From an uncultured bacterium (GTDB lineage Bacteria; Muiribacteriota; UBA9980), in assembly GCA_964551445.1 (NCBI GenBank), contig CAZKCG010000024.1, forward strand, positions 4,849 to 68,848: a stretch of 64,000 nucleotides of DNA, in the 5' to 3' direction. Position numbers and translations under genes: made by a program. This document shows positions 1-64,000 of the stretch, in pieces (the first letter of the stretch is position 1; each line of letters starts with the position of its first letter). The notes below the pieces were generated by a model. The model was not told the origin of the DNA, ran no database searches, and was given only the letters and a program-made list of their open reading frames with translations.

Positions 1-1057
1 AACCGTAATGGACGATACTTTCACCCTCGATCCGCAAAGGGTCGGATCGTTCTGCTTAGAAATGAATAAGTTAAGAAAAGAAAGAAACATCGCGTGGTAT
101 TGCGAGGGGCATGTCCGCACGCTCGCGAAGCACCCTGAAATGTTAAAAAATATGTCAGAGGCCGGGCTTTTAAGGCTGCAGATAGGCGTCGAAACAGGGT
201 GCCAGAGCGTGCTGGATATTTACAAAAAAAATACTACGTTAGACGAAATTGAATTTGTGGTCCGCGAGGCCGTCAGATGCAAAATACCCCAGATCGCCAC
301 GAACCTTATAATCGGCGGGCCGCTCGAAAACGAAAATGTTTTGAATGAAACCATTTCATTCGCCGAAAAATTATTGAATATCGCGCCCGGCGTTATCGAC
401 ATTACGACAGGTTTTTTAAGACCATATCCCGGAACGGCCATTTCGAATGACCCTTCGGCCTTCGGCCTTAAAATATTCGAAGACGGTGAACTGAGATCTT
501 TTGACGACTATCCTCCCGTTTCGGTCGACGGACTTTCAGCCGAGGATATAATCATCAACCGGGTAAAAACAGGCCGTCACATATCAAAAACAATGCGCGG
601 CCTTTTAAAGGAAAACAAGGTCGCTTACGAAGCAATGCTTTCGCAGTACAACGCGGCCCGCGAATACGGCGTGACAAGCATGTGGTATCTCGACGTGTTT
701 AAAAGGAATATATTTCTGGACGAATATTTCAGGCTCATATCAGGCGGTGCCGCGAAGCGCCTTTCGGAGGTTCCCGCCCTTGAATTCGCGGCATGGCGGC
801 CACAGCGCACGGTCGAAATATGGCGTAACGTAAATATGGCGAACGGCTATCCTGAAATAGACGGGTATGTTCTTTCTCCGCTCGAATTTGAACTTCTATT
901 GCGAAGCAGCGGCAAATTGACCTTTGACGAGGTATTGACCGGCCTTTACGGCATATTCGGCGATAAATTCGACGGCATGAATGAATTATCGGAACAGCTG
1001 ATGCAATTGCTGGAAAATTTCGACTCGAAATATTGGGTAGTTTTTTGCAAAATATGA
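1..1057 (+). CDS. B12-dependent (class B) radical SAM enzyme with C-terminal RRE/PqqD-like domain; 5'-truncated by the window edge
   Basis: Frame is open from the window start (..TVMDDTFT). DDTF, WYCEGH, IGVETG and PYPGT motifs, plus C-terminal LSPLEFELLLRSSGKLTFDEV..., align with the four full-length paralogs at 1464-9601. Confidence 0.85.
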   Translation, partial: TVMDDTFTLDPQRVGSFCLEMNKLRKERNIAWYCEGHVRTLAKHPEMLKNMSEAGLLRLQIGVETGCQSVLDIYKKNTTLDEIEFVVREAVRCKIPQIATNLIIGGPLENENVLNETISFAEKLLNIAPGVIDITTGFLRPYPGTAISNDPSAFGLKIFEDGELRSFDDYPPVSVDGLSAEDIIINRVKTGRHISKTMRGLLKENKVAYEAMLSQYNAAREYGVTSMWYLDVFKRNIFLDEYFRLISGGAAKRLSEVPALEFAAWRPQRTVEIWRNVNMANGYPEIDGYVLSPLEFELLLRSSGKLTFDEVLTGLYGIFGDKFDGMNELSEQLMQLLENFDSKYWVVFCKI

Positions 1058-1063
1058 TATAAT
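1055..1063 (+). promoter_or_regulatory. Extended -10 element (TGnTATAAT) upstream of the RiPP precursor
   Basis: TGATATAAT overlaps the upstream stop codon about 40 nt before the precursor ATG; no clear -35. Confidence 0.45.
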
Positions 1064-1100
1064 AAATCTACACGGATCCCAATCAAAAGGAGGTGAATAC

Positions 1101-1385
1101 ATGACAGCAAATAATGCAAAAGCCCTTCTGGCAAAGCTTCAAAGCGATGAGAAACTGGCGAAAGAACTCAAAAATTCGAAAAATGAATCCGAATTTTTGG
1201 AAAAAGCTAAAAAACACGGTTTCGAAGTAACGATCGCCGATTTCAAAAAAGCCACTGAAGAGCTGAAAAAATCCCACGCGAAAAGCGGACAGCTTTCCGA
1301 CGATGAACTCGAGAAAGTTGCGGGAGGTCTTTCATTGGTAGGCGTTGACTACGCTTTCGTAGGCGTACAGACAGCCAAAAAGTAG
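1101..1385 (+). CDS. Nif11-like leader RiPP precursor peptide (core LSLVGVDYAFVGVQTAKK)
   Basis: Strong RBS AGGAGGTGA. Leader AKALLAKLQSDEKL...AKKHGFEVT..DF...QLSDDELEKVAGG matches the Nif11/double-glycine leader consensus (LSDxELExVAGG). Flanked by RRE-bearing radical SAM genes. Confidence 0.9.
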   Translation: MTANNAKALLAKLQSDEKLAKELKNSKNESEFLEKAKKHGFEVTIADFKKATEELKKSHAKSGQLSDDELEKVAGGLSLVGVDYAFVGVQTAKK

Positions 1386-1414
1386 AAAGGTCAGAAATTG
1401 ATCAGTAACCTTTT

Positions 1415-1465
1415 ACCACGCTTCTTATAGACCCTCACAAAAGGGTTGAAGGAGCGTGGTTTTTT
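1415..1465 (+). terminator. Intrinsic terminator between the precursor and the convergent rSAM operon
   Basis: ACCACGCTTC...ACCCT-CACAAA-AGGGT...GGAGCGTGGT stem-loop followed by a T run. Confidence 0.7.
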
Positions 1466-3218
1466 ATGGAATGAAAATAATGAGATGTTTTTCTTCCATG
1501 GCTTTCAATGTTTGCCTGGCCGTCTCCAAAGTGTGCGGCAAAGTATCTCCATGCTTTTTAACGATCAGCTCCAGCACGGCCCCGAGCCGGTTCCTGCCGT
1601 CGCATAAAAGAGCGATGTCGAGTTCGAGCCCGCAAAGTTTATTTTCATCGATGACCGGTCTCGTTTGAATATAACCGCCGGCCGGACCTATGCCGAACGT
1701 TCTGCAGGGATAGCAAGAGTCTATCTTATCGGGCGGGATGTCATCGGAGTGCGAGCCGCGCGATAATATCATCATTTCGTAATATTGCTTGGCGAAAGGG
1801 TCCCTCGAATAAATAAAACGACACCAGCTGCTTGAAAGGCCGTATTTGAGAGAAAGATCGAAATGTTTTTTTATGCGCTCTCGCGGCACCGAACCTTTTT
1901 TGAAAAGCTTTAACATGCGTTCGACGGAGCGCGACAAAAATTTTCTCGCCGCCATGCTTATTTCAAATCTCGAAAGTTCTTGCGTTTCGGTTACCGGAAA
2001 ATCCTCGGTAGTCGTGATCGAACCGGGATCGAGGATGCGTATCCCGAAATCGCGCGGACATTTTGAAATGGCGGTATTCGGAAGCGGCATTATGAAAGTG
2101 GTCGAAATATCTATCATGCCCGGAGCCGCTTCGTGAAGCCCCTCGACGAATACCGTCGTCCGTTCGAGCGTCTCGTTGGTCTCGCGTGCCCCGCCTATTA
2201 TAAAATTTCCGGCCAGCTGGGCCAGACCGGCTTTATAGCATATACGGACGACCTCTTCTATATCATCCGTCGTGATCTTTTTGTCATAGAGTTCGAGCGA
2301 TTTGCCGCAGCCGGATTCCATTCCGATCTGCATGCGCGCCATGCCGGCTTTTACCATCATTTCAACCAGGTCGTGATTTTTTGAAAGAAGCGCGGCGTGC
2401 CCTTCGCAGAACCAGACAAAATGCCGCTCTTTTTTAAGCTCGGAAAGGGCCTGGCAAAATTCGCTCGTCCGGTTATAATTCAACGTAAATGTATCGTCGA
2501 CGAACCAAACGTAATTCGCGTCGGGGTTTTCCAGAAGTCCGCGTCTTATCTCTCCGATAACCTTTTCGACGCTTCGAAGCCTGAGCTTTTTAGTGTTGCC
2601 GCCCTCGAAGCAGAACGAGCAGCGGAAGGGACACCCGCGCGCCGACATCACCGAAAGATTATATTTTTTTCTGCCGCCGAGCTCGAAAGAAGCCGCAGGA
2701 AAGGGATAAAGATCGATCACTTCCGCGGGTTCGCGCGGCTCGTTGATCTTAAGGGCCCCGTTTTCGTCGATATATAAAACGCCTTTTATTTTTTCGAGTT
2801 CTCCGCGCCCGAGCGTCAGATATTCCATTAATTCAAAAAGCGCGGATTCGCCATCGCCCCGGACGATATAATCGCATTCCGAGCTTTTTATGAAATCTTC
2901 TCCGAGATTTATGGCTTGAGGGCCGCCGACGATAATTTTTACGCCATAAGTTTTTTTGAAATAACGGCTCATTTCTTCGACGGCGGATTGGTTGTCATAA
3001 TCGCAATAAAAGCCGGCAGCCGCGATCGGCGTCTTTTGAAATTCATCGCGAAAAATGTTCTCCGCGTCGGTAGTTATGCCGGTGAACGCCCTTGCCGTAT
3101 AGCCTTTTTCTTCAAGATACGCCGAGAGAGAGGAAATTCCAAGATTGCCAAGATGCTCGAATTTTCTTCCGTGAACTATTCGCTGAACGTACATGAGTAA
3201 TATGTATGGAGCGCTCAT
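1464..3218 (-). CDS. B12-binding radical SAM RiPP-modifying enzyme with C-terminal RRE-like domain (584 aa)
   Basis: N-terminal cobalamin-binding motifs (LGISSLSAYL, GGPQA, VRGDGE); RGCPFRCSFC (CxxxCxxC), DDTF, GMESG; C-terminal LELDIALLCDGRNRLGAV PqqD-like. Confidence 0.9.
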   Translation of the reverse strand: MSAPYILLMYVQRIVHGRKFEHLGNLGISSLSAYLEEKGYTARAFTGITTDAENIFRDEFQKTPIAAAGFYCDYDNQSAVEEMSRYFKKTYGVKIIVGGPQAINLGEDFIKSSECDYIVRGDGESALFELMEYLTLGRGELEKIKGVLYIDENGALKINEPREPAEVIDLYPFPAASFELGGRKKYNLSVMSARGCPFRCSFCFEGGNTKKLRLRSVEKVIGEIRRGLLENPDANYVWFVDDTFTLNYNRTSEFCQALSELKKERHFVWFCEGHAALLSKNHDLVEMMVKAGMARMQIGMESGCGKSLELYDKKITTDDIEEVVRICYKAGLAQLAGNFIIGGARETNETLERTTVFVEGLHEAAPGMIDISTTFIMPLPNTAISKCPRDFGIRILDPGSITTTEDFPVTETQELSRFEISMAARKFLSRSVERMLKLFKKGSVPRERIKKHFDLSLKYGLSSSWCRFIYSRDPFAKQYYEMMILSRGSHSDDIPPDKIDSCYPCRTFGIGPAGGYIQTRPVIDENKLCGLELDIALLCDGRNRLGAVLELIVKKHGDTLPHTLETARQTLKAMEEKHLIIFIP

Positions 3219-3232
3219 TTTATTAAATTCTC

Positions 3233-4999
3233 CTAAAAACGCGTATAACCGATCCAGCGGAGATCCTCGAATTTTTTCATCGCGGCTTTGAACCGTTCCG
3301 CGAAAACGAATTCATCGGGGATATCGGCGCTAAATTTTTTATGCGCGATCTCATAAACCTTTGAAAGCCTGTTTTTTCCGCTGCACAGAAGGATAAGTTC
3401 GTATTCGAGGGCCGACAGTTTTCTTCCGGCGATAGACGCTTCGCCTCCGGCGTAAACCAGCGTGCCGTAAATTTCAAAAACCCTTTGCGGATGCCATGAA
3501 TCAATATCGGCTTCCGGGACATCCTTTGAAGCCGATATAATATCCGATACCAGCATTTTATAGTAACCGTCCTCTATATGGTTGGCTGCGAAGATCCTTG
3601 TCAGCCAGACCGAACCGAGACCGTATTTGACTGCCAGTATGTAATTTTGCATAACCGTTTCCGGAGCTACCTCGCCGTTGAAATACATTTTTTTCATAAT
3701 GGAATATAATTTGATATTGAAATCAAAACCGGCGTTGGTAAGTTTATCCCACGGCATTTTTTCAGTTTCGGTAAGCGGCATGTCGGTAAGCGCTTGATCT
3801 TCCCTTTCCGAAAGAAAGCTGAGGCCGTAGGCTTCAGGATCACGCCTGATAGCGGTTCCGGGATAAGGTATAAGAAATCCTCCTACCATCTCGACACGGC
3901 CGGGACCCATGCGCATGAGCCTTTCAGCGAGATCCAGATCCGTTTTCATCATCGATTCGTCAGCCATATAGCCGCCGATAACTATGTTGCCTGATATCTG
4001 AGGGATCCCCGCCTCAACGGCTTTCATAACGACCGTTTCTATCATTTCCACGTTCGTCTGTTTTCCGTATTTTTTTAAAACCTCGTCGCTGCCCGATTCT
4101 ATACCGAGAAAGATCCTTCCCAGACCTGATTCCGCCATAAATTGAAGCATCTCGGGATTTTTTTTCAGCGGCTGGACATGGCCCATGCAGTGCCACATGA
4201 AGTCTCTCTCCGTTCTTAATTTAGCGAGTTCCTTCGATATCGATTCAACTCTCCGCGGATCGAACGCGAAAGTGTCGTCTGAAAAAAATAAGTGTCGGCA
4301 TTGCGGATGATTGTCAAAATGATATTTTATCTCATCGATGACGTTCGCGACGCTTCGAAAACGCATTCTGCCGCTGGTGCTTCCCTCATAACAGAAGGCG
4401 CACCTGTAGGGGCAGCCGCGGCCGGACATAATTGGGAAACCATACCATTTGTCGCTGTTGTTTTCCATAAGATAATCGGGAAAAGGAAGCGCGTCAAGAT
4501 CTTCTATCGGAGCCCTGTCAGGATTTTTCATAAAATTTCCGACGGCGTCCAGAAATGTTATCCCTTCGATCCGGCCGGGCTGTTTTTCGCCGCCGATATA
4601 ATGGCGCAAAAGTTCCAGCAGGGTATATTCAGCCTCGCCGCGAATTATAGCGTCACACCCCGACATTTTCAAAAAATCTGCGCCGAGGGAGATCGCCTGC
4701 GGGCCGCCCGCGAATATCGGTATATTCCAGTTGTTTTTAAAATTTTTTATCAACCGGCATACGTGGATATAATTTTCGTTGTCGCAATAAAAACCGGCGC
4801 ATTTAAAGCATTCTTCACGCATGATGGTTCCGGCCCATTCCATCGCCTGATGGGTGTAGCCGCGCAAAATTTTAACGGTGTAGCCGTTCTTTTTAACGAG
4901 CGCCGCGAGAAGAGCGAGCCCTATATTTATGCCTTTGGATTTTCCGCCCTCGCCGAGCACGTCGTGGTGAACGTTTATCAATAATATATCAATTGCCAT
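3233..4999 (-). CDS. B12-binding radical SAM enzyme with C-terminal RRE-like domain (588 aa)
   Basis: IGLALLAA, GGPQA, IRGEAE; RGCPYRCAFC; DDTF; GIESG; C-terminal LSALEYELILLCSGKNRL. Confidence 0.9.
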   Translation of the reverse strand: MAIDILLINVHHDVLGEGGKSKGINIGLALLAALVKKNGYTVKILRGYTHQAMEWAGTIMREECFKCAGFYCDNENYIHVCRLIKNFKNNWNIPIFAGGPQAISLGADFLKMSGCDAIIRGEAEYTLLELLRHYIGGEKQPGRIEGITFLDAVGNFMKNPDRAPIEDLDALPFPDYLMENNSDKWYGFPIMSGRGCPYRCAFCYEGSTSGRMRFRSVANVIDEIKYHFDNHPQCRHLFFSDDTFAFDPRRVESISKELAKLRTERDFMWHCMGHVQPLKKNPEMLQFMAESGLGRIFLGIESGSDEVLKKYGKQTNVEMIETVVMKAVEAGIPQISGNIVIGGYMADESMMKTDLDLAERLMRMGPGRVEMVGGFLIPYPGTAIRRDPEAYGLSFLSEREDQALTDMPLTETEKMPWDKLTNAGFDFNIKLYSIMKKMYFNGEVAPETVMQNYILAVKYGLGSVWLTRIFAANHIEDGYYKMLVSDIISASKDVPEADIDSWHPQRVFEIYGTLVYAGGEASIAGRKLSALEYELILLCSGKNRLSKVYEIAHKKFSADIPDEFVFAERFKAAMKKFEDLRWIGYTRF

Positions 5000-5055
5000 A
5001 TATAATTCCTTAATAAAGCCCTTTATAGACAGATTCCCCGAATCGGACCTTACGG

Positions 5056-6828
5056 TTAAAATCGCGAATAAGCCATCCAGCCCTTTCGTTCAAATTCGCC
5101 GAGGACCGCCGCCGCCTCTTTCCCGAATTCGTCGCGGCCGTCAAAAAGCCCGCCGAATTTCTGAAACGCTCTGTCCATAACTTCGGACAACTTCGTCTTT
5201 CCGGCGCACATAAGAAGCATCTCATATTCAAGCGGCGATAGAACGTCCTTCCCTATTGCCGGATAGCCTTCGTCGAAGGAAACCGTGTTCCATATTTCCA
5301 GAGTTCTCTGCGGATGCCATGAAAGTAATTCTTCAGGATTTATTTCATTAGACCGCCTTAGCGCGCCGCCGGCCAGCAGAGTATAATAATTGTATTTAAC
5401 GGCGTTCTCGGGATATACCTGGGCTATCCAGCGCGAATAAACGCCATATTTTATCAGCAGGGAGTAACTTTGAAGTATCGTTTCATAAGGTATGCCGCCG
5501 CTTCTATAAATTTTTCGCATTTCCTTCTGGACGCTCCTGTTGAATTCGAGCCTCGCCGCGAGAAGGTCTTCAAATCTCATGGCGTCCGTCTCTGAAAGCG
5601 GGATATCTTCAAGCGCCTGATTTTCACGCCGGCAGAGAGTCTTCATGCCGAATTTTTCTGGAGCGAGCGTTATGGCGGTTCCGGGGTAGGGTATGAAGAA
5701 AAAACCCGCCGTATCGAACCTGCCGGGCGCCACCCTTAAAAGCGCTTTTACGAGCGTCAGGCTTTCTTCGATAGTTTCAGGGCTTTCGACGGGGCCGCCC
5801 AGTATAATATTTCCGGCGACCTGCGCGATATTGGCTTTTTCTGATTCCGAGACCACCTTTATTATCATTTCGCGGTTCGTCTGCTTGCGGTATAATGAAA
5901 GGACCATGTCCGAACCGGATTCAACGCCGATAAAGAGTTTGGCCAGGCCGGCCGCCGACATCCGGTAAAGCATTTCAGGATCCCTGGCCAGCGTCTGAAC
6001 GTGCCCTTCGCAGAACCATACGAAGTCGATGTCACGCCTGAGACTCGTCAGGCCGTTACAGAAACTTTCAACTCTTTTAGGGTCAAGAGTGAAGGTGTCG
6101 TCTACGAAAAATAAATATTTACATTGCGGGTGGCGCGAAAAATGAATTTTGATTTCGTCAAGAACGCTTTCAACGCTTCTGTAGCGGACTTTTTTTATCC
6201 CGGCCCCTTCATGACAGAAAGCGCACCTGTATGGACAGCCCCTTCCGGTCATTACCGGAAAACTGTTCCATTTTTCATGACCTTTTTCGAGACGAAAGTC
6301 GGGATGGGGCAGTTTGTCCAGTTCCTCTATAGGGGTTCTGTCAGGAGTTTTGACGAACCCGCTTTCAGCGTCGAGATAAGAAATGCCGTCTATGTCGCAT
6401 AACTTTTTACCGTCCCGGAATATCGAATCGAGGAGTTCGAGCAGCGCGTATTCTCCTTCGCCGCGAACCACGGCGTCGCAGCGGGCCGCCTCGATGAATT
6501 CAGCGCCGAGATCCGATGCCTGCGGGCCGCCTATGAATACGGGCACATTGTATTTTTCCTTGATCCCGGCCGCCAGACCGGACACGAGCGTCATATTCTC
6601 GTAATCACAATAAAGACCAACGCTTTGGGGACCGCTTTCGCATGTGAACATTTTCATAAGTTCGTCCGCGCCGCAGGCCAACCCCATATGGACCCCGGCA
6701 TTGTAGCCGTGTTCCCTCAAAAAAACGGCGAGAAGGTTAAGCCCTATGGTCAGCCCGCCATTCAGAAAGCCCCAGTTGTCCCGGTGAACATTGACGAGTA
6801 ATATGTCGAGAGTTTTATTCTGTTCCAA
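5056..6828 (-). CDS. B12-binding radical SAM enzyme with C-terminal RRE-like domain (590 aa)
   Basis: TTG start with GGAG RBS; IGLNLLA, GGPQA, VRGEGE; RGCPYRCAFC; DDTF; GVESG; LSPLEYEMLLMCAGKTKL. Confidence 0.9.
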   Translation of the reverse strand: MEQNKTLDILLVNVHRDNWGFLNGGLTIGLNLLAVFLREHGYNAGVHMGLACGADELMKMFTCESGPQSVGLYCDYENMTLVSGLAAGIKEKYNVPVFIGGPQASDLGAEFIEAARCDAVVRGEGEYALLELLDSIFRDGKKLCDIDGISYLDAESGFVKTPDRTPIEELDKLPHPDFRLEKGHEKWNSFPVMTGRGCPYRCAFCHEGAGIKKVRYRSVESVLDEIKIHFSRHPQCKYLFFVDDTFTLDPKRVESFCNGLTSLRRDIDFVWFCEGHVQTLARDPEMLYRMSAAGLAKLFIGVESGSDMVLSLYRKQTNREMIIKVVSESEKANIAQVAGNIILGGPVESPETIEESLTLVKALLRVAPGRFDTAGFFFIPYPGTAITLAPEKFGMKTLCRRENQALEDIPLSETDAMRFEDLLAARLEFNRSVQKEMRKIYRSGGIPYETILQSYSLLIKYGVYSRWIAQVYPENAVKYNYYTLLAGGALRRSNEINPEELLSWHPQRTLEIWNTVSFDEGYPAIGKDVLSPLEYEMLLMCAGKTKLSEVMDRAFQKFGGLFDGRDEFGKEAAAVLGEFERKGWMAYSRF

Positions 6829-6901
6829 ATCATTCTCCAGTTATTCGTTTATAGAACCGCCATTTATCATCCGGCCCGTTGTTTCAGTCTTTTAATATAA
6901 T

Positions 6902-9601
6902 TCATATCTTTGAAAAAAGTACCCAGTATTTCGTTTCGAAGTCTAAAAGCATCATATTTACAGTGTTTTTTAATTCATCAAAATTTTCGAAGCATCGGAA
7001 AAATTTTTCATGCAATATATCGTAAATATTTCCAAGCATCGATTTGCCCGTGCAATGCAGCAGCAGCTCATATTCAAGGGGTGAAAGGACGTCATTTCCG
7101 ACGGCGGGATAGCCTCTGTCGAAATTCACCGCCATCCAGACGGCCATTATCCTCTGGGGCCGGAACGAAGATAATTCACCGGCGGATATTTCCATCGATC
7201 TTTGAGCGGCTCCGCGTGATATTATAGTAAAATAATTGTAAATAAAAGGGTCCGGTGAAAAAATCCCTGCATAATAAATTGAATCTATATTTTGTTCTTC
7301 ATGCAATTTGAAATGAGATAAAATGGTTTCAAAATCCACGGTCCTTGAACTCAATATTCGCGACATCCTGCTCGAAATATTCGAGTTTATTTGTTGAGCG
7401 GCCGCGATATGCTCATTGCGTTCAGTTTCATTATTAAAACCGCCGGCTCTTAAACAACCGTCATCCACATACGCTTCGAATACTCCCGGATAGGCGTCTA
7501 TCAGCGCCAGCGCGATATCGGCTGTTTTTAAAATCCGTTCGATATCTCCGGCAAAATTTTCCGGCGATATCCTTCCGGCGATTATTTTAATACCGATCTT
7601 CAGACAGTCATCCAGGGCGGTTCTATATTCACTTGTTCCTGTACCCGGGGTCATTTCGAGAATGATCCGGCGGACGCCCTCATCCTGAAGTTTCTTTAAT
7701 TTTCGAGCATTTACCCTTCCCGCGCCTTGAATTGATATAAATTCAGGTTTTATATCAATTTGACGAGCTTCGTCATTGCATTTCGGATCATGACAAACTA
7801 TTTGTTCGCGGCCGCGCGGCTTTTCCGAATAGCCGATCCAGAGTTTTTCTTCAAACCACCGCATTAATTTTAACGCCGTCCTTTGAAATTCAGTTTTCGA
7901 AGAATATCGATCGCTATATTCCGCGAAAACTTTATCCAATACCGCGGCCAGCGGCGACCCTCCGTCGCATAACGATAAGATCCGGTATTCCAGCGGTGAA
8001 AGAGCGCTTGCGCCTATCTTTGGAAAATCGCCTTTTATATCGATAAGATCGATCGGATCCATCACGGTCCGCGGATACAGGCCCATAAGACCTCCGGAAG
8101 GGGTGCCGCCGGTTAAAACAAAGTCTCCGGCGGCTAACTTTTTATAAAAATTATTGATGACAGAATTCTGTGAAAATACAACCTTGTACCAGTTGCTTTC
8201 AAGGCCGTAATTTTTATTGATCTTAAATTCATCTATGATTCTTTTGACCGGAATTTTACCCTTTTTATAAACATCGATCATCTTTTGCAGGATCTTTCTG
8301 GTAAAATCGCGCCTCATGGAGATTATTTGTTCGCGTGAAAGCTTTTTCGTTTCAATGACTGCCATATCGCCGATGGACGTGATCGAGCCGGGGTCTAAAA
8401 TTTTGATGTCGAACATGGCCGGATCATTACTTATGGCAGTTTTGGGAAGCGGAATAAAAAAAGTGGAAGTAATGTCGGTCATTCCGGGGCCGATATCTAT
8501 TAATCTTTTAGCGAAAGAAACCGTCCGGTTGAAAGATGTTTTTGATTCGGCGGCCCCGCCGATTATCATGTTTCCGGTAAGCTGAGGCAGGCCCGCTTTA
8601 TAAGAAAGCCCGGCCACCTTTTCCATATCTTCTAAAGTGGCCTGTTTTTTATATAAATTTAAAATTCTCGCTGAACCGGACTCCATGCCGATCTGCATTC
8701 TGGCAAGCCCGGATTCTATCATCATTGAAAGCGTGTCGGGCCATTTAATTATCGCGCTCGGATGGCACTCGCAGAACCAGACAAAATCGTGATCTTTTCG
8801 AAATTTTGAAAGACCTTTGCTGAAAGCCTCCATGCGTGAAGGATTTAGCGTAAACGTATCATCGGCGAACCAGATATATTTAATTTCGGGATTGTGGTCC
8901 AGCGCCTGTTTTATCTCAGAAAGAGAGTTCCCGACGCTGCGGAGCCGGACGCCGGACGAGACGCTTCCTTCATAACAGAAAGCGCATCTGAAAGGGCATC
9001 CTCTTCCGGTAAGAATTGAAATATCCTTGATATTTTTGCGGGCCGTTCCGTCAATACCGCTTTTTCTTAACGGCAACAGATCGAGGTTTGATATCGGAGG
9101 GCGCGCAGGATTTTTCACGAAATTGCCGCGATCGTCAAAATAACTCGCTCCGGCTATATCTTCGATCCTTCCGCGGCCGTTTAAAAAAAATTCAAGAAGT
9201 TCGTAAAGCGGATATTCACCTTCGCCGCGAACTACAGCATCGCATCGGGATCTTTTCATAAAATCCTCATCGAGCGCGACCGCTTGCGGCCCGCCTGCAA
9301 ATACTCTGGCGGAGGTATTTTCCTTTATGAAACTGGAAAAACTCTCGACGGTCGAAAGCGTTTCGAAATCACAGTAAAGCCCCACGGCGTCGACCGTTTT
9401 TTCGGAACTGCTCCGGTTAAGCAATTTTACCGCTTCGTGGACAGGACCGGAGTAAACGTAAGAAGAATAGCCTTTTTCTTCGACGAATGCAGCCAGAGCT
9501 TTCAAACCGAGAGGTTCGGTGCTCTGATACATATTTCCCGTGCCCAGACGGTTGACGTATAAAAGCAATATATGACCTTTTGAAATGACGTTGGTTTTCA
9601 A
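6902..9601 (-). CDS. B12-binding radical SAM enzyme with a duplicated C-terminal module and two RRE-like domains (899 aa)
   Basis: EPLGLKALAA, GGPQA, VRGEGE, RGCPFRCAFC, DDTF, GMESG; LSPLEY...C.G motif occurs twice. Confidence 0.88.
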   Translation of the reverse strand: MKTNVISKGHILLLYVNRLGTGNMYQSTEPLGLKALAAFVEEKGYSSYVYSGPVHEAVKLLNRSSSEKTVDAVGLYCDFETLSTVESFSSFIKENTSARVFAGGPQAVALDEDFMKRSRCDAVVRGEGEYPLYELLEFFLNGRGRIEDIAGASYFDDRGNFVKNPARPPISNLDLLPLRKSGIDGTARKNIKDISILTGRGCPFRCAFCYEGSVSSGVRLRSVGNSLSEIKQALDHNPEIKYIWFADDTFTLNPSRMEAFSKGLSKFRKDHDFVWFCECHPSAIIKWPDTLSMMIESGLARMQIGMESGSARILNLYKKQATLEDMEKVAGLSYKAGLPQLTGNMIIGGAAESKTSFNRTVSFAKRLIDIGPGMTDITSTFFIPLPKTAISNDPAMFDIKILDPGSITSIGDMAVIETKKLSREQIISMRRDFTRKILQKMIDVYKKGKIPVKRIIDEFKINKNYGLESNWYKVVFSQNSVINNFYKKLAAGDFVLTGGTPSGGLMGLYPRTVMDPIDLIDIKGDFPKIGASALSPLEYRILSLCDGGSPLAAVLDKVFAEYSDRYSSKTEFQRTALKLMRWFEEKLWIGYSEKPRGREQIVCHDPKCNDEARQIDIKPEFISIQGAGRVNARKLKKLQDEGVRRIILEMTPGTGTSEYRTALDDCLKIGIKIIAGRISPENFAGDIERILKTADIALALIDAYPGVFEAYVDDGCLRAGGFNNETERNEHIAAAQQINSNISSRMSRILSSRTVDFETILSHFKLHEEQNIDSIYYAGIFSPDPFIYNYFTIISRGAAQRSMEISAGELSSFRPQRIMAVWMAVNFDRGYPAVGNDVLSPLEYELLLHCTGKSMLGNIYDILHEKFFRCFENFDELKNTVNMMLLDFETKYWVLFSKI

Positions 9602-9677
9602 TTTATCTCCGGAATAATTTACTTAAAGCGATCAGGCTTGGTTAAAATTAATTATTGTGAACGGCTCAATATTTTTT

Positions 9678-9706
9678 ATCATATCATAAAATCATAAGTT
9701 TTTCAA
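9678..9706 (-). promoter_or_regulatory. Sigma70-type promoter for the radical SAM operon
   Basis: TTGAAA-17 nt-TATGAT on the minus strand, with TG upstream of the -10, about 75 nt before the TTG start at 9601. Confidence 0.55.
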
Positions 9707-9873
9707 TGAATTCAAAAATGCCGTTCATTAAAAAAGATGTCGCATGTTTTGCTATTGGCTAAAACATGATGTATATGTTATAATATTTTAGTATATTGAA
9801 ATCATTTATAATTTTTTGCGGTATCCGCTCCGCCGGCATTCCGCTGATAAATTTTCGAAAAAAGGTGATTTAC

Positions 9874-11085
9874 ATGAACTTTATTCCATACGCCAGGCAT
9901 AATCTCGACGAATCGGATATCGAAGCCGTAGTAACGGCGCTTAGATCCGATTGGATAACCACCGGCCCGAAAGTGCCGGAATTTGAAGAAAGAATAAAGG
10001 ACGGCTGCGGGGCAAAACACGTTATCGCGTTAAATTCATGCACCGCCGCTCTTCATATATCGATGCTCGCGGCCGGGATCGGTCCCGGCGATGAAGTTAT
10101 AACGACTCCCATGACCTTCGCCGCGACATCCAACGCCGTGCTATACTGCGGCGCTACGCCGGTATTTGTCGATATTGAAAGGGAAACGCATAATCTTAAT
10201 CCGTCGCTTATAGAAGAAAAAATAACCGCCAGGACGAAAGCCATCGTTCCCGTCCATTACGGCGGCCACCCCTGCCGCATGAAAGAGATATACGCGATAG
10301 CTAAAAAACACGGCCTGTTCGTTATCGAGGACGCCGCGCACGCATTCACCGCCGAATATCATAACGATGAGATCGATATGTGGAATAAAATAGGAGATTC
10401 GGCCGACGAAACTTCACTCGCGACATGCTTTTCGTTTCATCCGGTCAAAAATTTCACTTCCGGCGAGGGCGGGGCTATCGCGACCAACGATGACGCGTTC
10501 GCTTACAAATGCCAGCTTCTCAGAAACCACGGCATCTCCCGCGACGCGTGGAAAAGATTCGGCGAGGGCGGCAGCTGGTTCTATGAAATGGTCGGGCTCG
10601 GCTTCAAGTATAACCTAATGGATATGCAGGCGGCCCTTGGCATCTCGCAGCTCAAGCGTTTCGCCGCCATGCAGGCTCGCCGCTTCGAGGTCGTTAAAAT
10701 GTACAAACAGGGCCTGCGCGGCCTGGATGAGATAATCCTTCCTTTCGAAAAACCATACGCCCGGTCCGCGTGGCATTTATATGTCATCAACCTTAATTTC
10801 GAATACCTCAAGACCGATTCGTCTTCCGGCATAGTCGCCGAAATGGCCGGAAGAAATACGGCCGTGGAACATCTCAGATCCGCCCATATAGGCTGTAACG
10901 TTCATTACATTCCCGTCTACCGCCATCCGTATTACGCGGACCGCTTTAAAATAGACCCTTCTAAATATCCCGTCACCGAAGATTTTTATAATTCGTGCAT
11001 AACTCTTCCGATGCATGCCGGACTCACCGATGAAGAAGTTCAATATGTTATATCAGAAGTAAAGGCGCTTTTCATGAAAAAATAA
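9874..11085 (+). CDS. pseC: DegT/DnrJ/EryC1/StrS family PLP-dependent sugar aminotransferase (PseC-like)
   Basis: IPYARH..DIEAV..LRSDWITTGP, NSCTAALH, EDAAHA, SFHPVKNFTSGEGG. ATG 9874 follows AAGGTGA and is preferred over TTG 9796. Confidence 0.75.
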   Translation: MNFIPYARHNLDESDIEAVVTALRSDWITTGPKVPEFEERIKDGCGAKHVIALNSCTAALHISMLAAGIGPGDEVITTPMTFAATSNAVLYCGATPVFVDIERETHNLNPSLIEEKITARTKAIVPVHYGGHPCRMKEIYAIAKKHGLFVIEDAAHAFTAEYHNDEIDMWNKIGDSADETSLATCFSFHPVKNFTSGEGGAIATNDDAFAYKCQLLRNHGISRDAWKRFGEGGSWFYEMVGLGFKYNLMDMQAALGISQLKRFAAMQARRFEVVKMYKQGLRGLDEIILPFEKPYARSAWHLYVINLNFEYLKTDSSSGIVAEMAGRNTAVEHLRSAHIGCNVHYIPVYRHPYYADRFKIDPSKYPVTEDFYNSCITLPMHAGLTDEEVQYVISEVKALFMKK

Positions 11086-11142
11086 AAAACGCCTTCACCA
11101 TTCTGTTTATTTAACGCCGGACCGGCGCTTGTTTTAGAAACT

Positions 11143-11322
11143 TCAGCCGGAGGGCGCGCAAAAGAAATCTCTAACGGATCTGACGAGGCTTACGAGTTTT
11201 TTGACCTCGTCGGATCCGCACTCCGGGCATTTAACTTCACCCGGCTTTTCCGACAGGGTTTTGCTTATTATTTTCTCGAATTCTGATCCGCACTTTTTAC
11301 ATTCAAATTCATAAAGGGCCAT
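11143..11322 (-). CDS. FmdB family zinc-ribbon regulatory protein (59 aa; possibly extended to 11134 by Sec readthrough)
   Basis: Not in the ORF track (<60 aa). Hand translation MALYEFECKKCGSEFEKIISKTLSEKPGEVKCPECGSDEVKKLVSLVRSVRDFFCAPSG*; two CxxC pairs, RBS GGAGGTGA, consensus promoter upstream. Confidence 0.88.
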   Translation of the reverse strand: MALYEFECKKCGSEFEKIISKTLSEKPGEVKCPECGSDEVKKLVSLVRSVRDFFCAPSG

Positions 11323-11378
11323 AATTCACCTCCACTAAAGAATATTAAGTATTCGTATTACATTTATTACTAATATTT

Positions 11379-11407
11379 ATTATACCATGTCCCGGCCTGT
11401 TTGTCAA
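11379..11407 (-). promoter_or_regulatory. Consensus sigma70 promoter of the FmdB-like gene
   Basis: TTGACA-17 nt-TATAAT with extended -10 TG. Confidence 0.8.
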
Positions 11408-11620
11408 CATGCAGGCAAGAACTGTTGCATTCGAAAGACTTAAGAAGCCGGCGACTTTAATATCTTTTTTTCCGGCTTTGAACAGTGACTGGCCGCTGTT
11501 ACAGTTCGGAAAGTTCTGGCCGTTTAAACGGCCGCGCCGGAGATGACGCGTAACGACAAAATTTACGCCGGCCTGAAACCCGGATGTTTTTCAGCCGCTG
11601 CCGGCGTCTTATTACCCTAA

Positions 11621-11650
11621 TTGCAAAATAAGCATTGGATGTGGTATAAT
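11621..11650 (+). promoter_or_regulatory. Sigma70-type promoter
   Basis: TTGCAA-18 nt-TATAAT with TGG extension, upstream of the 11697 CDS. Confidence 0.55.
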
Positions 11651-11696
11651 CATATGGAACGGACGATGAAACGGATCTTAAAGGTCAATAAGTTTT

Positions 11697-12461
11697 ATGA
11701 ATAACATAATAACCGAAAAAAAAATAAAATACCGGGCGCGCGAAATAAATTATTTTGAGTTCGAATTTCACCGTTTTTCGCTCTTCGCCTGGCGCCGCGA
11801 CCTTGTCGCGGGCGGCGGGGTTCCGGCGATGGCCGTGACCATCGACAGGCATTACGACTTTTTGAAAGCCCAAGACGCTTCTCTTAAAGCTTTTTCGTCC
11901 TATAAAAACACGGCTGAGTTATTTGATAATACCGACAAATTGCCCGCGCCGCAAAATTACGATTTCATATCCTATGCGATATATGACGCCATGTGCTCCG
12001 ATGTTCTCGTCGTCGCTTACGAAAAATATCATGAGATAGAACTGCGCTCCATGCTGGATCGAAATTATCCGCTCGAAGACAAAAACGGCGGCGTTCACTT
12101 TTTATCCGTCATTCACTCGCTTAACGATCTTCTGGCTGAAGACTCGCCGTTTGAAACTTCAAAGACATACGAACAGGCGAAGAAGAGGCTTGCCTCGGCT
12201 CAGCGTATAATACTTGACATAGACCTCGATTATTTCACATATCAATCCCCGGATAATGGTGTTTTCGCGAGAAGTGAAGAAGATATCGAGGAAAACTTCG
12301 TTAAAATATCCAAAGGCCTTGCCGGGTTGCTGGAGCGCGTTACGACGATCGCCGTTGCCCGTGAAACGATATGCTGCGGCGGAGAAGGACAGATGCTGAA
12401 AATAAAGGCGGTCCTGAAACGCCTGTTCTTAAGATACCTGGATCTTGACCTGCCGTTATAG
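11697..12461 (+). CDS. UPF0489 family protein (arginase/deacetylase-like fold)
   Basis: H..SL.AW, IDRHYD and ILDIDLDYF motifs. Confidence 0.65.
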   Translation: MNNIITEKKIKYRAREINYFEFEFHRFSLFAWRRDLVAGGGVPAMAVTIDRHYDFLKAQDASLKAFSSYKNTAELFDNTDKLPAPQNYDFISYAIYDAMCSDVLVVAYEKYHEIELRSMLDRNYPLEDKNGGVHFLSVIHSLNDLLAEDSPFETSKTYEQAKKRLASAQRIILDIDLDYFTYQSPDNGVFARSEEDIEENFVKISKGLAGLLERVTTIAVARETICCGGEGQMLKIKAVLKRLFLRYLDLDLPL

Positions 12462-12649
12462 GAACCGGAGCGTCCCGAAAGCCAACCGCTGGAAGGAAGC
12501 AGCCCTTTTAAAAATGAAATAGAACGATAAATTTTGCGCAAAGCTCAAAAAAATGAAACATTTTTATAAACAACGGGGTATAATGATGTGTAAGAAAATT
12601 TTATGCCGGAATCAAATTATTAAATAAATTTAAGAAAGCGGTGATTTTT

Positions 12650-13483
12650 ATGAGTTTGAAATTCAAATGGAGCGTCCTTGCTTTTACGATAATTTTAGCT
12701 CTCGCGTTCGCCGGAAACTCTTTCGGTTCCTCGATCGATGATACGCTTCAAAGCCTTAACCAGGCGACCGTTTCAAAAGACGGTAATTCGGGCAATGCAA
12801 AACCCGGCGCCAGCGCCGCTAAAGACGACTCGAACGCCGACGGCTTCAAAGCGCACATTGAGGTCAATTCATGGCTTAACGTAAGAACCAGCCCCTGGGG
12901 CGCGATAACGGGCAAACTCACCGACGGCGAAGAGGTCGAGGTCATAGGCAAGACCGGCAAATGGTATAAGATAAAACGCGGCGGCAAGATCTGCTACATA
13001 TATTCAGACTATGTCAAAAAAGGCGGGTCTGACAACAAAAAGGCCGCCTCCGGCAAAAAAGATTCAAATTCATCAAGCGGAAACAAAAATTCGTCGCCCG
13101 CTTCCTCCGCCTCCGGCAGTGACGGCCAAAAGATAGTTAAATGCGCCGAAAGATACATCGGTTCGACCCAGTTTAGAAGCGCCGCGGTTGATTACGGCAA
13201 TCTCGCCTGCGCCCAGTTCGTTTCGACCGCGCTTAAAGACGCCGGAGTTATGAACCGCGTTCTGCTCAATGTGTCGGGCGTAGTGAGCGATCTGAAAAGC
13301 AAAGGCTGGAAAACCGTCAGCCCGCCATATAAAGCCGGCGACGTAATAACATGGAACCACAACGGCCATATCGGTTTCATCGACGGCAAGGGTCAGGCTA
13401 TCTCGAATTCTTCATCGCTTAGAACGCCGAGAAGGAACGGTATCTATTATATGTCGGTAACTCAGGTCCTCAGGCAGTCCTAG
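12650..13483 (+). CDS. Secreted SH3b-domain peptidoglycan hydrolase with NlpC/P60-like (Cys-His) C-terminal domain
   Basis: Signal peptide; SH3b (LNVRTSPWG..GKWYKIK..YIYSDYV); Ser-rich linker; LACAQFVSTAL..GDVITW..GHIG. Confidence 0.75.
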   Translation: MSLKFKWSVLAFTIILALAFAGNSFGSSIDDTLQSLNQATVSKDGNSGNAKPGASAAKDDSNADGFKAHIEVNSWLNVRTSPWGAITGKLTDGEEVEVIGKTGKWYKIKRGGKICYIYSDYVKKGGSDNKKAASGKKDSNSSSGNKNSSPASSASGSDGQKIVKCAERYIGSTQFRSAAVDYGNLACAQFVSTALKDAGVMNRVLLNVSGVVSDLKSKGWKTVSPPYKAGDVITWNHNGHIGFIDGKGQAISNSSSLRTPRRNGIYYMSVTQVLRQS

Positions 13484-13529
13484 ATTATGCGAAGTTTGGA
13501 ATATATAAATAATTTAATATAATTTTTCA

Positions 13530-13556
13530 GGGCACCAGGCTTAAAACCCGGTGCCC
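13530..13556 (+). repeat. Intergenic hairpin GGGCACC...GGTGCCC, copy 1 of the tandem duplication
   Basis: Near-identical copy at 16834-16860, each in front of a 684-aa gene. Confidence 0.7.
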
Positions 13557-13584
13557 GTTCCTCTATTAACGAAAGGAAGTAAAG

Positions 13585-15639
13585 ATGAAAAAAACGGCTG
13601 TTTTAAAGATGTTCGCGAAAAAGTGCGTTTTAATTCTTTCATTGTTGATCATCATCGCGTCGGCCTCGGAACTTAAGGCTTTTGACGCCTCGAACTTCTC
13701 GGTCGGTTTCGGGCGCGGCGATAATGAAGTAATGTATTATAATTCCAAGATCAAAGACTTTGGCGACCCGTATCCGGGCGGCCCGAACGGGTTCTGCATA
13801 TTCGATCAGAACAGGGCGGCGGTCGTCGACACTTTCGGCGGCAGCGTCAAAATATTCGACGAATCCGGAAAATTGATCGAAAAGATAAGCGTCTCCGAAA
13901 TAGTGAAAAAAGAGAACGGGACCGATGCCGTATATCTTTCATCGGTGGCGGTCGTTAAAAATGAAAAGAACGGGAACGAATTTATCGTTTCCGACACGAT
14001 GAACGCTAAGATCTATAAAATATCCGGCGGAAAACTGGTCAAGACTTTTGGTAAACGCGGTGATAACGCTTTTGAATTCGGCCAGATCGAAGAGGTCGCC
14101 GCCGCGTCCGAAGGCCGTATCGTCGTTTGCGACAACGCTAAAGATAAACTGTGCGTCTTTTCAAAGGACGGCGCGCCGCTTAACGAATTTCAGATCCAGC
14201 CGGGCGGATTTTACGCTGACGGCGGCGTTATTTACTCGCTCAACAGGCTTGACAACGGCACTTTCGCGGCCTGCAAAATAAATATTTCAACCGGAAGGAC
14301 CGAGGTCATCTTCCGCGTTCAGAATCCTTCATGGAGAAGCGCGAAGATCGCCGGCGTAGATAAATACGGCAATTTTATGATAGCTTTTTTTGAGGACGCT
14401 ATACAGGATAAACTCATGAAGGAAAATGGAAAATCGTCATGCAGCGGTTTTTTCACGCTAGCGCTGGTTTCGCCATGCGGCCAGATAAGACAGACCCATA
14501 CCGTTCCCGTGACCACTCCGATCGGATCCCAGTTCTTCTTTGACGCGGGCGAAAACGAACTCTATTATCAGGATTTCAACGCGGATCTCGCGCCTGAAGG
14601 AAAATATTGCATTAAAAATATAGCCTTCAACGTCAAATTTTCGGAGAACGCCGCGAAACTCGCTCCGGGCGAAATGATAAACATAAAAAAGAATATCACT
14701 GACATAGAATACGGCGCCGGAAGAAATAAAATAGGCGGTAATTTTGAAAGCGTCCGGTCGCACCCGCCGATCCTTCGCACCGACAGTCTTGGTTATTTCT
14801 ACATACTCGACGCGGCCGAAGGAAAACTCATCTGTATCGAACAGAACTTCGCGTCGTTAAAAACGGTCGAACTTTCAAAAATGCTGCAAAGTTTTGAAAA
14901 AGACGCGATAAAGTCTGAATTCACGGATTTTTTCGTGATCTCGAGTTCCGAGATCTATCTGCTGGACCAGCCCAACGGCAATTTCTTCAAAATGGTTTCT
15001 AAAGAAGGCTTTGGCGAGACCGTTTCATACGATATAAAAAAATTCGCGTTCGCCTCCGCCGGATTTAAAAGTTTCGACCGCATCTTCGCGAATTCACTCG
15101 GCGAGGTCATCCTCTATTCGTCGATTGAAGGCAAACTCGCTTATTTCGAGGCGGACGGCAGGCTCGATAAAACGGTCAACGGCATATCGGCCGCTTCATT
15201 TTTCGTGATGTCAAATTCCGATATAATTTCGCTTTCACAGAATGAAAAACCGGGCGAAGTAAAGATCGATTATCTTGATTTTTATAGAAATCCACTCGAG
15301 CGTTTTGAAACCGTCCCGGCCGATAAAATAACCGGCGCGCCTTTCGTATCGGCCGCTCATGTTCTGGGTATGGACCAGAACTTGAATATTTTCACGGTTC
15401 TTTTTGACGGCCTTTGCCAGAAAATATCCATTTATAGTATTACGGGCGCTAAGGTCGGCGACGTCCGGTTCGTCGCCGCTCAGATCCCCGGATTTTTCGA
15501 AAGGTCATGCTGCGTAGGATCTGACGGAACCATTTATCTGGGCGTGCCGTCGGAGGCGAAATACCACATAATCCGCATCCCGTATGCGTCCGTCATCGAT
15601 GTCGTAAAGGCCGATTTCTTGAAAAAGAAAAATAAATAA
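13585..15639 (+). CDS. Secreted NHL-repeat/beta-propeller protein (684 aa), copy 1
   Basis: Signal peptide; NHL-like FGKRGDNAFEFGQIEEVA..GRIVVCD; beta-rich repeats; colinear paralog at 16889. Confidence 0.7.
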   Translation: MKKTAVLKMFAKKCVLILSLLIIIASASELKAFDASNFSVGFGRGDNEVMYYNSKIKDFGDPYPGGPNGFCIFDQNRAAVVDTFGGSVKIFDESGKLIEKISVSEIVKKENGTDAVYLSSVAVVKNEKNGNEFIVSDTMNAKIYKISGGKLVKTFGKRGDNAFEFGQIEEVAAASEGRIVVCDNAKDKLCVFSKDGAPLNEFQIQPGGFYADGGVIYSLNRLDNGTFAACKINISTGRTEVIFRVQNPSWRSAKIAGVDKYGNFMIAFFEDAIQDKLMKENGKSSCSGFFTLALVSPCGQIRQTHTVPVTTPIGSQFFFDAGENELYYQDFNADLAPEGKYCIKNIAFNVKFSENAAKLAPGEMINIKKNITDIEYGAGRNKIGGNFESVRSHPPILRTDSLGYFYILDAAEGKLICIEQNFASLKTVELSKMLQSFEKDAIKSEFTDFFVISSSEIYLLDQPNGNFFKMVSKEGFGETVSYDIKKFAFASAGFKSFDRIFANSLGEVILYSSIEGKLAYFEADGRLDKTVNGISAASFFVMSNSDIISLSQNEKPGEVKIDYLDFYRNPLERFETVPADKITGAPFVSAAHVLGMDQNLNIFTVLFDGLCQKISIYSITGAKVGDVRFVAAQIPGFFERSCCVGSDGTIYLGVPSEAKYHIIRIPYASVIDVVKADFLKKKNK

Positions 15640-15732
15640 AAAATAATTTGAATTAAACAGAACAAAAATCGCAAGAGGTTAGTATAACAGGTAGAACTTT
15701 TAATAATTTTAACGAAGGCAGGGTGAGTTTTT

Positions 15733-16785
15733 ATGAATACGGTCATTACAAAATTGAAAAGATACAACACCTATAGCGTTATGTCGGTAATTCTGGCCAT
15801 GGTTCTCGTCTGTTCTTATATTGCGCCGCTTTTAGCCGGCGGAATAAATGAAACGCTCAATTCGCTCAATCAGAGCCAGATCTCAAATGCCGGCGGTTCA
15901 GGCGCTCCAGCGGGCGGTATCGTTTCAAATTGTTCAATGCTTAACGTGCGCTCCGGACCCGGCACCGAACATCCCGTAATTGGCGGGCTCGTCGCGGGCG
16001 CGGCCATCTCGATAATCAGCGAGGAGAACGGCTGGTGGAAGATAAAATATAACGGCGGCACCGGTTACGTTTCAGGAAAATATATAGACACCAAACCAGC
16101 CTCCGAAACCGGAACTTCGGGCGAAAGTTTTAAGGGGCACGTAGAGGTCGATTCAAGGCTTAACATAAGATCGAGCCCGTGGGGCGAGGTTATCGGAAAA
16201 TTCGGCGACGGCGAAGACGTAGAGGTCATCGGAAAGGTCGGAGCCTGGTATAAGATCAAACACGGCGGAAAAACGGCTTACGTTTACTCAAGTTTCGTTA
16301 AAAAAGGCGCGGCCTCACACCAACCCGCTTCGAACAATCCATCTAATAACAATGACAACACCTCGACACCCGCGGCCGGCGGCAGCACCCAGGCAAGGAT
16401 AGTCGCATGCGCCGAAAGATATATCGGTTCCACCAGATTCCGCGGCCCCGAAGTTTCAGGCGGAAATCTCGCTTGCGCCCAGTTCGTTTCGACCGCGCTC
16501 AAAGATGCCGGCGTGTTAAGCCGCGTTCAGCTCGGCGTGCTTGCCGTAATGTCCGATCTTAAGAGCAAGGGCTGGAAAACCGTTTCCGCTCCCCCGTTCA
16601 AGGCCGGCGACGTAATAACATGGAAGACCTATGACAGAAACCATGACGGCGTCAAGGATGACGACACGCATATCGGCATAATCGACGGCAAGGGCCAGGC
16701 TATTTCAAACTCATCGTCGCTTAAAATGCCCAGAAGAAACGGTATCTACTATGCGCCCGTATGTCACGTCCTCAGGCAGTCTTAA
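15733..16785 (+). CDS. Secreted double-SH3b peptidoglycan hydrolase with NlpC/P60-like domain
   Basis: Two SH3b domains (LNVRSGPG..., LNIRSSPWG...); LACAQFVSTAL..GDVITW..THIG. Confidence 0.78.
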   Translation: MNTVITKLKRYNTYSVMSVILAMVLVCSYIAPLLAGGINETLNSLNQSQISNAGGSGAPAGGIVSNCSMLNVRSGPGTEHPVIGGLVAGAAISIISEENGWWKIKYNGGTGYVSGKYIDTKPASETGTSGESFKGHVEVDSRLNIRSSPWGEVIGKFGDGEDVEVIGKVGAWYKIKHGGKTAYVYSSFVKKGAASHQPASNNPSNNNDNTSTPAAGGSTQARIVACAERYIGSTRFRGPEVSGGNLACAQFVSTALKDAGVLSRVQLGVLAVMSDLKSKGWKTVSAPPFKAGDVITWKTYDRNHDGVKDDDTHIGIIDGKGQAISNSSSLKMPRRNGIYYAPVCHVLRQS

Positions 16786-16833
16786 AACTTATGCGGTATT
16801 TTGAACATAATAAAAATTTAATATAACATATCA

Positions 16834-16860
16834 GGGCACCAGGCTTTAAACCCGGTGCCC
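16834..16860 (+). repeat. Intergenic hairpin GGGCACC...GGTGCCC, copy 2
   Basis: Duplicate of 13530-13556 together with flanking sequence (ctctattaacgaaaggaagtaaa). Confidence 0.7.
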
Positions 16861-16888
16861 ATTTCTCTATTAACGAAAGGAAGTAAAA

Positions 16889-18943
16889 ATGAAAAAAACG
16901 GATGTTTTAAGGATCATCGCAAGAAAAAGCGTTTTGGCGGTCTCATTGTTTTTAATTATCGCTTCAGCCTCGGAGCTTGCGGCTTTTGACGCCGCGAACT
17001 TCTCGCTCGGCTTCGGTAAGAATGATAACGAGGTAATGTACTATAATTCCAAAAGCAATGGCTTTGAAGACCCGTATCCGGGCGGCCCGAACGGTTTCTG
17101 CATATTTGACAAGAACAGGGCGGCCGTCGTCGACACATTCGGAAACAGCCTTAAAATATTCGACGAATCCGGAAAATTGATCGAAAAGATAAATGTTGCG
17201 GAAATAGTAAAAAAAGAGAACGCCACTGATGAAATTTATCTTTCGTCGGTCGCGGCCGTTAAAAATGAAAAGAACGAGACCGAATTCATCGTTTCCGACA
17301 CGATGAACGCTAAGATCTATAAAATATCCGGCGGAAAACTCGTCAGAACTTTTGGCAAACGCGGTGAGAACGCTTTTGAATTCGGCCAGGTCGAAGAGGT
17401 CGCGGCGGCGTCTGAAGGCCGTATCGCCGCATACGATCACGCGAAAGATAAACTGTGCGTGTTTTCAAAAGACGGCGCGCCCCTTGATGAGTACCAGATC
17501 CAGCAGGGCGGAATTTACGCCGCCGGCGATACGGTTTATACTCTGTCAAGACTTGAGAACGGCACTTTCGCGGCTTACGGAATAAACCTCGCCTCTAAAA
17601 AGACCAAACTCGTCTTCCGCGTTCAGAATCCGTCATGGAGAAACGCGAAGATAGCCGGCGTAGATAAATACGGCAATTTTATGATCGCTTTTTTTGAAGA
17701 TGCGATACAGGATAAACTTTTGAAGGAAAATGAAAGATCGTCATGCAGCGGTTTCTTCTCGCTCACGCTGGTTTCACCCTGCGGCCAGATAATGGAAACT
17801 CATACCATACCGGTTACGACCCCGCTCGGGAACCAGTTCTTCTTTGACGCTGGCGAAAACAAGCTCTATTACCAGGAATTTAACGCGGATGCGGCGCCCG
17901 AAGGTAAATATACTATCAAGCACGCGGCTTTCAAAACTGAATTTTCCGAGAACGCGGCGAAGCTCGCTCCGGCTGATATTATAAACATCAAAAAGAGCAC
18001 CACCGACATAGAATACGGCACCGGAAGAAACAAGATAGGCGGCAATTTCGAAAGCGTCAAAGCGCATCTGCCGATCCTTCGCACGGACAGCCGCGGCTAT
18101 TTCTACATACTTGACGCGGTCGAAGGAAAACTCATCTGCATCGAACAGAACTTCGCTTCCTTAAAAACGGTCGAACTTTCAAAGATGCTGAAAAGCTTTG
18201 AAAAAGATACTGTGAAGTTTGAATTCACCGATCTTTTCGTGGTATCGAGCTCCGAGATCTATCTGCTCGACCAGCTCAACAGAAATTTCTACAAAATGGT
18301 TTCCCAGACCGGCCTCAGCGAGACGGTTTCATATGACGTGAAAAAATTCGGGTTCGCCGCCACCGAATTTAAAAGCTTCGACCGCATATTCGCCAATAAA
18401 CTGGGCGAGGTGATCCTTTATTCGTCGCTCGAAGGAAAGCTCGCTTATTTCGAAGCTGACGGCAAACTCAATAAAACCGTGAACGGCATATCGGCCGCTT
18501 CGTTTTTCGTCATGTCCAACTCCGATATACTTTCGCTTTCGCAGAACGAAAAACCCGGTGAAGTGAAGGTCGATTATCTTGATTTTTACAGAAATCCGCT
18601 TGAACGGTTTCAAACCGCTCCGGCCGATAAAATAACCGGCGTGCCTTTTGTTTCGGCCGCTCATGTCATGGGCATAGACCAGAACTTGAACATATTCACG
18701 ACGCTTTTTGACGGCGTTTCACAGAAAATATCGGTTTACAGCATAACGGGCGACCGGGTCTGCGACGTTAAATTCGCCGCGCCCCAGATCCCCGGTTTTT
18801 TTGAAAGATCATGCTGCGTAGGTTCGGACGGAACCATTTATCTGGGCGTGCCGTCTGAGGCGAAATTTCATGTTATCCGCGTTCCATACGCGTCCGTGAT
18901 CGATTTTGTGAAAGCCGATTTTTTAAAGAAGAAAAACAAATAA
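16889..18943 (+). CDS. Secreted NHL-repeat/beta-propeller protein (684 aa), copy 2
   Basis: Same length as, and colinear with, 13585-15639; ends in identical KADFLKKKNK. Confidence 0.7.
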   Translation: MKKTDVLRIIARKSVLAVSLFLIIASASELAAFDAANFSLGFGKNDNEVMYYNSKSNGFEDPYPGGPNGFCIFDKNRAAVVDTFGNSLKIFDESGKLIEKINVAEIVKKENATDEIYLSSVAAVKNEKNETEFIVSDTMNAKIYKISGGKLVRTFGKRGENAFEFGQVEEVAAASEGRIAAYDHAKDKLCVFSKDGAPLDEYQIQQGGIYAAGDTVYTLSRLENGTFAAYGINLASKKTKLVFRVQNPSWRNAKIAGVDKYGNFMIAFFEDAIQDKLLKENERSSCSGFFSLTLVSPCGQIMETHTIPVTTPLGNQFFFDAGENKLYYQEFNADAAPEGKYTIKHAAFKTEFSENAAKLAPADIINIKKSTTDIEYGTGRNKIGGNFESVKAHLPILRTDSRGYFYILDAVEGKLICIEQNFASLKTVELSKMLKSFEKDTVKFEFTDLFVVSSSEIYLLDQLNRNFYKMVSQTGLSETVSYDVKKFGFAATEFKSFDRIFANKLGEVILYSSLEGKLAYFEADGKLNKTVNGISAASFFVMSNSDILSLSQNEKPGEVKVDYLDFYRNPLERFQTAPADKITGVPFVSAAHVMGIDQNLNIFTTLFDGVSQKISVYSITGDRVCDVKFAAPQIPGFFERSCCVGSDGTIYLGVPSEAKFHVIRVPYASVIDFVKADFLKKKNK

Positions 18944-19035
18944 AAAAATTTTTGAATTAAACAGAACAAAATTTGCGCGACATTAGTATAACCAGTAGAA
19001 GTTTTATAATTCTAAATTAAGGCTGGGTGAGTTTT

Positions 19036-20241
19036 ATGAATCCGATGATCACCACAATGAAAAGATATAACGCCTTTTGCGCCATGTTGATAATTGTGAC
19101 ATTAGCTTTTGTGTGTTCGAGCGCCGCGCCGCTTTTTGCCGGCGGAATTGAAGATACGCTCAATTCGCTTGATCAGAGCCAGATATCAAACGCCGGAACC
19201 GCGGGAGCCGCGCCCAAAGGCGGTATCGTAACTAACTGCAACTCTTTGAACGTGCGAAGCGGACCGGGAACCGAACATCCGATCATCGGCGGATTATCCG
19301 CCGGATGCGCCATCTCGATAATAAGCGAAGAGAACGGCTGGTGGAAGATAAAATATAACGGAAGTTTCGGCTATGTTTCCGGAAAATATATAGACACCTC
19401 GGCCGCTATGGTCTCCGAAGATGAAAAGGCTGAAAATTTCACTGGAACAGTAAATGTAGGCACAAGCCTTAATATAAGAAACTCGCCGTGGGGCGAGATA
19501 CTCGGCCGCTTTTCAAACGGCGATCAGGTAGAGGTCGTAGGAAAGGCCGGCAACTGGTACAAGATCAAACATAACGGCGGATTCGCCTATGTCTACGCTT
19601 CATACATACAAAAGGGCGGTTCGACGCCCGGCGCGACGACCCCTAACAATCCGCCCGCGAATAACGATAAACCGCTTCCTCCGCCTCAGACGGCCGGCGG
19701 CGACGATTCCTGGAAGAACGGCTTCAATAAGACGTATACGATGTCCGATAAAGAATTCACCGATAAGGGTTCAATGAGTAAAGCCGAGATACAGGCGTTC
19801 CTCGCTAAGCGGAACTCGGTTCTTTCGCGTCCCGTTGACGGCCGCCTGCCTTCTGAAATGATCTACGAATCGGCTCAGAAATACGGTATCTCACCCAAGG
19901 TCATACTCGCGACGCTTCAAAAGGAACAGGGCCTCGTATCCGCAAAAAGCGCCAGCCAGAAACAGCTTGATTGGGCGTTAGGATGCGGAGCCTATGACGG
20001 CGGAAACTGGAACCAGAGCTTCAAGGGGCTCGCCAAACAGATCGACGGCGGAACCAAGACGCTCAGAAAATGGTACGACTTCGCCCAGGACAAGCTCAAC
20101 AAGGGCCAGAGCATAAACCTTCCGATCGACGGCGAAACCGTTGCGATAAAGAACGCGGCTACCTATTCCAACTATAAATATACTCCGCATTTCGCAGGCA
20201 ACAAGTTGTTCCAGAACGTTTACCTCGGCTGGTTCAGATAA
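19036..20241 (+). CDS. Secreted double-SH3b protein with a different, putative lysozyme-like C-terminal catalytic domain
   Basis: N-terminal half is paralogous to 15733. C-terminus IYESAQKYGISPKVILATLQKEQGLV...YTPH resembles lysozyme-like folds with a catalytic Glu. ATG 19036 chosen by alignment with the paralog. Confidence 0.65.
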   Translation: MNPMITTMKRYNAFCAMLIIVTLAFVCSSAAPLFAGGIEDTLNSLDQSQISNAGTAGAAPKGGIVTNCNSLNVRSGPGTEHPIIGGLSAGCAISIISEENGWWKIKYNGSFGYVSGKYIDTSAAMVSEDEKAENFTGTVNVGTSLNIRNSPWGEILGRFSNGDQVEVVGKAGNWYKIKHNGGFAYVYASYIQKGGSTPGATTPNNPPANNDKPLPPPQTAGGDDSWKNGFNKTYTMSDKEFTDKGSMSKAEIQAFLAKRNSVLSRPVDGRLPSEMIYESAQKYGISPKVILATLQKEQGLVSAKSASQKQLDWALGCGAYDGGNWNQSFKGLAKQIDGGTKTLRKWYDFAQDKLNKGQSINLPIDGETVAIKNAATYSNYKYTPHFAGNKLFQNVYLGWFR

Positions 20242-20275
20242 GATTAAAGATTTATACGCAACAATAAAAATATAT

Positions 20276-20313
20276 TAAAACCCCCGGACCATTTATGAGG
20301 TCCGGGGGTTTTA
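20276..20313. terminator. Bidirectional intrinsic terminator
   Basis: TAAAACCCCCGGACC-atttatga-GGTCCGGGGGTTTTA between convergent genes. Confidence 0.85.
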
Positions 20314-20369
20314 TTTGTGCGTTTCAATTTATTTTCCGAAGATGATCAGGCTTTTGCGGCGCCGGAGTA

Positions 20370-22991
20370 TCAGGCGGTGGCTGGCGGGATCGAAGCGGGT
20401 TTTGGCGCTTCCTGGTTCTGATCCTGCTGGGACGCGGTGCTTCCGACCTGTTGTTGAGGAGCGGCAGGCGGAGGAGGCAGAACTACTGCGCCGGCGGGAG
20501 CGTTTCCGCCGTCGGCGGGATTTATCTGAAGGACCGATTCCTGTTCCTCGAACTTTGTTCTTATCTCTTCAAAGTTAGTGGCGTATTTTTTCGCGAAAAC
20601 CCTGAGAAACATTTCGACGATGATCGGGTCGAACTGAGCGTTGGAGCAGCGTTTGAGTTCTTCGAGCGCGACCTCGGCGGGAAGGCCCTTTCTGTATGAA
20701 CGGTTAGACGTCATGGCGTCGAAAGTGTCCGCGACGCATATGATGCGGGCGCCTAGCGGTATCTCTTCGCCTTTTAATTTGGACGGGTAGCCGCGGCCGT
20801 CGAATCTTTCGTGATGGTGCTTGACTATCGGTATCTTGTCCGTTAAAAAATCTACGGGCGCTAATATTTCAGCGCTCATGACGGGGTGCATCTGAATGAT
20901 CTTGAATTCTTCGTCAGTGAGTTTTCCGGGCTTGCACAAAATATTGTCGCGGATACCGATCTTTCCGATATCATGGAGTAACGCGGCGAATTCGAGATCG
21001 TCTTTTTCCTTGGGCGATAATCCGAGTTCGCCGGCGATCGCGAGAGAATATTCGGCGACGCGCTGAGAGTGACCGTGGGTGTAAGAGTCTTTGGCGTCGA
21101 GGGCGTTAGCCAGAACTTTGAGGGTGCTTTTATAAAGGTTTCTTATGTTCTGATAAAGCTGGGCGTTGACTATCGGGCTCGAACACTGGGAAGCTAGAAG
21201 TTCTAAAAGCTCGGTGTCGTGGTCGTTGAAGGGTATGTCGCCTTTTCTGTTCAAAACTTCGAGAACGCCGATTATCTTATCTTTGTGTTTCAATGGAACG
21301 CAGATGAGAGACTTGGTGACGAATTTCGTTTTGGCGTCGCCTTCTTTGTAAAAACGGGGGTCTTTTGAAGTATCCGGAACTATGCAGTTCTCTCCGGTCT
21401 GAGCGACCCAGCCGGCTATGCCCTGGCCTACCTTGAGCCTTATAAGGCGCTTGACCTCTTCGCCTTTATCGCCCTGGGCGATCTGGAAGGTAAGTTCGTT
21501 GGTTTTTTCGTCGAGCATTAAAATGGAAGAAGTTTCTGAGTTCATGACCTTCGTGGCCATGGCCATGATATTATCGAGCAGCTGATCGAGTTCTATCGAA
21601 GCCGATATCGTCTTTGAGACCTCATAAAGTGTTTGAAGCTCCTGAAGTTTCTGCGTATCGGTGTATCTGGTGCTGAAATTTTTTATCGAATCGCGGGCGT
21701 CGGTTATAAAATTTTGAAGGATGCCCATCTCTTTTTCGTCGATGTCGAGTTCGAGTTTGTAATGATTGAGTTTTAAAGCTATCGCGCCGTAAATTATATC
21801 GCCGTCGGCAAGCGGGAAGATCTTAACGAAGACGCCGGGCATGATCTCGAAAACGTCCGTGGTTAGTTTCGCGATATTTTTAACGTCTAATGACGAGAGA
21901 TGGCTTTGAATGGTTTCGTTAAAATTTGAAACCATGCATGTATCGAAACCTGATTTGAGGTTCCATAGCTCCCCTTCGTGATGACTGTAGGAGAACACGG
22001 CGGAATATAAGCCGTTGGTGAAGAAATTGGCGCCGCGGGCAATGGTCGCGTAAAGGCTTGCGACGGATGTTTCGAGCGATAATTTTTTGTAAAGCTCGGC
22101 GTATCTTTCAAGTTTAGGTTCGTGAGATACGATGCTGTCGTATTTCTGGTTGATCTCTTCGAACGGTATATTGTATTGTTTTAAAAATTTTGAATGCCGC
22201 ATTATTCTGACGATCTTTTTGGGCGCGTAGTTAGCGGCATCGTCAAGATATATCACGACGCCGGAGATCCCGCGTTCTTCGGTGGCCCCCGTGAAATGGA
22301 CGTTTCTTTGCGTGCAGTAGTGTTCTACCGCCTGTTCTTTTTTTATTCCGACGACGGAATCGAAAGATCCGGTCATGCCCAGGTCAGTAATATAGGCGGT
22401 GCCTTTCGGAAGTATGCACTCGTCAGCGGTCTGGATGTGCAGGTGCGTTCCGTATATGGCATTGACCCTTCCGTCCAGATAGTAGGCGAAGGATTTTTTC
22501 TCGATAACCGATTCGGCGTGAAAGTCGACAATGATAAGATCCGCAACGTTCTTTACCCGCTCGATCTCGGTGTCGATGGCGCGGAAAGGGCAGTCTAAAA
22601 TGACCTTGTTCTCGCGCCCCGGGGACATTATGCTCTCCCGGCCGAGCGCGTTCATTACGGCCACCTTTACGCCGTTTCTGGCCTGGACTATCCTGCATCC
22701 GGAACCGGGGGTTCCTTCGGGATAGTTTATGGGGCGGACGAGCCTTTCATGATTGATTATTTTAAGGACGTCTTTTTTAGACCAGGTGTGGTTGCCGAGA
22801 GTTACGGCGTCCGCGCCGATGCTTAATATCTGTTCGAAAGTAGGCGGCGTTATCCCCAAACCCTTGGCTGCGTTCTCGCCATTGGCTATTATAAAGTCGG
22901 GCTTATATTCTGCGATAAGTTCGGGCAATAGCTCGGCAAACGCCTGTAAACCAGGATCGTCCGATATATCGCCAATAGCCATTATCTTCAT
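20370..22991 (-). CDS. Fusion protein: YmdB-family metallophosphoesterase + GAF + HD-GYP phosphodiesterase
   Basis: N-terminal IGDI, NGENA, LGNHTW, RPINYP, DFHAE, GTHLH, DLGMTG (YmdB); central GAF (GQGIAGWVAQTG..DPRF..SLICVPL); C-terminal HDIGKIG, HHERFDGRGYP, ADTFDAMT. Confidence 0.85.
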   Translation of the reverse strand: MKIMAIGDISDDPGLQAFAELLPELIAEYKPDFIIANGENAAKGLGITPPTFEQILSIGADAVTLGNHTWSKKDVLKIINHERLVRPINYPEGTPGSGCRIVQARNGVKVAVMNALGRESIMSPGRENKVILDCPFRAIDTEIERVKNVADLIIVDFHAESVIEKKSFAYYLDGRVNAIYGTHLHIQTADECILPKGTAYITDLGMTGSFDSVVGIKKEQAVEHYCTQRNVHFTGATEERGISGVVIYLDDAANYAPKKIVRIMRHSKFLKQYNIPFEEINQKYDSIVSHEPKLERYAELYKKLSLETSVASLYATIARGANFFTNGLYSAVFSYSHHEGELWNLKSGFDTCMVSNFNETIQSHLSSLDVKNIAKLTTDVFEIMPGVFVKIFPLADGDIIYGAIALKLNHYKLELDIDEKEMGILQNFITDARDSIKNFSTRYTDTQKLQELQTLYEVSKTISASIELDQLLDNIMAMATKVMNSETSSILMLDEKTNELTFQIAQGDKGEEVKRLIRLKVGQGIAGWVAQTGENCIVPDTSKDPRFYKEGDAKTKFVTKSLICVPLKHKDKIIGVLEVLNRKGDIPFNDHDTELLELLASQCSSPIVNAQLYQNIRNLYKSTLKVLANALDAKDSYTHGHSQRVAEYSLAIAGELGLSPKEKDDLEFAALLHDIGKIGIRDNILCKPGKLTDEEFKIIQMHPVMSAEILAPVDFLTDKIPIVKHHHERFDGRGYPSKLKGEEIPLGARIICVADTFDAMTSNRSYRKGLPAEVALEELKRCSNAQFDPIIVEMFLRVFAKKYATNFEEIRTKFEEQESVLQINPADGGNAPAGAVVLPPPPAAPQQQVGSTASQQDQNQEAPKPASIPPATA

Positions 22992-23082
22992 AAGTGCCTG
23001 CCTTTAAACCGCCGCCTGATAGTATTAAAACCCAGGCGTTCTACTTTCTTTAAAAAGAATCGCGCAAAAAAATCAATCTAAT

Positions 23083-23111
23083 ATTTTAACATAATGATCT
23101 TTAAATGTCAA
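23083..23111 (-). promoter_or_regulatory. Sigma70 promoter of the YmdB-HD-GYP gene
   Basis: TTGACA-17 nt-TAAAAT with TG extension on the minus strand. Confidence 0.65.
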
Positions 23112-23302
23112 TTTTATCGCTTTTTTAATTATACGACTCCTGCAAATTGATTATAGCAAAACATTGAAATAAAAAGTAAGTATCTTATTTAATTTTTTTT
23201 ATCGGTCCTTAAAAAATGAAGGTTTTGGTTAAAAAATAATTGACTTTGAAGGTCCGATGTGTTAATTTTCATTGATTTATAATAAAAAGGGCGTTTTTAA
23301 AA

Positions 23303-23998
23303 TTGGATCTTATCATTTCATCCATAAGTAAAAGCATTCAGCTTATTTTCGCTCTCGACCCATACCTGATCGAGGTTTCGCTGCTTTCGCTTTTTCTTTC
23401 CCTCGCTTCCGCCGTCGCGTCTTTCGCGGTCGGCGTTCCTCTGGGTTTTATGATCTCCGAAGGAGAGTTTCCGGGCAAAAAATTAGTCGTCACGGTTGTA
23501 AATACCGGTATGGGACTTCCGCCCGTGATCGTGGGACTTATAGTTTCACTGCTTTTCGGGCGCGCCGGAATATTCGGCGCGTTAAACATACTATATTCCT
23601 GCAAGGCGATATTTATCAGCCAGCTGGTTATAGCTTTTCCTATGGCATGCGGCCTGACGATAGCCGCGTGCGGGGAAATACCGCCGCAGCTTAAAATGCA
23701 GCTTAAAAGCTTCGGCGCCGGAAGATATCAGAGCATATATTATCTTTCGCGCGAGATCAGAAAAACTCTTCCAGCCATATTTCTGGCGGCGTTCGGAAGC
23801 GTCGTGTCCGAGGTCGGAGCCGTCATAATGGTAGGCGGCAATATACTTGGAGAAACGCGCGTGCTTACCACGGCTATTGTTTCGGAGGTCCGGATGGGAA
23901 ATTATGAGATAGCGCTGGCGTTTTCACTGGTGCTTCTGGCGATAACATTTATGGTGAACTATATAGTCGGATCCATCACCGGCAAAAAAAAGGTATGA
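23303..23998 (+). CDS. tupB: Tungstate/molybdate ABC transporter permease (TupB-like)
   Basis: NTGMGLPPVIVGL, SEVGAVIMVGGNI.GETRVLTTAIV motifs typical of TupB. Confidence 0.75.
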   Translation: MDLIISSISKSIQLIFALDPYLIEVSLLSLFLSLASAVASFAVGVPLGFMISEGEFPGKKLVVTVVNTGMGLPPVIVGLIVSLLFGRAGIFGALNILYSCKAIFISQLVIAFPMACGLTIAACGEIPPQLKMQLKSFGAGRYQSIYYLSREIRKTLPAIFLAAFGSVVSEVGAVIMVGGNILGETRVLTTAIVSEVRMGNYEIALAFSLVLLAITFMVNYIVGSITGKKKV

Positions 23999-24008
23999 AG
24001 CTGAATTT

Positions 24009-25112
24009 ATGCAGTTAGTCAGGATCAAAGACCTCGTTTTTAAATATCCGTCATCCGGCGGGCGTTTCGTTCTGAGCGTTCCGGATTTTAATGTCGCGGC
24101 CGGCGAAAGCGTGGCGCTTCTGGGCGAAAGCGGCTCGGGAAAGTCGACCCTGCTTAAGATCATGGCTATGCTCGAAAGCGGATATACAGGTTCAGTGGAT
24201 CTTTTTAACGGGGCGTCAAAGAGCGTTGTAATAAGAAAAATGGCGTTTCTTTTTCAGGACGCGCCCGTTTTCTATGGCGATGTTTTTGAAAATGTAGCCA
24301 TAGGCCTTCGCATTCGCGGTGAAAATAAAGCCGATATAGACCGTAAGGTAAAGAACGCGCTTGAAATTTTAAATATTTCGGAACTTGCGCGCTGCGATTC
24401 CCGCGAAATATCGGGCGGGCAGGCCAGAAGAGTTTGCATGGCGCGCGCGATAGCGCTGGAACCTGAGATACTTTTTTTAGACGAGCCGTTTTATTCCGTT
24501 GATAATATTACCAAGCATGAAATAATGCATGATTTTAAAAAATATCTCGCGCATTCGCGCTGCGCGATGGTTCTTGTCACTCATGATAAGAACGAAGCTC
24601 TTTCGCTCTGCGGCCGCATAACGGTTATGAAAAACGGTTCGATCCTTCAGGACGCTCCGGCTGCGGAATGTTTCTATCATCCGGTATGCGAGGACGTGGC
24701 GCGGCTCATAGGCCGCCACGCGATATTTTACGGCGCCGTCGCCGAGAGCGGAGGCGGTGTCTGTCTCGTTATATGCGGGCGCGGGAACGATCCGGGAACT
24801 TTGAATTTCGAGGTTGCCGGCGGTTACGCTCCCGGCGAAAAGCTATGCCTTATGATAAGCCCTGAAGACATATCGCTCGATATCAAAGGAGAAGGGCTCG
24901 AAAAAACTTCGGTGCTCAATCATTTTTCGGGCAGTGTCCGTTCTGTGAGTCATTTTGAATTCGGGATGCTCGTGACGGTTTCGATCGGCGAAGGCTTTGA
25001 AATGTCGTCGTATATAACGATGCGCTCATATTCGGCGCTGGGACTGGCTCACGGTTCGCCCGTGAGGCTTTCCATTAAAGCCACCGCTATAAAGACGGTC
25101 GAGATCGCCTGA
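24009..25112 (+). CDS. ABC transporter ATP-binding protein with C-terminal TOBE domains (TupC/ModC-like)
   Basis: GESGSGKS Walker A, ISGGQ signature, LFLDEPF Walker B; C-terminal N.F.G.V..ITMRS...LGL..G..V...IKA TOBE. Confidence 0.8.
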   Translation: MQLVRIKDLVFKYPSSGGRFVLSVPDFNVAAGESVALLGESGSGKSTLLKIMAMLESGYTGSVDLFNGASKSVVIRKMAFLFQDAPVFYGDVFENVAIGLRIRGENKADIDRKVKNALEILNISELARCDSREISGGQARRVCMARAIALEPEILFLDEPFYSVDNITKHEIMHDFKKYLAHSRCAMVLVTHDKNEALSLCGRITVMKNGSILQDAPAAECFYHPVCEDVARLIGRHAIFYGAVAESGGGVCLVICGRGNDPGTLNFEVAGGYAPGEKLCLMISPEDISLDIKGEGLEKTSVLNHFSGSVRSVSHFEFGMLVTVSIGEGFEMSSYITMRSYSALGLAHGSPVRLSIKATAIKTVEIA

Positions 25113-25114
25113 TC

Positions 25115-27004
25115 TTATTTGTTCTTAATGAGAGCGACCTTCAGTTTCTCGAAATTTTTTCCTTCCGAGCTTAATATGATGCTTTTGATTATGTCCAGCT
25201 GTATCTGGACGCTTATGTCGTATTTATAATCGGTTTCATGGAATTTACTGATGAGGTGGGCTATGACCTTGTAAGCGTTGTTAAGCGTTTCTTTTTCGAA
25301 TCCGTTCAGATTTTTCAACAGAAATATAACGGTCCTGCAGTTGCCGATCTTGAGAAATGAAGCGACGACAAGCCTTCGTATCTCGTCGTTATGGCACTCC
25401 TTGAAAAGCCTGTTCAAAAGGTCGACCTTCGAGGAAAGGCCGAACTGGCAGAGCATATAAACTCCGAGTTTCTGTTCTTCATCGCCGGAGTCGTCCGATA
25501 TCATCTGTTCTATCGCGGCGTAAACGTTAAGGTTCGGATACTTATTCAGGGCGGCCGAAACCGTCGCCGATATCTGCTGGTTTTCAAACTTACAATTTTT
25601 AACGATCCTGTCCTTGATCTTTTCGTCGTTCAAGCTCTGCAGGCAGTCTATCGTCGCGCCCCGCAGGCGGAGAGAATCGGTTGAAAGATATTGCTGCGTG
25701 AGAAAATTAGCGAAGCGGGGCAGATTTAATTTTCCGATCTGGTCTATGGCGTATGTCTTTACGTATTCAGACCTGTCGTTCTGCAGAAGGAACATTATGC
25801 ATTCTTCGGCTTTTGCCTTGAAGTTTCTTACGATAAGATCGAGCGCCATCGTCCTTATCTTTTCGTCGCTGTTCTTTAATAACGGCATCAGGTCGTTTTC
25901 CAGGCTGAGCCGCTCGATCCGCCCCAGCGCGATCATGGAAAGATGGCATATCACCGGATCCGCGTTCGTAAGATTCTGTTTGATCCTTTCGTACGGAAGG
26001 TTCTCGCCGACCCTGTAAACGCGGATGAGCTGTTTTTTACCTTTCAATTCTATTTCGCCCAGATCTATCAGGGTGAAAACGTATTTCGCCGACCTTGCGA
26101 CGCTTTCCGAAATTACTATCTCGCCGCCTTTCGCTATGGTCTGAAGCCGCGACGACACGTTGACGTTGTCGCCTATGACCGTATATTCCATGCGTTTTTC
26201 AGATCCGATATTACCGGCTATCACCTGGCCGGAATTTATGCCTATGCCTATTTCAATGCTTATGCCGTATTTTTTAGTGAACTTATTGTTGAAATCGCGA
26301 AGGTTCCTGTTCATTTCCAGGCCGGTTATTATGGCCATTATTTCGGCGTTCTCGCAGAGCGTCGGAGCGTTATAGAGTATCATCATGGCGTCGCCGATGA
26401 ATTTATTGATGACGCCGCGGTTCTTTAAAACGATGTCGATCATCTGATCGAAATACATGTTGAGGATGTTGAAAAGGTCCTTCGGTTCAATAGTTTCAGA
26501 AACCGTCGTAAAACCTCTGATGTCGGAAAAAAGTATGGTGACGTTCCTGTAGTCGGCGAGCGCCTGCCCGAGATTTTCGGTCAGCACTTCGTCGGCGATG
26601 TAATCGCTTATATATCTTGAGAACGTCGATTTCATTTTTTCGCGCTCATTGAAAACTTTCGAGAAGGTGATAAAGCTTTTCTGCAGTTCGCCTATTTCGT
26701 CGCGTCTTGCCGGATCCGTCTTCACGCCCGTGTTGCCTTTTGAAAGCTCGCGCGCCATGTCTGAAAGGGCTTTTATGGGCCTCATAACGCTCGCGCCGAG
26801 GAAAAAAGCTCCCGCGGTTATCATGATAAAAGAGGCGCCGCAAAATCCGTAAGCGTAGGCGGATATCTCCGCGAAAGCCGCGGAACTTATGCCTGTGTAT
26901 GCAAGGACGGACACGGCCGCGAGCAGCAGCATATACGGCAGCAGCACGAATATGAAAAAATTCTGAAAAAATTCGTATATGAAACTGTCTTTTTTAAATA
27001 TCAT
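25115..27004 (-). CDS. Membrane class III adenylate cyclase (2 TM-HAMP-cyclase) with C-terminal HEAT repeats
   Basis: HAMP (RPIKAL...DEIGEL); TILFSDIRGFT, KFIGDA, EYTVIGDNVNVSSRL (Lys/Thr ATP-specifying residues); HEAT-like tail. Confidence 0.85.
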   Translation of the reverse strand: MIFKKDSFIYEFFQNFFIFVLLPYMLLLAAVSVLAYTGISSAAFAEISAYAYGFCGASFIMITAGAFFLGASVMRPIKALSDMARELSKGNTGVKTDPARRDEIGELQKSFITFSKVFNEREKMKSTFSRYISDYIADEVLTENLGQALADYRNVTILFSDIRGFTTVSETIEPKDLFNILNMYFDQMIDIVLKNRGVINKFIGDAMMILYNAPTLCENAEIMAIITGLEMNRNLRDFNNKFTKKYGISIEIGIGINSGQVIAGNIGSEKRMEYTVIGDNVNVSSRLQTIAKGGEIVISESVARSAKYVFTLIDLGEIELKGKKQLIRVYRVGENLPYERIKQNLTNADPVICHLSMIALGRIERLSLENDLMPLLKNSDEKIRTMALDLIVRNFKAKAEECIMFLLQNDRSEYVKTYAIDQIGKLNLPRFANFLTQQYLSTDSLRLRGATIDCLQSLNDEKIKDRIVKNCKFENQQISATVSAALNKYPNLNVYAAIEQMISDDSGDEEQKLGVYMLCQFGLSSKVDLLNRLFKECHNDEIRRLVVASFLKIGNCRTVIFLLKNLNGFEKETLNNAYKVIAHLISKFHETDYKYDISVQIQLDIIKSIILSSEGKNFEKLKVALIKNK

Positions 27005-27078
27005 AATTATAAAATCCGCTGCCGTGCGCTACGCGCCTGAATGAAAAAATAACGGCCCCGCCCATGAAGCGGGCCGGA

Positions 27079-29676
27079 TCAAAGCTCGAAAAGAGACCAT
27101 ACGGGGTCTTTGATGATCTTTATCTTGCGGTCGTATTTGAATTCGAATTTTCCGTAATAAGCGTTAGCGGGCTTGATCTTCGACGGAAGTATATAGGTCG
27201 ATCCGGCCTGGACGAGGCTTGTGGGAAGGTTTTTCTTTACGCTGTTGCCGGCGTCTATTATAATGTCGAAGGCCACGGCTTTTGAAAGCGATTCGCGGGT
27301 GTAGTCGGTTTCGTTATGCGAAAGCGCTATGAGGATATTATAATCGGACGGCTTCAGATTTTCCGGCAGGCATATTTTTTCGGCCATTTTAACCGGGTCC
27401 TTGAAGGCGTAATTCTTCGAAATGGCGGAAGGCAGCTTCGGGCCTATCGCCGCGTCCGTGAATCCGAGAACGCAGAATTTAAGGCCGCCGGCGGTTATGA
27501 AAACTTTTTGTTTTAAATATTCGGGCGGCTCGCCGTTCTTTATTGAAAAAACATGCGAACATACGACTGGAGGCTTGAATTTTTTCGAGACCGGCTCGAG
27601 AAAGTTGAAGCAGAATCCCATGTCTTTGCCGCCTAACGATATGGCCGAATAATTCATTTCGTTCAAAAGGTTGAAGGCGTCCTCGGAGTTCGCGGAAGCT
27701 ATCTCGGTATTTTCAAAGGCGCTGTTTCCAATGTCGAATAAAAGAACCGCCGAATTGGTCTTTTCGGCTTCAGAACGGTGCTGTTCGACGGCCTGTTTTA
27801 ATTTTGTCACCGCCGCGGCTTTTTTGGAGGGGCCTGCGATCTCGTAAAGGTTGGACGTGTATAATATCGTGATTTTCTGTTCGTTCGGCGTTTTAAAAGG
27901 GTTTATGGAAGATACCGTCTGGGTGAAGGTTTGAGAGACGTTGATGGTTGAGATATAGTCCCACGCGAAATATCCGACCGTCATGATAAGAACGATCAGC
28001 GCCACGTTCATTATCGCTGACGAATTGATATCCAGCCAGCGTTTAAGGTCCTTCGCCGAAAACCCTTCTTCTTTTTTCTTCTTTGAAAGAAGATTGACGT
28101 CGGAGAGGTTGTCGTTGTAAGCTACGTCCAGCTGATCGAGAACGGTTTTGGAAAAAATGTATTCGGCCGACTTGGATATGTTCTTCGAGCCGATCCCCAG
28201 TTCGTTCAAAAGCTTTTTAGCGTTGAGATCGTTGAGGTCGTTGCCCAGAAAGTCCAGAGCGGACATCGCCCTCTCTTTGATCTCCTCGTCAGTGTTTTTA
28301 ACCAGGTCTTTTAAAAGCTCTATCGTGTCGCCCTTTATCTGGATGATCGAATATATGGCGGATGTGACCATGAGCTTGTCGCTGCTTTTTATCATTTCGT
28401 TTATCAGCGTGACATGGTCGATGTTCGGGTATTTTTTCAGGGCTACGATGGCGTTAGCGCGGACGCGGTTGTTGGCGTCCTTTAGAAGCGGCTTCATAAG
28501 AGACAGAAGATCCACGCCTTCGAGTTCGCCGAGAACTTCGACGGTGTTGGCCCGGATCCGGGGGTTTTCATGCGAGAGGAATTTTTTCAGCGTCGATATA
28601 TTGCGCGTTCCCTGGACTTTAGAGCACGCCGTTATGGCGTATGCAAGAACGTATTCGTCCTTCTCGCTTTTCAGCAGCGCAGAAAGTTCGGCGACAACCT
28701 TCGGATCCGCCGGGGTCGAGAGCATATCCCTTATATGCTCTATTTTTTTCTCGCTTTCGCTTTTTTCCGGGACGCTCTGTGAAAGGACCTCCGCCGCCGG
28801 ATCGGGCATCGATATGTTATGCGCCAGTTCTTCGATGGATATGTCGGAAGCGCCTGAAGAATTTATCGATTTTATCGCCGCTTCGGCCTTTTTCGCTATG
28901 GTCTGGTTCTTATGGCTTCTTATCTGTTCAAGCAGCGGAAGGACCTTTTTGGATTTGAATCCGGCGAGAACGAAAATAGCCGAATCGACCATCGCGTCCG
29001 ACGGAAACTTGATCATTTCCTCTAAAAGCGCGAGCGCCCTTTCGACATCGTATTTTTTTAGATATTCGATTATGTTCGCGGTTATCCTGTTATCCTGGGA
29101 TTGAGCGCCTAAAAGCGAAACGACGTAAGGAAAGGACCTTTCGTCCCCGAGCATCGCGAGGGCTTCTATGGCGTTGGCGACGATCCTGTAATCGGCGTTC
29201 TTGAGATATTTTAAAATGATATTGGTGCAGCTTTTATCGCCGGTTGCGCCTAACGATTTTATTATGGTCGCGACCACGTTCTCGTCGGCCTCTATCAGGA
29301 GCCGGCGCATTAAAAATTCGAGGTTTCCCTCGATCTTGTATTTTATGGCGGCGCGCACCGCTTTCATTCTGTCTTCGGGATTTTCGGATTCGCTAAGCTC
29401 GAATATTTTATCGCGGACGGCCTTCGCTCTTATGGCGGCTTCATCGCTCGCGCCGCTTTCAATGGTCTCTTCGCGGTTCTCTTCGCTAAGGGATTCGAGG
29501 AATGAAAAAGCTTTACGGGCATAATAGCGGACGTTAAGGCTTTCATCGGACGCCGCCATTTTCTTGAGGATGCCCGAAAATTCGCCGCGCTTGTTTTTGA
29601 CTATGAAATATATGACCTTTATCCTGTCGTTCTCGAACGGCGAGGATAGAAGGTATTCAAGGTTTTGTGAACTCAT
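27079..29676 (-). CDS. HEAT-repeat membrane protein with C-terminal degenerate 5'-nucleotidase-like metallophosphoesterase domain
   Basis: Many HEAT_2 repeats (RIRANTVEVLG, RVRANAIVAL); single TM; C-terminal ITILYTSNL / LLFDIGN / ISLGGKD pattern in place of TNDxH / DxGD / GNHE. Confidence 0.7.
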   Translation of the reverse strand: MSSQNLEYLLSSPFENDRIKVIYFIVKNKRGEFSGILKKMAASDESLNVRYYARKAFSFLESLSEENREETIESGASDEAAIRAKAVRDKIFELSESENPEDRMKAVRAAIKYKIEGNLEFLMRRLLIEADENVVATIIKSLGATGDKSCTNIILKYLKNADYRIVANAIEALAMLGDERSFPYVVSLLGAQSQDNRITANIIEYLKKYDVERALALLEEMIKFPSDAMVDSAIFVLAGFKSKKVLPLLEQIRSHKNQTIAKKAEAAIKSINSSGASDISIEELAHNISMPDPAAEVLSQSVPEKSESEKKIEHIRDMLSTPADPKVVAELSALLKSEKDEYVLAYAITACSKVQGTRNISTLKKFLSHENPRIRANTVEVLGELEGVDLLSLMKPLLKDANNRVRANAIVALKKYPNIDHVTLINEMIKSSDKLMVTSAIYSIIQIKGDTIELLKDLVKNTDEEIKERAMSALDFLGNDLNDLNAKKLLNELGIGSKNISKSAEYIFSKTVLDQLDVAYNDNLSDVNLLSKKKKEEGFSAKDLKRWLDINSSAIMNVALIVLIMTVGYFAWDYISTINVSQTFTQTVSSINPFKTPNEQKITILYTSNLYEIAGPSKKAAAVTKLKQAVEQHRSEAEKTNSAVLLFDIGNSAFENTEIASANSEDAFNLLNEMNYSAISLGGKDMGFCFNFLEPVSKKFKPPVVCSHVFSIKNGEPPEYLKQKVFITAGGLKFCVLGFTDAAIGPKLPSAISKNYAFKDPVKMAEKICLPENLKPSDYNILIALSHNETDYTRESLSKAVAFDIIIDAGNSVKKNLPTSLVQAGSTYILPSKIKPANAYYGKFEFKYDRKIKIIKDPVWSLFEL

Positions 29677-29723
29677 TGCGCCTTCGTCCGTCTCATTTGA
29701 TTTTTACTTTATTCAATTCGTAT

Positions 29724-29752
29724 ATTTTAATGATAATCAGCTTAACTGTCAA
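29724..29752 (-). promoter_or_regulatory. Sigma70 promoter (divergent pair, minus)
   Basis: TTGACA-17 nt-TAAAAT. Confidence 0.65.
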
Positions 29753-29778
29753 GAAAAATTAATTAATCTTGAAATTAC

Positions 29779-29807
29779 TTGACATATAATGGTTAAAGTT
29801 ATAAGAT
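29779..29807 (+). promoter_or_regulatory. Sigma70 promoter (divergent pair, plus)
   Basis: TTGACA-17 nt-TAAGAT. Confidence 0.6.
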
Positions 29808-29841
29808 AATTATACGACAATTTTTATGAAGTATTCAACTT

Positions 29842-32592
29842 ATGTACAATCTTTTGAAAGATCAGCTCGACTATATATTTTTTTTCTACGGTCTGAGCTT
29901 TATATTTTTATTCGCCGTCTGCCGCGTTCTGGGCAGGGCGGAGCCTAAGTCGGCCTGGCGCTGGCTTGGTTACTTTGGTCTGGTCCACGGAATAAACGAA
30001 TGGCTCGATCTTGTCTCTTTCAGCTTGTTTGAAAGCCCCGTTTTCAGTCTTATAAGGTTTTTTTTCCTGTCGGTCTCATTTATTTTTCTCATCGAGTTCG
30101 GAAGGCGGACATTTATAACCGAGGATAACGGCTATGCCGGAATTCTTATCTATTTTCCGCTTTTAATGCTTACCGGAACGGGAGGTTTTTACGGCCTTGG
30201 CGGGCTTTCCATAACCGTACGGTATTTTCTGGGATTTTCCGGCGGCGTCCTTTCGGCATACGGTTTATTCAGGTCCGCTTCCGCGGAAAAAGGTTTCGCC
30301 CGTAAAAATCTGCTTATATGTTCGGCCTCTTTTTTATTATATTCGATCGCGAGCGGGATCTTCGTTAAAAGCGCGCCCTTTTTCCCCGCGTCTTTTATCA
30401 ATCAGGAATTATTCGCCGATCTGACCGGTTTTCCGGTACAATTCCTGCGCGCCGCACTCGCATGCGCCGTTACCGTTTCACTCTGGAATTACTATAATAT
30501 AAAGCGCTTCGGCTATGAAGACGAATTGTACACGGCTAATATTTTTCATTTAAAGTGGGGGTTATCGGTAGTTTTTGCGGCGGTTATACTCGGCTGGGGA
30601 TTGACCAGTTACATCGGAAGCGAAGCTCATAAAAATTTGAGATACAGCTGCGAGACGGAGACTGTGCTTCTGGCTAACCGTATCGGCGGTTATCTTCTCG
30701 GGTCGGAGATATCGATAAAAACGCTCTCGATCTCGCCGCATCTTGTCTCCGCGCTTGAATCGCCGGACGCCGCGAATATAGAAAAGGCGAATATCACTCT
30801 TGACGCGTATAACGCCGCGTTAAAAGACGCCGTTTGTTATCTTCTCAACCGCGACGGGACCGTCATCGCGTCTTCGAACCGCGATGCCGCGGATAGTTTT
30901 GTAGGCAAGTCATATTCCTTCAGGCCGTATTTCAAAAACGCCATGGCTAAAAAAATGGCGACGTATTTCGCGCGCGGAGTTACTTCTAATAAGCGCGGCT
31001 ATTACGCGGCCATGCCGGTTAACGACGGGACCGGAACGGTTATCGGCGTGGCCTGCGTAAAGCGGAACATCGACGAGGTCGAAAAAGATTTTTCGAGATA
31101 TGAGAACTGTTTTTTAATAAATCCCGAAGGCATAATTTTCGCTTCAAGCAACGTTTCGGTTCTTTTCAGATCTCTCTGGCCGCTTGGTGTTTCGGATAAA
31201 GAAGCGCTTACAAGGGCGGGGCAGTTCGAGAAAATAATTTTTGAGCCGCTTCTGGGCGCGGAGCCGAAAAACAACAGTTACGTGGACCAGGGCGGCAGGC
31301 GGTTATGGGCGACCCGCCAATTTATCAACGATGAAAAATGGTCCGCCGTGGTTTTTTATTCGACGGTCGAGATCGGCGCTTACAGGCTTTTCAGCATAAT
31401 TATAATCTGCTCGCTTTGCATAATCGTAATAAGTTCCGTGACGTGGCTTCAGCTGGTCGAAGAGGCGTCCTTCAAAAACCTTCTAGAACAGAGGCGGCAC
31501 GCGGAAAAGCTTTTAGCCAGCGAACAGTATAACCGCGCGCTCATCGAGAATACTTCGGACATGATAACGCTCATTGATGAAACAGGCGTAATAACTTATC
31601 AGAGCCCTTCCGTTGAAAAAATACTGGGCCATAAACCGGAGGAAATGAAGGGCAATCTTCTGTTGAGCTTTGCTCATGAACAGGACCTGGCGCCTTTAAC
31701 GAAACTGCTGAATGAGGAAGTTTTTCCATTGTGCGGCGACGCGGTCCAGACCACTTACCGTATGAAACATAAGAACGGAAGTTACCGCGATATCGAAAGC
31801 GTATTTAAAAACCTTATGAATTTTGAACCGGTAAAAGGCATAACCATAAATTCCCGCGATATCACTGAACGCATAAAAATGGAACAGGAATATCTGAAGG
31901 AATCGAAGCTTGAATCGCTGGGTGTTTTAGCGGGCGGCATAGCTCATGATTTTAATAACGTATTGATGGGAATAGTCACTAATATCGGCCTTGTAAAAAA
32001 GCGGCTGGGCCCGTCCGAAAAAAATTTCGAGATACTTCAGCGCGCCGAGGACGCGGCTTACAGCGCTAAAAACATCACTTCGCAGTTCATCACTTTCGCG
32101 AAAGGCGGAGTTCCGGTCAAAAAAATAGTGGAGATGCCGGAATTCCTCAAAACTACGGCTAACCTAGTCACCGGCGGATCCAGCGCGACCTGTGAATTTG
32201 AAAAAGATGGAGAGCGCCTCGCCGCCGAGGTGGATGAGGTCCAGATGAGCCAGGTTTTCACTAACATTATTATCAACGCTATCCAGGCGATGCGCGACGG
32301 CGGCGTCATAAAGATAAAAACCGCCCGTTTAAGGCTTGAAAAGCGGAATTCATTCAATCTCGTTCCGGGAGATTATATAAAAATTTCCGTAAAAGACGCA
32401 GGCTGCGGGATCGAGCCTAAAATGCTCGATAAGATCTTCGACCCTTACGTTTCGACCAAAGCTGACGGGAACGGGCTCGGGCTCGCGTCGGCGTTCTCGA
32501 TAGTTAAAAATCATGGCGGCGCCATAACGGTAGAATCCAAACTTCGATCAGGGTCTACTTTCGAAGTTTATCTTCCGGCGGCCGCGGCATAA
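29842..32592 (+). CDS. Multi-TM sensor histidine kinase (membrane domain, Cache, PAS, HisKA, HATPase)
   Basis: YSFRPYF Cache motif; PAS; AGGIAHDFNN H-box; NAIQAM, DAGCGI, GNGLGL. Confidence 0.88.
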   Translation: MYNLLKDQLDYIFFFYGLSFIFLFAVCRVLGRAEPKSAWRWLGYFGLVHGINEWLDLVSFSLFESPVFSLIRFFFLSVSFIFLIEFGRRTFITEDNGYAGILIYFPLLMLTGTGGFYGLGGLSITVRYFLGFSGGVLSAYGLFRSASAEKGFARKNLLICSASFLLYSIASGIFVKSAPFFPASFINQELFADLTGFPVQFLRAALACAVTVSLWNYYNIKRFGYEDELYTANIFHLKWGLSVVFAAVILGWGLTSYIGSEAHKNLRYSCETETVLLANRIGGYLLGSEISIKTLSISPHLVSALESPDAANIEKANITLDAYNAALKDAVCYLLNRDGTVIASSNRDAADSFVGKSYSFRPYFKNAMAKKMATYFARGVTSNKRGYYAAMPVNDGTGTVIGVACVKRNIDEVEKDFSRYENCFLINPEGIIFASSNVSVLFRSLWPLGVSDKEALTRAGQFEKIIFEPLLGAEPKNNSYVDQGGRRLWATRQFINDEKWSAVVFYSTVEIGAYRLFSIIIICSLCIIVISSVTWLQLVEEASFKNLLEQRRHAEKLLASEQYNRALIENTSDMITLIDETGVITYQSPSVEKILGHKPEEMKGNLLLSFAHEQDLAPLTKLLNEEVFPLCGDAVQTTYRMKHKNGSYRDIESVFKNLMNFEPVKGITINSRDITERIKMEQEYLKESKLESLGVLAGGIAHDFNNVLMGIVTNIGLVKKRLGPSEKNFEILQRAEDAAYSAKNITSQFITFAKGGVPVKKIVEMPEFLKTTANLVTGGSSATCEFEKDGERLAAEVDEVQMSQVFTNIIINAIQAMRDGGVIKIKTARLRLEKRNSFNLVPGDYIKISVKDAGCGIEPKMLDKIFDPYVSTKADGNGLGLASAFSIVKNHGGAITVESKLRSGSTFEVYLPAAAA

Positions 32593-32639
32593 CAATTTTT
32601 ATTGTATTTACTGCCGTTAAGTGATAAAATATATTTCCT

Positions 32640-33296
32640 ATGCTGAAAGTTATAATTTACGGTTTTTTTTACGGCTTAATGATAGCTCTGCCGATCGGAC
32701 CGGCGTGCATCGAACTTTTAAGAAGGGGCCTGCATGACGGGTTTAAGCCGGCCTTCGAAGTTGGTATAGGCGCGGCGCTTTCCGATTCATTCCTATGCCT
32801 TCTTGTATATTTCGGCATAGTTAAATTCCTTCTGCTGTCAAAACTTATAAATATCCTGCTGGGGCTTTTATGTTCGGCGGTTATGATCATGCTTGGCGTT
32901 TCCGGGTTTAAAGCGCTTTTCAACAAAAAAAACGATATGATGAAACGGCTTAAATATTCGGGTTCTCACAAAAACCCTGTATTGATGGGTTTTTTGATAA
33001 ACACTTCAAACCCCATGGTGATCGGTTTCTGGGTCGTATTTCTCGGAGCGGTCTCATCTTATAGCGGCATAAAGGAATATTTAGAGCTTTATCCGCGCGC
33101 CGGAATTTTTCTTTTTTCATTTTCAGTATTTCTCGGTTCACTTTTATGGTTTTATTTCCTGAGCCACATCGTAATTAAAGGGAAAAAATATTTAACCGGT
33201 TTTGTTTTCGAGATCATTTCGTTCGTCTGTTCGACGATATTCATCCTTTTCGGTTTAGCTCTTATATATGGAGTTTTTAAAACTATATTTTTGTGA
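32640..33296 (+). CDS. LysE family translocator
   Basis: ALPIGPA..L.RGL..G...A..VG.GA..SD; NPMVI.FW. Confidence 0.8.
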   Translation: MLKVIIYGFFYGLMIALPIGPACIELLRRGLHDGFKPAFEVGIGAALSDSFLCLLVYFGIVKFLLLSKLINILLGLLCSAVMIMLGVSGFKALFNKKNDMMKRLKYSGSHKNPVLMGFLINTSNPMVIGFWVVFLGAVSSYSGIKEYLELYPRAGIFLFSFSVFLGSLLWFYFLSHIVIKGKKYLTGFVFEIISFVCSTIFILFGLALIYGVFKTIFL

Positions 33297-33313
33297 GGAG
33301 GGAGGCTGAAGCC

Positions 33314-33520
33314 ATGAGAACTCAAAATTATACCGTTGCTAAAATGGCGTGCGGCAATTGCTTCAATACGATAAAAAACGCGGTGTCGAAGATCGCCGGA
33401 GTCGTATCCGTTACGGCCGATATAGAGGCTAAAACGGTAAGCGTGCAATACGATGAAACGATAGTCGCAATCGACGCCGTAGCCGAAAAAATGAAAAAAA
33501 TAGGCTTTCCGCCGGTTTAA
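33314..33520 (+). CDS. copZ: Copper chaperone (HMA domain)
   Basis: MACGNC metal-binding motif; ATG 33314 after GGAGG; directly upstream of a P1B ATPase. Confidence 0.8.
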   Translation: MRTQNYTVAKMACGNCFNTIKNAVSKIAGVVSVTADIEAKTVSVQYDETIVAIDAVAEKMKKIGFPPV

Positions 33521-33532
33521 AAGAAAGGCAAC

Positions 33533-35692
33533 ATGCTTAGCGTAATTAATTTGAACATAACCGGAATGTCCTGCGTCAACTGCTCGAATTCGATCGAATC
33601 CTATCTTTCTTCGACGGACGGCGTAAGCTCCGTTTCCGTGAATTTTTCGACCGGCTCGGGCCGCGTCTCTTATGACGGCGCGAAGATAAAACCGGCGGAA
33701 ATAATTTCTCTGATCGAGGAGCTCGGCTTCAAGGCGCAAGCCGTTGATGACGGCGCCGGATCATCTAAACACGGTGCCCGTCCCGTAAAATATTCGCCGG
33801 GGCCCGAATTGATCGTCGCCGTGATCTTCGCTATCCCTGTATTCATCCTCAACATGTTCTACTGCCATATTTCATGGGCGCCGAAGGTCATGGCGCTGCT
33901 TTCGCTTCCGGTGCTTTTATATTCCGGAATGGGTTTTCATAAAAAGACCGTTTCATATCTTGTTAAAAGGCTTCCGCTTACTATGGACGCGCTTGTGTCG
34001 GCGAGTTCTTTTTCTTCCTTTATTTTAAGCTGTTTCCTTTACTTCGTAAAAGGTTCGAACGAGCTTTATTTCGATTCGTCTACTTCCATAATCGCTATAA
34101 TCCTCGTAGGGAAATCCATTGAGGAACGAATCAGAACGAGCGCGCGATCGAGTCTTTCAGAGATAATAGAAGCCATGCCTTCCTTTTGTACCGTCAGAGA
34201 CGGCGCTTCCGAAAGGGAGACCGCCATTCGCGATGTGCTGGCAGGTGAGCTTGTAATAGTTAAACCGAACGGAAAAGTGCCGGTCGACGGCGTCATAATT
34301 TCAGGCGAAGGATTTATTGAAAGTTCGGCTATAACAGGTGAAAGTATTCCAGTTTACGCCCGCTCCGGCGACACGCTCTTCGCGGGATCGCAAAATCTCG
34401 ATTCGATCTTTGAGATCAGGGCCGCGTCTCCCGGCAGCCATTCCTACATAAACGGCATCGAGGAAATGCTGCGCGACGCGCTTTCTAAAAAGGCTGAAAT
34501 ACAAAAAACTGCCGATGTTATATCGTCTTATTTTGTTCCGGCTGTTTTTGCGCTTTCGGCTTTAACTTTTTTTTCGCAGGACTTTATTTTTAACAGCGGT
34601 TTTGAAAGCTCCGTCATCGCGGCTATTTCGGTTATCGCCATCGCATGTCCCTGCGCCCTGGGCCTTGCGCTTCCGGTGGCGTTTCTTTTTGGGACCAATC
34701 TTGGCGCAGGGCGCGGGATACTCTTTACCGATCCCGACTCGCTTGGAAAACTGAAGAATGTCAATTCCATTGTTTTTGATAAAACAGGCACGCTCACCAA
34801 AAACAGGCTCAGGATAGAAAAATATGAAATATCAGAGAATACTGATATTGATGAACGGCTTTTTTTACAGATAACTGGCTCGGTCCAGAGATATTCCGAC
34901 CATCCGATAGCGAGGGCTTTCATGGAATTTCTTAAAGGCCGGGCAATAAATTCGGAGCTTTCGGTGAGCGGTTACAAAACACACGGCGGGAAAGGCGTGT
35001 CCGCGACATGCCGCGGACACAAGGTCATCATAGGAAACGAGGAATTCGTGTGCGGTGAAAACCCAAAACACCCAAGGCCTGAAGTTTTTGAAGGCAAACC
35101 TTCGTTTTACGCGGCCGTCGGCCAGATGCCGGCGGCTTATTTTGAATTGTCCGAAGAGTTAAGCGAAGGCGCAGCCGAAACGGTCGCGGAGCTTAAGGCG
35201 CGCGGAGTTAAAGTTTACCTTTTGACGGGCGATCGCGAGGGCGCAGCCTTTGAGATCGCCGATCGCGTCGGCATAGCCCGTGAAAGCGTCAGGGCCGCAG
35301 TAAAACCTCATGAAAAAGCTGAATTTATAGACCGCCTCAAGGCGGCCGATCCGGCGGTCAATGTTTTGATGATAGGCGACGGAATAAATGACTCGCTTGC
35401 CATGGCGCGGGCTGATATCGCTATCGCAATGGCGGATGCGACGACGATAGCCAAAACCGCGGCGTCGATCATAATGACGCGGCACGGGCTTAAAAATGTC
35501 GTTACCGCGCTGGAACTTGGAAAAAAGATGCATCGCATCATTATCCAGAACTTTTTCTGGGCATTTTTTTATAATTTAATTCTTATTCCGTCGGCGATGG
35601 CGGGAAGGCTCAACCCCATGCAGGCCGCTTTCGCGATGATATTATCGTCTCTTTTCGTGGTTCTGAATTCGACGAGACTCAATAAACTATAA
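33533..35692 (+). CDS. copA: Cu(I)-translocating P1B-type ATPase
   Basis: GMSCVNC, TGES, ACPCALGLA, DKTGT, HP, GDGIND, YN and MxxSS motifs. Confidence 0.88.
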   Translation: MLSVINLNITGMSCVNCSNSIESYLSSTDGVSSVSVNFSTGSGRVSYDGAKIKPAEIISLIEELGFKAQAVDDGAGSSKHGARPVKYSPGPELIVAVIFAIPVFILNMFYCHISWAPKVMALLSLPVLLYSGMGFHKKTVSYLVKRLPLTMDALVSASSFSSFILSCFLYFVKGSNELYFDSSTSIIAIILVGKSIEERIRTSARSSLSEIIEAMPSFCTVRDGASERETAIRDVLAGELVIVKPNGKVPVDGVIISGEGFIESSAITGESIPVYARSGDTLFAGSQNLDSIFEIRAASPGSHSYINGIEEMLRDALSKKAEIQKTADVISSYFVPAVFALSALTFFSQDFIFNSGFESSVIAAISVIAIACPCALGLALPVAFLFGTNLGAGRGILFTDPDSLGKLKNVNSIVFDKTGTLTKNRLRIEKYEISENTDIDERLFLQITGSVQRYSDHPIARAFMEFLKGRAINSELSVSGYKTHGGKGVSATCRGHKVIIGNEEFVCGENPKHPRPEVFEGKPSFYAAVGQMPAAYFELSEELSEGAAETVAELKARGVKVYLLTGDREGAAFEIADRVGIARESVRAAVKPHEKAEFIDRLKAADPAVNVLMIGDGINDSLAMARADIAIAMADATTIAKTAASIIMTRHGLKNVVTALELGKKMHRIIIQNFFWAFFYNLILIPSAMAGRLNPMQAAFAMILSSLFVVLNSTRLNKL

Positions 35693-35818
35693 TTCAGAGA
35701 AAAGATAATAGAGAACAGTGAATAGTTATTGAAGCCGTACTTCGCACGGTCATTTTAAAATGTCGGCCAAAGGCCGCCTCAATAACTATTCATTATTAAC
35801 TATTCATTATTCTCTGAA
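35693..35818. repeat. Long imperfect inverted repeat element filling a convergent intergenic region (MITE/REP-like)
   Basis: Arms TTCAGAGAA...TGAATAGTTATTGA / TCAATAACTATTCA...TTCTCTGAA; internal direct repeat TAACTATTCATTAT x2. Confidence 0.55.
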
Positions 35819-35823
35819 AAGCG

Positions 35824-36477
35824 CTATCGCCCGATAAGGAAATTAAAGATAGGCCCGAAAAATGTGTTGATTATTTTATCGGTGGCGCCCGATGAAATGA
35901 GTATTATGAAAAAGAGGAACCCGGCCGACGGCGGTATCTCGAAGTTTTCATAAATGCTGTCGGGAAGCATGCAGCGGATGACGTGGTATCCGTCGAGAGG
36001 CGGTATCGGGATCATGTTGAATATGCATAAAACTATATTTACCTGTATCATTGATATCAGAAAACGGATAGCGTAACTGGCTGATTCAAAACTAAGCCAG
36101 CCGGATGCGATGAAACTGTCGCCGTAAGAGAATAATAAACGGACCATGCCTGCGAAGAGCGCGGCCAGCAGAAAATTTGAAAGCGGTCCCGCGAGCGATA
36201 TCCAGTATTCGTCGGTTTTTGGATCGCGCAGGTTCCTCGGGTCTATCGGCACGGGTTTAGCCCATCCGAACATCACCGGGGAGTGTGATATCAAAAGAAG
36301 TATCGGCAGGATAACCGTTCCGAAAGGGTCTATGTGATCCACCGGGTTAAGGCTCAATCTGCCTTCGTCTTTCGCGGTCGTGTCGCCGCATCGGTAAGCC
36401 GCGAACGCGTGCGCGGCTTCGTGAATCGTTATCGCGATTATGAATCCTATGATCTGAATTCCTATGTCAGGGCTCAA
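35824..36477 (-). CDS. Site-2 protease (peptidase M50) family protein
   Basis: HEAAH, LAGPLSN, NMIPIPPLDG. Confidence 0.9.
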   Translation of the reverse strand: MSPDIGIQIIGFIIAITIHEAAHAFAAYRCGDTTAKDEGRLSLNPVDHIDPFGTVILPILLLISHSPVMFGWAKPVPIDPRNLRDPKTDEYWISLAGPLSNFLLAALFAGMVRLLFSYGDSFIASGWLSFESASYAIRFLISMIQVNIVLCIFNMIPIPPLDGYHVIRCMLPDSIYENFEIPPSAGFLFFIILISSGATDKIINTFFGPIFNFLIGR

Positions 36478-37508
36478 TTATGATCTTCCTTTCCGGTCAA
36501 TATCTCGCCGCAGACGTTGGCGGCCATTATCTTTTTTATTTTTCCCATTTTTTTGCTCTGGCCCAGCGCGTACATGAGTTTACAAAGCGTCGCCTCGAGC
36601 GTCATGTCGCGGGCGGCTATTGCGCCGATATTGGCGGCTTTCATTCCTACTTCATACAGGCTCAGATCCACCTCGCCGAGCAGGCATTGCGTGCCGATAA
36701 CGACAGGTATATTTTGTGATATCGCCCGCTCTATTCCCGGAAGGATAGTGTTCTCATTGGTAGGGATGTTTCCGGCGCCGAATCCTTCGACGACTATTCC
36801 TTCATAACCCATTTCGATAATTTTGTCGAATATTCGCGGCGAGATCGAAGGAAATATCTTTAAAAGAAATACGTTCTTATTAAAATTTTTATAAAGGACC
36901 GGCTTTTTGAGTGACGGCGGCAGCCGGTGGTTGAAAAGCTTTATCGTAAGCCCGACCTCGCCTATCGGTTCCTCGTTCACGGATTCGAACGCGTTCAAAT
37001 GAAAAGCCGATATTTTTTTTGCCCTGCAGCCTCTTATAATATGTTCCCCGAATAATATCGCAACCTCGTTAATATCTTTCGTCGCGGTTATAAAGGAATT
37101 TATGAAATTATTGCGCGCGTCGGACCCGATCTCGCCCAGAGGCATTTGCGACCCCGTGAAAATGACCGGTTTGGAGAGGTTTTGGAGCATGAACGAGACG
37201 GCCGCGGCTGAATAGGCGAGAGTGTCCGTTCCGTGCGTTACGACGAAGCCGTCGTATTCATTATAATTGTTATATATAAGCTCGGCCAGTTTCTGCCAGT
37301 GTTCGACCTGGATATTGGTGGAATCTATGTTGAACACGTCCATTTTAGTGACGTGGGCGATCTTGCGTATCTCGGGAATGTGCTTTATCAGTTCGGTGGA
37401 TGTTTTAGCCGGCATGAGGGTTTTAGAACTTTTATCATGCACCATTGTTATGGTGCCGCCTGTAGTGATAAGAAGTATATGGGGTTTATCGGTTTTTTTA
37501 GTGTTCAT
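36474..37508 (-). CDS. ansA: L-asparaginase type I
   Basis: TGGTI, DSTN, HGTDT, TGSQ.P; likely start MNTKK at 37508. Confidence 0.88.
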   Translation of the reverse strand: MNTKKTDKPHILLITTGGTITMVHDKSSKTLMPAKTSTELIKHIPEIRKIAHVTKMDVFNIDSTNIQVEHWQKLAELIYNNYNEYDGFVVTHGTDTLAYSAAAVSFMLQNLSKPVIFTGSQMPLGEIGSDARNNFINSFITATKDINEVAILFGEHIIRGCRAKKISAFHLNAFESVNEEPIGEVGLTIKLFNHRLPPSLKKPVLYKNFNKNVFLLKIFPSISPRIFDKIIEMGYEGIVVEGFGAGNIPTNENTILPGIERAISQNIPVVIGTQCLLGEVDLSLYEVGMKAANIGAIAARDMTLEATLCKLMYALGQSKKMGKIKKIMAANVCGEILTGKEDHN

Positions 37509-37774
37509 AGCGGACGGAATTATAACACAAAAAGATCGGCCAGTCAATTTTATAACGGGCGGCGGAATTAAAAAACCACAATTTATTTATTTTTTGTTTT
37601 CGCTCATTAATTTATCAGTAAATTCGCCGATGTTTAATCACAAGTGAGACTCAAATTCATAAAAATATTGAAAGCGGACCGTAAATTTAGTTAAAAGATT
37701 GTCGATATAAAAAAAAGAAAAGCAATTGTTATGGTTGCAAATTAACTATTTTAACATACATTAAGGAGGAGTTT

Positions 37775-39142
37775 ATGGTAAGTTACAAAGCACAACGTCT
37801 GATGATTGTACTTACTCTTTTCATTTCAACGGTTTTCTTGTACGGGTGTGGAAGTTCTACGAGCTCGAGCGTTTCTAATTCATCGCTGCGTTTCGAGATC
37901 AGGGATGTCACTACGAAGGCGCCGCTTGATAATGTTCAGGTTATGGTTACTGGTTCGGACCCCTCGAACGCCAACGGGCCGGTTTCGATTTTAAGACAGT
38001 TAAAAACAGACAGCAGAGGAAAAGCTACGGCGTCGGATCTTCCTCCCGACAGACCATATCAGGTAGTTCTGGCCAAGGAAGGATATCAGAATCCGCCGAA
38101 CAATAATAACGTTCAGCCTCAGTTCATTCCATCCATACCAGCGGCCGGATTTAACGTGGAACAGGGCGCTACATATGACATCATCGGCTATCTTATAAGA
38201 TCCGATTCACCCGCGACGGGAACCATTCGCGGTTATGTAAAAAATCGCGTGACGGGCGAACCAATATCTAATGCAACGGTTTTTACAAATGCCGTGAACC
38301 AGATAGCTTCCGTTATCGATACGACCGACAAGCCTTCGAAACCCGGATATTATGAACTCTCAAACGTTCCATCGGGCCAGGGCACGGTTTTAAACGTAAC
38401 CATTCCCGGCGTCGCTAACGTTACCAACACTGTAACGATCCCCGGAAATGGAACGATAGACTATGACATTTTCATAGATCCGGGCGTGGGCACTATAAAC
38501 GGAAATATACTCGCTTCGCCGAACGAAGTTCTTCCGCCGGGAACTTACGTGATCCAGGTGCTCAGAAACGGTACTGATATAGTTACTTCCAGAACCGAGA
38601 CAATAGGCGATACGGCGGCTGAAAAAGCTCATCCTTACACGATCGCCAACGTGCCCGTAGTAATGACCGGCTCTACGTCATCTTACACGGTTAAAATCGT
38701 AAGCGACGTCGTTCACATGACCAACCCCGCCGGCGGCGTCTCCGGAATAACAATGAGACAGACGGCTCAGGTAGTTGAAGTGCCTGCTATAACGGTAATG
38801 TCTGAAAAAGGCACTATTCTGTTGACATTGTATCACGCGCCGATCGCCGTTTTAAATCCTAACGGTGAAAGCGACGCCGGTCTTTCGACAATGGCGCCTC
38901 AGGCCTCGATAACAGTAGCTAACGCGCTTGTGGAATCGATTTTCGTGAATGAAGGCCCGACAAGATTTTACAGATACCGTATAAACAATGTTCCGGTCGG
39001 AAAACGCACATTGACCGTAAATTTTCCCGGGCATAACGTAAGCGGCACGCTCTCGGTCAACTCGGTAAAAGACAGCGAAGTTTCAGCCCTGTTCACTCTT
39101 ACGGAAGGCGCCGGCGGCGGAGCCGCTCCGAGGTCCAGATAA
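37775..39142 (+). CDS. Lipoprotein with carboxypeptidase-regulatory-like (Cna-B/transthyretin-like) Ig domains
   Basis: Lipobox LYGC followed by a Ser-rich linker; GTIRGYVKN..TGEPISNATV repeats; RBS AAGGAGGAG. Confidence 0.65.
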   Translation: MVSYKAQRLMIVLTLFISTVFLYGCGSSTSSSVSNSSLRFEIRDVTTKAPLDNVQVMVTGSDPSNANGPVSILRQLKTDSRGKATASDLPPDRPYQVVLAKEGYQNPPNNNNVQPQFIPSIPAAGFNVEQGATYDIIGYLIRSDSPATGTIRGYVKNRVTGEPISNATVFTNAVNQIASVIDTTDKPSKPGYYELSNVPSGQGTVLNVTIPGVANVTNTVTIPGNGTIDYDIFIDPGVGTINGNILASPNEVLPPGTYVIQVLRNGTDIVTSRTETIGDTAAEKAHPYTIANVPVVMTGSTSSYTVKIVSDVVHMTNPAGGVSGITMRQTAQVVEVPAITVMSEKGTILLTLYHAPIAVLNPNGESDAGLSTMAPQASITVANALVESIFVNEGPTRFYRYRINNVPVGKRTLTVNFPGHNVSGTLSVNSVKDSEVSALFTLTEGAGGGAAPRSR

Positions 39143-39235
39143 GAATGAGAACATTATACGGCATAAAACTGAAATCGGGTGAAATAGCAAATGACAAGTA
39201 ATAACAGTAACAGTGATGGCGGAGGGACAAAATAT

Positions 39236-40180
39236 ATGAGAGTGAGCAATTTTAGAAAGTTAACTACCCTTTTAATAATTGCCGTAATTATCTCGGCCGC
39301 CACCTTAGTTTCAAACGCTAACGCCGGCTCGGCCGGCGGCGCGGCCGCATACCTGAAGATGGGCGTATCAGCACGCGCCCTTGGAATGGGTGAGGCTTTC
39401 TGCGCGGTGGCTGACGACGCTTCGGCAACCTACTACAACCCGGCCGGCCTCGGCGGCCTTAAAAAAAGAGAATTTCTGACCATGCATGCGATGCTCAGCC
39501 TTGACCGTAAATTTGATTTCGCAAATTACGTCCTGCCGGACAAAAAACGCGGCGGAGTGTGGGGACTTTCGTGGACGAAGTTCGGGGTCGATGAAATACC
39601 TGAAACGCGCGTTGACGGCGTCGGAGCTCCGATCCTTGACGCGAGCGGCAATGTAAGGATATTCAGTTATTTTTCGGATCAGGAAAATTCATATGCTCTT
39701 TCTTACGGAAAACAGATGAACGCGAAAAGAAGACTCGGCGCATCCCTGAAGTTATTGCGTCACTCACTTTTTGATTCCAGCGCCAACGGTATGGGATTAG
39801 ACCTCGGCTGGCACCTGAAAAGCGATGAGAAAACGAGTTTCGGCCTCGCCGTTAAAAACCTCGGCGCATCCCTTAAATGGAACACGGCCTCGGGCCAGAA
39901 AGATTCGATCCCGGTTACGATGGTGTTCGGCACGGCTTATCAGCTTAAACCCCGGATCCTCACCGCTATGGATCTGGAACAGACCGGTTCGGAAGGCCTC
40001 AAGCTGAAACTTGGCGTCGAAGGCCGGGTCAATGAAAAAATAGCGCTTCGCGCGGGCGTTAACAACAAAAAATTCTCGATAGGCGCGGGGTTCAATTCGA
40101 ACGACTGGCATTTTGACTATGCTTTCTACGATGAAACCCTCGGAGCTAATCATAGAATATCAGCCGGAAGAAGTTTCTAA
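39236..40180 (+). CDS. PorV/PorQ (UPF0164)-like outer-membrane beta-barrel protein
   Basis: YLKMGVSARALGMGEAF.AVADDASATYYNPAGL signature; C-terminal Phe; signal peptide. Confidence 0.8.
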   Translation: MRVSNFRKLTTLLIIAVIISAATLVSNANAGSAGGAAAYLKMGVSARALGMGEAFCAVADDASATYYNPAGLGGLKKREFLTMHAMLSLDRKFDFANYVLPDKKRGGVWGLSWTKFGVDEIPETRVDGVGAPILDASGNVRIFSYFSDQENSYALSYGKQMNAKRRLGASLKLLRHSLFDSSANGMGLDLGWHLKSDEKTSFGLAVKNLGASLKWNTASGQKDSIPVTMVFGTAYQLKPRILTAMDLEQTGSEGLKLKLGVEGRVNEKIALRAGVNNKKFSIGAGFNSNDWHFDYAFYDETLGANHRISAGRSF

Positions 40181-40213
40181 GAGTTAAAAAAACTTAAAAT
40201 TTCATAGAAAATA

Positions 40214-40255
40214 AAGAAAAAAAGATAAAAATTAATAATTTTTATCTTTTTTCTT
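40214..40255 (+). terminator. AT-rich inverted repeat, probable terminator
   Basis: AAGAAAAAAAGATAAAAATT-aat-AATTTTTATCTTTTTTCTT. Confidence 0.45.
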
Positions 40256-40360
40256 ATTCAAAACTTGAATTTTTTAAATTTTTGAAGTATAATTAACGAG
40301 TGTTATTCATGCCTTTTTAAAATGAGCATATATGGCACGAAACCGAACCGGAGGATAACC

Positions 40361-41134
40361 ATGATGAGAAAAACCGTCGACAGAACAAAAGAAATAATAG
40401 AAAACATAAAAAAACTCAGCGCCGATAATGAAACCGAGCTTTCAAAAGCCGCCTTAAGCCTTGAAAAACACGGACTTAATTTCGTGAGCGTTTTTCTTGA
40501 AAATTATGAATCGTTTAATCCCGAAATAATAATGAAGGCGATAAAAGCATCACTTAACATTCATGTCGACGAAACTTCAAAAAAAGACGCTAAAGTATTA
40601 GACTCAATATTAAAGCGCCTTGTCGTGATATACGCGAATGAAAAAAACGACAATATGATCTCGATGTGGCTTACCATGCTCGGAAAATACGGCAATGTTC
40701 ACACCATTCCGGTAATAGCGCGCTCGCTTATTTCGGAAGATAAAAGGATCCGCGCAAACGCCGTCGAAGCTATAGGCAACATTGGCGGCGGCCAGGTCAA
40801 GGAACTGCTTCTTCCTTATCTCAAAGATTCTTCGAACCGCGTCAAGGCGAATACGGCCATAGCGCTCTGGGAATTCAATGAATTAAGAAGCGTCGTCAAA
40901 AAAGCTTTTGACGAAATGATAATCGACCGCGATAAATGGATGAAAGCTTCCGCTTTTTATGCGTTCGGCGAAATAAAGGCCGACGAGTTCGTCCAGATAC
41001 TTTTAAATTCGATAGACGACAGCGACGAGGATATCTGCAAGAACGCCTTTCTTGCCCTTGTCGGTTATGCCGAACAATACTCGGGAGCTGAAGATATAAT
41101 ACCGGAGAAAAACCCGTCCAGATCTAAAAAATAG
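40361..41134 (+). CDS. HEAT-repeat protein
   Basis: RIRANAVEAIG, RVKANTAIAL, KASAFYAFGE; ATG 40361 after GGAGG. Confidence 0.75.
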   Translation: MMRKTVDRTKEIIENIKKLSADNETELSKAALSLEKHGLNFVSVFLENYESFNPEIIMKAIKASLNIHVDETSKKDAKVLDSILKRLVVIYANEKNDNMISMWLTMLGKYGNVHTIPVIARSLISEDKRIRANAVEAIGNIGGGQVKELLLPYLKDSSNRVKANTAIALWEFNELRSVVKKAFDEMIIDRDKWMKASAFYAFGEIKADEFVQILLNSIDDSDEDICKNAFLALVGYAEQYSGAEDIIPEKNPSRSKK

Positions 41135-41224
41135 CGCCGCTACGGGTCATAGCGGAAAAATCTTTAAAAGTATAAAAATAATCTTTTTTGTTTTTTAATA
41201 AATTTATATGGAGGTTTTGGTTAT

Positions 41225-41998
41225 ATGGTAGTAAAGCGTTGGACGCCTGAAGATGAAGAATTTATAATTCAAAACTATTCGAAACTGACCAATCGCGAGC
41301 TTTCCGATAAATTCGGGGTCAGCGCGATCGCGATACAGCGAAAGCTCGCAAGGCTTAAGCTTATGCGTCAGTTCCAGAAAAAATGGACCGACGAAGAGGA
41401 AGCGTTCCTTCGGGAGAAATATCCCGAAATGAGCGACAAAGCTCTGGCGAAGGTCTTTAATGTAACCGAGATCTCCATTAAAAGAAAACTTGCCCGCCTT
41501 GGGTTTAAGCGCAATCTTCGCGTAAAAAGCGCGGTTTCAGTTTCGGCCGTATCTTCATCGGCCGTCATGCCTAAAAAAAATAAAACCGCTTCCGGCGTTT
41601 CTAAAAAGGCCGTTAAACCGAAAGTTCAGGCCGCCGCCGTCAGGAACCCTGAAAAATCACATGAAAAAATAGTCGAGTCAAAACTTTCTGAAATGCCGCC
41701 AGCGCGTCAGGATGTTAAAGACCTTGTCATAGAAGCCCGCGAAGAATTCAAAGCGGAAACGGAAAAGGTTTTGAAGACGAACGGCGGCAAAACGCACCGT
41801 GATGAAAAACAATATGCGGCGACGGAATTATACGAAATAGGCGATCTTATATTTCATAAAGCCTGGGCCGACCGCGGAAAGGTTGTAAAGATCATCGAGA
41901 CCGCCGGCGGAAACAAGGCTATCGTGGTTGATTTTAATAAGCATGGAAAAAGAACTCTTATAGAGGGAATGAAGGAAAAGCAAATGCCGAATTACTGA
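41225..41998 (+). CDS. Putative DNA-binding protein: two Myb/HTH-like repeats + C-terminal Tudor-like (PcrA-CTD/DUF3553-like) domain
   Basis: WTxEDE.F...Y..L...EL...F......I.RKLARL twice; Lys/Ala linker; YEIGDLIFHKAW..GKVV...IVVDF...GKRTL. Confidence 0.55.
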   Translation: MVVKRWTPEDEEFIIQNYSKLTNRELSDKFGVSAIAIQRKLARLKLMRQFQKKWTDEEEAFLREKYPEMSDKALAKVFNVTEISIKRKLARLGFKRNLRVKSAVSVSAVSSSAVMPKKNKTASGVSKKAVKPKVQAAAVRNPEKSHEKIVESKLSEMPPARQDVKDLVIEAREEFKAETEKVLKTNGGKTHRDEKQYAATELYEIGDLIFHKAWADRGKVVKIIETAGGNKAIVVDFNKHGKRTLIEGMKEKQMPNY

Positions 41999-42028
41999 CC
42001 TGCTTAGGCCCTGCGTCATTTTCCATAT

Positions 42029-42076
42029 AAATGAAAAGAGGCTGCGATCTTTAAGAACCACAGCCTCTTTTCATTT
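42029..42076. terminator. Bidirectional intrinsic terminator
   Basis: AAATGAAAAGAGGCTG...CAGCCTCTTTTCATTT. Confidence 0.8.
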
Positions 42077-42092
42077 TGATTCAGAAACCAAA

Positions 42093-42155
42093 CTATTTTT
42101 TTTTCGTAGCGGCTTTTTTCTGAGCAGCAGCTTTTTCAGCGGGTTTTTTTCCCAT
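42093..42155 (-). CDS. 20-aa Lys/Ala-rich microprotein MGKKPAEKAAAQKKAATKKK
   Basis: Hand-translated; RBS AAAGAGGTGA 9 nt upstream, promoter upstream and terminator downstream. Confidence 0.7.
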   Translation of the reverse strand: MGKKPAEKAAAQKKAATKKK

Positions 42156-42195
42156 GTTAGAAGTTCACCTCTTTTTTCTATATTATGTACTTCTT

Positions 42196-42225
42196 ATATT
42201 ACTAAAAAAAGCCGGATTTTGTCAA
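42196..42225 (-). promoter_or_regulatory. Sigma70 promoter of the microprotein gene
   Basis: TTGACA-18 nt-TAATAT on the minus strand. Confidence 0.55.
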
Positions 42226-42426
42226 GTATATTTTGAATTATTTTTATTTATTTTGAATATGCAAAAGTTATATTGATTCAAAACAGTTTGAAATCAGAGT
42301 TTATCACGAAAAAATAAGAGCGAATAAAAAATCGGCTGTTCCGCACAAGGATTGAAATTATTGAACAAATCATGTATAATCAAGTCATCGCAAATTTCGG
42401 AACGCAAAAGAACGGGAGATGTTTTT

Positions 42427-42936
42427 ATGCCGGATAAGCCTAACGGTGAGGAAAAAACGATTTTACAGAGCGGGTTGGAATTTTTTATTCCAGGCTACAA
42501 AGGCTATCGCGAGTCGGAATCGATAATCGAGGCCGATTCCAAGGTCAGGGCTTTTATAGCCAGAAATATCGATGAATTTATCGCAGCGGTGGACGCAATG
42601 AAAAAAAACGCCGCGACGGCTGCCGGCGGGCTCAAACTGCTGCCCCGTCTTGAATCCGTTACGAGCGTTTTGAAAAAGGTTTCGGCTCAGATACAATTCG
42701 CGGGTTCAGCCTCGGCGGGTTTTGGTTACGGCGGTTTCACCAATGAAAATTGCGTGAAGCTGAAAGCGTTCGACGACGGCATATATTTTTCGCTGCAGGA
42801 AGCAAGGCTTATCGTCGAAGAACAGAAAGCGGAAGCCGGGTTCGCGAGGCTCGATGAGTTCGCTTCGAAGATCTCTGCCTGGGCGGACCGGTTTTCCGGC
42901 CAGTTAAGATCGCGCAATGATCTAATTAAAAATTAA
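42427..42936 (+). CDS. Conserved hypothetical helical protein (IPGYKGY...E....AD..VR family)
   Basis: ATG 42427 after GGGAG; directly upstream of the SPFH gene. Confidence 0.6.
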   Translation: MPDKPNGEEKTILQSGLEFFIPGYKGYRESESIIEADSKVRAFIARNIDEFIAAVDAMKKNAATAAGGLKLLPRLESVTSVLKKVSAQIQFAGSASAGFGYGGFTNENCVKLKAFDDGIYFSLQEARLIVEEQKAEAGFARLDEFASKISAWADRFSGQLRSRNDLIKN

Positions 42937-42952
42937 CGGAGGGGTTAAGTAA

Positions 42953-44005
42953 ATGAGCCAGTTCATAGAGGTCCTTGAATTTTTAGACAACAGCGGGCAG
43001 GTAATGGTTCAAAGGATACCGCAAAACGATTCGGGCGAGATAAAATACGGCGCTCAGCTTATCGTTCAGGAAAATCAGACCGCCATTTTCGTTAAGGACG
43101 GAAAATTTCTGGACACTTTCGCTTCCGGCCGCCATACGCTGATAACGGAGAATATTCCGATATTGACGAAGATACTGTCGCTGCCCTATGGTTTTAAATC
43201 GCCTTTCCGGGCTTCGGTTTATTTTATTTCGCTCGCCGAACATACTAATTTGAAGTGGGGCACTTCCGAACCTATAGTGTTCAAAGATTCCGAATTTCAA
43301 TACGTCAGGCTTCGCGCCCGGGGGACTTATTCGGTAAGGGTTTCAGACCCTTCGATATTTATCGGAAAGATAGTCGGAACCGCCGGCAGATACGATATAA
43401 CGAAGCTCGAGGATTATTTAAGAAATACCATCGTTTCCCAATTTTTTGACGCTCTCGGTTCGAACTTAACGACGGTGCTTGATCTTCCGTCCATCTATGA
43501 AGAACTGGGCCTGCTTGTTCTCAATCAGGTCAAGGAGGCTTTCGCGAAATACGGGCTTGAGGTCGGCGAGATAAAAGTTCTGGGCATAACCATGCCTGAA
43601 GAGATACAAAAGGTCATCGACGAGCGCGCTTCAATGGCGGCCGCCGGCGATCTTAACAAATACACAAAATTCAAGGCGGCGCAGTCTCTTAAAGATTTCG
43701 CTCATAATCAGGGCGGCGGAAGCGGATTTGGACACGCCGCGATGGACATGGGCGTAGGAATGGCGATGGGACAGATCATCGCGGGAGCTTTGAAGGATCA
43801 AAATGATAACCCTCAGCTCAACCAGAACCACAATAGTCAGACGCAAGGGATGCCCTGCCGGAAATGTCAGGCTCAAAACCCTCAAGGCGCAAAGTTTTGC
43901 ATGAACTGCGGAGAAAAATTCGCACCCGCCGGTTTCTGCGCCGGATGTTCGACCCAGAACGCCGCGGCGGCCAAATTCTGTAATAATTGCGGCGGGAAAT
44001 TATAG
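42953..44005 (+). CDS. SPFH/band-7 (YdjI-like) protein with C-terminal double zinc ribbon
   Basis: GAQLIVQENQTAIF..G...D.F..GRHTL.TENIPIL; KWGT; C-terminal CxxC...AKFC..CG repeats. Confidence 0.85.
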   Translation: MSQFIEVLEFLDNSGQVMVQRIPQNDSGEIKYGAQLIVQENQTAIFVKDGKFLDTFASGRHTLITENIPILTKILSLPYGFKSPFRASVYFISLAEHTNLKWGTSEPIVFKDSEFQYVRLRARGTYSVRVSDPSIFIGKIVGTAGRYDITKLEDYLRNTIVSQFFDALGSNLTTVLDLPSIYEELGLLVLNQVKEAFAKYGLEVGEIKVLGITMPEEIQKVIDERASMAAAGDLNKYTKFKAAQSLKDFAHNQGGGSGFGHAAMDMGVGMAMGQIIAGALKDQNDNPQLNQNHNSQTQGMPCRKCQAQNPQGAKFCMNCGEKFAPAGFCAGCSTQNAAAAKFCNNCGGKL

Positions 44006-44044
44006 CTCGATCCGGCGGCCGGATTAAAATCTGAGTTTAAAAAT

Positions 44045-44084
44045 AAAAGTCCCTCGGTTCGATATCGCAACTGAGGGACTTTTT
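44045..44084. terminator. Bidirectional intrinsic terminator
   Basis: AAAAGTCCCTCGGTT...AACTGAGGGACTTTTT. Confidence 0.8.
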
Positions 44085-44909
44085 CTATGCGTTTTTTCGG
44101 GCAAGTATCATATAATTTTCGCCTTCGTAGGATTTTTCTTTATAAAGGCTTTCCAGGAGCCAGCTTGTGATGGGCGTGACGATTTTTTCGTGAAGGTCGG
44201 GGAACGGGATATAGCGCCCGAGAGTTTTTTTATAGGCGATCCCGCGGTATAAATAATAAGAAGTTATCATCTGGACGATTATAGCGGACAGCGACGCGTA
44301 TTTTTTGTGCTGGATCACGGTGAAACCGGAGTCTTTCAGAAGCGCGTCCCATTTTTTATAAGCGTATATCGAATTGAGCCTGAAATATGAGCCGATATTG
44401 TGGTTGAAAAGTTTCATGATATTGGTTTGGGCGACGGACGCGATAAATTTCGAGAAAAGATCGGCGTGAAATTTCGGCACGAGCGTCGGCACGGTAAAAC
44501 AGAGCATTCCGTCTTTTTCAAGAACGCGCCAGGCTTCGTTCAAAACAGCCGCCGGTTTTTTCACGTGCGCCAGAAGATCGTTCGCCATAACGAATTTAAA
44601 GCTTTCATCGTTATACGGAATATCTTCTGCTTCGGCTACCTTTATATCCCTGTAAACGCCTCTTTTATAGGACAGATCGACCTCCGACTCGCTGGAATCG
44701 ATCGCGCAGTCCACGAAATCCTTGTTCTTGAATAAGACGGACGCGAAAAGCCCGTCTCCGGAACCGAGATCGAGCATCGGATGCATGAAGGGGACCCGGT
44801 CCATTATCCTGCATTCGAGAGCTCTTATAAGGGCGAGCGATACGGGGGCGTTTTTAAGATATTCGTTCAAAAAATTTTCGTGATTTTTTTTATCGTGAGA
44901 TCCGTTCAT
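44085..44909 (-). CDS. Class I SAM-dependent methyltransferase
   Basis: MLDLGSGDG motif I; EAWRVLEKDG; likely start MNGSHD at 44909 (AAGGA RBS). Confidence 0.8.
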   Translation of the reverse strand: MNGSHDKKNHENFLNEYLKNAPVSLALIRALECRIMDRVPFMHPMLDLGSGDGLFASVLFKNKDFVDCAIDSSESEVDLSYKRGVYRDIKVAEAEDIPYNDESFKFVMANDLLAHVKKPAAVLNEAWRVLEKDGMLCFTVPTLVPKFHADLFSKFIASVAQTNIMKLFNHNIGSYFRLNSIYAYKKWDALLKDSGFTVIQHKKYASLSAIIVQMITSYYLYRGIAYKKTLGRYIPFPDLHEKIVTPITSWLLESLYKEKSYEGENYMILARKNA

Positions 44910-44959
44910 TTTTATTTCCTTCTGGTATTTCGATCCGCCGTCATTGCTGACGCGCAATA

Positions 44960-45322
44960 CTATTTTTTCTGAGTTATATAGAACAATCCTATGACCACCA
45001 AAAGTATTCCGAACGAGCGCTTTAAGACCAGATCGTCCATTTTCATTACGAATTTCGCTGAAACATAGCTTCCGACAAGGAATCCGCATACCAAAACGAT
45101 CGAGGCCCTGATGTCCACGAGGCCGTTTTTATAATACTCGAGAAAAGCGAGTATCCCTATGGGAGGCAGAAGCATGGCGAGAGTGGTTCCAGTGGCCATT
45201 TTCTGACTGAAGCCGTAAAAAAAAACGAGGGCAGGGATCACTAAGACGCCGCCGCCTATTCCGAACATTCCGCTTAAAGCGCCGACTGTAAGCCCGAGTA
45301 TGGTTAGCGTAAAGTATATCAT
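44960..45322 (-). CDS. Half-size TauE/SafE (sulfite exporter) family membrane protein
   Basis: G.LSGMFGIGGGVLVIPAL, ATGTTLAMLLPPIG; 120 aa. Confidence 0.8.
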   Translation of the reverse strand: MIYFTLTILGLTVGALSGMFGIGGGVLVIPALVFFYGFSQKMATGTTLAMLLPPIGILAFLEYYKNGLVDIRASIVLVCGFLVGSYVSAKFVMKMDDLVLKRSFGILLVVIGLFYITQKK

Positions 45323-45565
45323 TTTAACTCCTGATCATCGGTAAATGCGGTCCCGGGTTGAAAATTAATTATTCAAACTTGATTTATTCGTGTTTTTGTA
45401 GTAGAATGATATTGCTTTTCAATTCTATTTATATTAAACCGATAATTTAGTTTTTTTATAACGCATCCGTTTTAACTGTACCGCCGAATAAAACTTAAAT
45501 TTTTAGTATAGGTCTCTTATTACTATTTCGTATTTTATTTACTTTACTGTAGAGGTGTTTTACTG

Positions 45566-46822
45566 ATGTCTGAACTTTTAAATGAAAATGGTGAAGCGCA
45601 GGAAATCCAGGACGAGGTCCCACAACGCAGATCGCCTGATTTCTCGGCGTTTGAAGCTCCCGCTGAAACGCCAGGCGCAAAGCCGGGCGATAAGGTGTTC
45701 GGAATGCTCGGAGACCCGGATAATCCTTTCCAGCTCGATCTCGCGGAGCTCGTTCCCGCCGAACAGCGCGTCGCCAATGAGCCGGCGATAAACACGTTTT
45801 TGAGGGCGCTCGTTAATTCAGGAGGCTCGGACCTTCACTTAAATTACAACGTTCCCCCGATATTACGCGTTCATGGCCAGATGAAGCCGCTTAAATTCAA
45901 GGCGCTTCCGGCTGAAACCATGAAAAAGATGCTCTATCAGATCCTCACCCCCGAACAGCGTCAGCGCTGCGAAGAGCGCCAGGAGGTCGACGCGTGTTAC
46001 ATGATAGAAGGCGCGGGCCGTTTCAGAATGAATATATATCATCAGCTTTACGGCCTGGCCGCCGTTTTTCGCGCCATTCCCATACGCGTTAAGACGATAG
46101 CTGAAGTCTCTCTTTCCGAGGACATAGCCAAGCTTGGCTTATACAGCCAGGGATTTATAATAGTCACGGGCGCCACCGGTTCCGGTAAATCCACGACCCT
46201 CGCGGCCATAATAGATTATATCAATAAAAGCGAATACCGCCATATAATAACGATAGAAGACCCGCTCGAATTCGTGCATACCAACTATAAATCGCTCGTC
46301 ACGCACCGCGAGGTCGGCCAGCACACGCTGTCGTTCGCGAGCGCCCTTCGCGCCGCGCTGCGCCAGGACCCCGACGTTATTCTCATGGGCGAATTGCGCG
46401 ACCTTGAAACTATCGAAATAGCTCTGACCGCGGCTGAAACCGGCCACATGGTTTTAGGCACGCTTCATACCAATAACGCGCCTGAAACGATATCCCGTAT
46501 CATATCGGTATTTCCCGCAGACCGTCAGGCGCAGATATCCATGCAGCTTTCGACGGTTCTGACCGCCGTCATATCCCAGGAATTGCTTCCGACCAAGGAT
46601 GGCAAGGGACGCGTCCCGATACGCGAGATCCTCGTCGGCAGCATGAGCGTTCGCGCCATGGTAAGGGATAACAAGATACCGCAGCTGAATTCGGCCATTG
46701 AAACCGGAAAGCGCCTCGGAATGAGGACCATGAAGGAGTCGGTGGAAGAAGCGCTGAAAAACGGAAAGATAAGCGAAGAAGTGGCCAAGGACAAACTCGA
46801 ACAGCTGGGTTCGAAGCAATAA
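45566..46822 (+). CDS. pilT: Type IV pilus retraction ATPase PilT family
   Basis: SDLHL, GATGSGKST, TIEDPLE, ALRQDPDVILMGELRD, GTLHT. Confidence 0.9.
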   Translation: MSELLNENGEAQEIQDEVPQRRSPDFSAFEAPAETPGAKPGDKVFGMLGDPDNPFQLDLAELVPAEQRVANEPAINTFLRALVNSGGSDLHLNYNVPPILRVHGQMKPLKFKALPAETMKKMLYQILTPEQRQRCEERQEVDACYMIEGAGRFRMNIYHQLYGLAAVFRAIPIRVKTIAEVSLSEDIAKLGLYSQGFIIVTGATGSGKSTTLAAIIDYINKSEYRHIITIEDPLEFVHTNYKSLVTHREVGQHTLSFASALRAALRQDPDVILMGELRDLETIEIALTAAETGHMVLGTLHTNNAPETISRIISVFPADRQAQISMQLSTVLTAVISQELLPTKDGKGRVPIREILVGSMSVRAMVRDNKIPQLNSAIETGKRLGMRTMKESVEEALKNGKISEEVAKDKLEQLGSKQ

Positions 46823-46846
46823 ATTAAATAAAAAAACTGAAAAATA

Positions 46847-46892
46847 AAAAAAGAACCCGCCGGTGATCTGGAACGGCGTGTTCTTTTTTTTA
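46847..46892. terminator. Intrinsic terminator between pilT and the convergent leuD-like gene
   Basis: AAAAAAGAAC.CGCCG...CGGCG.GTTCTTTTTTT. Confidence 0.7.
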
Positions 46893-46954
46893 TAGGCCTT
46901 TTCTTAAAAATGAAATATCCGGATGTTGTCGTTTTCTGAAAGGTTCAGGCGTGC

Positions 46955-47509
46955 TTAATTCGCCGGCGGAACGTATGAAAACATATTCCCGGCGTCGTAA
47001 ATATCTTTTTGGACACCGGAAAATGCCTCTCCGTGGGCGATCTCTGAAAGAACCGCGCCCTCGTTCTTTTGGACGATACCGCTTTCTATATCTACGGTAA
47101 TGATGTCCCCGTCTTTAATTTTCGGGGATTGGCAGTTTACGAGCTTTATTATTTCAGGGCAGGTCATTATCGGAAAACCTGAATTGATGGCGTTCCTTTT
47201 ATATATCGCGCCTATCGATTCGCAAATTATGAGCGAGACGCCGAGAGCGGCGAAACAATCGACGGCCTGCTGTCTGGATGATCCGGCTCCGAAATTTTTG
47301 CCGGTTATGATGATGTCGCCTTTTTTGACGAACTTGTGGAACTGTTCGTAGCCCTTGAGGTTTCCGAGCGCGTACTGGCCCATCTGGGCTATGTCGGTTA
47401 TCGCAAGATAATTATTGTGGAAGATCTGGTCGGTGTCGATATTGTTGTATATAAATCCGTCGGGGTCGCGCAGTATCCAGACCTTTCCGCTTAAAACGCG
47501 TTCTTTCAT
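46955..47509 (-). CDS. leuD: 3-isopropylmalate dehydratase/homoaconitase small subunit
   Basis: NIDTDQI, GKNFGAGSSRQQA, IYKRNAIN.G. Confidence 0.8.
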   Translation of the reverse strand: MKERVLSGKVWILRDPDGFIYNNIDTDQIFHNNYLAITDIAQMGQYALGNLKGYEQFHKFVKKGDIIITGKNFGAGSSRQQAVDCFAALGVSLIICESIGAIYKRNAINSGFPIMTCPEIIKLVNCQSPKIKDGDIITVDIESGIVQKNEGAVLSEIAHGEAFSGVQKDIYDAGNMFSYVPPAN

Positions 47510-47554
47510 CTTTATATTCTCCTTTTATTATATTTAAAAACCGCCGGGTCGGTC

Positions 47555-48811
47555 TTATTCATAAGAAATATAACCGTTCACGGCCGACATTGCCGCGACC
47601 AGTGGCGATGCGAGATAGGTTTTTCCGTCGCCCTGTTTTCCGTCGAAATTGCGGTTCGAAGTGGATATCTGGACCTCGTTCTTTCCGGTCATTCCTATCT
47701 GGCCGGAGGCGCATCCGCCGCAGCCCTGATTGGATATTATAAAGCCCGCATCGAAAAGCGTTTTTATTATTCCGGTTTCTATCATTTTCTGAAAAACTTC
47801 CTGCGTCGCCGGAACGATCTTGGCCATTATCTCGGGCCTGACCTTTTTTCCGGCCACGGCGCGGGCCGCCATTTCCATGTCTTCGTAACGGCCGTTGGTG
47901 CATGAACCTATAAACACCGAATCGACCTTTATATTTTTTAATTCGCTCACGTCGGATACGTTCTCGGGTGACGGCGGGCATGCTATCTGAGGAACGAGTC
48001 CGGAAATATCGACGGTGTGTTCTTCGAGATATTTCGCGTCGCTATCGGCTTTTATCGTTTCGATCTGCGTTCCCGCTGAAAGTTCGCGGAAATATTCGAA
48101 GGTCTTTTCATCGGCCGGGATTATGGCGACGATCGCTCCCATTTCGGTAGCCATGGAGGAAAGCGTTATGCGTTCGTGCATTTCGAGAGCGTCTATGGCT
48201 TCCCCGTAGAACTCGACGGATGTTCCGAGAAGTCCTGCGGAGCCGAATTTCTTCAGTATGAAGAGCGTAAGGTCCTTGGCCGTGGCGGGGAATTTAAGGT
48301 TGCCTTTGATGTTTATGCGGACCGAGGGCGGGATCTCGAACCATGTCGCGCCGTGGCGCATCGCGTATGCTATGTCCATATCGCCCATTCCCTGGCCGAA
48401 GGCCCCGACCGCGCCCATTATATTTAAATGCGAGTCGGTTCCGACTATCGTCGTTCCGGGAAGCGCTATGCCCTTTTCAATCAGGACGTGAGATCCGATG
48501 CCGGCGTTCACGTCGAATACGCGCACTCCGTGCTCGCGGGCGAATATCCTGCAGCTCTGCTGGTTGTTGGCGTAAGGGATGGTGTTGGCCGGAGCCTGGC
48601 AGTCAAAAGTAAAAAAGGTTTTGGCCGCGTCGGCGATCTTCTGGCCGGGATAATATTTTTTAATGTTCTTTACCACGTTCGCGCCGCCGAAATCGCGCGC
48701 CGAACGGACGTCAAGTTTTATCCAGACTATATTTCCCGGTTTTATATCGTCTCCGGGATGGATCAGGTGGTTCTTGAATATTTTTTCGACTATGGTATGA
48801 CCCATTTTCAT
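47555..48811 (-). CDS. leuC: 3-isopropylmalate dehydratase/homoaconitase large subunit (short LeuC/HacA type)
   Basis: GTDSH, FIGSCTNGR, GCGGC, STSNRNF.G.QG, YLASP. Confidence 0.82.
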   Translation of the reverse strand: MKMGHTIVEKIFKNHLIHPGDDIKPGNIVWIKLDVRSARDFGGANVVKNIKKYYPGQKIADAAKTFFTFDCQAPANTIPYANNQQSCRIFAREHGVRVFDVNAGIGSHVLIEKGIALPGTTIVGTDSHLNIMGAVGAFGQGMGDMDIAYAMRHGATWFEIPPSVRINIKGNLKFPATAKDLTLFILKKFGSAGLLGTSVEFYGEAIDALEMHERITLSSMATEMGAIVAIIPADEKTFEYFRELSAGTQIETIKADSDAKYLEEHTVDISGLVPQIACPPSPENVSDVSELKNIKVDSVFIGSCTNGRYEDMEMAARAVAGKKVRPEIMAKIVPATQEVFQKMIETGIIKTLFDAGFIISNQGCGGCASGQIGMTGKNEVQISTSNRNFDGKQGDGKTYLASPLVAAMSAVNGYISYE

Positions 48812-48824
48812 CCTCCAGATTAAA

Positions 48825-50888
48825 TTATTTCAGTGTGTCTATCTCTATGGTGCCTTTTATTTCAACGCCTCCGGTATCGTTTATCAGCTTGAGTTTTTCG
48901 GAAGGCAGCAGGTCTATGCTTTGAGTGGTCTGTAAAATTTCTATGCCGTAGGTATCGCTTCGCACGTTTATTTCGCCGGTAACGTTGGCGTCTTTAAGCT
49001 TGATCTCGACGCTCTTGCTGTCCGGCCGGGTCCCGTCGCCGCCGCCCTGTCTTTCAACCGGCGCTTTATCGTTTTTTTCGGGCGTGAATTTATGGATCTT
49101 CGGAAGGATTTCTTCGGGCGGAAATCCCATTATTTCGAAAAGCTTTCCGAAATACTCGGGATAAACGTTATACGAAAAGGCCTTGCCGTCCATAACGGAA
49201 CTTACTTCCGGAAGGCTCTTTTTCAGTTTCGAGAGTTTGCCGCTCATTATTTTTATCGAATTAAGATACGCGAAATTTGCGTGGACGTCGGGGAATGCCG
49301 GATCGAGCATCATGCCGCGGGCGTAATCGTCTATGGCGTCTTTTATTTTGTCGGCGGTGAAGAGCATGTCGCCGCGATGAATATAAAGCGCGCCGATGTT
49401 GGGGTCGATTTTTATCGCCCGGGCTATGGTTTCGGTGGCGTCCGTGAATTTTCCGTTCTTGAAATATGCCCACGCCAGAGAATCCAGATAAACGGCGTTC
49501 GCGGGTTCGGCCTCGACGGCGGTCTTGCAATATTTAAGGGCGTCCTCGAACCGGGTCCCCGCCTCGCAGAGGACGTACCCGAGGTTGTTCGCGGCCAGGG
49601 CGTTCTTCGGGTCCGTGACCACGATGAACTCGAGGTGCTTTATAGCGTCTTCGTTGTTGTTCTGCTGAAGGTATATTTCGGCCAGATGTTCGTTGACGTC
49701 TTTGGAATTCGGGTTTATGTTATATGCCTTTTTTAGCGTTTCAACCGCTTTTTTTATGTCGCGGTTCTTATAATACGCGCAGCCGAGCGAGTCTAAGAAC
49801 ACTGAGTTATCGGGATCGAGCCCGACGGCTTTTTTGCAGTGCTCGAGGGCCATGTCCAGCTTCACGTTGCTCATTACGTAGAGGTATCCGAGATTGTTGT
49901 GCGCGGCGGCCGAGTCCTGGTTTTTATCTATGAGGTGCAGATAGGCGGTTTCTTCGAGCCAGAAGGGTTTCTGGCTTTTGCGCTGGTCGTATTCGGACAG
50001 GAGCTCTATGAGGTTTCTGAAGACCTTTTCCTTGAGCATGGAGTTTTTCGGGGCCAGTTTTATCGCCTGCATGAATTCGGCGTACGCGAGCTGATGTATA
50101 TCCGGCGAATTCTGAGATATGGCCTGAAATGTCGAACCGACGATATAGTGGAATTGAGGGTCCGTGACCTCGAATGAAAGAGATTTTTTCAGTTCCTCGA
50201 GGGGATCGTAAAGTTTGAATTCGGATATGTCGTGGTCTTTAAGGGACGCGTAGATGACCGTATAGAAAAGATGATAATACGCGTTCAGAGGCTCGGCCTG
50301 AAGGAGGGCGGCCATGTCGCATAACGCCATGAGTGCGTAGGAGCGGCCGCTGAAATTCTGATAACCGAGGTTGGCGATGAGCATGTATAGATAGGCCCTG
50401 TCGAAAAAAGTAATGGATATCTGCGGATCGTATCTTAAAAGAACGTATGATAGGACCTTTTCGATGTCCTCCCCCGATTCGCTTATCGCCTTGGTGCCGG
50501 TCGTGATCTTGTTGATGTGGCTCGATAAAAGAAAGGCGTGAAGCGGAAGATTCCTCGGGTCGGCCTCCATAAGTTTTTTCAGCGTCGGAAGGTCAAGGTC
50601 GTCATATTTAAGATTCTGGTTGAAGATGCCTATTCCGAAATCTATCTTCGATGAAACGCTGCCCTGGGCGGCCGCCGCCGGAAGACAAAAAAACAGGGCG
50701 GAAAGGAACGCCGTGACAAGGCATACGGCCGTTCTCCGGAAAGATCCGGATGTATGGGGACGGATATTAAATATGTACAATATATTCACTCCTTGCTTAC
50801 ATTTAAATGCGTTTAAACAAAAATACTTCTGGATTATACCAAAAAAAGAAAAAAAAGACAATTTTGTTTTTTGAATTTTGCTTGACAT
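48825..50888 (-). CDS. Exported tetratricopeptide-repeat protein (start uncertain, probably downstream of 50888)
   Basis: TPRs AHNNLGY..LDSLG..Y; signal-like segment AVCLVTAFLSALFFCLPAAA. Confidence 0.75.
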   Translation of the reverse strand: MSSKIQKTKLSFFSFFGIIQKYFCLNAFKCKQGVNILYIFNIRPHTSGSFRRTAVCLVTAFLSALFFCLPAAAAQGSVSSKIDFGIGIFNQNLKYDDLDLPTLKKLMEADPRNLPLHAFLLSSHINKITTGTKAISESGEDIEKVLSYVLLRYDPQISITFFDRAYLYMLIANLGYQNFSGRSYALMALCDMAALLQAEPLNAYYHLFYTVIYASLKDHDISEFKLYDPLEELKKSLSFEVTDPQFHYIVGSTFQAISQNSPDIHQLAYAEFMQAIKLAPKNSMLKEKVFRNLIELLSEYDQRKSQKPFWLEETAYLHLIDKNQDSAAAHNNLGYLYVMSNVKLDMALEHCKKAVGLDPDNSVFLDSLGCAYYKNRDIKKAVETLKKAYNINPNSKDVNEHLAEIYLQQNNNEDAIKHLEFIVVTDPKNALAANNLGYVLCEAGTRFEDALKYCKTAVEAEPANAVYLDSLAWAYFKNGKFTDATETIARAIKIDPNIGALYIHRGDMLFTADKIKDAIDDYARGMMLDPAFPDVHANFAYLNSIKIMSGKLSKLKKSLPEVSSVMDGKAFSYNVYPEYFGKLFEIMGFPPEEILPKIHKFTPEKNDKAPVERQGGGDGTRPDSKSVEIKLKDANVTGEINVRSDTYGIEILQTTQSIDLLPSEKLKLINDTGGVEIKGTIEIDTLK

Positions 50889-50910
50889 TTAAAGAGTATA
50901 AACATATAAT
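50882..50910 (+). promoter_or_regulatory. Consensus sigma70 promoter of the DtxR operon
   Basis: TTGACA-17 nt-TATAAT. Confidence 0.75.
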
Positions 50911-51010
50911 TTCTAAAAAAGTAATAATACTGACGCAGTGGTTTTTAATGCTCCGGCATTGAAGCCGTTTTCTTATATTCACACATAAAAATCCGCGGGA
51001 GAAACAACTA

Positions 51011-51676
51011 ATGCAGGAAAACATCCGCCACGATCTCGAAGAGGCCCTTACCATACTATGGAAGGAAACCGAAAATAACAACTACAGCTTTTCCGCGGCC
51101 GGCGAAAAGATCGGAAAATTCATCGGCGCAGGCGCCCCGTCAGAGCTTATCGCTTCCGGCCTTATAAAGGTAGATAAAACTTCGGACCGGTATGAATTCA
51201 CGGAAAAAGGCTACAAACGCGCCTACGATCTGGCCAGACGCCACCGGCTCACTGAGCGCCTTCTTACCGACGTCCTGCGCATGGATAAAGCGAAGGTCGA
51301 CACCGAGGCCTGCGCTCTCGAGCATATAATTTCCAAGGAGCTCGAGGAGAACATCTGCACGCTTCTCGGCCATCCGAAGATATGTCCTCACGGTTCGCCC
51401 ATAATGCCTGGAGAATGCTGCAAAAACGGCCTTTCGAAGGTCGGGCGCGCCATATTCGCGCTTTCGGAGCTCTCTCACGGAGAACGCGGGTACGTTTCAT
51501 ATATACTTACGGCCGAACATCCTTTTCTTCATAAACTTCTGTCGCTTGGCCTCGTTCCGGGAATAATGATCTCGGTCCACCAGACCTTTCCGGCCTACGT
51601 TATAGAATTCGAACAGACGCAGCTTGCGATCGAGGACGGGGTCGCAGCCAATATTTTCGTCAGGAAGATATCATGA
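51011..51676 (+). CDS. DtxR/MntR family metal-dependent regulator with C-terminal FeoA domain
   Basis: RRHRLTERLL.DVL, EACALEH, P..CPHG.PI; FeoA KLLSLGLVPG. Confidence 0.85.
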   Translation: MQENIRHDLEEALTILWKETENNNYSFSAAGEKIGKFIGAGAPSELIASGLIKVDKTSDRYEFTEKGYKRAYDLARRHRLTERLLTDVLRMDKAKVDTEACALEHIISKELEENICTLLGHPKICPHGSPIMPGECCKNGLSKVGRAIFALSELSHGERGYVSYILTAEHPFLHKLLSLGLVPGIMISVHQTFPAYVIEFEQTQLAIEDGVAANIFVRKIS

Positions 51677-52689
51677 AGCGCATTTTTTTTATATCCGCCG
51701 CGGTCTGTTTTCTTTTTTTCACGCTTTCGTCCCGCTTTACGGATCCCGCGTATTCCCAGACAGGCCTGAAAAAAACGGTATATTCCGAAGAATTAATATT
51801 CGAGACCGCTTTGGCTCCGCTGGGCATAAAAGACGATTCCGCCGCCGCTTACGCAGGCCCCCTGTCGGCTCTGGGCTGTCTTGCCGCGCTCAGCGATCGG
51901 GCCGGCGGTGAAAGGCTTCTGCTTTATTCAAGCATATCTTCATCATTTTATATTTTTTCCATGTCCGGCGGCCTCGAAAAAACGGTGAAATTGAACAGTC
52001 TTAACGGGTACGGCCCGCCGCCGGTCTTTTCCGATATCGCGGTCTCCGCTGACGGGAAGATCTATGCCTGTGATATCGCGGGCGACAGGCTGGCGGTCTT
52101 TAACGGCGATCTCGGCATCATAAAGAGCGTGGACCTGGCGGACCGTTCGGTTTATGTACCCGACGGGATCTACTCGTTTATAAACGCCGATTGTCAGGGG
52201 AATTTAAGGGCCTACGCGCCGGCGTCCTCTACAACCACGGTTTTTTCAGGTGACGCTCTCGAAAAAAGATCGTCATTTAAAGGATTTGTTTCTTCGTTCT
52301 CGGCTCCTTCGCCGGAAGAAAAAAATATTTATTTCGCCGAATATTCAGCAAATATAGTTAAGTTTATGGAGGCGCCCCCGGGCGATCAGGCCCGCGTTTT
52401 TTTTGTCTCCGATTATCCCGCGGATGTCAGGTCCGTCTATTTTATAGGCGGGCGTGGCGGGATTCTATATTTTCTGATCGATACGCTAAATTTTGACGGC
52501 GTTATACATACCGTCGTCGAGATAGGAACCGATAAAAAGTTTATTTCAGGGGTCCGTATAGATCTTCAACAGGAATGTTTCAAGCCTTTAAAGATAATTC
52601 TTTCACCTTCCGGAAGACTCCTTTTTTTAAAAAAGAAGGGAGAAAAATACGCGGTGGTCGAATTGAAAAAAAATCAGGTCCTCGAATGA
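51673..52689 (+). CDS. Secreted beta-propeller-like hypothetical protein
   Basis: Signal peptide; DIAVSADGKIYACD NHL-like repeat; overlaps the DtxR stop (ATGA). Confidence 0.6.
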   Translation: MKRIFFISAAVCFLFFTLSSRFTDPAYSQTGLKKTVYSEELIFETALAPLGIKDDSAAAYAGPLSALGCLAALSDRAGGERLLLYSSISSSFYIFSMSGGLEKTVKLNSLNGYGPPPVFSDIAVSADGKIYACDIAGDRLAVFNGDLGIIKSVDLADRSVYVPDGIYSFINADCQGNLRAYAPASSTTTVFSGDALEKRSSFKGFVSSFSAPSPEEKNIYFAEYSANIVKFMEAPPGDQARVFFVSDYPADVRSVYFIGGRGGILYFLIDTLNFDGVIHTVVEIGTDKKFISGVRIDLQQECFKPLKIILSPSGRLLFLKKKGEKYAVVELKKNQVLE

Positions 52690-52701
52690 CCCGCGGCTGG
52701 A

Positions 52702-53658
52702 GTGTTTTTTAAGATGATGAAATTCCGGTATTTATTGATATGCTTTATGGTTGTTTTTTTGCCGTTTCCCGGAATCGGATTTTTCGCCACGGCGCAGGAA
52801 AACGAAAAAGGCGGAGCGCTGTCCATTCACTTTGATGAAAAGAACGAGAATGGGGCGGCATTCGCCGATGGATATCACAAGATATTTCCGTATGGTTTCA
52901 AGATATCGCTTGACGGCTCGCTTTTTCTTTCGAACACTCTTAAAAATTCGATACTTCAGTTCGATTTCATGGGCCGCCTCGTTAAGTCTTATTCCGGGTC
53001 CGGTGAGTTATTCAGGACGCCCGGCGATCTGACCTTCGACAGCGACGGCATGCTGTATTTCGCCAACATGGAAAAAATGACGGTCGTAAAGGTCGATATG
53101 CTTTCATCTATAAGCCAGACCTTCGGCGGGTACGGCGCTTCCGATGAAAAGCTTCTTTCGATATATCAGATAGAGACGGCTCCCGGGAAAAAGCTTTTCG
53201 TGCAGGACACTCTTTCCGCCAGGATAAACGTATACAGCCCTTCCGGTTCTTTTATAAAAAAAGTGCCGTGCAACGTCCCCGGATTTTCCATAAATCTTCG
53301 AGGCCAGCTTCTTTTTTTAAGGCGCGACGAGGTCATGGGATACGCTCTTTATCTGCTCGAACCCAATTCCAAAACGCCTTTAAAGTTATACGACATCGGG
53401 CTTGCCGAAATAGCCGGCCTTGAATTTATCGGCGCCGATTATAAGGGGAACGCTTACCTCGCCGCCGTCAATGACGGAGATCATCGATTCGTTCATGTTT
53501 ATAATCCCAACGGGGTTTTATGGGCGTCACACCGTTTGAAGAACTCGCCGATCCCCCGTCAGTTCTTCGTGTTCGGCGACGGCTCGATTTATTCGGCCGA
53601 GGTTGAAAGACAGGCGGCAGGATCAAGACCCGTTAAGATATCGGTCAGGAAATATTGA
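52702..53658 (+). CDS. Secreted NHL/beta-propeller-like protein
   Basis: Signal peptide; PGDLTFDSDGMLYF, FIGADYKGNAYL. Confidence 0.6.
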   Translation: MFFKMMKFRYLLICFMVVFLPFPGIGFFATAQENEKGGALSIHFDEKNENGAAFADGYHKIFPYGFKISLDGSLFLSNTLKNSILQFDFMGRLVKSYSGSGELFRTPGDLTFDSDGMLYFANMEKMTVVKVDMLSSISQTFGGYGASDEKLLSIYQIETAPGKKLFVQDTLSARINVYSPSGSFIKKVPCNVPGFSINLRGQLLFLRRDEVMGYALYLLEPNSKTPLKLYDIGLAEIAGLEFIGADYKGNAYLAAVNDGDHRFVHVYNPNGVLWASHRLKNSPIPRQFFVFGDGSIYSAEVERQAAGSRPVKISVRKY

Positions 53659-53677
53659 AGATTTACCGGAGGAGAAC

Positions 53678-54661
53678 ATGAAGTACTATAAGATCACAGC
53701 CATTCTTCTGGCCGCTTTTTTGTCCGCGTCCGGCGCCCCCGGTCTCCATGCCGGGCAGAACAGGGTCGAGACCATAATCTCCCAGAACTTCGGAAAGACG
53801 TTAGACGACATATTCGGGGTTTCGCAGTCGTCTCAGGAATATTCGCCGTATTTTCCGAACAGCTCGCCGGCTTTTTGCCTTTCGCCGGGAAAAACGGAAC
53901 AGCATCTATACATTCTCGACGCCATGAACCGGCGCGTGAAAAAGTTCTCCATTGCGGGTAACTTTGTCTCGCAAATTCCCATCGAAAATAAGGACATGAA
54001 GACTGAATCGTTATGCGGAATACATGTCGACGGATCCGGCGGTTCCGAAGAAATAATGATATATTCTAAAAAAAACATATACTTTATAGGCCCGTCGGGC
54101 GCCGTGACCGGAACGGTCGAGATACCGGAGGACATCGATATCTCATGCGCTTTCCGTACCGGCCCGGATAAGGCGCTTATATACGACGCTTCGAGTTTCA
54201 CGCTTTTCGAAGCCGCCTTCGGCGCCGGCGGCGCCGTTTTTTCCGCGGCCGCCGAAAAATTAACGAGCCCCTGGCCGGCGGCGCCGGAATCTCTTTATTC
54301 ATGCCGGCTTCCTGATTACGGAACTCTTCTTATATTGAAAGCGGCGTGGAACAAAAAAAACGTTTCGGCCGAGTTTTACAGGTTCGCCGCGCCTGAGGGC
54401 GAACGGATTTCCGCGCCGCGCGTAATCGGGACGGACGAGCTGGCTAATGTTTATATACGCCGTTATTCAAGCCTTTTTGAAGTGTTTTCAGTTCTTTCCC
54501 CGGCCGGAAAACTTTTGCGTGAATTTTCACTCGATCCGTCGATGGTCGGCGGCCGTACCAATATGTACCGCGACGAGTTTGTTGACTCAAAAGGCAATAT
54601 TTACATGGCTTTTAATGAGAAAAACAGGTTCGTTATCAAAAAAATATTTAATGAAAATTAA
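53678..54661 (+). CDS. Secreted beta-propeller-like protein
   Basis: ATG 53678 after GGAGGAG; signal peptide; LYILDAMNRRVKKF, IGTDELANVYI, VDSKGNIY. Confidence 0.6.
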   Translation: MKYYKITAILLAAFLSASGAPGLHAGQNRVETIISQNFGKTLDDIFGVSQSSQEYSPYFPNSSPAFCLSPGKTEQHLYILDAMNRRVKKFSIAGNFVSQIPIENKDMKTESLCGIHVDGSGGSEEIMIYSKKNIYFIGPSGAVTGTVEIPEDIDISCAFRTGPDKALIYDASSFTLFEAAFGAGGAVFSAAAEKLTSPWPAAPESLYSCRLPDYGTLLILKAAWNKKNVSAEFYRFAAPEGERISAPRVIGTDELANVYIRRYSSLFEVFSVLSPAGKLLREFSLDPSMVGGRTNMYRDEFVDSKGNIYMAFNEKNRFVIKKIFNEN

Positions 54662-54780
54662 AAATAACTTTACAAAGCCGCCATTATTTGATATAATGAT
54701 ATTACCTTTTACTGGGGTTTCTTGTTTTTTGCACGAACGTTACTTCCGGTGGGGGAATAATATTAGAGGTGGTTGTAACA

Positions 54781-55050
54781 ATGTCATTAAGCCTTGAAAC
54801 CAAACAGAAAGTGATTGGAAAGTACAAAAATCACGAGACAGACACCGGCTCAGTCGAAGTGCAAGTTGCCCTTTTAACGGCAAGAATTTCTCAATTGAGC
54901 GATCATTTTAAAATGCACAAAAAAGACCATCATTCCAGGCTCGGTCTTCTTAAACTTGTCGGCCAGAGAAAACGCCTCATCACTTACCTGAAACGCGTTA
55001 ATCCTAACAAGTACAAAGAGATCGTTGAAATGCTCGGAATCAGAAAGTAG
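54781..55050 (+). CDS. rpsO: 30S ribosomal protein S15
   Basis: DTGSVEVQVALLTARI..L..H...HKKDHHSRLGLLKLVGQRKRL; upstream of pnp. Confidence 0.98.
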   Translation: MSLSLETKQKVIGKYKNHETDTGSVEVQVALLTARISQLSDHFKMHKKDHHSRLGLLKLVGQRKRLITYLKRVNPNKYKEIVEMLGIRK

Positions 55051-55221
55051 TCTTTCGCGTAACTTTAATAAAAAGTATTTGGTTTTTTGTTTCGTTTATA
55101 TCCGCAGTTTTCGGTTGTTGTCAAAACAGCTGTTATATTACTGTTTTATTTGATCCTTAGTCAATAAACTTTAATAATATAGGCTAACTTTGTTTTACTT
55201 GAAATCAAAAGCTTTCACCAG

Positions 55222-55255
55222 AAAAAATGGGAGTTTAAATACTCCCATTTTTTTT
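55222..55255 (+). terminator. Intrinsic terminator after rpsO
   Basis: AAAAAATGGGAGT-ttaaat-ACTCCCATTTTTTTT. Confidence 0.8.
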
Positions 55256-55339
55256 ATTTTTGTTCGTTTTTTATATGGACAAAATTTCCGTTTTGATATA
55301 TAATATTTCCACAATCAAAAGGAAACAAGGAGAGATTTA

Positions 55340-57541
55340 TTGATGAACACTCTGGAAACAACATTTTCTGGAAGAAAAACCCTCATACAGACCGGAAAAA
55401 TGGCCAAACAGGCCGACGGTTCCGTATGGATGCAATGCGGAGAGACGGTCGTTATGGCGAACGCCTGCTACGACAAAATAGGTGAACGCGACGTCGACTT
55501 TTTCCCGCTCACGGTAGAATATAAAGAAAAAGCATCGGCCACGGGTAAATTCCCCGGCGGATTCTTCAAACGCGAGAACAGGCCCAGTGAAGGCGAAATA
55601 TTGCGCGGAAGGATCATCGATCGTTCCATAAGACCCCTTTTTCCTGAAACTTTCAGGTCAGAAGTACAGGTAATATTAAACGTTTTATCATACGATCAGC
55701 AGATGCCGCATGACGTTCTCGCGGTGAACGCGGTTTCTCTAGCTCTGTGCATATCGCCGGTCCCTTTTAATGTTCCGTTAAGCGCAGTAAGCATAGCTCT
55801 CTTCGAAGGAAGCGACCAGTTCGTGGTTAATCCGGACGAAACGTCCCTCGAGAACGCTAAACTCGATCTTTTCGTATCCGGAACGCGCGACAGGGTGCTC
55901 ATGATCGAATCCGGCGCCTCCGAAGTATCCGAAGAAACCATGATAAACGCCATAAAATTCGCTCATGACGAGATAATAAAACAGATCACCGTACAGGAAG
56001 AATTCATTAAGGTCAACGCCAAAGAAAAAGTTCCCGTGCCGGCTAAAAAGATAACTCCGGAATTTCAGAAGGAAGTCAACGATTACTTCAAACCGTTATG
56101 CGACAGCGCTATCCGCGTTCTCGATAAAGCCAGCCGCGGCATTTCCGTTAAAACCGCCGCCGACCAGTGCCTCAAACATTTCACGGAAAAGCTCGGTATC
56201 AAACCGGAGCAGGACAAAGAACTCGCCGACCTCAAAAAAAGGCTCAAGATAGCTTTTGAAGAAGTCGAATACGACGTCGTCCGCGACATGATATTCAACG
56301 AAAAAATAAGGGTCGACGGCCGCAAACTCGACGAGATCAGAAAAATCGAATGCGAGATCGACCTTCTTCCCAGAAACCATGGTTCGGCGCTCTTCACCCG
56401 CGGCCAGACCCAGTCGCTCGCGATGATAACGCTCGGAACTAAAAAAGACGAACAGATAGTCGAAGGACTTCTCGAAGAAACCCGCCAGAAGTTCATGCTT
56501 CACTATAACTTCCCGCCTTACGCTACCGGCGAGGTAAAACCGCTGAGAGGGCCGGGCCGCAGAGAAATAGGCCATGGAAATCTCGCTGAAAAAGCTCTCG
56601 CGTACGTAATGCCCGCGCCCGAAGTTTTCCCATACACCGTAAGGGTAATTTCAGAGATAGTAGAGTCGAACGGCTCATCCTCGATGGCTTCCATCTGCGC
56701 GGGTTGCCTCGCGTTAATGGACGCCGGAGTTCCTATAAAGGCACCCGTTGCCGGTATAGCGATGGGCCTTATCACAAGAGGTAACGATTGGACCGTATTG
56801 ACCGATATCGCCGGCATCGAAGATCATTGCGGCGATATGGACTTCAAGGTCGGCGGAACGGAAAAAGGGATCACCGCCATTCAGCTTGACGTCAAAATAC
56901 ACGGACTGACCCACGAAATGATAGCTAAAACTATACATCAGGCCCGCGCGGCCAGAATGCACATCCTCGGCAAAATGCAGGCGGTTATCGCTGCTCCGCG
57001 CCCCGAGTTGAGCAAGTACGCTCCGAGGATCACGGTCATCATGATCAATCCGGAAAAGGTCAGAGAAGTAATAGGGCCTGGCGGAAAGATGATAAAATCC
57101 ATAGTGGAAGCTACGGGCGCCCAGATCGACATAGAAGATTCAGGCAAGATATCCATATGCTCCGTGGATTTTGAAAAATCACAGAAAGCGATAAAAATGA
57201 TAACCGATATGACCAGGGAAATAAAAGCCGGGGAAGTATATACAGGTAAAGTCGTAAGGCTTATGAATTTCGGCGCTTTCGTCGAGATACTCCCGGGCCG
57301 CGACGGGCTCGTTCATATATCCGAGCTCGCATGGCAGAGAACCGAAAAGGTCGAGGACGTCTGCAAGATAGGCGACGAGATGACCGTAAAAGTTATGGAG
57401 ATCGACTCCATGAACAGGGTCAATCTCAGCCGCAGAGCCACGATGGAAAGACCCGAGGGCGTTGAAGATAAACCTCAGGCGCCCCGTCCCCCTCAAAGCG
57501 GCGGTTTCAACCGCGGCGGTGGCGGCGGCGGACGCAGATAA
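55340..57541 (+). CDS. pnp: Polyribonucleotide nucleotidyltransferase
   Basis: FFPLTVEY, RSIRPLFP, SNGSSSMAS, GDMDFKV; KH and S1 domains. Confidence 0.98.
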   Translation: MMNTLETTFSGRKTLIQTGKMAKQADGSVWMQCGETVVMANACYDKIGERDVDFFPLTVEYKEKASATGKFPGGFFKRENRPSEGEILRGRIIDRSIRPLFPETFRSEVQVILNVLSYDQQMPHDVLAVNAVSLALCISPVPFNVPLSAVSIALFEGSDQFVVNPDETSLENAKLDLFVSGTRDRVLMIESGASEVSEETMINAIKFAHDEIIKQITVQEEFIKVNAKEKVPVPAKKITPEFQKEVNDYFKPLCDSAIRVLDKASRGISVKTAADQCLKHFTEKLGIKPEQDKELADLKKRLKIAFEEVEYDVVRDMIFNEKIRVDGRKLDEIRKIECEIDLLPRNHGSALFTRGQTQSLAMITLGTKKDEQIVEGLLEETRQKFMLHYNFPPYATGEVKPLRGPGRREIGHGNLAEKALAYVMPAPEVFPYTVRVISEIVESNGSSSMASICAGCLALMDAGVPIKAPVAGIAMGLITRGNDWTVLTDIAGIEDHCGDMDFKVGGTEKGITAIQLDVKIHGLTHEMIAKTIHQARAARMHILGKMQAVIAAPRPELSKYAPRITVIMINPEKVREVIGPGGKMIKSIVEATGAQIDIEDSGKISICSVDFEKSQKAIKMITDMTREIKAGEVYTGKVVRLMNFGAFVEILPGRDGLVHISELAWQRTEKVEDVCKIGDEMTVKVMEIDSMNRVNLSRRATMERPEGVEDKPQAPRPPQSGGFNRGGGGGGRR

Positions 57542-57575
57542 TCACATATGTATCATAACTAACTACACATAAATA

Positions 57576-57600
57576 AAGGGGCGGGCAATACCCGCCCCTT
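57576..57600 (+). terminator. Hairpin/terminator after pnp
   Basis: AAGGGGCGGG-caata-CCCGCCCCTT. Confidence 0.7.
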
Positions 57601-57627
57601 GAATAATTTAAAAGGAGAGAGTTTAAA

Positions 57628-58662
57628 ATGCCGGAAGGTATCAGTGTAAATAAAAGTGACGAATCTCAGCTTAAGATATCTTTTGTTTCTCACGAGGAGA
57701 TATACGTGGCGGCTATCGCTGGCGAGCTTTCGATATTCAACGTTGCCGCCGCGCGGGAAGCGGTCTTTAAACTCACGTCAAATCACAAATACAACATGGT
57801 TTTCGACCTGCACGGCGTTAATTATATCGATTCAGCCGGGACCGGTTTTTTAATAAGCGTTTATCGCGATCTCGCCGCTCACGGGGGCGATCTCAAGCTC
57901 GCGCGTCTCTCGCCGTTCACCGAAAGATTTTTAAAGGGAGTTCTGAACCTTGATTTCTTTTTATCAATGTTCGAAAGCGTCGATGACGCGGTCGCGGATT
58001 TCAAGTCGAACGCGGCATGCGCCATTTATCGCTGGCAGCGTGTATTGGAGCAGCAGCCGAACTATCCGGACGCCTATCTTAATCTCGCCAGAATATTTTT
58101 GAAGAACGGCCTTACCGCGGAGGCTTTGACCGAGACGGAAAAAGCTCTCAAGATCAACCCCGAATACGCCGACGCTCTTAACATGCGCGGCCAGATACTT
58201 TTGAAATCGGCGCGCTACCAGGAAGCGATAGTCAATTTTAAAAAGGTCCTGGAAGTGAGGCCTGATGAATTAGAGGCTCTCACATGGCTCGCTATCTGCT
58301 ATGACGATTCGAACATGCTGGATGAAGCAATAACGCGCTACAGGGACGTCATAGAAGTATATCCTAAATACGCCGACCTTTATTATATGCTCGGAATGGC
58401 GTATCTGAAAAAACATTCTTATGAGACGGCTATCGAAACCCTTAAAAAGGCGCTCGAGATCAATCCAGGGTATCTCGACGCGCACCGCGGAATATCGACG
58501 GCTTACATGAAGCTGCGTGACCGCGAAATGGCCATGAGACACCTTCAGTCCATAGCGTCTCTTTCGATAGACGAGCGTGAGATCGCCGAGGTCCGCGAGA
58601 TCTCATTGAAACTTTCGAAGGACAACTATCCTTCGTCATATTTTCTCGGGAAAGTGATTTAA
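57628..58662 (+). CDS. STAS (anti-sigma factor antagonist) domain + TPR protein
   Basis: DL.GVNYIDSAGTGFL..GGDLKL STAS motif; TPRs (YPDAYLNLA, YADLYYMLG). Confidence 0.8.
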   Translation: MPEGISVNKSDESQLKISFVSHEEIYVAAIAGELSIFNVAAAREAVFKLTSNHKYNMVFDLHGVNYIDSAGTGFLISVYRDLAAHGGDLKLARLSPFTERFLKGVLNLDFFLSMFESVDDAVADFKSNAACAIYRWQRVLEQQPNYPDAYLNLARIFLKNGLTAEALTETEKALKINPEYADALNMRGQILLKSARYQEAIVNFKKVLEVRPDELEALTWLAICYDDSNMLDEAITRYRDVIEVYPKYADLYYMLGMAYLKKHSYETAIETLKKALEINPGYLDAHRGISTAYMKLRDREMAMRHLQSIASLSIDEREIAEVREISLKLSKDNYPSSYFLGKVI

Positions 58663-58666
58663 TGAT

Positions 58667-59365
58667 ATGAAATGTTTTATACTGATAAATTCATCTCTGA
58701 ACGCCGCTTTTAAAAAAAGAGTGGCGTCCGGGATAAAACGGGCGGCGGGTACCGGCCCGGTTTTCGTCATTTGCGCCGATTCAGGCGCCGAACTGGCCTG
58801 GCCGCTCGTCGTGCCGGACCTTATCATCGGCGATCTCGACTCTATTTCGGATAACGTTCGCGCGGGCTACGAAAGCCTTGGCGTGAGGTTTGAAAGATAC
58901 CCCGCCGAAAAAGATTTCACCGATTTTCATCTGGCTCTTTCATCGGCCGCTTCAATTAACGAAAAGAGCGATCGCGGCGAAAGGGTTTCCGTGATAAAGG
59001 TGTTCGGAGGCCTTGGCAGAAGGCTCGATCAGACCATCGCCAACATCTACGTCGCCGGCTGCTTTCAGAATGAGACGGGCATACCCGTTTCGATACATGA
59101 AAATAAAACCCACGTTTACATAGCTGACCCTGCGCTCGGAGGAAATATCCGTATCGATGAGCGCGTCCACGCGCGAGACACTTTTTCACTGAGGCCTTTA
59201 TTCGAAAAAACGCATATTATTGGAACGGCCGGCCTTAAATATAAGGTCTCGAATGAGACGCTTGGAGCGTTTGAAAGCCGCGGAACCTCGAACGAGGCCG
59301 ACTCTAAAACGGTAGAAATAACGGTCGCGGAAGGTCCGCTTCTAATAATTCACATCGAAAAATAA
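58667..59365 (+). CDS. thiN: Thiamine pyrophosphokinase
   Basis: CADSGA, GDLDS, EKDFTD, GG.G.RLDQT.AN, GLKY, GTSN. Confidence 0.9.
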   Translation: MKCFILINSSLNAAFKKRVASGIKRAAGTGPVFVICADSGAELAWPLVVPDLIIGDLDSISDNVRAGYESLGVRFERYPAEKDFTDFHLALSSAASINEKSDRGERVSVIKVFGGLGRRLDQTIANIYVAGCFQNETGIPVSIHENKTHVYIADPALGGNIRIDERVHARDTFSLRPLFEKTHIIGTAGLKYKVSNETLGAFESRGTSNEADSKTVEITVAEGPLLIIHIEK

Positions 59366-59394
59366 AAGAGGCCGTCTTTTCAGACGACCTCTTT
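59365..59394. terminator. Bidirectional terminator between thiN and rpmB
   Basis: AAAGAGG.CGTCT-tttc-AGACG.CCTCTTT. Confidence 0.7.
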
Positions 59395-59427
59395 ATATTA
59401 AGTTTTCAGATCAAAGCCAGGCTTTTA

Positions 59428-59616
59428 TTAAGCGTGGGATTTCTGTTTCTGCTTGCTGAGGCAAGCCGTGCAAGCCTTTATCTTCTTGGACGTGCCGTTT
59501 ATAACGACATGAGCCGTCTGAAGATTAGGGAGCCATCTGCGTTTGGTCTTGATGTTCGAGTGGGAGACCTTATGTCCTGTCGAAGGTCCTTTTCCGCATA
59601 TTTCACACTGTCTCAT
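59428..59616 (-). CDS. rpmB: 50S ribosomal protein L28
   Basis: CEICGK....[18 protein letters not shown]...C..CL; ATG 59616 after GGAGGT. Confidence 0.97.
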
Positions 59617-59722
59617 TAAAATAACCTCCATCTATATTCTATTTAAATTTTCTCGTGAAATTTAAAATCGTGATAATCTTACCATAAAAGGCAGGAAAAA
59701 TCAAGAAGTATTTTGGCGGGCG

Positions 59723-60775
59723 TTAAAATTTTTCAAGTTTCGAATTATTTTTAAGGAATTTATATGACCAAAGCCCTACTAATATAAACACTATCCAGAC
59801 GTAAAGATATCCGTAATGCCATTCGATCTCGGGAAAGACCTTGAAATTCATTCCGTAAATGCCCGCTATAAAAGTAAGAGGCATGAACACGGTCGCGATC
59901 ACGGTGAGTTTCATCATTATCTTATTCATCTGGTTGGAGACCGTCGAAAGATACGCGTCGAATATTATCGAAAGCATTTCGCGGTTAATTTCTATCTCGT
60001 CATAAAGCCTCATTATGTGGTCATGAACGTCCTGAAGGTAGATAAGGGTTTTCCGCGATATTCTCAATTCGGTTCCGCGAATAAGCTTGGCCAGTATGTC
60101 TTTTTCATGGCTTACGGTCCTTCTCATGAGCAGAAGTCCGCGCTTCAGGCCGATTATTTTATCAATGATGCTGTTTACGCGCTTATTTATAACGTCTTCC
60201 TCGAGGATTTCTATGACCTCGTTCCAGATATGGGAAACGTCCAGATAGTTGTCTATTAAAAGATCTATGACCTGGTGCAGTATAAAATCCCGGCCGCGCT
60301 TAAGGTGGTCCGGGTGGCGCGAGATCTTTTCTGAAAGCTGAGTGAATTGTTTAATATTTTCACCGTGGATAGTTATCACCGAGTTTTTCGTTATGAAAAT
60401 ATCGACCTCTGAGATCTGTATTCCGATCTTGTCAAAATCGTTGTCATATTTATCTTTTATGCAAAGATATTTTTCATCGTCGCCGGCGTTTACGATAAGT
60501 TCCTGGATATCAGCTTTTATATGATGAAGGACCAGGAAAATATAGTCGTCATATTCATCCATTTTCGGGAAAAGCGAAAAATGTTTGCAATCCTCGACGG
60601 CAAGGCTGTGAAAGCCGAATCTTGTCTCGAGCGCGGCGTAATCTTTTTCGTCAGGAGATTCGATATCTATCCAGTTTATGATCGATTCCGAAGAAAGCTC
60701 GCTTACAAGCGGTTCAATTGCGTTTTTAAACGAATATTCGTTTTTTGAAATATTGTAGGAATGGCATTTTATCAT
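59723..60775 (-). CDS. corA: Magnesium/cobalt transporter CorA
   Basis: WIDI..P, HSLAVED, PLTFIAGIYGMNF signature; start uncertain (60775 or 60832). Confidence 0.92.
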   Translation of the reverse strand: MIKCHSYNISKNEYSFKNAIEPLVSELSSESIINWIDIESPDEKDYAALETRFGFHSLAVEDCKHFSLFPKMDEYDDYIFLVLHHIKADIQELIVNAGDDEKYLCIKDKYDNDFDKIGIQISEVDIFITKNSVITIHGENIKQFTQLSEKISRHPDHLKRGRDFILHQVIDLLIDNYLDVSHIWNEVIEILEEDVINKRVNSIIDKIIGLKRGLLLMRRTVSHEKDILAKLIRGTELRISRKTLIYLQDVHDHIMRLYDEIEINREMLSIIFDAYLSTVSNQMNKIMMKLTVIATVFMPLTFIAGIYGMNFKVFPEIEWHYGYLYVWIVFILVGLWSYKFLKNNSKLEKF

Positions 60776-60871
60776 ATTATTTCCAGCGGTTTGATTTCCG
60801 GTTATTTTACAATTATTATTAGGTTTAATCAAGTGTTTTTTTTAGGGTGATCATCGATATGCCAAAAAGGA

Positions 60872-63751
60872 TCAACCGGCCGACCTAACCGAGGAATTTT
60901 TGCCGCCGTTATCGTTTTCAATGATGCCGCTTATGGTTTTTTCAAGTTCCGCCGCTCTTATGGGCTTGGAGATAAAACCGTTCATTCCGGCGGCAACGCA
61001 CGATTCGAAGTCTTCGCGCAGGGCGCTTGCGGTCATCGCTATTATAGGTATCCCGTTTCCGGCTTTTCTTATCCTGCGCGCCGCTTCATATCCGTCCATT
61101 TCGGGCATCTGAATATCCATGAGTATCGCATCGAACATTTCTTCGTTTTCTTCCAGCAGTTTTAAAAGCAGGAGGCCGTTTTCTGCCGACTGTACGGTGT
61201 GTCCGCGCCGGGTTAAAATTTTTATTACCAGCTTCAGGTTCATCGGATTGTCTTCCGCTATAAGGATATTAAACTTTTTGCCCGCCGGATCGATCTTTAC
61301 GGTCGTGTCGTCATCGATATCTTCCTGTTTATCACGCGCGGCCGCCATCGCCTTTAATAAATTCAATTTGAAATAAAAACGGCTTCCGGCCCCGGGCTGA
61401 CTCTCAACCGCTATCCCGTCGCCCCCCATCAGTTTGACCAGGTTGTTTGAAATGGCAAGACCCAGGCCTGTTCCGCCGTATTTTCTGGTGACCGAGTTGT
61501 CCAGCTGAGAAAAAGGAGAAAAAAGTCCGGCTTTTTTTTCATCGGATATGCCTATTCCTTCATCCTCGACCGAAATTACGAGATTCACATTTTTTTCGCT
61601 CGCGGTTTCCGCATCCGCCGATATGGTTATTTTGCCGCGTTCCGTGAATTTGATGGCGTTTCCGACCAGGTTTAAAAGCACCTGGCGCAATCGGTTGCAA
61701 TCGCCCATAAGGCCGCGTCCGATATCCGGTATATTTGAACGGAAAAATATTTCCAATCCTTTTTCCGCCGCTTTTATACGGGTTATATTGATAACGTCGC
61801 AGATAAGCTTGTGAAGGTCGAATTCGGCGTGTTCTATTTCGAGTTTTCCCGCTTCTATCTTTGAAAAATCAAGTATGTCATTGATAAGCGATGACAATAT
61901 ATTTCCGCCGGTCTTTATATATGTTAAAAGTTCGCGCTGTTCAAGCGTCAGATCGCTTTCTGAAAGTATCTCGGAAAAACCGAGAACGCTGTTGAGCGGA
62001 GTCCTTATCTCATGGCTCATATTCGCCAGAAACCGGCTTTTCGCGCCGTTGGCCGTGTCGGCCCTGTCTTTCTCTTCCTTCAGGCTTGTTTCAAAGAGTT
62101 TCCTGTCGCTTATATCCTCGAAACTTTCTATTCCGCCGATGATGTTTCCGAACTCGTCTTTTAGTATATCAGTGTTTTTTAATATAGTAAGCTCATCCCC
62201 GCCTTTTTTTATTACCGCGCATTCCCTTCTGGTAATGGGTTTGGTAACATCATCCGAAAACAGGCTGCAGCGTTCGCGGCAGAGCAGGAAGCAATGCCTG
62301 CCTAATATTTCTTCCGCGCAATACCCGGTTAATTCGGCTGCTTTGTTGTTCCAGCTGGTTATGCGGTAGTCGCGGTCTACGGTGAAAATGGCGCTCGGAA
62401 CTACGCGGTAGATAAGTTCTGCGTATTCCTTGGCGCGGTTAAGATCGAGTTCGGCCTTCTGTTTTTCACCGATCTCATTTTTCAGTTCGTAATTAAGTTT
62501 TTCAAGTTCCAAAGTTCTCTGGCTGACGCGTTCCTCGAGTTCGTCGTTCGTCTTTTTCAGTTCATCTTCGATATTTCTGCGTTTGGTTATATCGGTGCTT
62601 ATTCCGTCGAATCTGACCAGTGCTCCGTCAGCGTCACGAACGACCCAGCAGCGGTCGTATATCCAGCGTACCCCGCCGTCGGGCCTCAATACGCGGTATT
62701 CCTTCTCGCATGATTTTCCGTCTAAAAGTTCGAGCATATTGCGGATGAAGTCTCCGCGGTCCTCAGGATGTATGGCTTCAAGCCAGAGATTTGAATTGTC
62801 AATGAAATGCGAAGCAGGCCTTCCGTATATCTTTTCTACGGCGGGGTTCAGGTAAAGAATTTTGAAATTGCTGGCCGAAAGAGACCAGACACAGTCGTCC
62901 AGAGACCTTAGAATGCCGTCTAAGCGTTCTGAAACCTCGCGGAGATCCTTTCCGGTTTTTATTCTTTCTTCGACCTCTTTTTTTAGTTCCTCGTTGGCTG
63001 CTTTTAATTCGCCGGTTCTTTCATTGACGATCTTTTCAAGCCCGTCGTTGATATTTTTAAGTTCTTTTTCCGCGAGCCTTCTTGCGTATTCGGCGTTCTT
63101 GCGCTGATTGATATTGCGGAAATAAACCGAGATCCCTTTATCCGTAGAATAAGCGTCCACCCCGAACCATGTTTTAGTTTTGATGTAGAGTTCTTCAAAT
63201 TCGTCGTGACCACGCCTTTTCATTATATTCTCGAGTTTTTTGTAAAGCGGGGTTTTTATAAAATCAGGGAACACGGCAATAGCGCTGCGGCCGATAAGCT
63301 CGCTTCGAGGTTTTTGGATATATGTTTCAGCTTCAGGGTTCACATAGATGAAACGCCATTGGTGATCTATGGAAATGAAACCTCCCGGCATATTCTCAAG
63401 TATGCTTGATATCTGAAGATTTGAGCTTTTCAGGTTTTCTTCAGCCCGCAATTTTTGTTCTATTTCTTTTTTTAGGTTTTCGGATATCTTTAAAAGTTCA
63501 GCGGTGCGGCATATTATTTCCGCGTTGACCTTTTTTGAGTGAAGCTGTAAGATCCTGATGGATGAGTAGACCCATAAAGCGAATAAAGCCGAAATTATGG
63601 AAACGGTGTAAGCGGTTTGTAAGGAAAGGCCGCTTTCCCTGATGATAAAAAAAAGCGCTGTTGAAAGCAGCAGGCCGCAAAAAGGGATCAGCCAGAGATT
63701 GAGCTTGATCACAAATTCATTTCCGGGCCTTTTAAAGTTCAGCATTGGCAA
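60872..63751 (-). CDS. Hybrid PAS-domain sensor histidine kinase/response regulator
   Basis: Two TM; three PAS; [13 protein letters not shown]; NAIKFT; GGTGLGL; receiver AEDN..LMDIQMP..KP. Confidence 0.92.
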
Positions 63752-63799
63752 GCCTCCAGGGCGTGAATGTTCACTTTATGCCGTTTGTTTTTTAAAAGC

Positions 63800-63831
63800 A
63801 AAAATTCCGGTTTTTTAAAACCGGAATTTTT
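63800..63831. other. Near-perfect palindrome upstream of the hybrid kinase (operator or terminator)
   Basis: AAAAATTCCGGTTTT-tt-AAAACCGGAATTTTT. Confidence 0.5.
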
Positions 63832-64000
63832 AGCGTCTATAGTATATATTCTTTTATGTTGGTTATAATATGAAAATCGGCAATTCTTCCGGAGCGGAGA
63901 GGCGCTGGCCCGGAAAACGAAAGCAAAGATGAAATAGTATTATTAAAAGAGCCGATAATATTCATATGTAAAAAAACCACCCGTTAATTAATGTCCTAAT

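Follow-up and report, generated by a model that had tools for sequence, protein, structure and literature searches.

We identified a genuine RiPP cluster, of a family for which no description was found in the literature searched, in which seven B12-binding radical SAM (B12-rSAM) paralogues surround the gene for a 94-aa precursor with a Nif11-type leader. The product most likely carries several C-methylations, and may possibly also be cross-linked. The cluster is defined by its gene content and domain content, by its conservation, by the orthogroups into which its enzymes sort, and by the co-occurrence of precursor and enzymes.

Organization of the Cluster

The window, which is the whole stretch of DNA that was analyzed (64,000 nt), begins at position 4,849 of contig CAZKCG010000024.1 (C24). 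An earlier sequence-only reading had described a precursor with its ribosome binding site (RBS) and terminator, one B12-rSAM gene upstream on the same strand, and a convergent operon of four more, and all of these were recovered at the positions it gave. It had also described the cluster as cut by the left edge of the window, and C24 indeed extends 4848 nt to the left of that edge, where it holds the remainder of rS3 and two further paralogues. The proposed count of at least five enzymes was correct for the window but too low for the cluster, where the full count is seven. Similarly, inspection of the upstream sequence, which had been suggested as a place to find a C39 peptidase-ABC exporter, more precursors, or more rSAMs, revealed the two additional rSAM paralogues but not an exporter. 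The features are as follows, in window coordinates unless C24 is specified.

C24 461-2269, off the window, upstream: rS1, orthogroup A', 602 aa
C24 2361-4121, off the window, upstream: rS2, orthogroup D, 586 aa
C24 4136-5905, + strand: rS3 (full gene), orthogroup E, B12-binding radical SAM protein, 589 aa
2..1057, + strand: 3' part of rS3 in the window, 351 codons, cut by the window edge
1086..1095, + strand: Shine-Dalgarno sequence AAAGGAGGTG, read directly from the sequence
1101..1385, + strand: precursor gene, 94 aa, identified by PF07862, TIGR03798 and the family alignment
1101-1328, + strand: Nif11-type leader of the precursor, 76 aa, ending GG
1329-1382, + strand: precursor core LSLVGVDYAFVGVQTAKK, 18 residues
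1415..1465, + strand: intrinsic terminator with a bulged hairpin of 18 bp and a U6 tract behind it
1464..3218, - strand: rS7, orthogroup A, 584 aa, RRE-like domain at the C-terminus; final gene in the convergent operon
3233..4999, - strand: rS6, orthogroup C (lineage-specific duplicate), 588 aa
5056..6828, - strand: rS5, orthogroup C, 590 aa
6902..7816, - strand: tail of rS4, residues 596-899 and stop codon, a decayed half-module
7817..9601, - strand: catalytic module of rS4, orthogroup B, residues 1-595; first gene of the convergent operon

The seven-paralogue array is far beyond what is expected by chance because its members share 36-44% pairwise identity over ~580 residues (E <= 1e-117). 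No other ORFs of >=150 aa lie between the paralogues, and all ORFs of this size from the start of the contig to window position 9601 encode B12-rSAMs. The absence of an epimerase, a lanthionine synthetase, and a YcaO protein that had been noted was confirmed when the ORFs of the left contig part were included; MNIO, arginase, and cupin genes were likewise not found among the ORFs of both parts. No exporter or peptidase was identified in the cluster on C24.

The Precursor and Its Expression Signals

Both Nif11 models matched the predicted precursor above their cut-offs (PF07862 at 43.8 bits, cut-off 23.8; TIGR03798 at 54.4 bits, cut-off 32.3), bearing out its earlier assignment as a 94-aa Nif11-leader peptide. 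The leader ends in LSDDELEKVAGG (...KVAGG) and is followed by the 18-residue core LSLVGVDYAFVGVQTAKK; 21 of the 22 precursors in the family alignment share a double-glycine leader end. The strong RBS and dedicated terminator that had been proposed were also confirmed: AAAGGAGGTG lies 5 nt before the ATG of the precursor, and the hairpin at 1415-1460 (-26.8 kcal/mol, z = -6.2, with none of 200 shuffles folding as well) is followed by U6. A simple consensus terminator scan listed no + strand terminator at 1415-1465 because its loop limit of 3-8 nt is unsuited to a bulged stem.

Catalytic Domains and Family Assignment of the Radical SAM Enzymes

All seven enzymes contain CxxxCxxC and match PF04055 above its cut-off (60-82.8 bits for the four complete enzymes in the window), and CX3CX2C likewise occurs in all 63 modules of the related loci. 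The B12-binding model PF02310 was matched above its cut-off of 32.1 by five of the seven (32.6-57.8 bits); matches were sub-threshold in rS1 (19.1 bits) and rS2 (27.1 bits), where they span the whole domain. The individual scores for PF02310 and PF04055 were 57.8 and 78.0 bits for full-length rS3, 32.6 and 67.1 bits for rS7, 36.9 and 82.8 bits for rS6, 43.4 and 70.2 bits for rS5, and 42.7 and 60.0 bits for rS4. The sequence-only reading had assigned a B12-binding N-terminus and CxxxCxxC to the four complete enzymes in the window, in agreement with their PF02310 matches (32.6-43.4 bits) and motifs (four of four). Their domains and motif place the enzymes among the class-B-type radical SAM proteins, and they are predicted to use cobalamin. 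Neither CobS nor CobD/CbiB genes were found in the 95%-complete source genome, and cobalamin import would therefore be needed.

None of the four complete window enzymes reached a curated family cut-off. The PoyB/C-type family TIGR03975 (26.7-69.8 bits against a cut-off of 281.85) and the ApyD family NF050148 (77.9-102.9 bits against an equivalog cut-off of 750) were considered and rejected, and the best match overall was the non-RiPP HpnJ model (107-131 bits against a cut-off of 577.6).

The rS4 gene (6902-9601) encodes 899 aa, with a TTG start at 9601 that retains the conserved N-terminal ILLxxVxR block; an alternative gene call of 876 aa (P0030) also exists. Its tail matched no Pfam family, and lacks CxxxCxxC and the B12 domain, but it retains an RRE-like C-terminal domain, the second in this protein. 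The tail is closest to residues 323-584 of rS2 (group D; 34.8% identity over 273 aa, E 1e-38) and is 39% identical to residues 419-589 of rS5.

A C-Terminal Domain Remotely Linked to PqqD/RRE Proteins

A family-specific C-terminal domain is present on all seven enzymes. The earlier description of this region as PqqD/RRE-like was upheld by profile-level links but not by a direct Pfam match, since PF05402 (PqqD) matched none of the eight C-terminal domains of the window's proteins at E <= 10. It matched two of 51 family members weakly (best E 0.06), and a PDB profile search with the domain recovered no RRE. Among full-length homologs, PF05402 was above its cut-off of 23.4 at the extreme C-terminus in all three that were checked (25.5-29.0 bits). 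An hhalign comparison of the 51 C-termini with 20 true PqqD domains gave an E-value of 2.2e-4 with 53 columns in register, at a probability of only 45%. The domain profile also retrieved, among 1.84 billion representatives, two stand-alone PqqD proteins called as such by Pfam (E 3.0e-4 and 4.8e-4; 42.7 and 34.8 bits). Language-model neighbors of the domain include MftB and PqqD chaperones (scores 0.86-0.87), which are leads only. At the profile level, the domain is thus remotely but significantly linked by sequence to PqqD/RRE proteins.

Conservation Across Phyla

The same array was identified in at least six phyla: Wallbacteria, Vulcanimicrobiota, Acidobacteriota, Thermodesulfobacteriota, Bacillota, and Synergistota. 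Arrays lacking the precursor in relatives had been named as an observation that would speak against the RiPP reading. Precursor and array occurred together in 11 of 17 related loci, from six named phyla, and the six precursor-less loci were contig fragments or belonged to a different single-copy subfamily. This co-occurrence, together with a genome of the same genus that lacks both precursor and array, supports the interpretation of the locus as a RiPP cluster. Within the phylum of the source genome the distribution is patchy (7 of 87 genomes, all of one family). The whole cluster was found in ‘Ca. Formimonas warabiya’ DCMF and Eubacteriaceae ES2, and homologs of the enzymes in Acetobacterium wieringae, Sporomusa malonica, and Heliomicrobium undosum. 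The six phyla with the conserved core are mostly anaerobic lineages.

The core consensus, LS-x-VG-V/I-DY-A-F, is nearly invariant across phyla, and V4, G5, D7, Y8, and F10 are invariant among 22 aligned precursors. Pairwise identity was 86% for the first 10 core residues versus 49% for the leader. A core that is more conserved than its leader is unusual for RiPPs and the reverse of what is seen in most antimicrobial RiPPs, which hints at a conserved function. Gene order is also retained, with D-E-precursor-C-A common to one related locus (L011) and the Bacillota and Synergistota loci. C39-peptidase ABC proteins adjoin the cluster in three loci (L017, L020, and L024), and another contig of the source genome (C21) carries a 727-aa C39-bearing frame. 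No conserved peptidase, oxidoreductase, or other excision enzyme was detected in the loci examined.

Orthogroups and a Probable Division of Labor

Phylogenetic reconstruction sorted the enzymes into five to seven cross-phylum orthogroups, which were defined on a quick tree and then re-scored. Groups A, A', B, C, D, E, and F were each set apart from all other sequences by a branch supported at UFboot 100 and SH-aLRT 97-100, in a tree that includes several rows with long branches or an unusual composition. Orthogroups A, C, and E each span six phyla, whereas A' and the second C copy (rS6) are lineage-specific duplicates in the source genome. Judged by sequence, the seven enzymes comprise five anciently separated classes, A, B, C, D, and E, which we regard as functional classes. 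The cross-phylum orthogroups argue for distinct, non-redundant steps and are consistent with the proposal of the sequence-only reading that there may be one enzyme per site.

Proposed Pathway and Alternative Explanations

We infer leader binding, the order of steps, the residues modified, methylation, and export in trans as follows. Translation would yield the 94-aa precursor, in which a Nif11 leader of 76 aa with a Gly-Gly end precedes the 18-aa core LSLVGVDYAFVGVQTAKK, and each of the seven cobalamin-type radical SAM enzymes would recruit this precursor via its own C-terminal PqqD-like (RRE) domain and carry out a radical reaction at its own core position. Cleavage behind Gly-Gly would then remove the leader, and a C39-peptidase ABC transporter, which in the source genome may be encoded in trans on C21, would export the peptide. 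The likeliest chemistry is methylation of unactivated carbons, which would yield a hypermethylated hydrophobic peptide; the most plausible sites are beta-carbons of residues that are invariant or nearly so (Val4, Val/Ile6, Tyr8, Phe10, and Val/Thr11), or flanking Leu/Ile. On balance, we favor this description of a complete RiPP cluster with RRE-led recruitment, one radical reaction per enzyme, export in trans, and methylation as the likeliest chemistry, and consider it probable.

Methylation cannot be read from the fold itself because B12-rSAMs also cross-link, and are described as forming thioethers, contracting rings, and forming rings (PMC13331322). A possible, albeit unlikely, alternative is that, in the same RiPP cluster, some or most of the five enzyme classes install cross-links, carbon-carbon or of another kind (e.g., Tyr8-Phe10, i, i+2), or rearrange side chains, yielding a rigid polycyclic peptide. 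This would be compatible with the invariance of D7, Y8, and F10 in all 22 precursors, with the failure of the enzymes to reach any curated methyltransferase model, with the non-methylating superfamily members ThnL, OxsB, and BchE (PMC13331322), and with PbsB, which is described as joining aromatic side chains across F-R-F, likewise i, i+2 (PMC12257519). However, PbsB as described requires prior ortho-hydroxylation by an MNIO (PMC12257519), which the cluster lacks, and most of the characterized peptide-modifying B12-rSAMs compared here (BotRMT1-3, PoyB/C, ApyD, and the clavusporin enzyme) are methyltransferases; moreover, one or two cross-links would need fewer than five enzyme classes. Another reading takes most of the paralogues for redundant copies, or for partly inactive ones, with one or two acting iteratively, as PoyC does, and the others serving as scaffolds or representing decaying duplicates. 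Iterative action is known for PoyC and CysS (PMC11285071, PMC13331322), rS4 bears a decayed half-module, lineage-specific duplication accounts for A' and the second C copy, and two of the seven enzymes score below the Pfam cut-off for the B12 domain. Yet the CX3CX2C motif is retained in every one of the 63 modules, the five classes persist as separate, fully supported groups in as many as six phyla, and L011 shares the order D-E-precursor-C-A with the loci from Bacillota and Synergistota, which is unexpected for redundant copies. We consider such redundancy very improbable.

Peptides can also serve as scaffolds for small molecules, as PqqA does for PQQ and MftA for mycofactocin. If the present peptide were the starting material for such a product, either a small diffusible molecule or a redox cofactor, the near-invariant core would reflect a fixed chemical end-product and not a bioactive peptide, and the conservation of core above leader (86% versus 49%), its retention across six phyla of mostly anaerobic lineages, and the MftB and PqqD chaperones among the closest language-model neighbors (0.86-0.87, leads only) could be so understood. 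Nevertheless, the double-glycine leader in 21 of 22 precursors and the C39-peptidase ABC exporters adjoining three loci indicate export of a peptide, no conserved peptidase, oxidoreductase, or other excision enzyme occurs in the loci examined, and the patchy distribution (one family, 7 of 87 genomes of the phylum) is unlike that of a core cofactor. This origin for the conserved core seems very improbable to us.

A broader extension of the favored pathway is tentative: five dedicated RRE-fused B12-rSAM classes acting on the near-invariant VG-V-DY-A-F core could constitute an ancient, horizontally shared pathway with chemistry beyond methylation (e.g., beta-methylations together with aromatic/aliphatic C-C cross-links) and a conserved role in anaerobes as a signal, a metal/redox carrier, or a membrane agent. 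If true, this would represent a new RiPP class and new B12-rSAM reactions.

Significance

Cobalamin-dependent radical SAM enzymes carry out some of the hardest known C-H functionalizations and, to our knowledge, few that modify peptides have been characterized. Five to seven diverged enzymes with one small, fixed substrate would provide a natural panel for examining how this fold determines site selectivity and possibly also the type of reaction. The product is likely a new, heavily tailored peptide, with a core conserved in at least six phyla. Both its chemistry and its biological role are experimentally reachable because cultivable anaerobes hold the whole cluster or homologs of its enzymes.

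Comparison With Known Systems

Known systems are compared here as they are described in the cited reports. Clavusporins are made with one B12-rSAM and its DUF5825 partner protein (cited in PMC12257519), and by that description differ from the array of RRE-fused (RRE-like) paralogues reported here. PbsB, from a biphenomycin-like pathway, is a B12-rSAM that forms an aryl C-C cross-link at a conserved aromatic-x-aromatic core motif (PMC12257519); by description, this follows hydroxylation by an MNIO, whereas the present cluster has no MNIO, arginase, or cupin. ApyD is an RRE-containing B12-rSAM that makes beta-methyl-Tyr (PMC11117315). Its model, NF050148, ranked first among RiPP-specific NCBIfam models for three of the four complete enzymes in the window, and for two it ranked second among all models, with matches limited to the B12 and radical SAM domains. 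Its described partners are a P450 and an MNIO, whereas B12-rSAMs are the sole enzymes here.

Proteusins are defined by a leader that resembles nitrile hydratase, together with a cluster-encoded radical SAM epimerase. The present leader matched Nif11 only, with no nitrile-hydratase-type model among the matches of the precursor, and the cluster contains no epimerase or other tailoring gene; it was therefore not assigned to the proteusins. PoyB and PoyC of the polytheonamide pathway are described as methylating the side chains of Val, Ile, and Met in a long-leader precursor (PMC11285071). By analogy, the likeness would lie in C-methylation by B12-rSAMs of a long-leader precursor, which for the present cluster is a prediction. 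Proteusins employ two iterative enzymes as described, in contrast to five dedicated classes here.

Among the systems compared, bottromycin is, by analogy, the best precedent for one enzyme per site. BotRMT1-3 (BmbB, BmbF, and BmbJ) are each described as methylating residues of their own, namely Phe, Val, and Pro (PMC11285071), and the likeness consists of several paralogous cobalamin-type radical SAM enzymes, one short core, and, here by prediction, a residue type for each enzyme. By description, the two are set apart by three such enzymes in bottromycin versus five classes (seven genes) here, and by a follower peptide and further enzyme types, including an O-methyltransferase, versus a Nif11 N-terminal leader served by B12-rSAMs only.

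Organization and extent of the cluster

The open reading frames (ORFs) that a sequence-only reading had described were recovered from the ORF list of window positions 1-14000. That reading held that the cluster was cut by the left edge of the window, and contig C24 indeed carries on for a further 4848 nt, which comprise the remainder of the truncated gene and two more paralogues. Inspection of this upstream sequence raised the count of paralogous B12-binding radical SAM (B12-rSAM) enzymes from the proposed 'at least five' to seven, denoted rS1-rS7.

Genes of the cluster
C24 461-2269, + strand: rS1, 602 aa
C24 2361-4121, + strand: rS2, 586 aa
C24 4136-5905, + strand: rS3, 589 aa
window 2-1057, + strand: truncated enzyme gene (3' part of rS3)
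window 1101-1385, + strand: precursor ORF, 94 aa
window 1464-3218, - strand: rS7
window 3233-4999, - strand: rS6
window 5056-6828, - strand: rS5
window 6902-9601, - strand: rS4, long enzyme

A whole-genome search with rS5 returned seven full-length paralogues, all on C24 (rS5 and six at 36-44% identity), and an additional partial match within rS4; the best match outside of the cluster had 31% identity and lacked the C-terminal third. Together with the upstream ORFs, this search places rS1-rS2-rS3-precursor on the forward strand facing rS4-rS5-rS6-rS7 on the reverse strand. Intergenic gaps across the cluster are 15-92 nt, and no ORFs of at least 150 aa other than the enzymes were found within it. 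Upstream of rS1, the contig ends after 460 nt of non-coding, AT-rich sequence, in a draft genome of 141 contigs (95% complete, 5.5% contamination). As at position 1 of C24, the assembly of a second genome of the family (G003, end of contig C32) breaks off at most a few hundred bases before the rS1 homologue. The shared break point suggests a repeat or hard-to-assemble element at the rS1-side boundary. Beyond rS4, a DegT/PseC aminotransferase is encoded here and a GNAT and a LanM protein in G003, where the cluster comprises six enzymes; since these neighbors differ, the cluster is considered to end at rS4.

The precursor and its conserved core

The precursor scored above the cut-offs of both PF07862 (43.8 versus 23.8 bits) and TIGR03798 (54.4 versus 32.3 bits), confirming the Nif11-type leader recognized from sequence. 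The leader ends in ...LSDDELEKVAGG and is followed by the 18-residue core LSLVGVDYAFVGVQTAKK. The strong ribosome binding site and dedicated terminator that had been ascribed to this gene were also recovered, the former as AAAGGAGGTG placed 5 nt upstream of the ATG and the latter as a bulged hairpin at window 1415-1460 (-26.8 kcal/mol, z -6.2, 0/200 shuffles equally stable) followed by U6, although a simple consensus terminator scan did not report the hairpin.

A search of 5.8 billion proteins identified 18 members of the precursor family including the query, and related genome loci provided 11 more. Among 22 aligned precursors, 21 have the GG. No variation occurs at core positions V4, G5, D7, Y8, and F10, and very little at L1, S2, A9, and T15. 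Pairs of sequences are on average 86% identical over core residues 1-10, 76% over core residues 1-15, and 49% over the leader. In RiPPs, the leader is usually better conserved than the core; the pattern observed here is the reverse.

The enzymes form an uncurated family

The B12-binding N-terminus and CxxxCxxC motif noted by the sequence-only reading were upheld. The four complete enzymes in the window matched PF02310 at 32.6-43.4 bits (cut-off 32.1) and PF04055 at 60.0-82.8 bits; PF02310 matches to rS1 and rS2 were below threshold (19.1 and 27.1 bits) and cover the whole domain. The CxxxCxxC and GGPQ motifs are kept in all seven enzymes, and CX3CX2C in all 63 modules of the tree set described below. 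No curated cut-off was reached in a scan of the enzymes against NCBIfam.

NCBIfam models compared with the enzymes
HpnJ (best match): 107-131 bits, cut-off 577.6
ApyD (RiPP-specific): 77.9-102.9 bits, cut-off 750
TIGR03975 (PoyB/C-type): 26.7-69.8 bits, cut-off 281.85

Membership of the proteusin (TIGR03975) and ApyD families was rejected on the basis of these scores, which fall far under the respective cut-offs. PDB chains matched by a 76-member family profile were OxsB, CysS, 9ccb, AprD4, and TokK, with matches confined to the B12 and radical SAM domains (up to approximately residue 423). Taken together, the PDB matches in these domains and the lack of any curated cut-off being reached indicate, at the level of sequence, that the enzymes belong to an uncurated family of class-B-type radical SAM proteins. 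Source annotations are generic for the enzymes ('radical SAM protein', 'B12-binding domain-containing radical SAM protein') and read 'Nif11-like leader peptide family RiPP precursor' for the precursors.

In the long enzyme rS4, residues 596-899 have their best alignment in rS2, at residues 323-584 (34.8% over 273 aa, E 1e-38); rS2 belongs to group D of the tree below. This tail contains neither CxxxCxxC nor, in a Pfam scan, any Pfam family, and is closed by a second copy of the RRE-like domain. Long forms (872-912 aa) recur among relatives. The tail looks like a remnant of a B-D type fusion and would then parallel the intact F-D fusions of Bacillota and Synergistota.

A divergent C-terminal domain probably related to the RiPP recognition element

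The proposal that the enzymes end in a PqqD/RRE-like domain found no support in a direct Pfam scan, where none of the eight C-terminal domains in the window matched any family at E <=10, but was sustained by profile links and by three homologues. A per-member scan detected weak PF05402 matches in 2 of 51 family C-termini (best E 0.06), and a C-terminal-domain profile compared with the PDB gave six matches, all at E >=0.67 and none to an RRE. Three full-length homologues (P0088, P0117, and P0119) matched PF05402 at the extreme C-terminus with 25.5, 29.0, and 25.7 bits, respectively (cut-off 23.4). When the 51-member domain alignment was compared by hhalign with 20 genuine PqqD domains drawn from genomes of the same phylum, 53 columns aligned in register with positions 14-66 of 67 (E 2.2e-4, probability 45%).

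Screening of 1.84 billion representatives with the domain profile returned 106 proteins at E <=0.001, mostly family enzymes of ~580-600 aa. Among ten short matches hand-picked from the weak end of this list for a Pfam check, two were genuine free-standing PqqD proteins (42.7 and 34.8 bits), one matched winged-helix families below their cut-offs, one was a weak MarR match, and six had no match. In a language-model atlas, which provides a lead only, the C-terminal 89 residues of family member P0046 neighbor MftB and PqqD chaperone clusters (0.86-0.87). We conclude from these profile comparisons that the domain is probably a divergent, family-specific relative of the RRE.

Enzyme classes are conserved across loci

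A maximum likelihood tree of 63 modules (IQ-TREE, LG+G4, 590 columns) delineated seven orthogroups.

Orthogroups of enzyme modules
A: window member rS7; 9 other rows
A': member rS1; 1 other row
B: window member rS4; 3 other rows
C: window members rS5 and rS6; 15 other rows
D: member rS2; 9 other rows
E: member rS3; 9 other rows
F: no window member; 6 rows, the N-terminal modules of fused proteins

Every group forms one side of a branch (ultrafast bootstrap 100, SH-aLRT 97-100), with groups read from a quick tree and then re-scored, and with midpoint rooting. Long branches were flagged in rows from loci L024, L014, and L025, and seven rows were flagged for unusual composition. Six phyla are represented in each of groups A, C, and E, and five in group D. 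B and F occur together in no locus and may be counterparts; the fork joining them in the tree is without resolution. The order D-E-precursor-C-A is common to locus L011 and the Bacillota and Synergistota loci, and in the cluster under study the B-C-C-A block is inverted, with extra copies of classes A and C. Such an orthogroup pattern would be expected were every class responsible for its own indispensable step.

Distribution of arrays and precursors

A scan of one genome per species identified 17 loci (L010-L026) with a match reaching through the C-terminal domain, the best of which (84% identity) is from Candidatus Wallbacteria bacterium GWC2_49_35; the organism under study thus probably belongs to that lineage. 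Arrays of four to seven modules were found in six phyla: Wallbacteria, Vulcanimicrobiota, Acidobacteriota, Thermodesulfobacteriota, Bacillota (Eubacteriaceae ES2, 'Ca. Formimonas warabiya' DCMF, an Acetobacterium MAG, and a Clostridiales MAG), and Synergistota. Fusion of two modules into a single 1192-1266-aa protein was observed in the loci from Bacillota and Synergistota.

The precursor is encoded in 11 of the 17 loci. It is absent from L012, a 7.7-kb contig filled by enzyme genes, from L015, a second contig of the MAG that carries L011, and from four single-copy rumen relatives (L019, L022, L023, and L025; Selenomonadales, Quinella, and Ruminococcus). The latter were treated as a different subfamily and may represent a different, uncharacterised system. 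By ORF size, these four loci have flanking genes of ~590 aa and ~385 aa in common; in L022, the one scanned, they code for a dynamin-like GTPase and a SPASM radical SAM enzyme, respectively, and another GTPase is encoded downstream, so that the single-copy gene has GTPases on one side and the SPASM enzyme on the other.

A search across the phylum detected the precursor in 7 of 87 genomes, the one under study among them. All seven belong to a single family, in which 6 of the 8 remaining genomes were positive; among the 78 genomes of other families there were none.

Matches in related genomes
G030, same genus: precursor 0; C-terminal domain 0
G010, same family: precursor 0; C-terminal domain 1, in a 483-aa open frame
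G003, same family: precursor 1; C-terminal domain 7
G020, same family: precursor 2; C-terminal domain 9

The 483-aa frame was read as a fragment. Arrays without a precursor in relatives, which the sequence-only reading had named as evidence against its proposal, did not occur in complete form in these four genomes. Co-occurrence of the precursor and the enzymes is strict.

Flanking genes, processing, and cofactor supply

Genes beyond rS4
window 9796-11085, + strand: DegT/PseC-type sugar aminotransferase, divergent from rS4 (TIGR03588, 423.0 bits versus cut-off 423.5)
window 11143-11322, - strand: FmdB-type zinc-ribbon protein, near the DegT/PseC gene
window 11697-12461, + strand: 254-aa ORF (UPF0489, 22.9 bits versus 27; peptide arginase FlmR/OhkR, 21.8 versus 350; both sub-threshold)

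The DegT/PseC-type and FmdB-type genes are absent beside the G003 cluster. Peptide arginases of Candidatus Wallbacteria have been characterized (available text of PMC8597712); such a role for the 254-aa ORF was rejected given a core without Arg and the weak match, and because the precursor has no Arg the ORF is probably unrelated to it. In G003 (L116 5870-10106, on C32), a class II lanthipeptide synthetase (DUF4135 and LANC_like, 1095 aa) and a GNAT adjoin the rS4 homologue, and the Acetobacterium locus L021 likewise has a GNAT gene (5474-6088) immediately before its array. Despite this LanM, a lanthipeptide product was rejected because the core has no Cys.

Ten flanking proteins were scanned, and three of them, in L020, L017, and L024, are C39-peptidase ABC transporters encoded right beside the array, with a second ABC protein and an HlyD-like protein in L017; other scanned flanks had no further conserved component except transport genes. 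In the present genome, the upstream sequence, which the sequence-only reading had proposed to inspect for a C39 exporter, more precursors, or more radical SAM genes, contained two of the last, and a genome search found no C39 domain on C24. The best C39 match (126.8 bits) falls within a 727-aa frame of contig C21. Since it is not on C24, we infer only that the leader would be cleaved after GG and the peptide exported in trans.

No match to CobS (PF02654) or CobD/CbiB (PF03186) was found in this 95%-complete genome, yet a query with a B12-binding radical SAM protein matched it 26 times. The organism may rely on corrinoid import. Two other Nif11 regions were observed in the genome. A second, different cluster on contig C91 (L001 3-3164) comprises a B12-binding radical SAM gene that is shorter and does not encode the C-terminal domain, a precursor whose core after GG is rich in Gly and Ala, and, downstream, a 429-aa ORF. 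On contig C51 (12659-24315), at least 12 tandem ORFs match the Nif11 leader weakly (E 1e-6 to 1e-3), in an arrangement reminiscent of prochlorosin-type multi-precursor arrays.

Proposed chemistry and comparison with known systems

The comparisons establish a Nif11/GG precursor and seven potentially catalytic B12-type radical SAM enzymes with an apparently RRE-related domain, in five to seven conserved classes. We infer that every enzyme would dock on the leader and modify its own site. The reaction would most probably be C-methylation of unactivated carbons, by analogy with BotRMT1-3 and PoyB/C (available text of PMC11285071) and with ApyD, an RRE-bearing enzyme that yields beta-methyl-Tyr (accessible part of PMC11117315). 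Core residues V4, V/I6, Y8, and F10 are spaced i, i+2, i+4, and i+6 and therefore share one face of an extended strand, and each carries a beta C-H of the kind that known enzymes methylate. Speculatively, these four together with V/T11 or L1/I3 could provide five sites for five classes.

The main alternative is that the chemistry is non-methylating, for example a Tyr8-Phe10 link. PbsB, a B12-rSAM able to cross-link aromatic residues spaced i, i+2 (available portion of PMC12257519), favors this alternative, as do the further reaction types of ThnL, OxsB, and BchE (accessible text of PMC13331322). Cyclopropylglycine synthase chemistry was rejected, TvgB being an RS-SPASM enzyme (available part of PMC10878394). 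C-methylation is still considered the most probable reaction.

No published description of the cluster was found in full-text literature searches, one for the core motif included; supplements and subscription-only papers were outside the scope of these searches. RiPPs tailored by B12-rSAM enzymes are already known, so the system represents no new kind. Its novelty relative to known systems lies in the use of five to seven RRE-fused paralogues as the only tailoring enzymes, the division of these paralogues into ancient classes, and the conservation of the core across six phyla.
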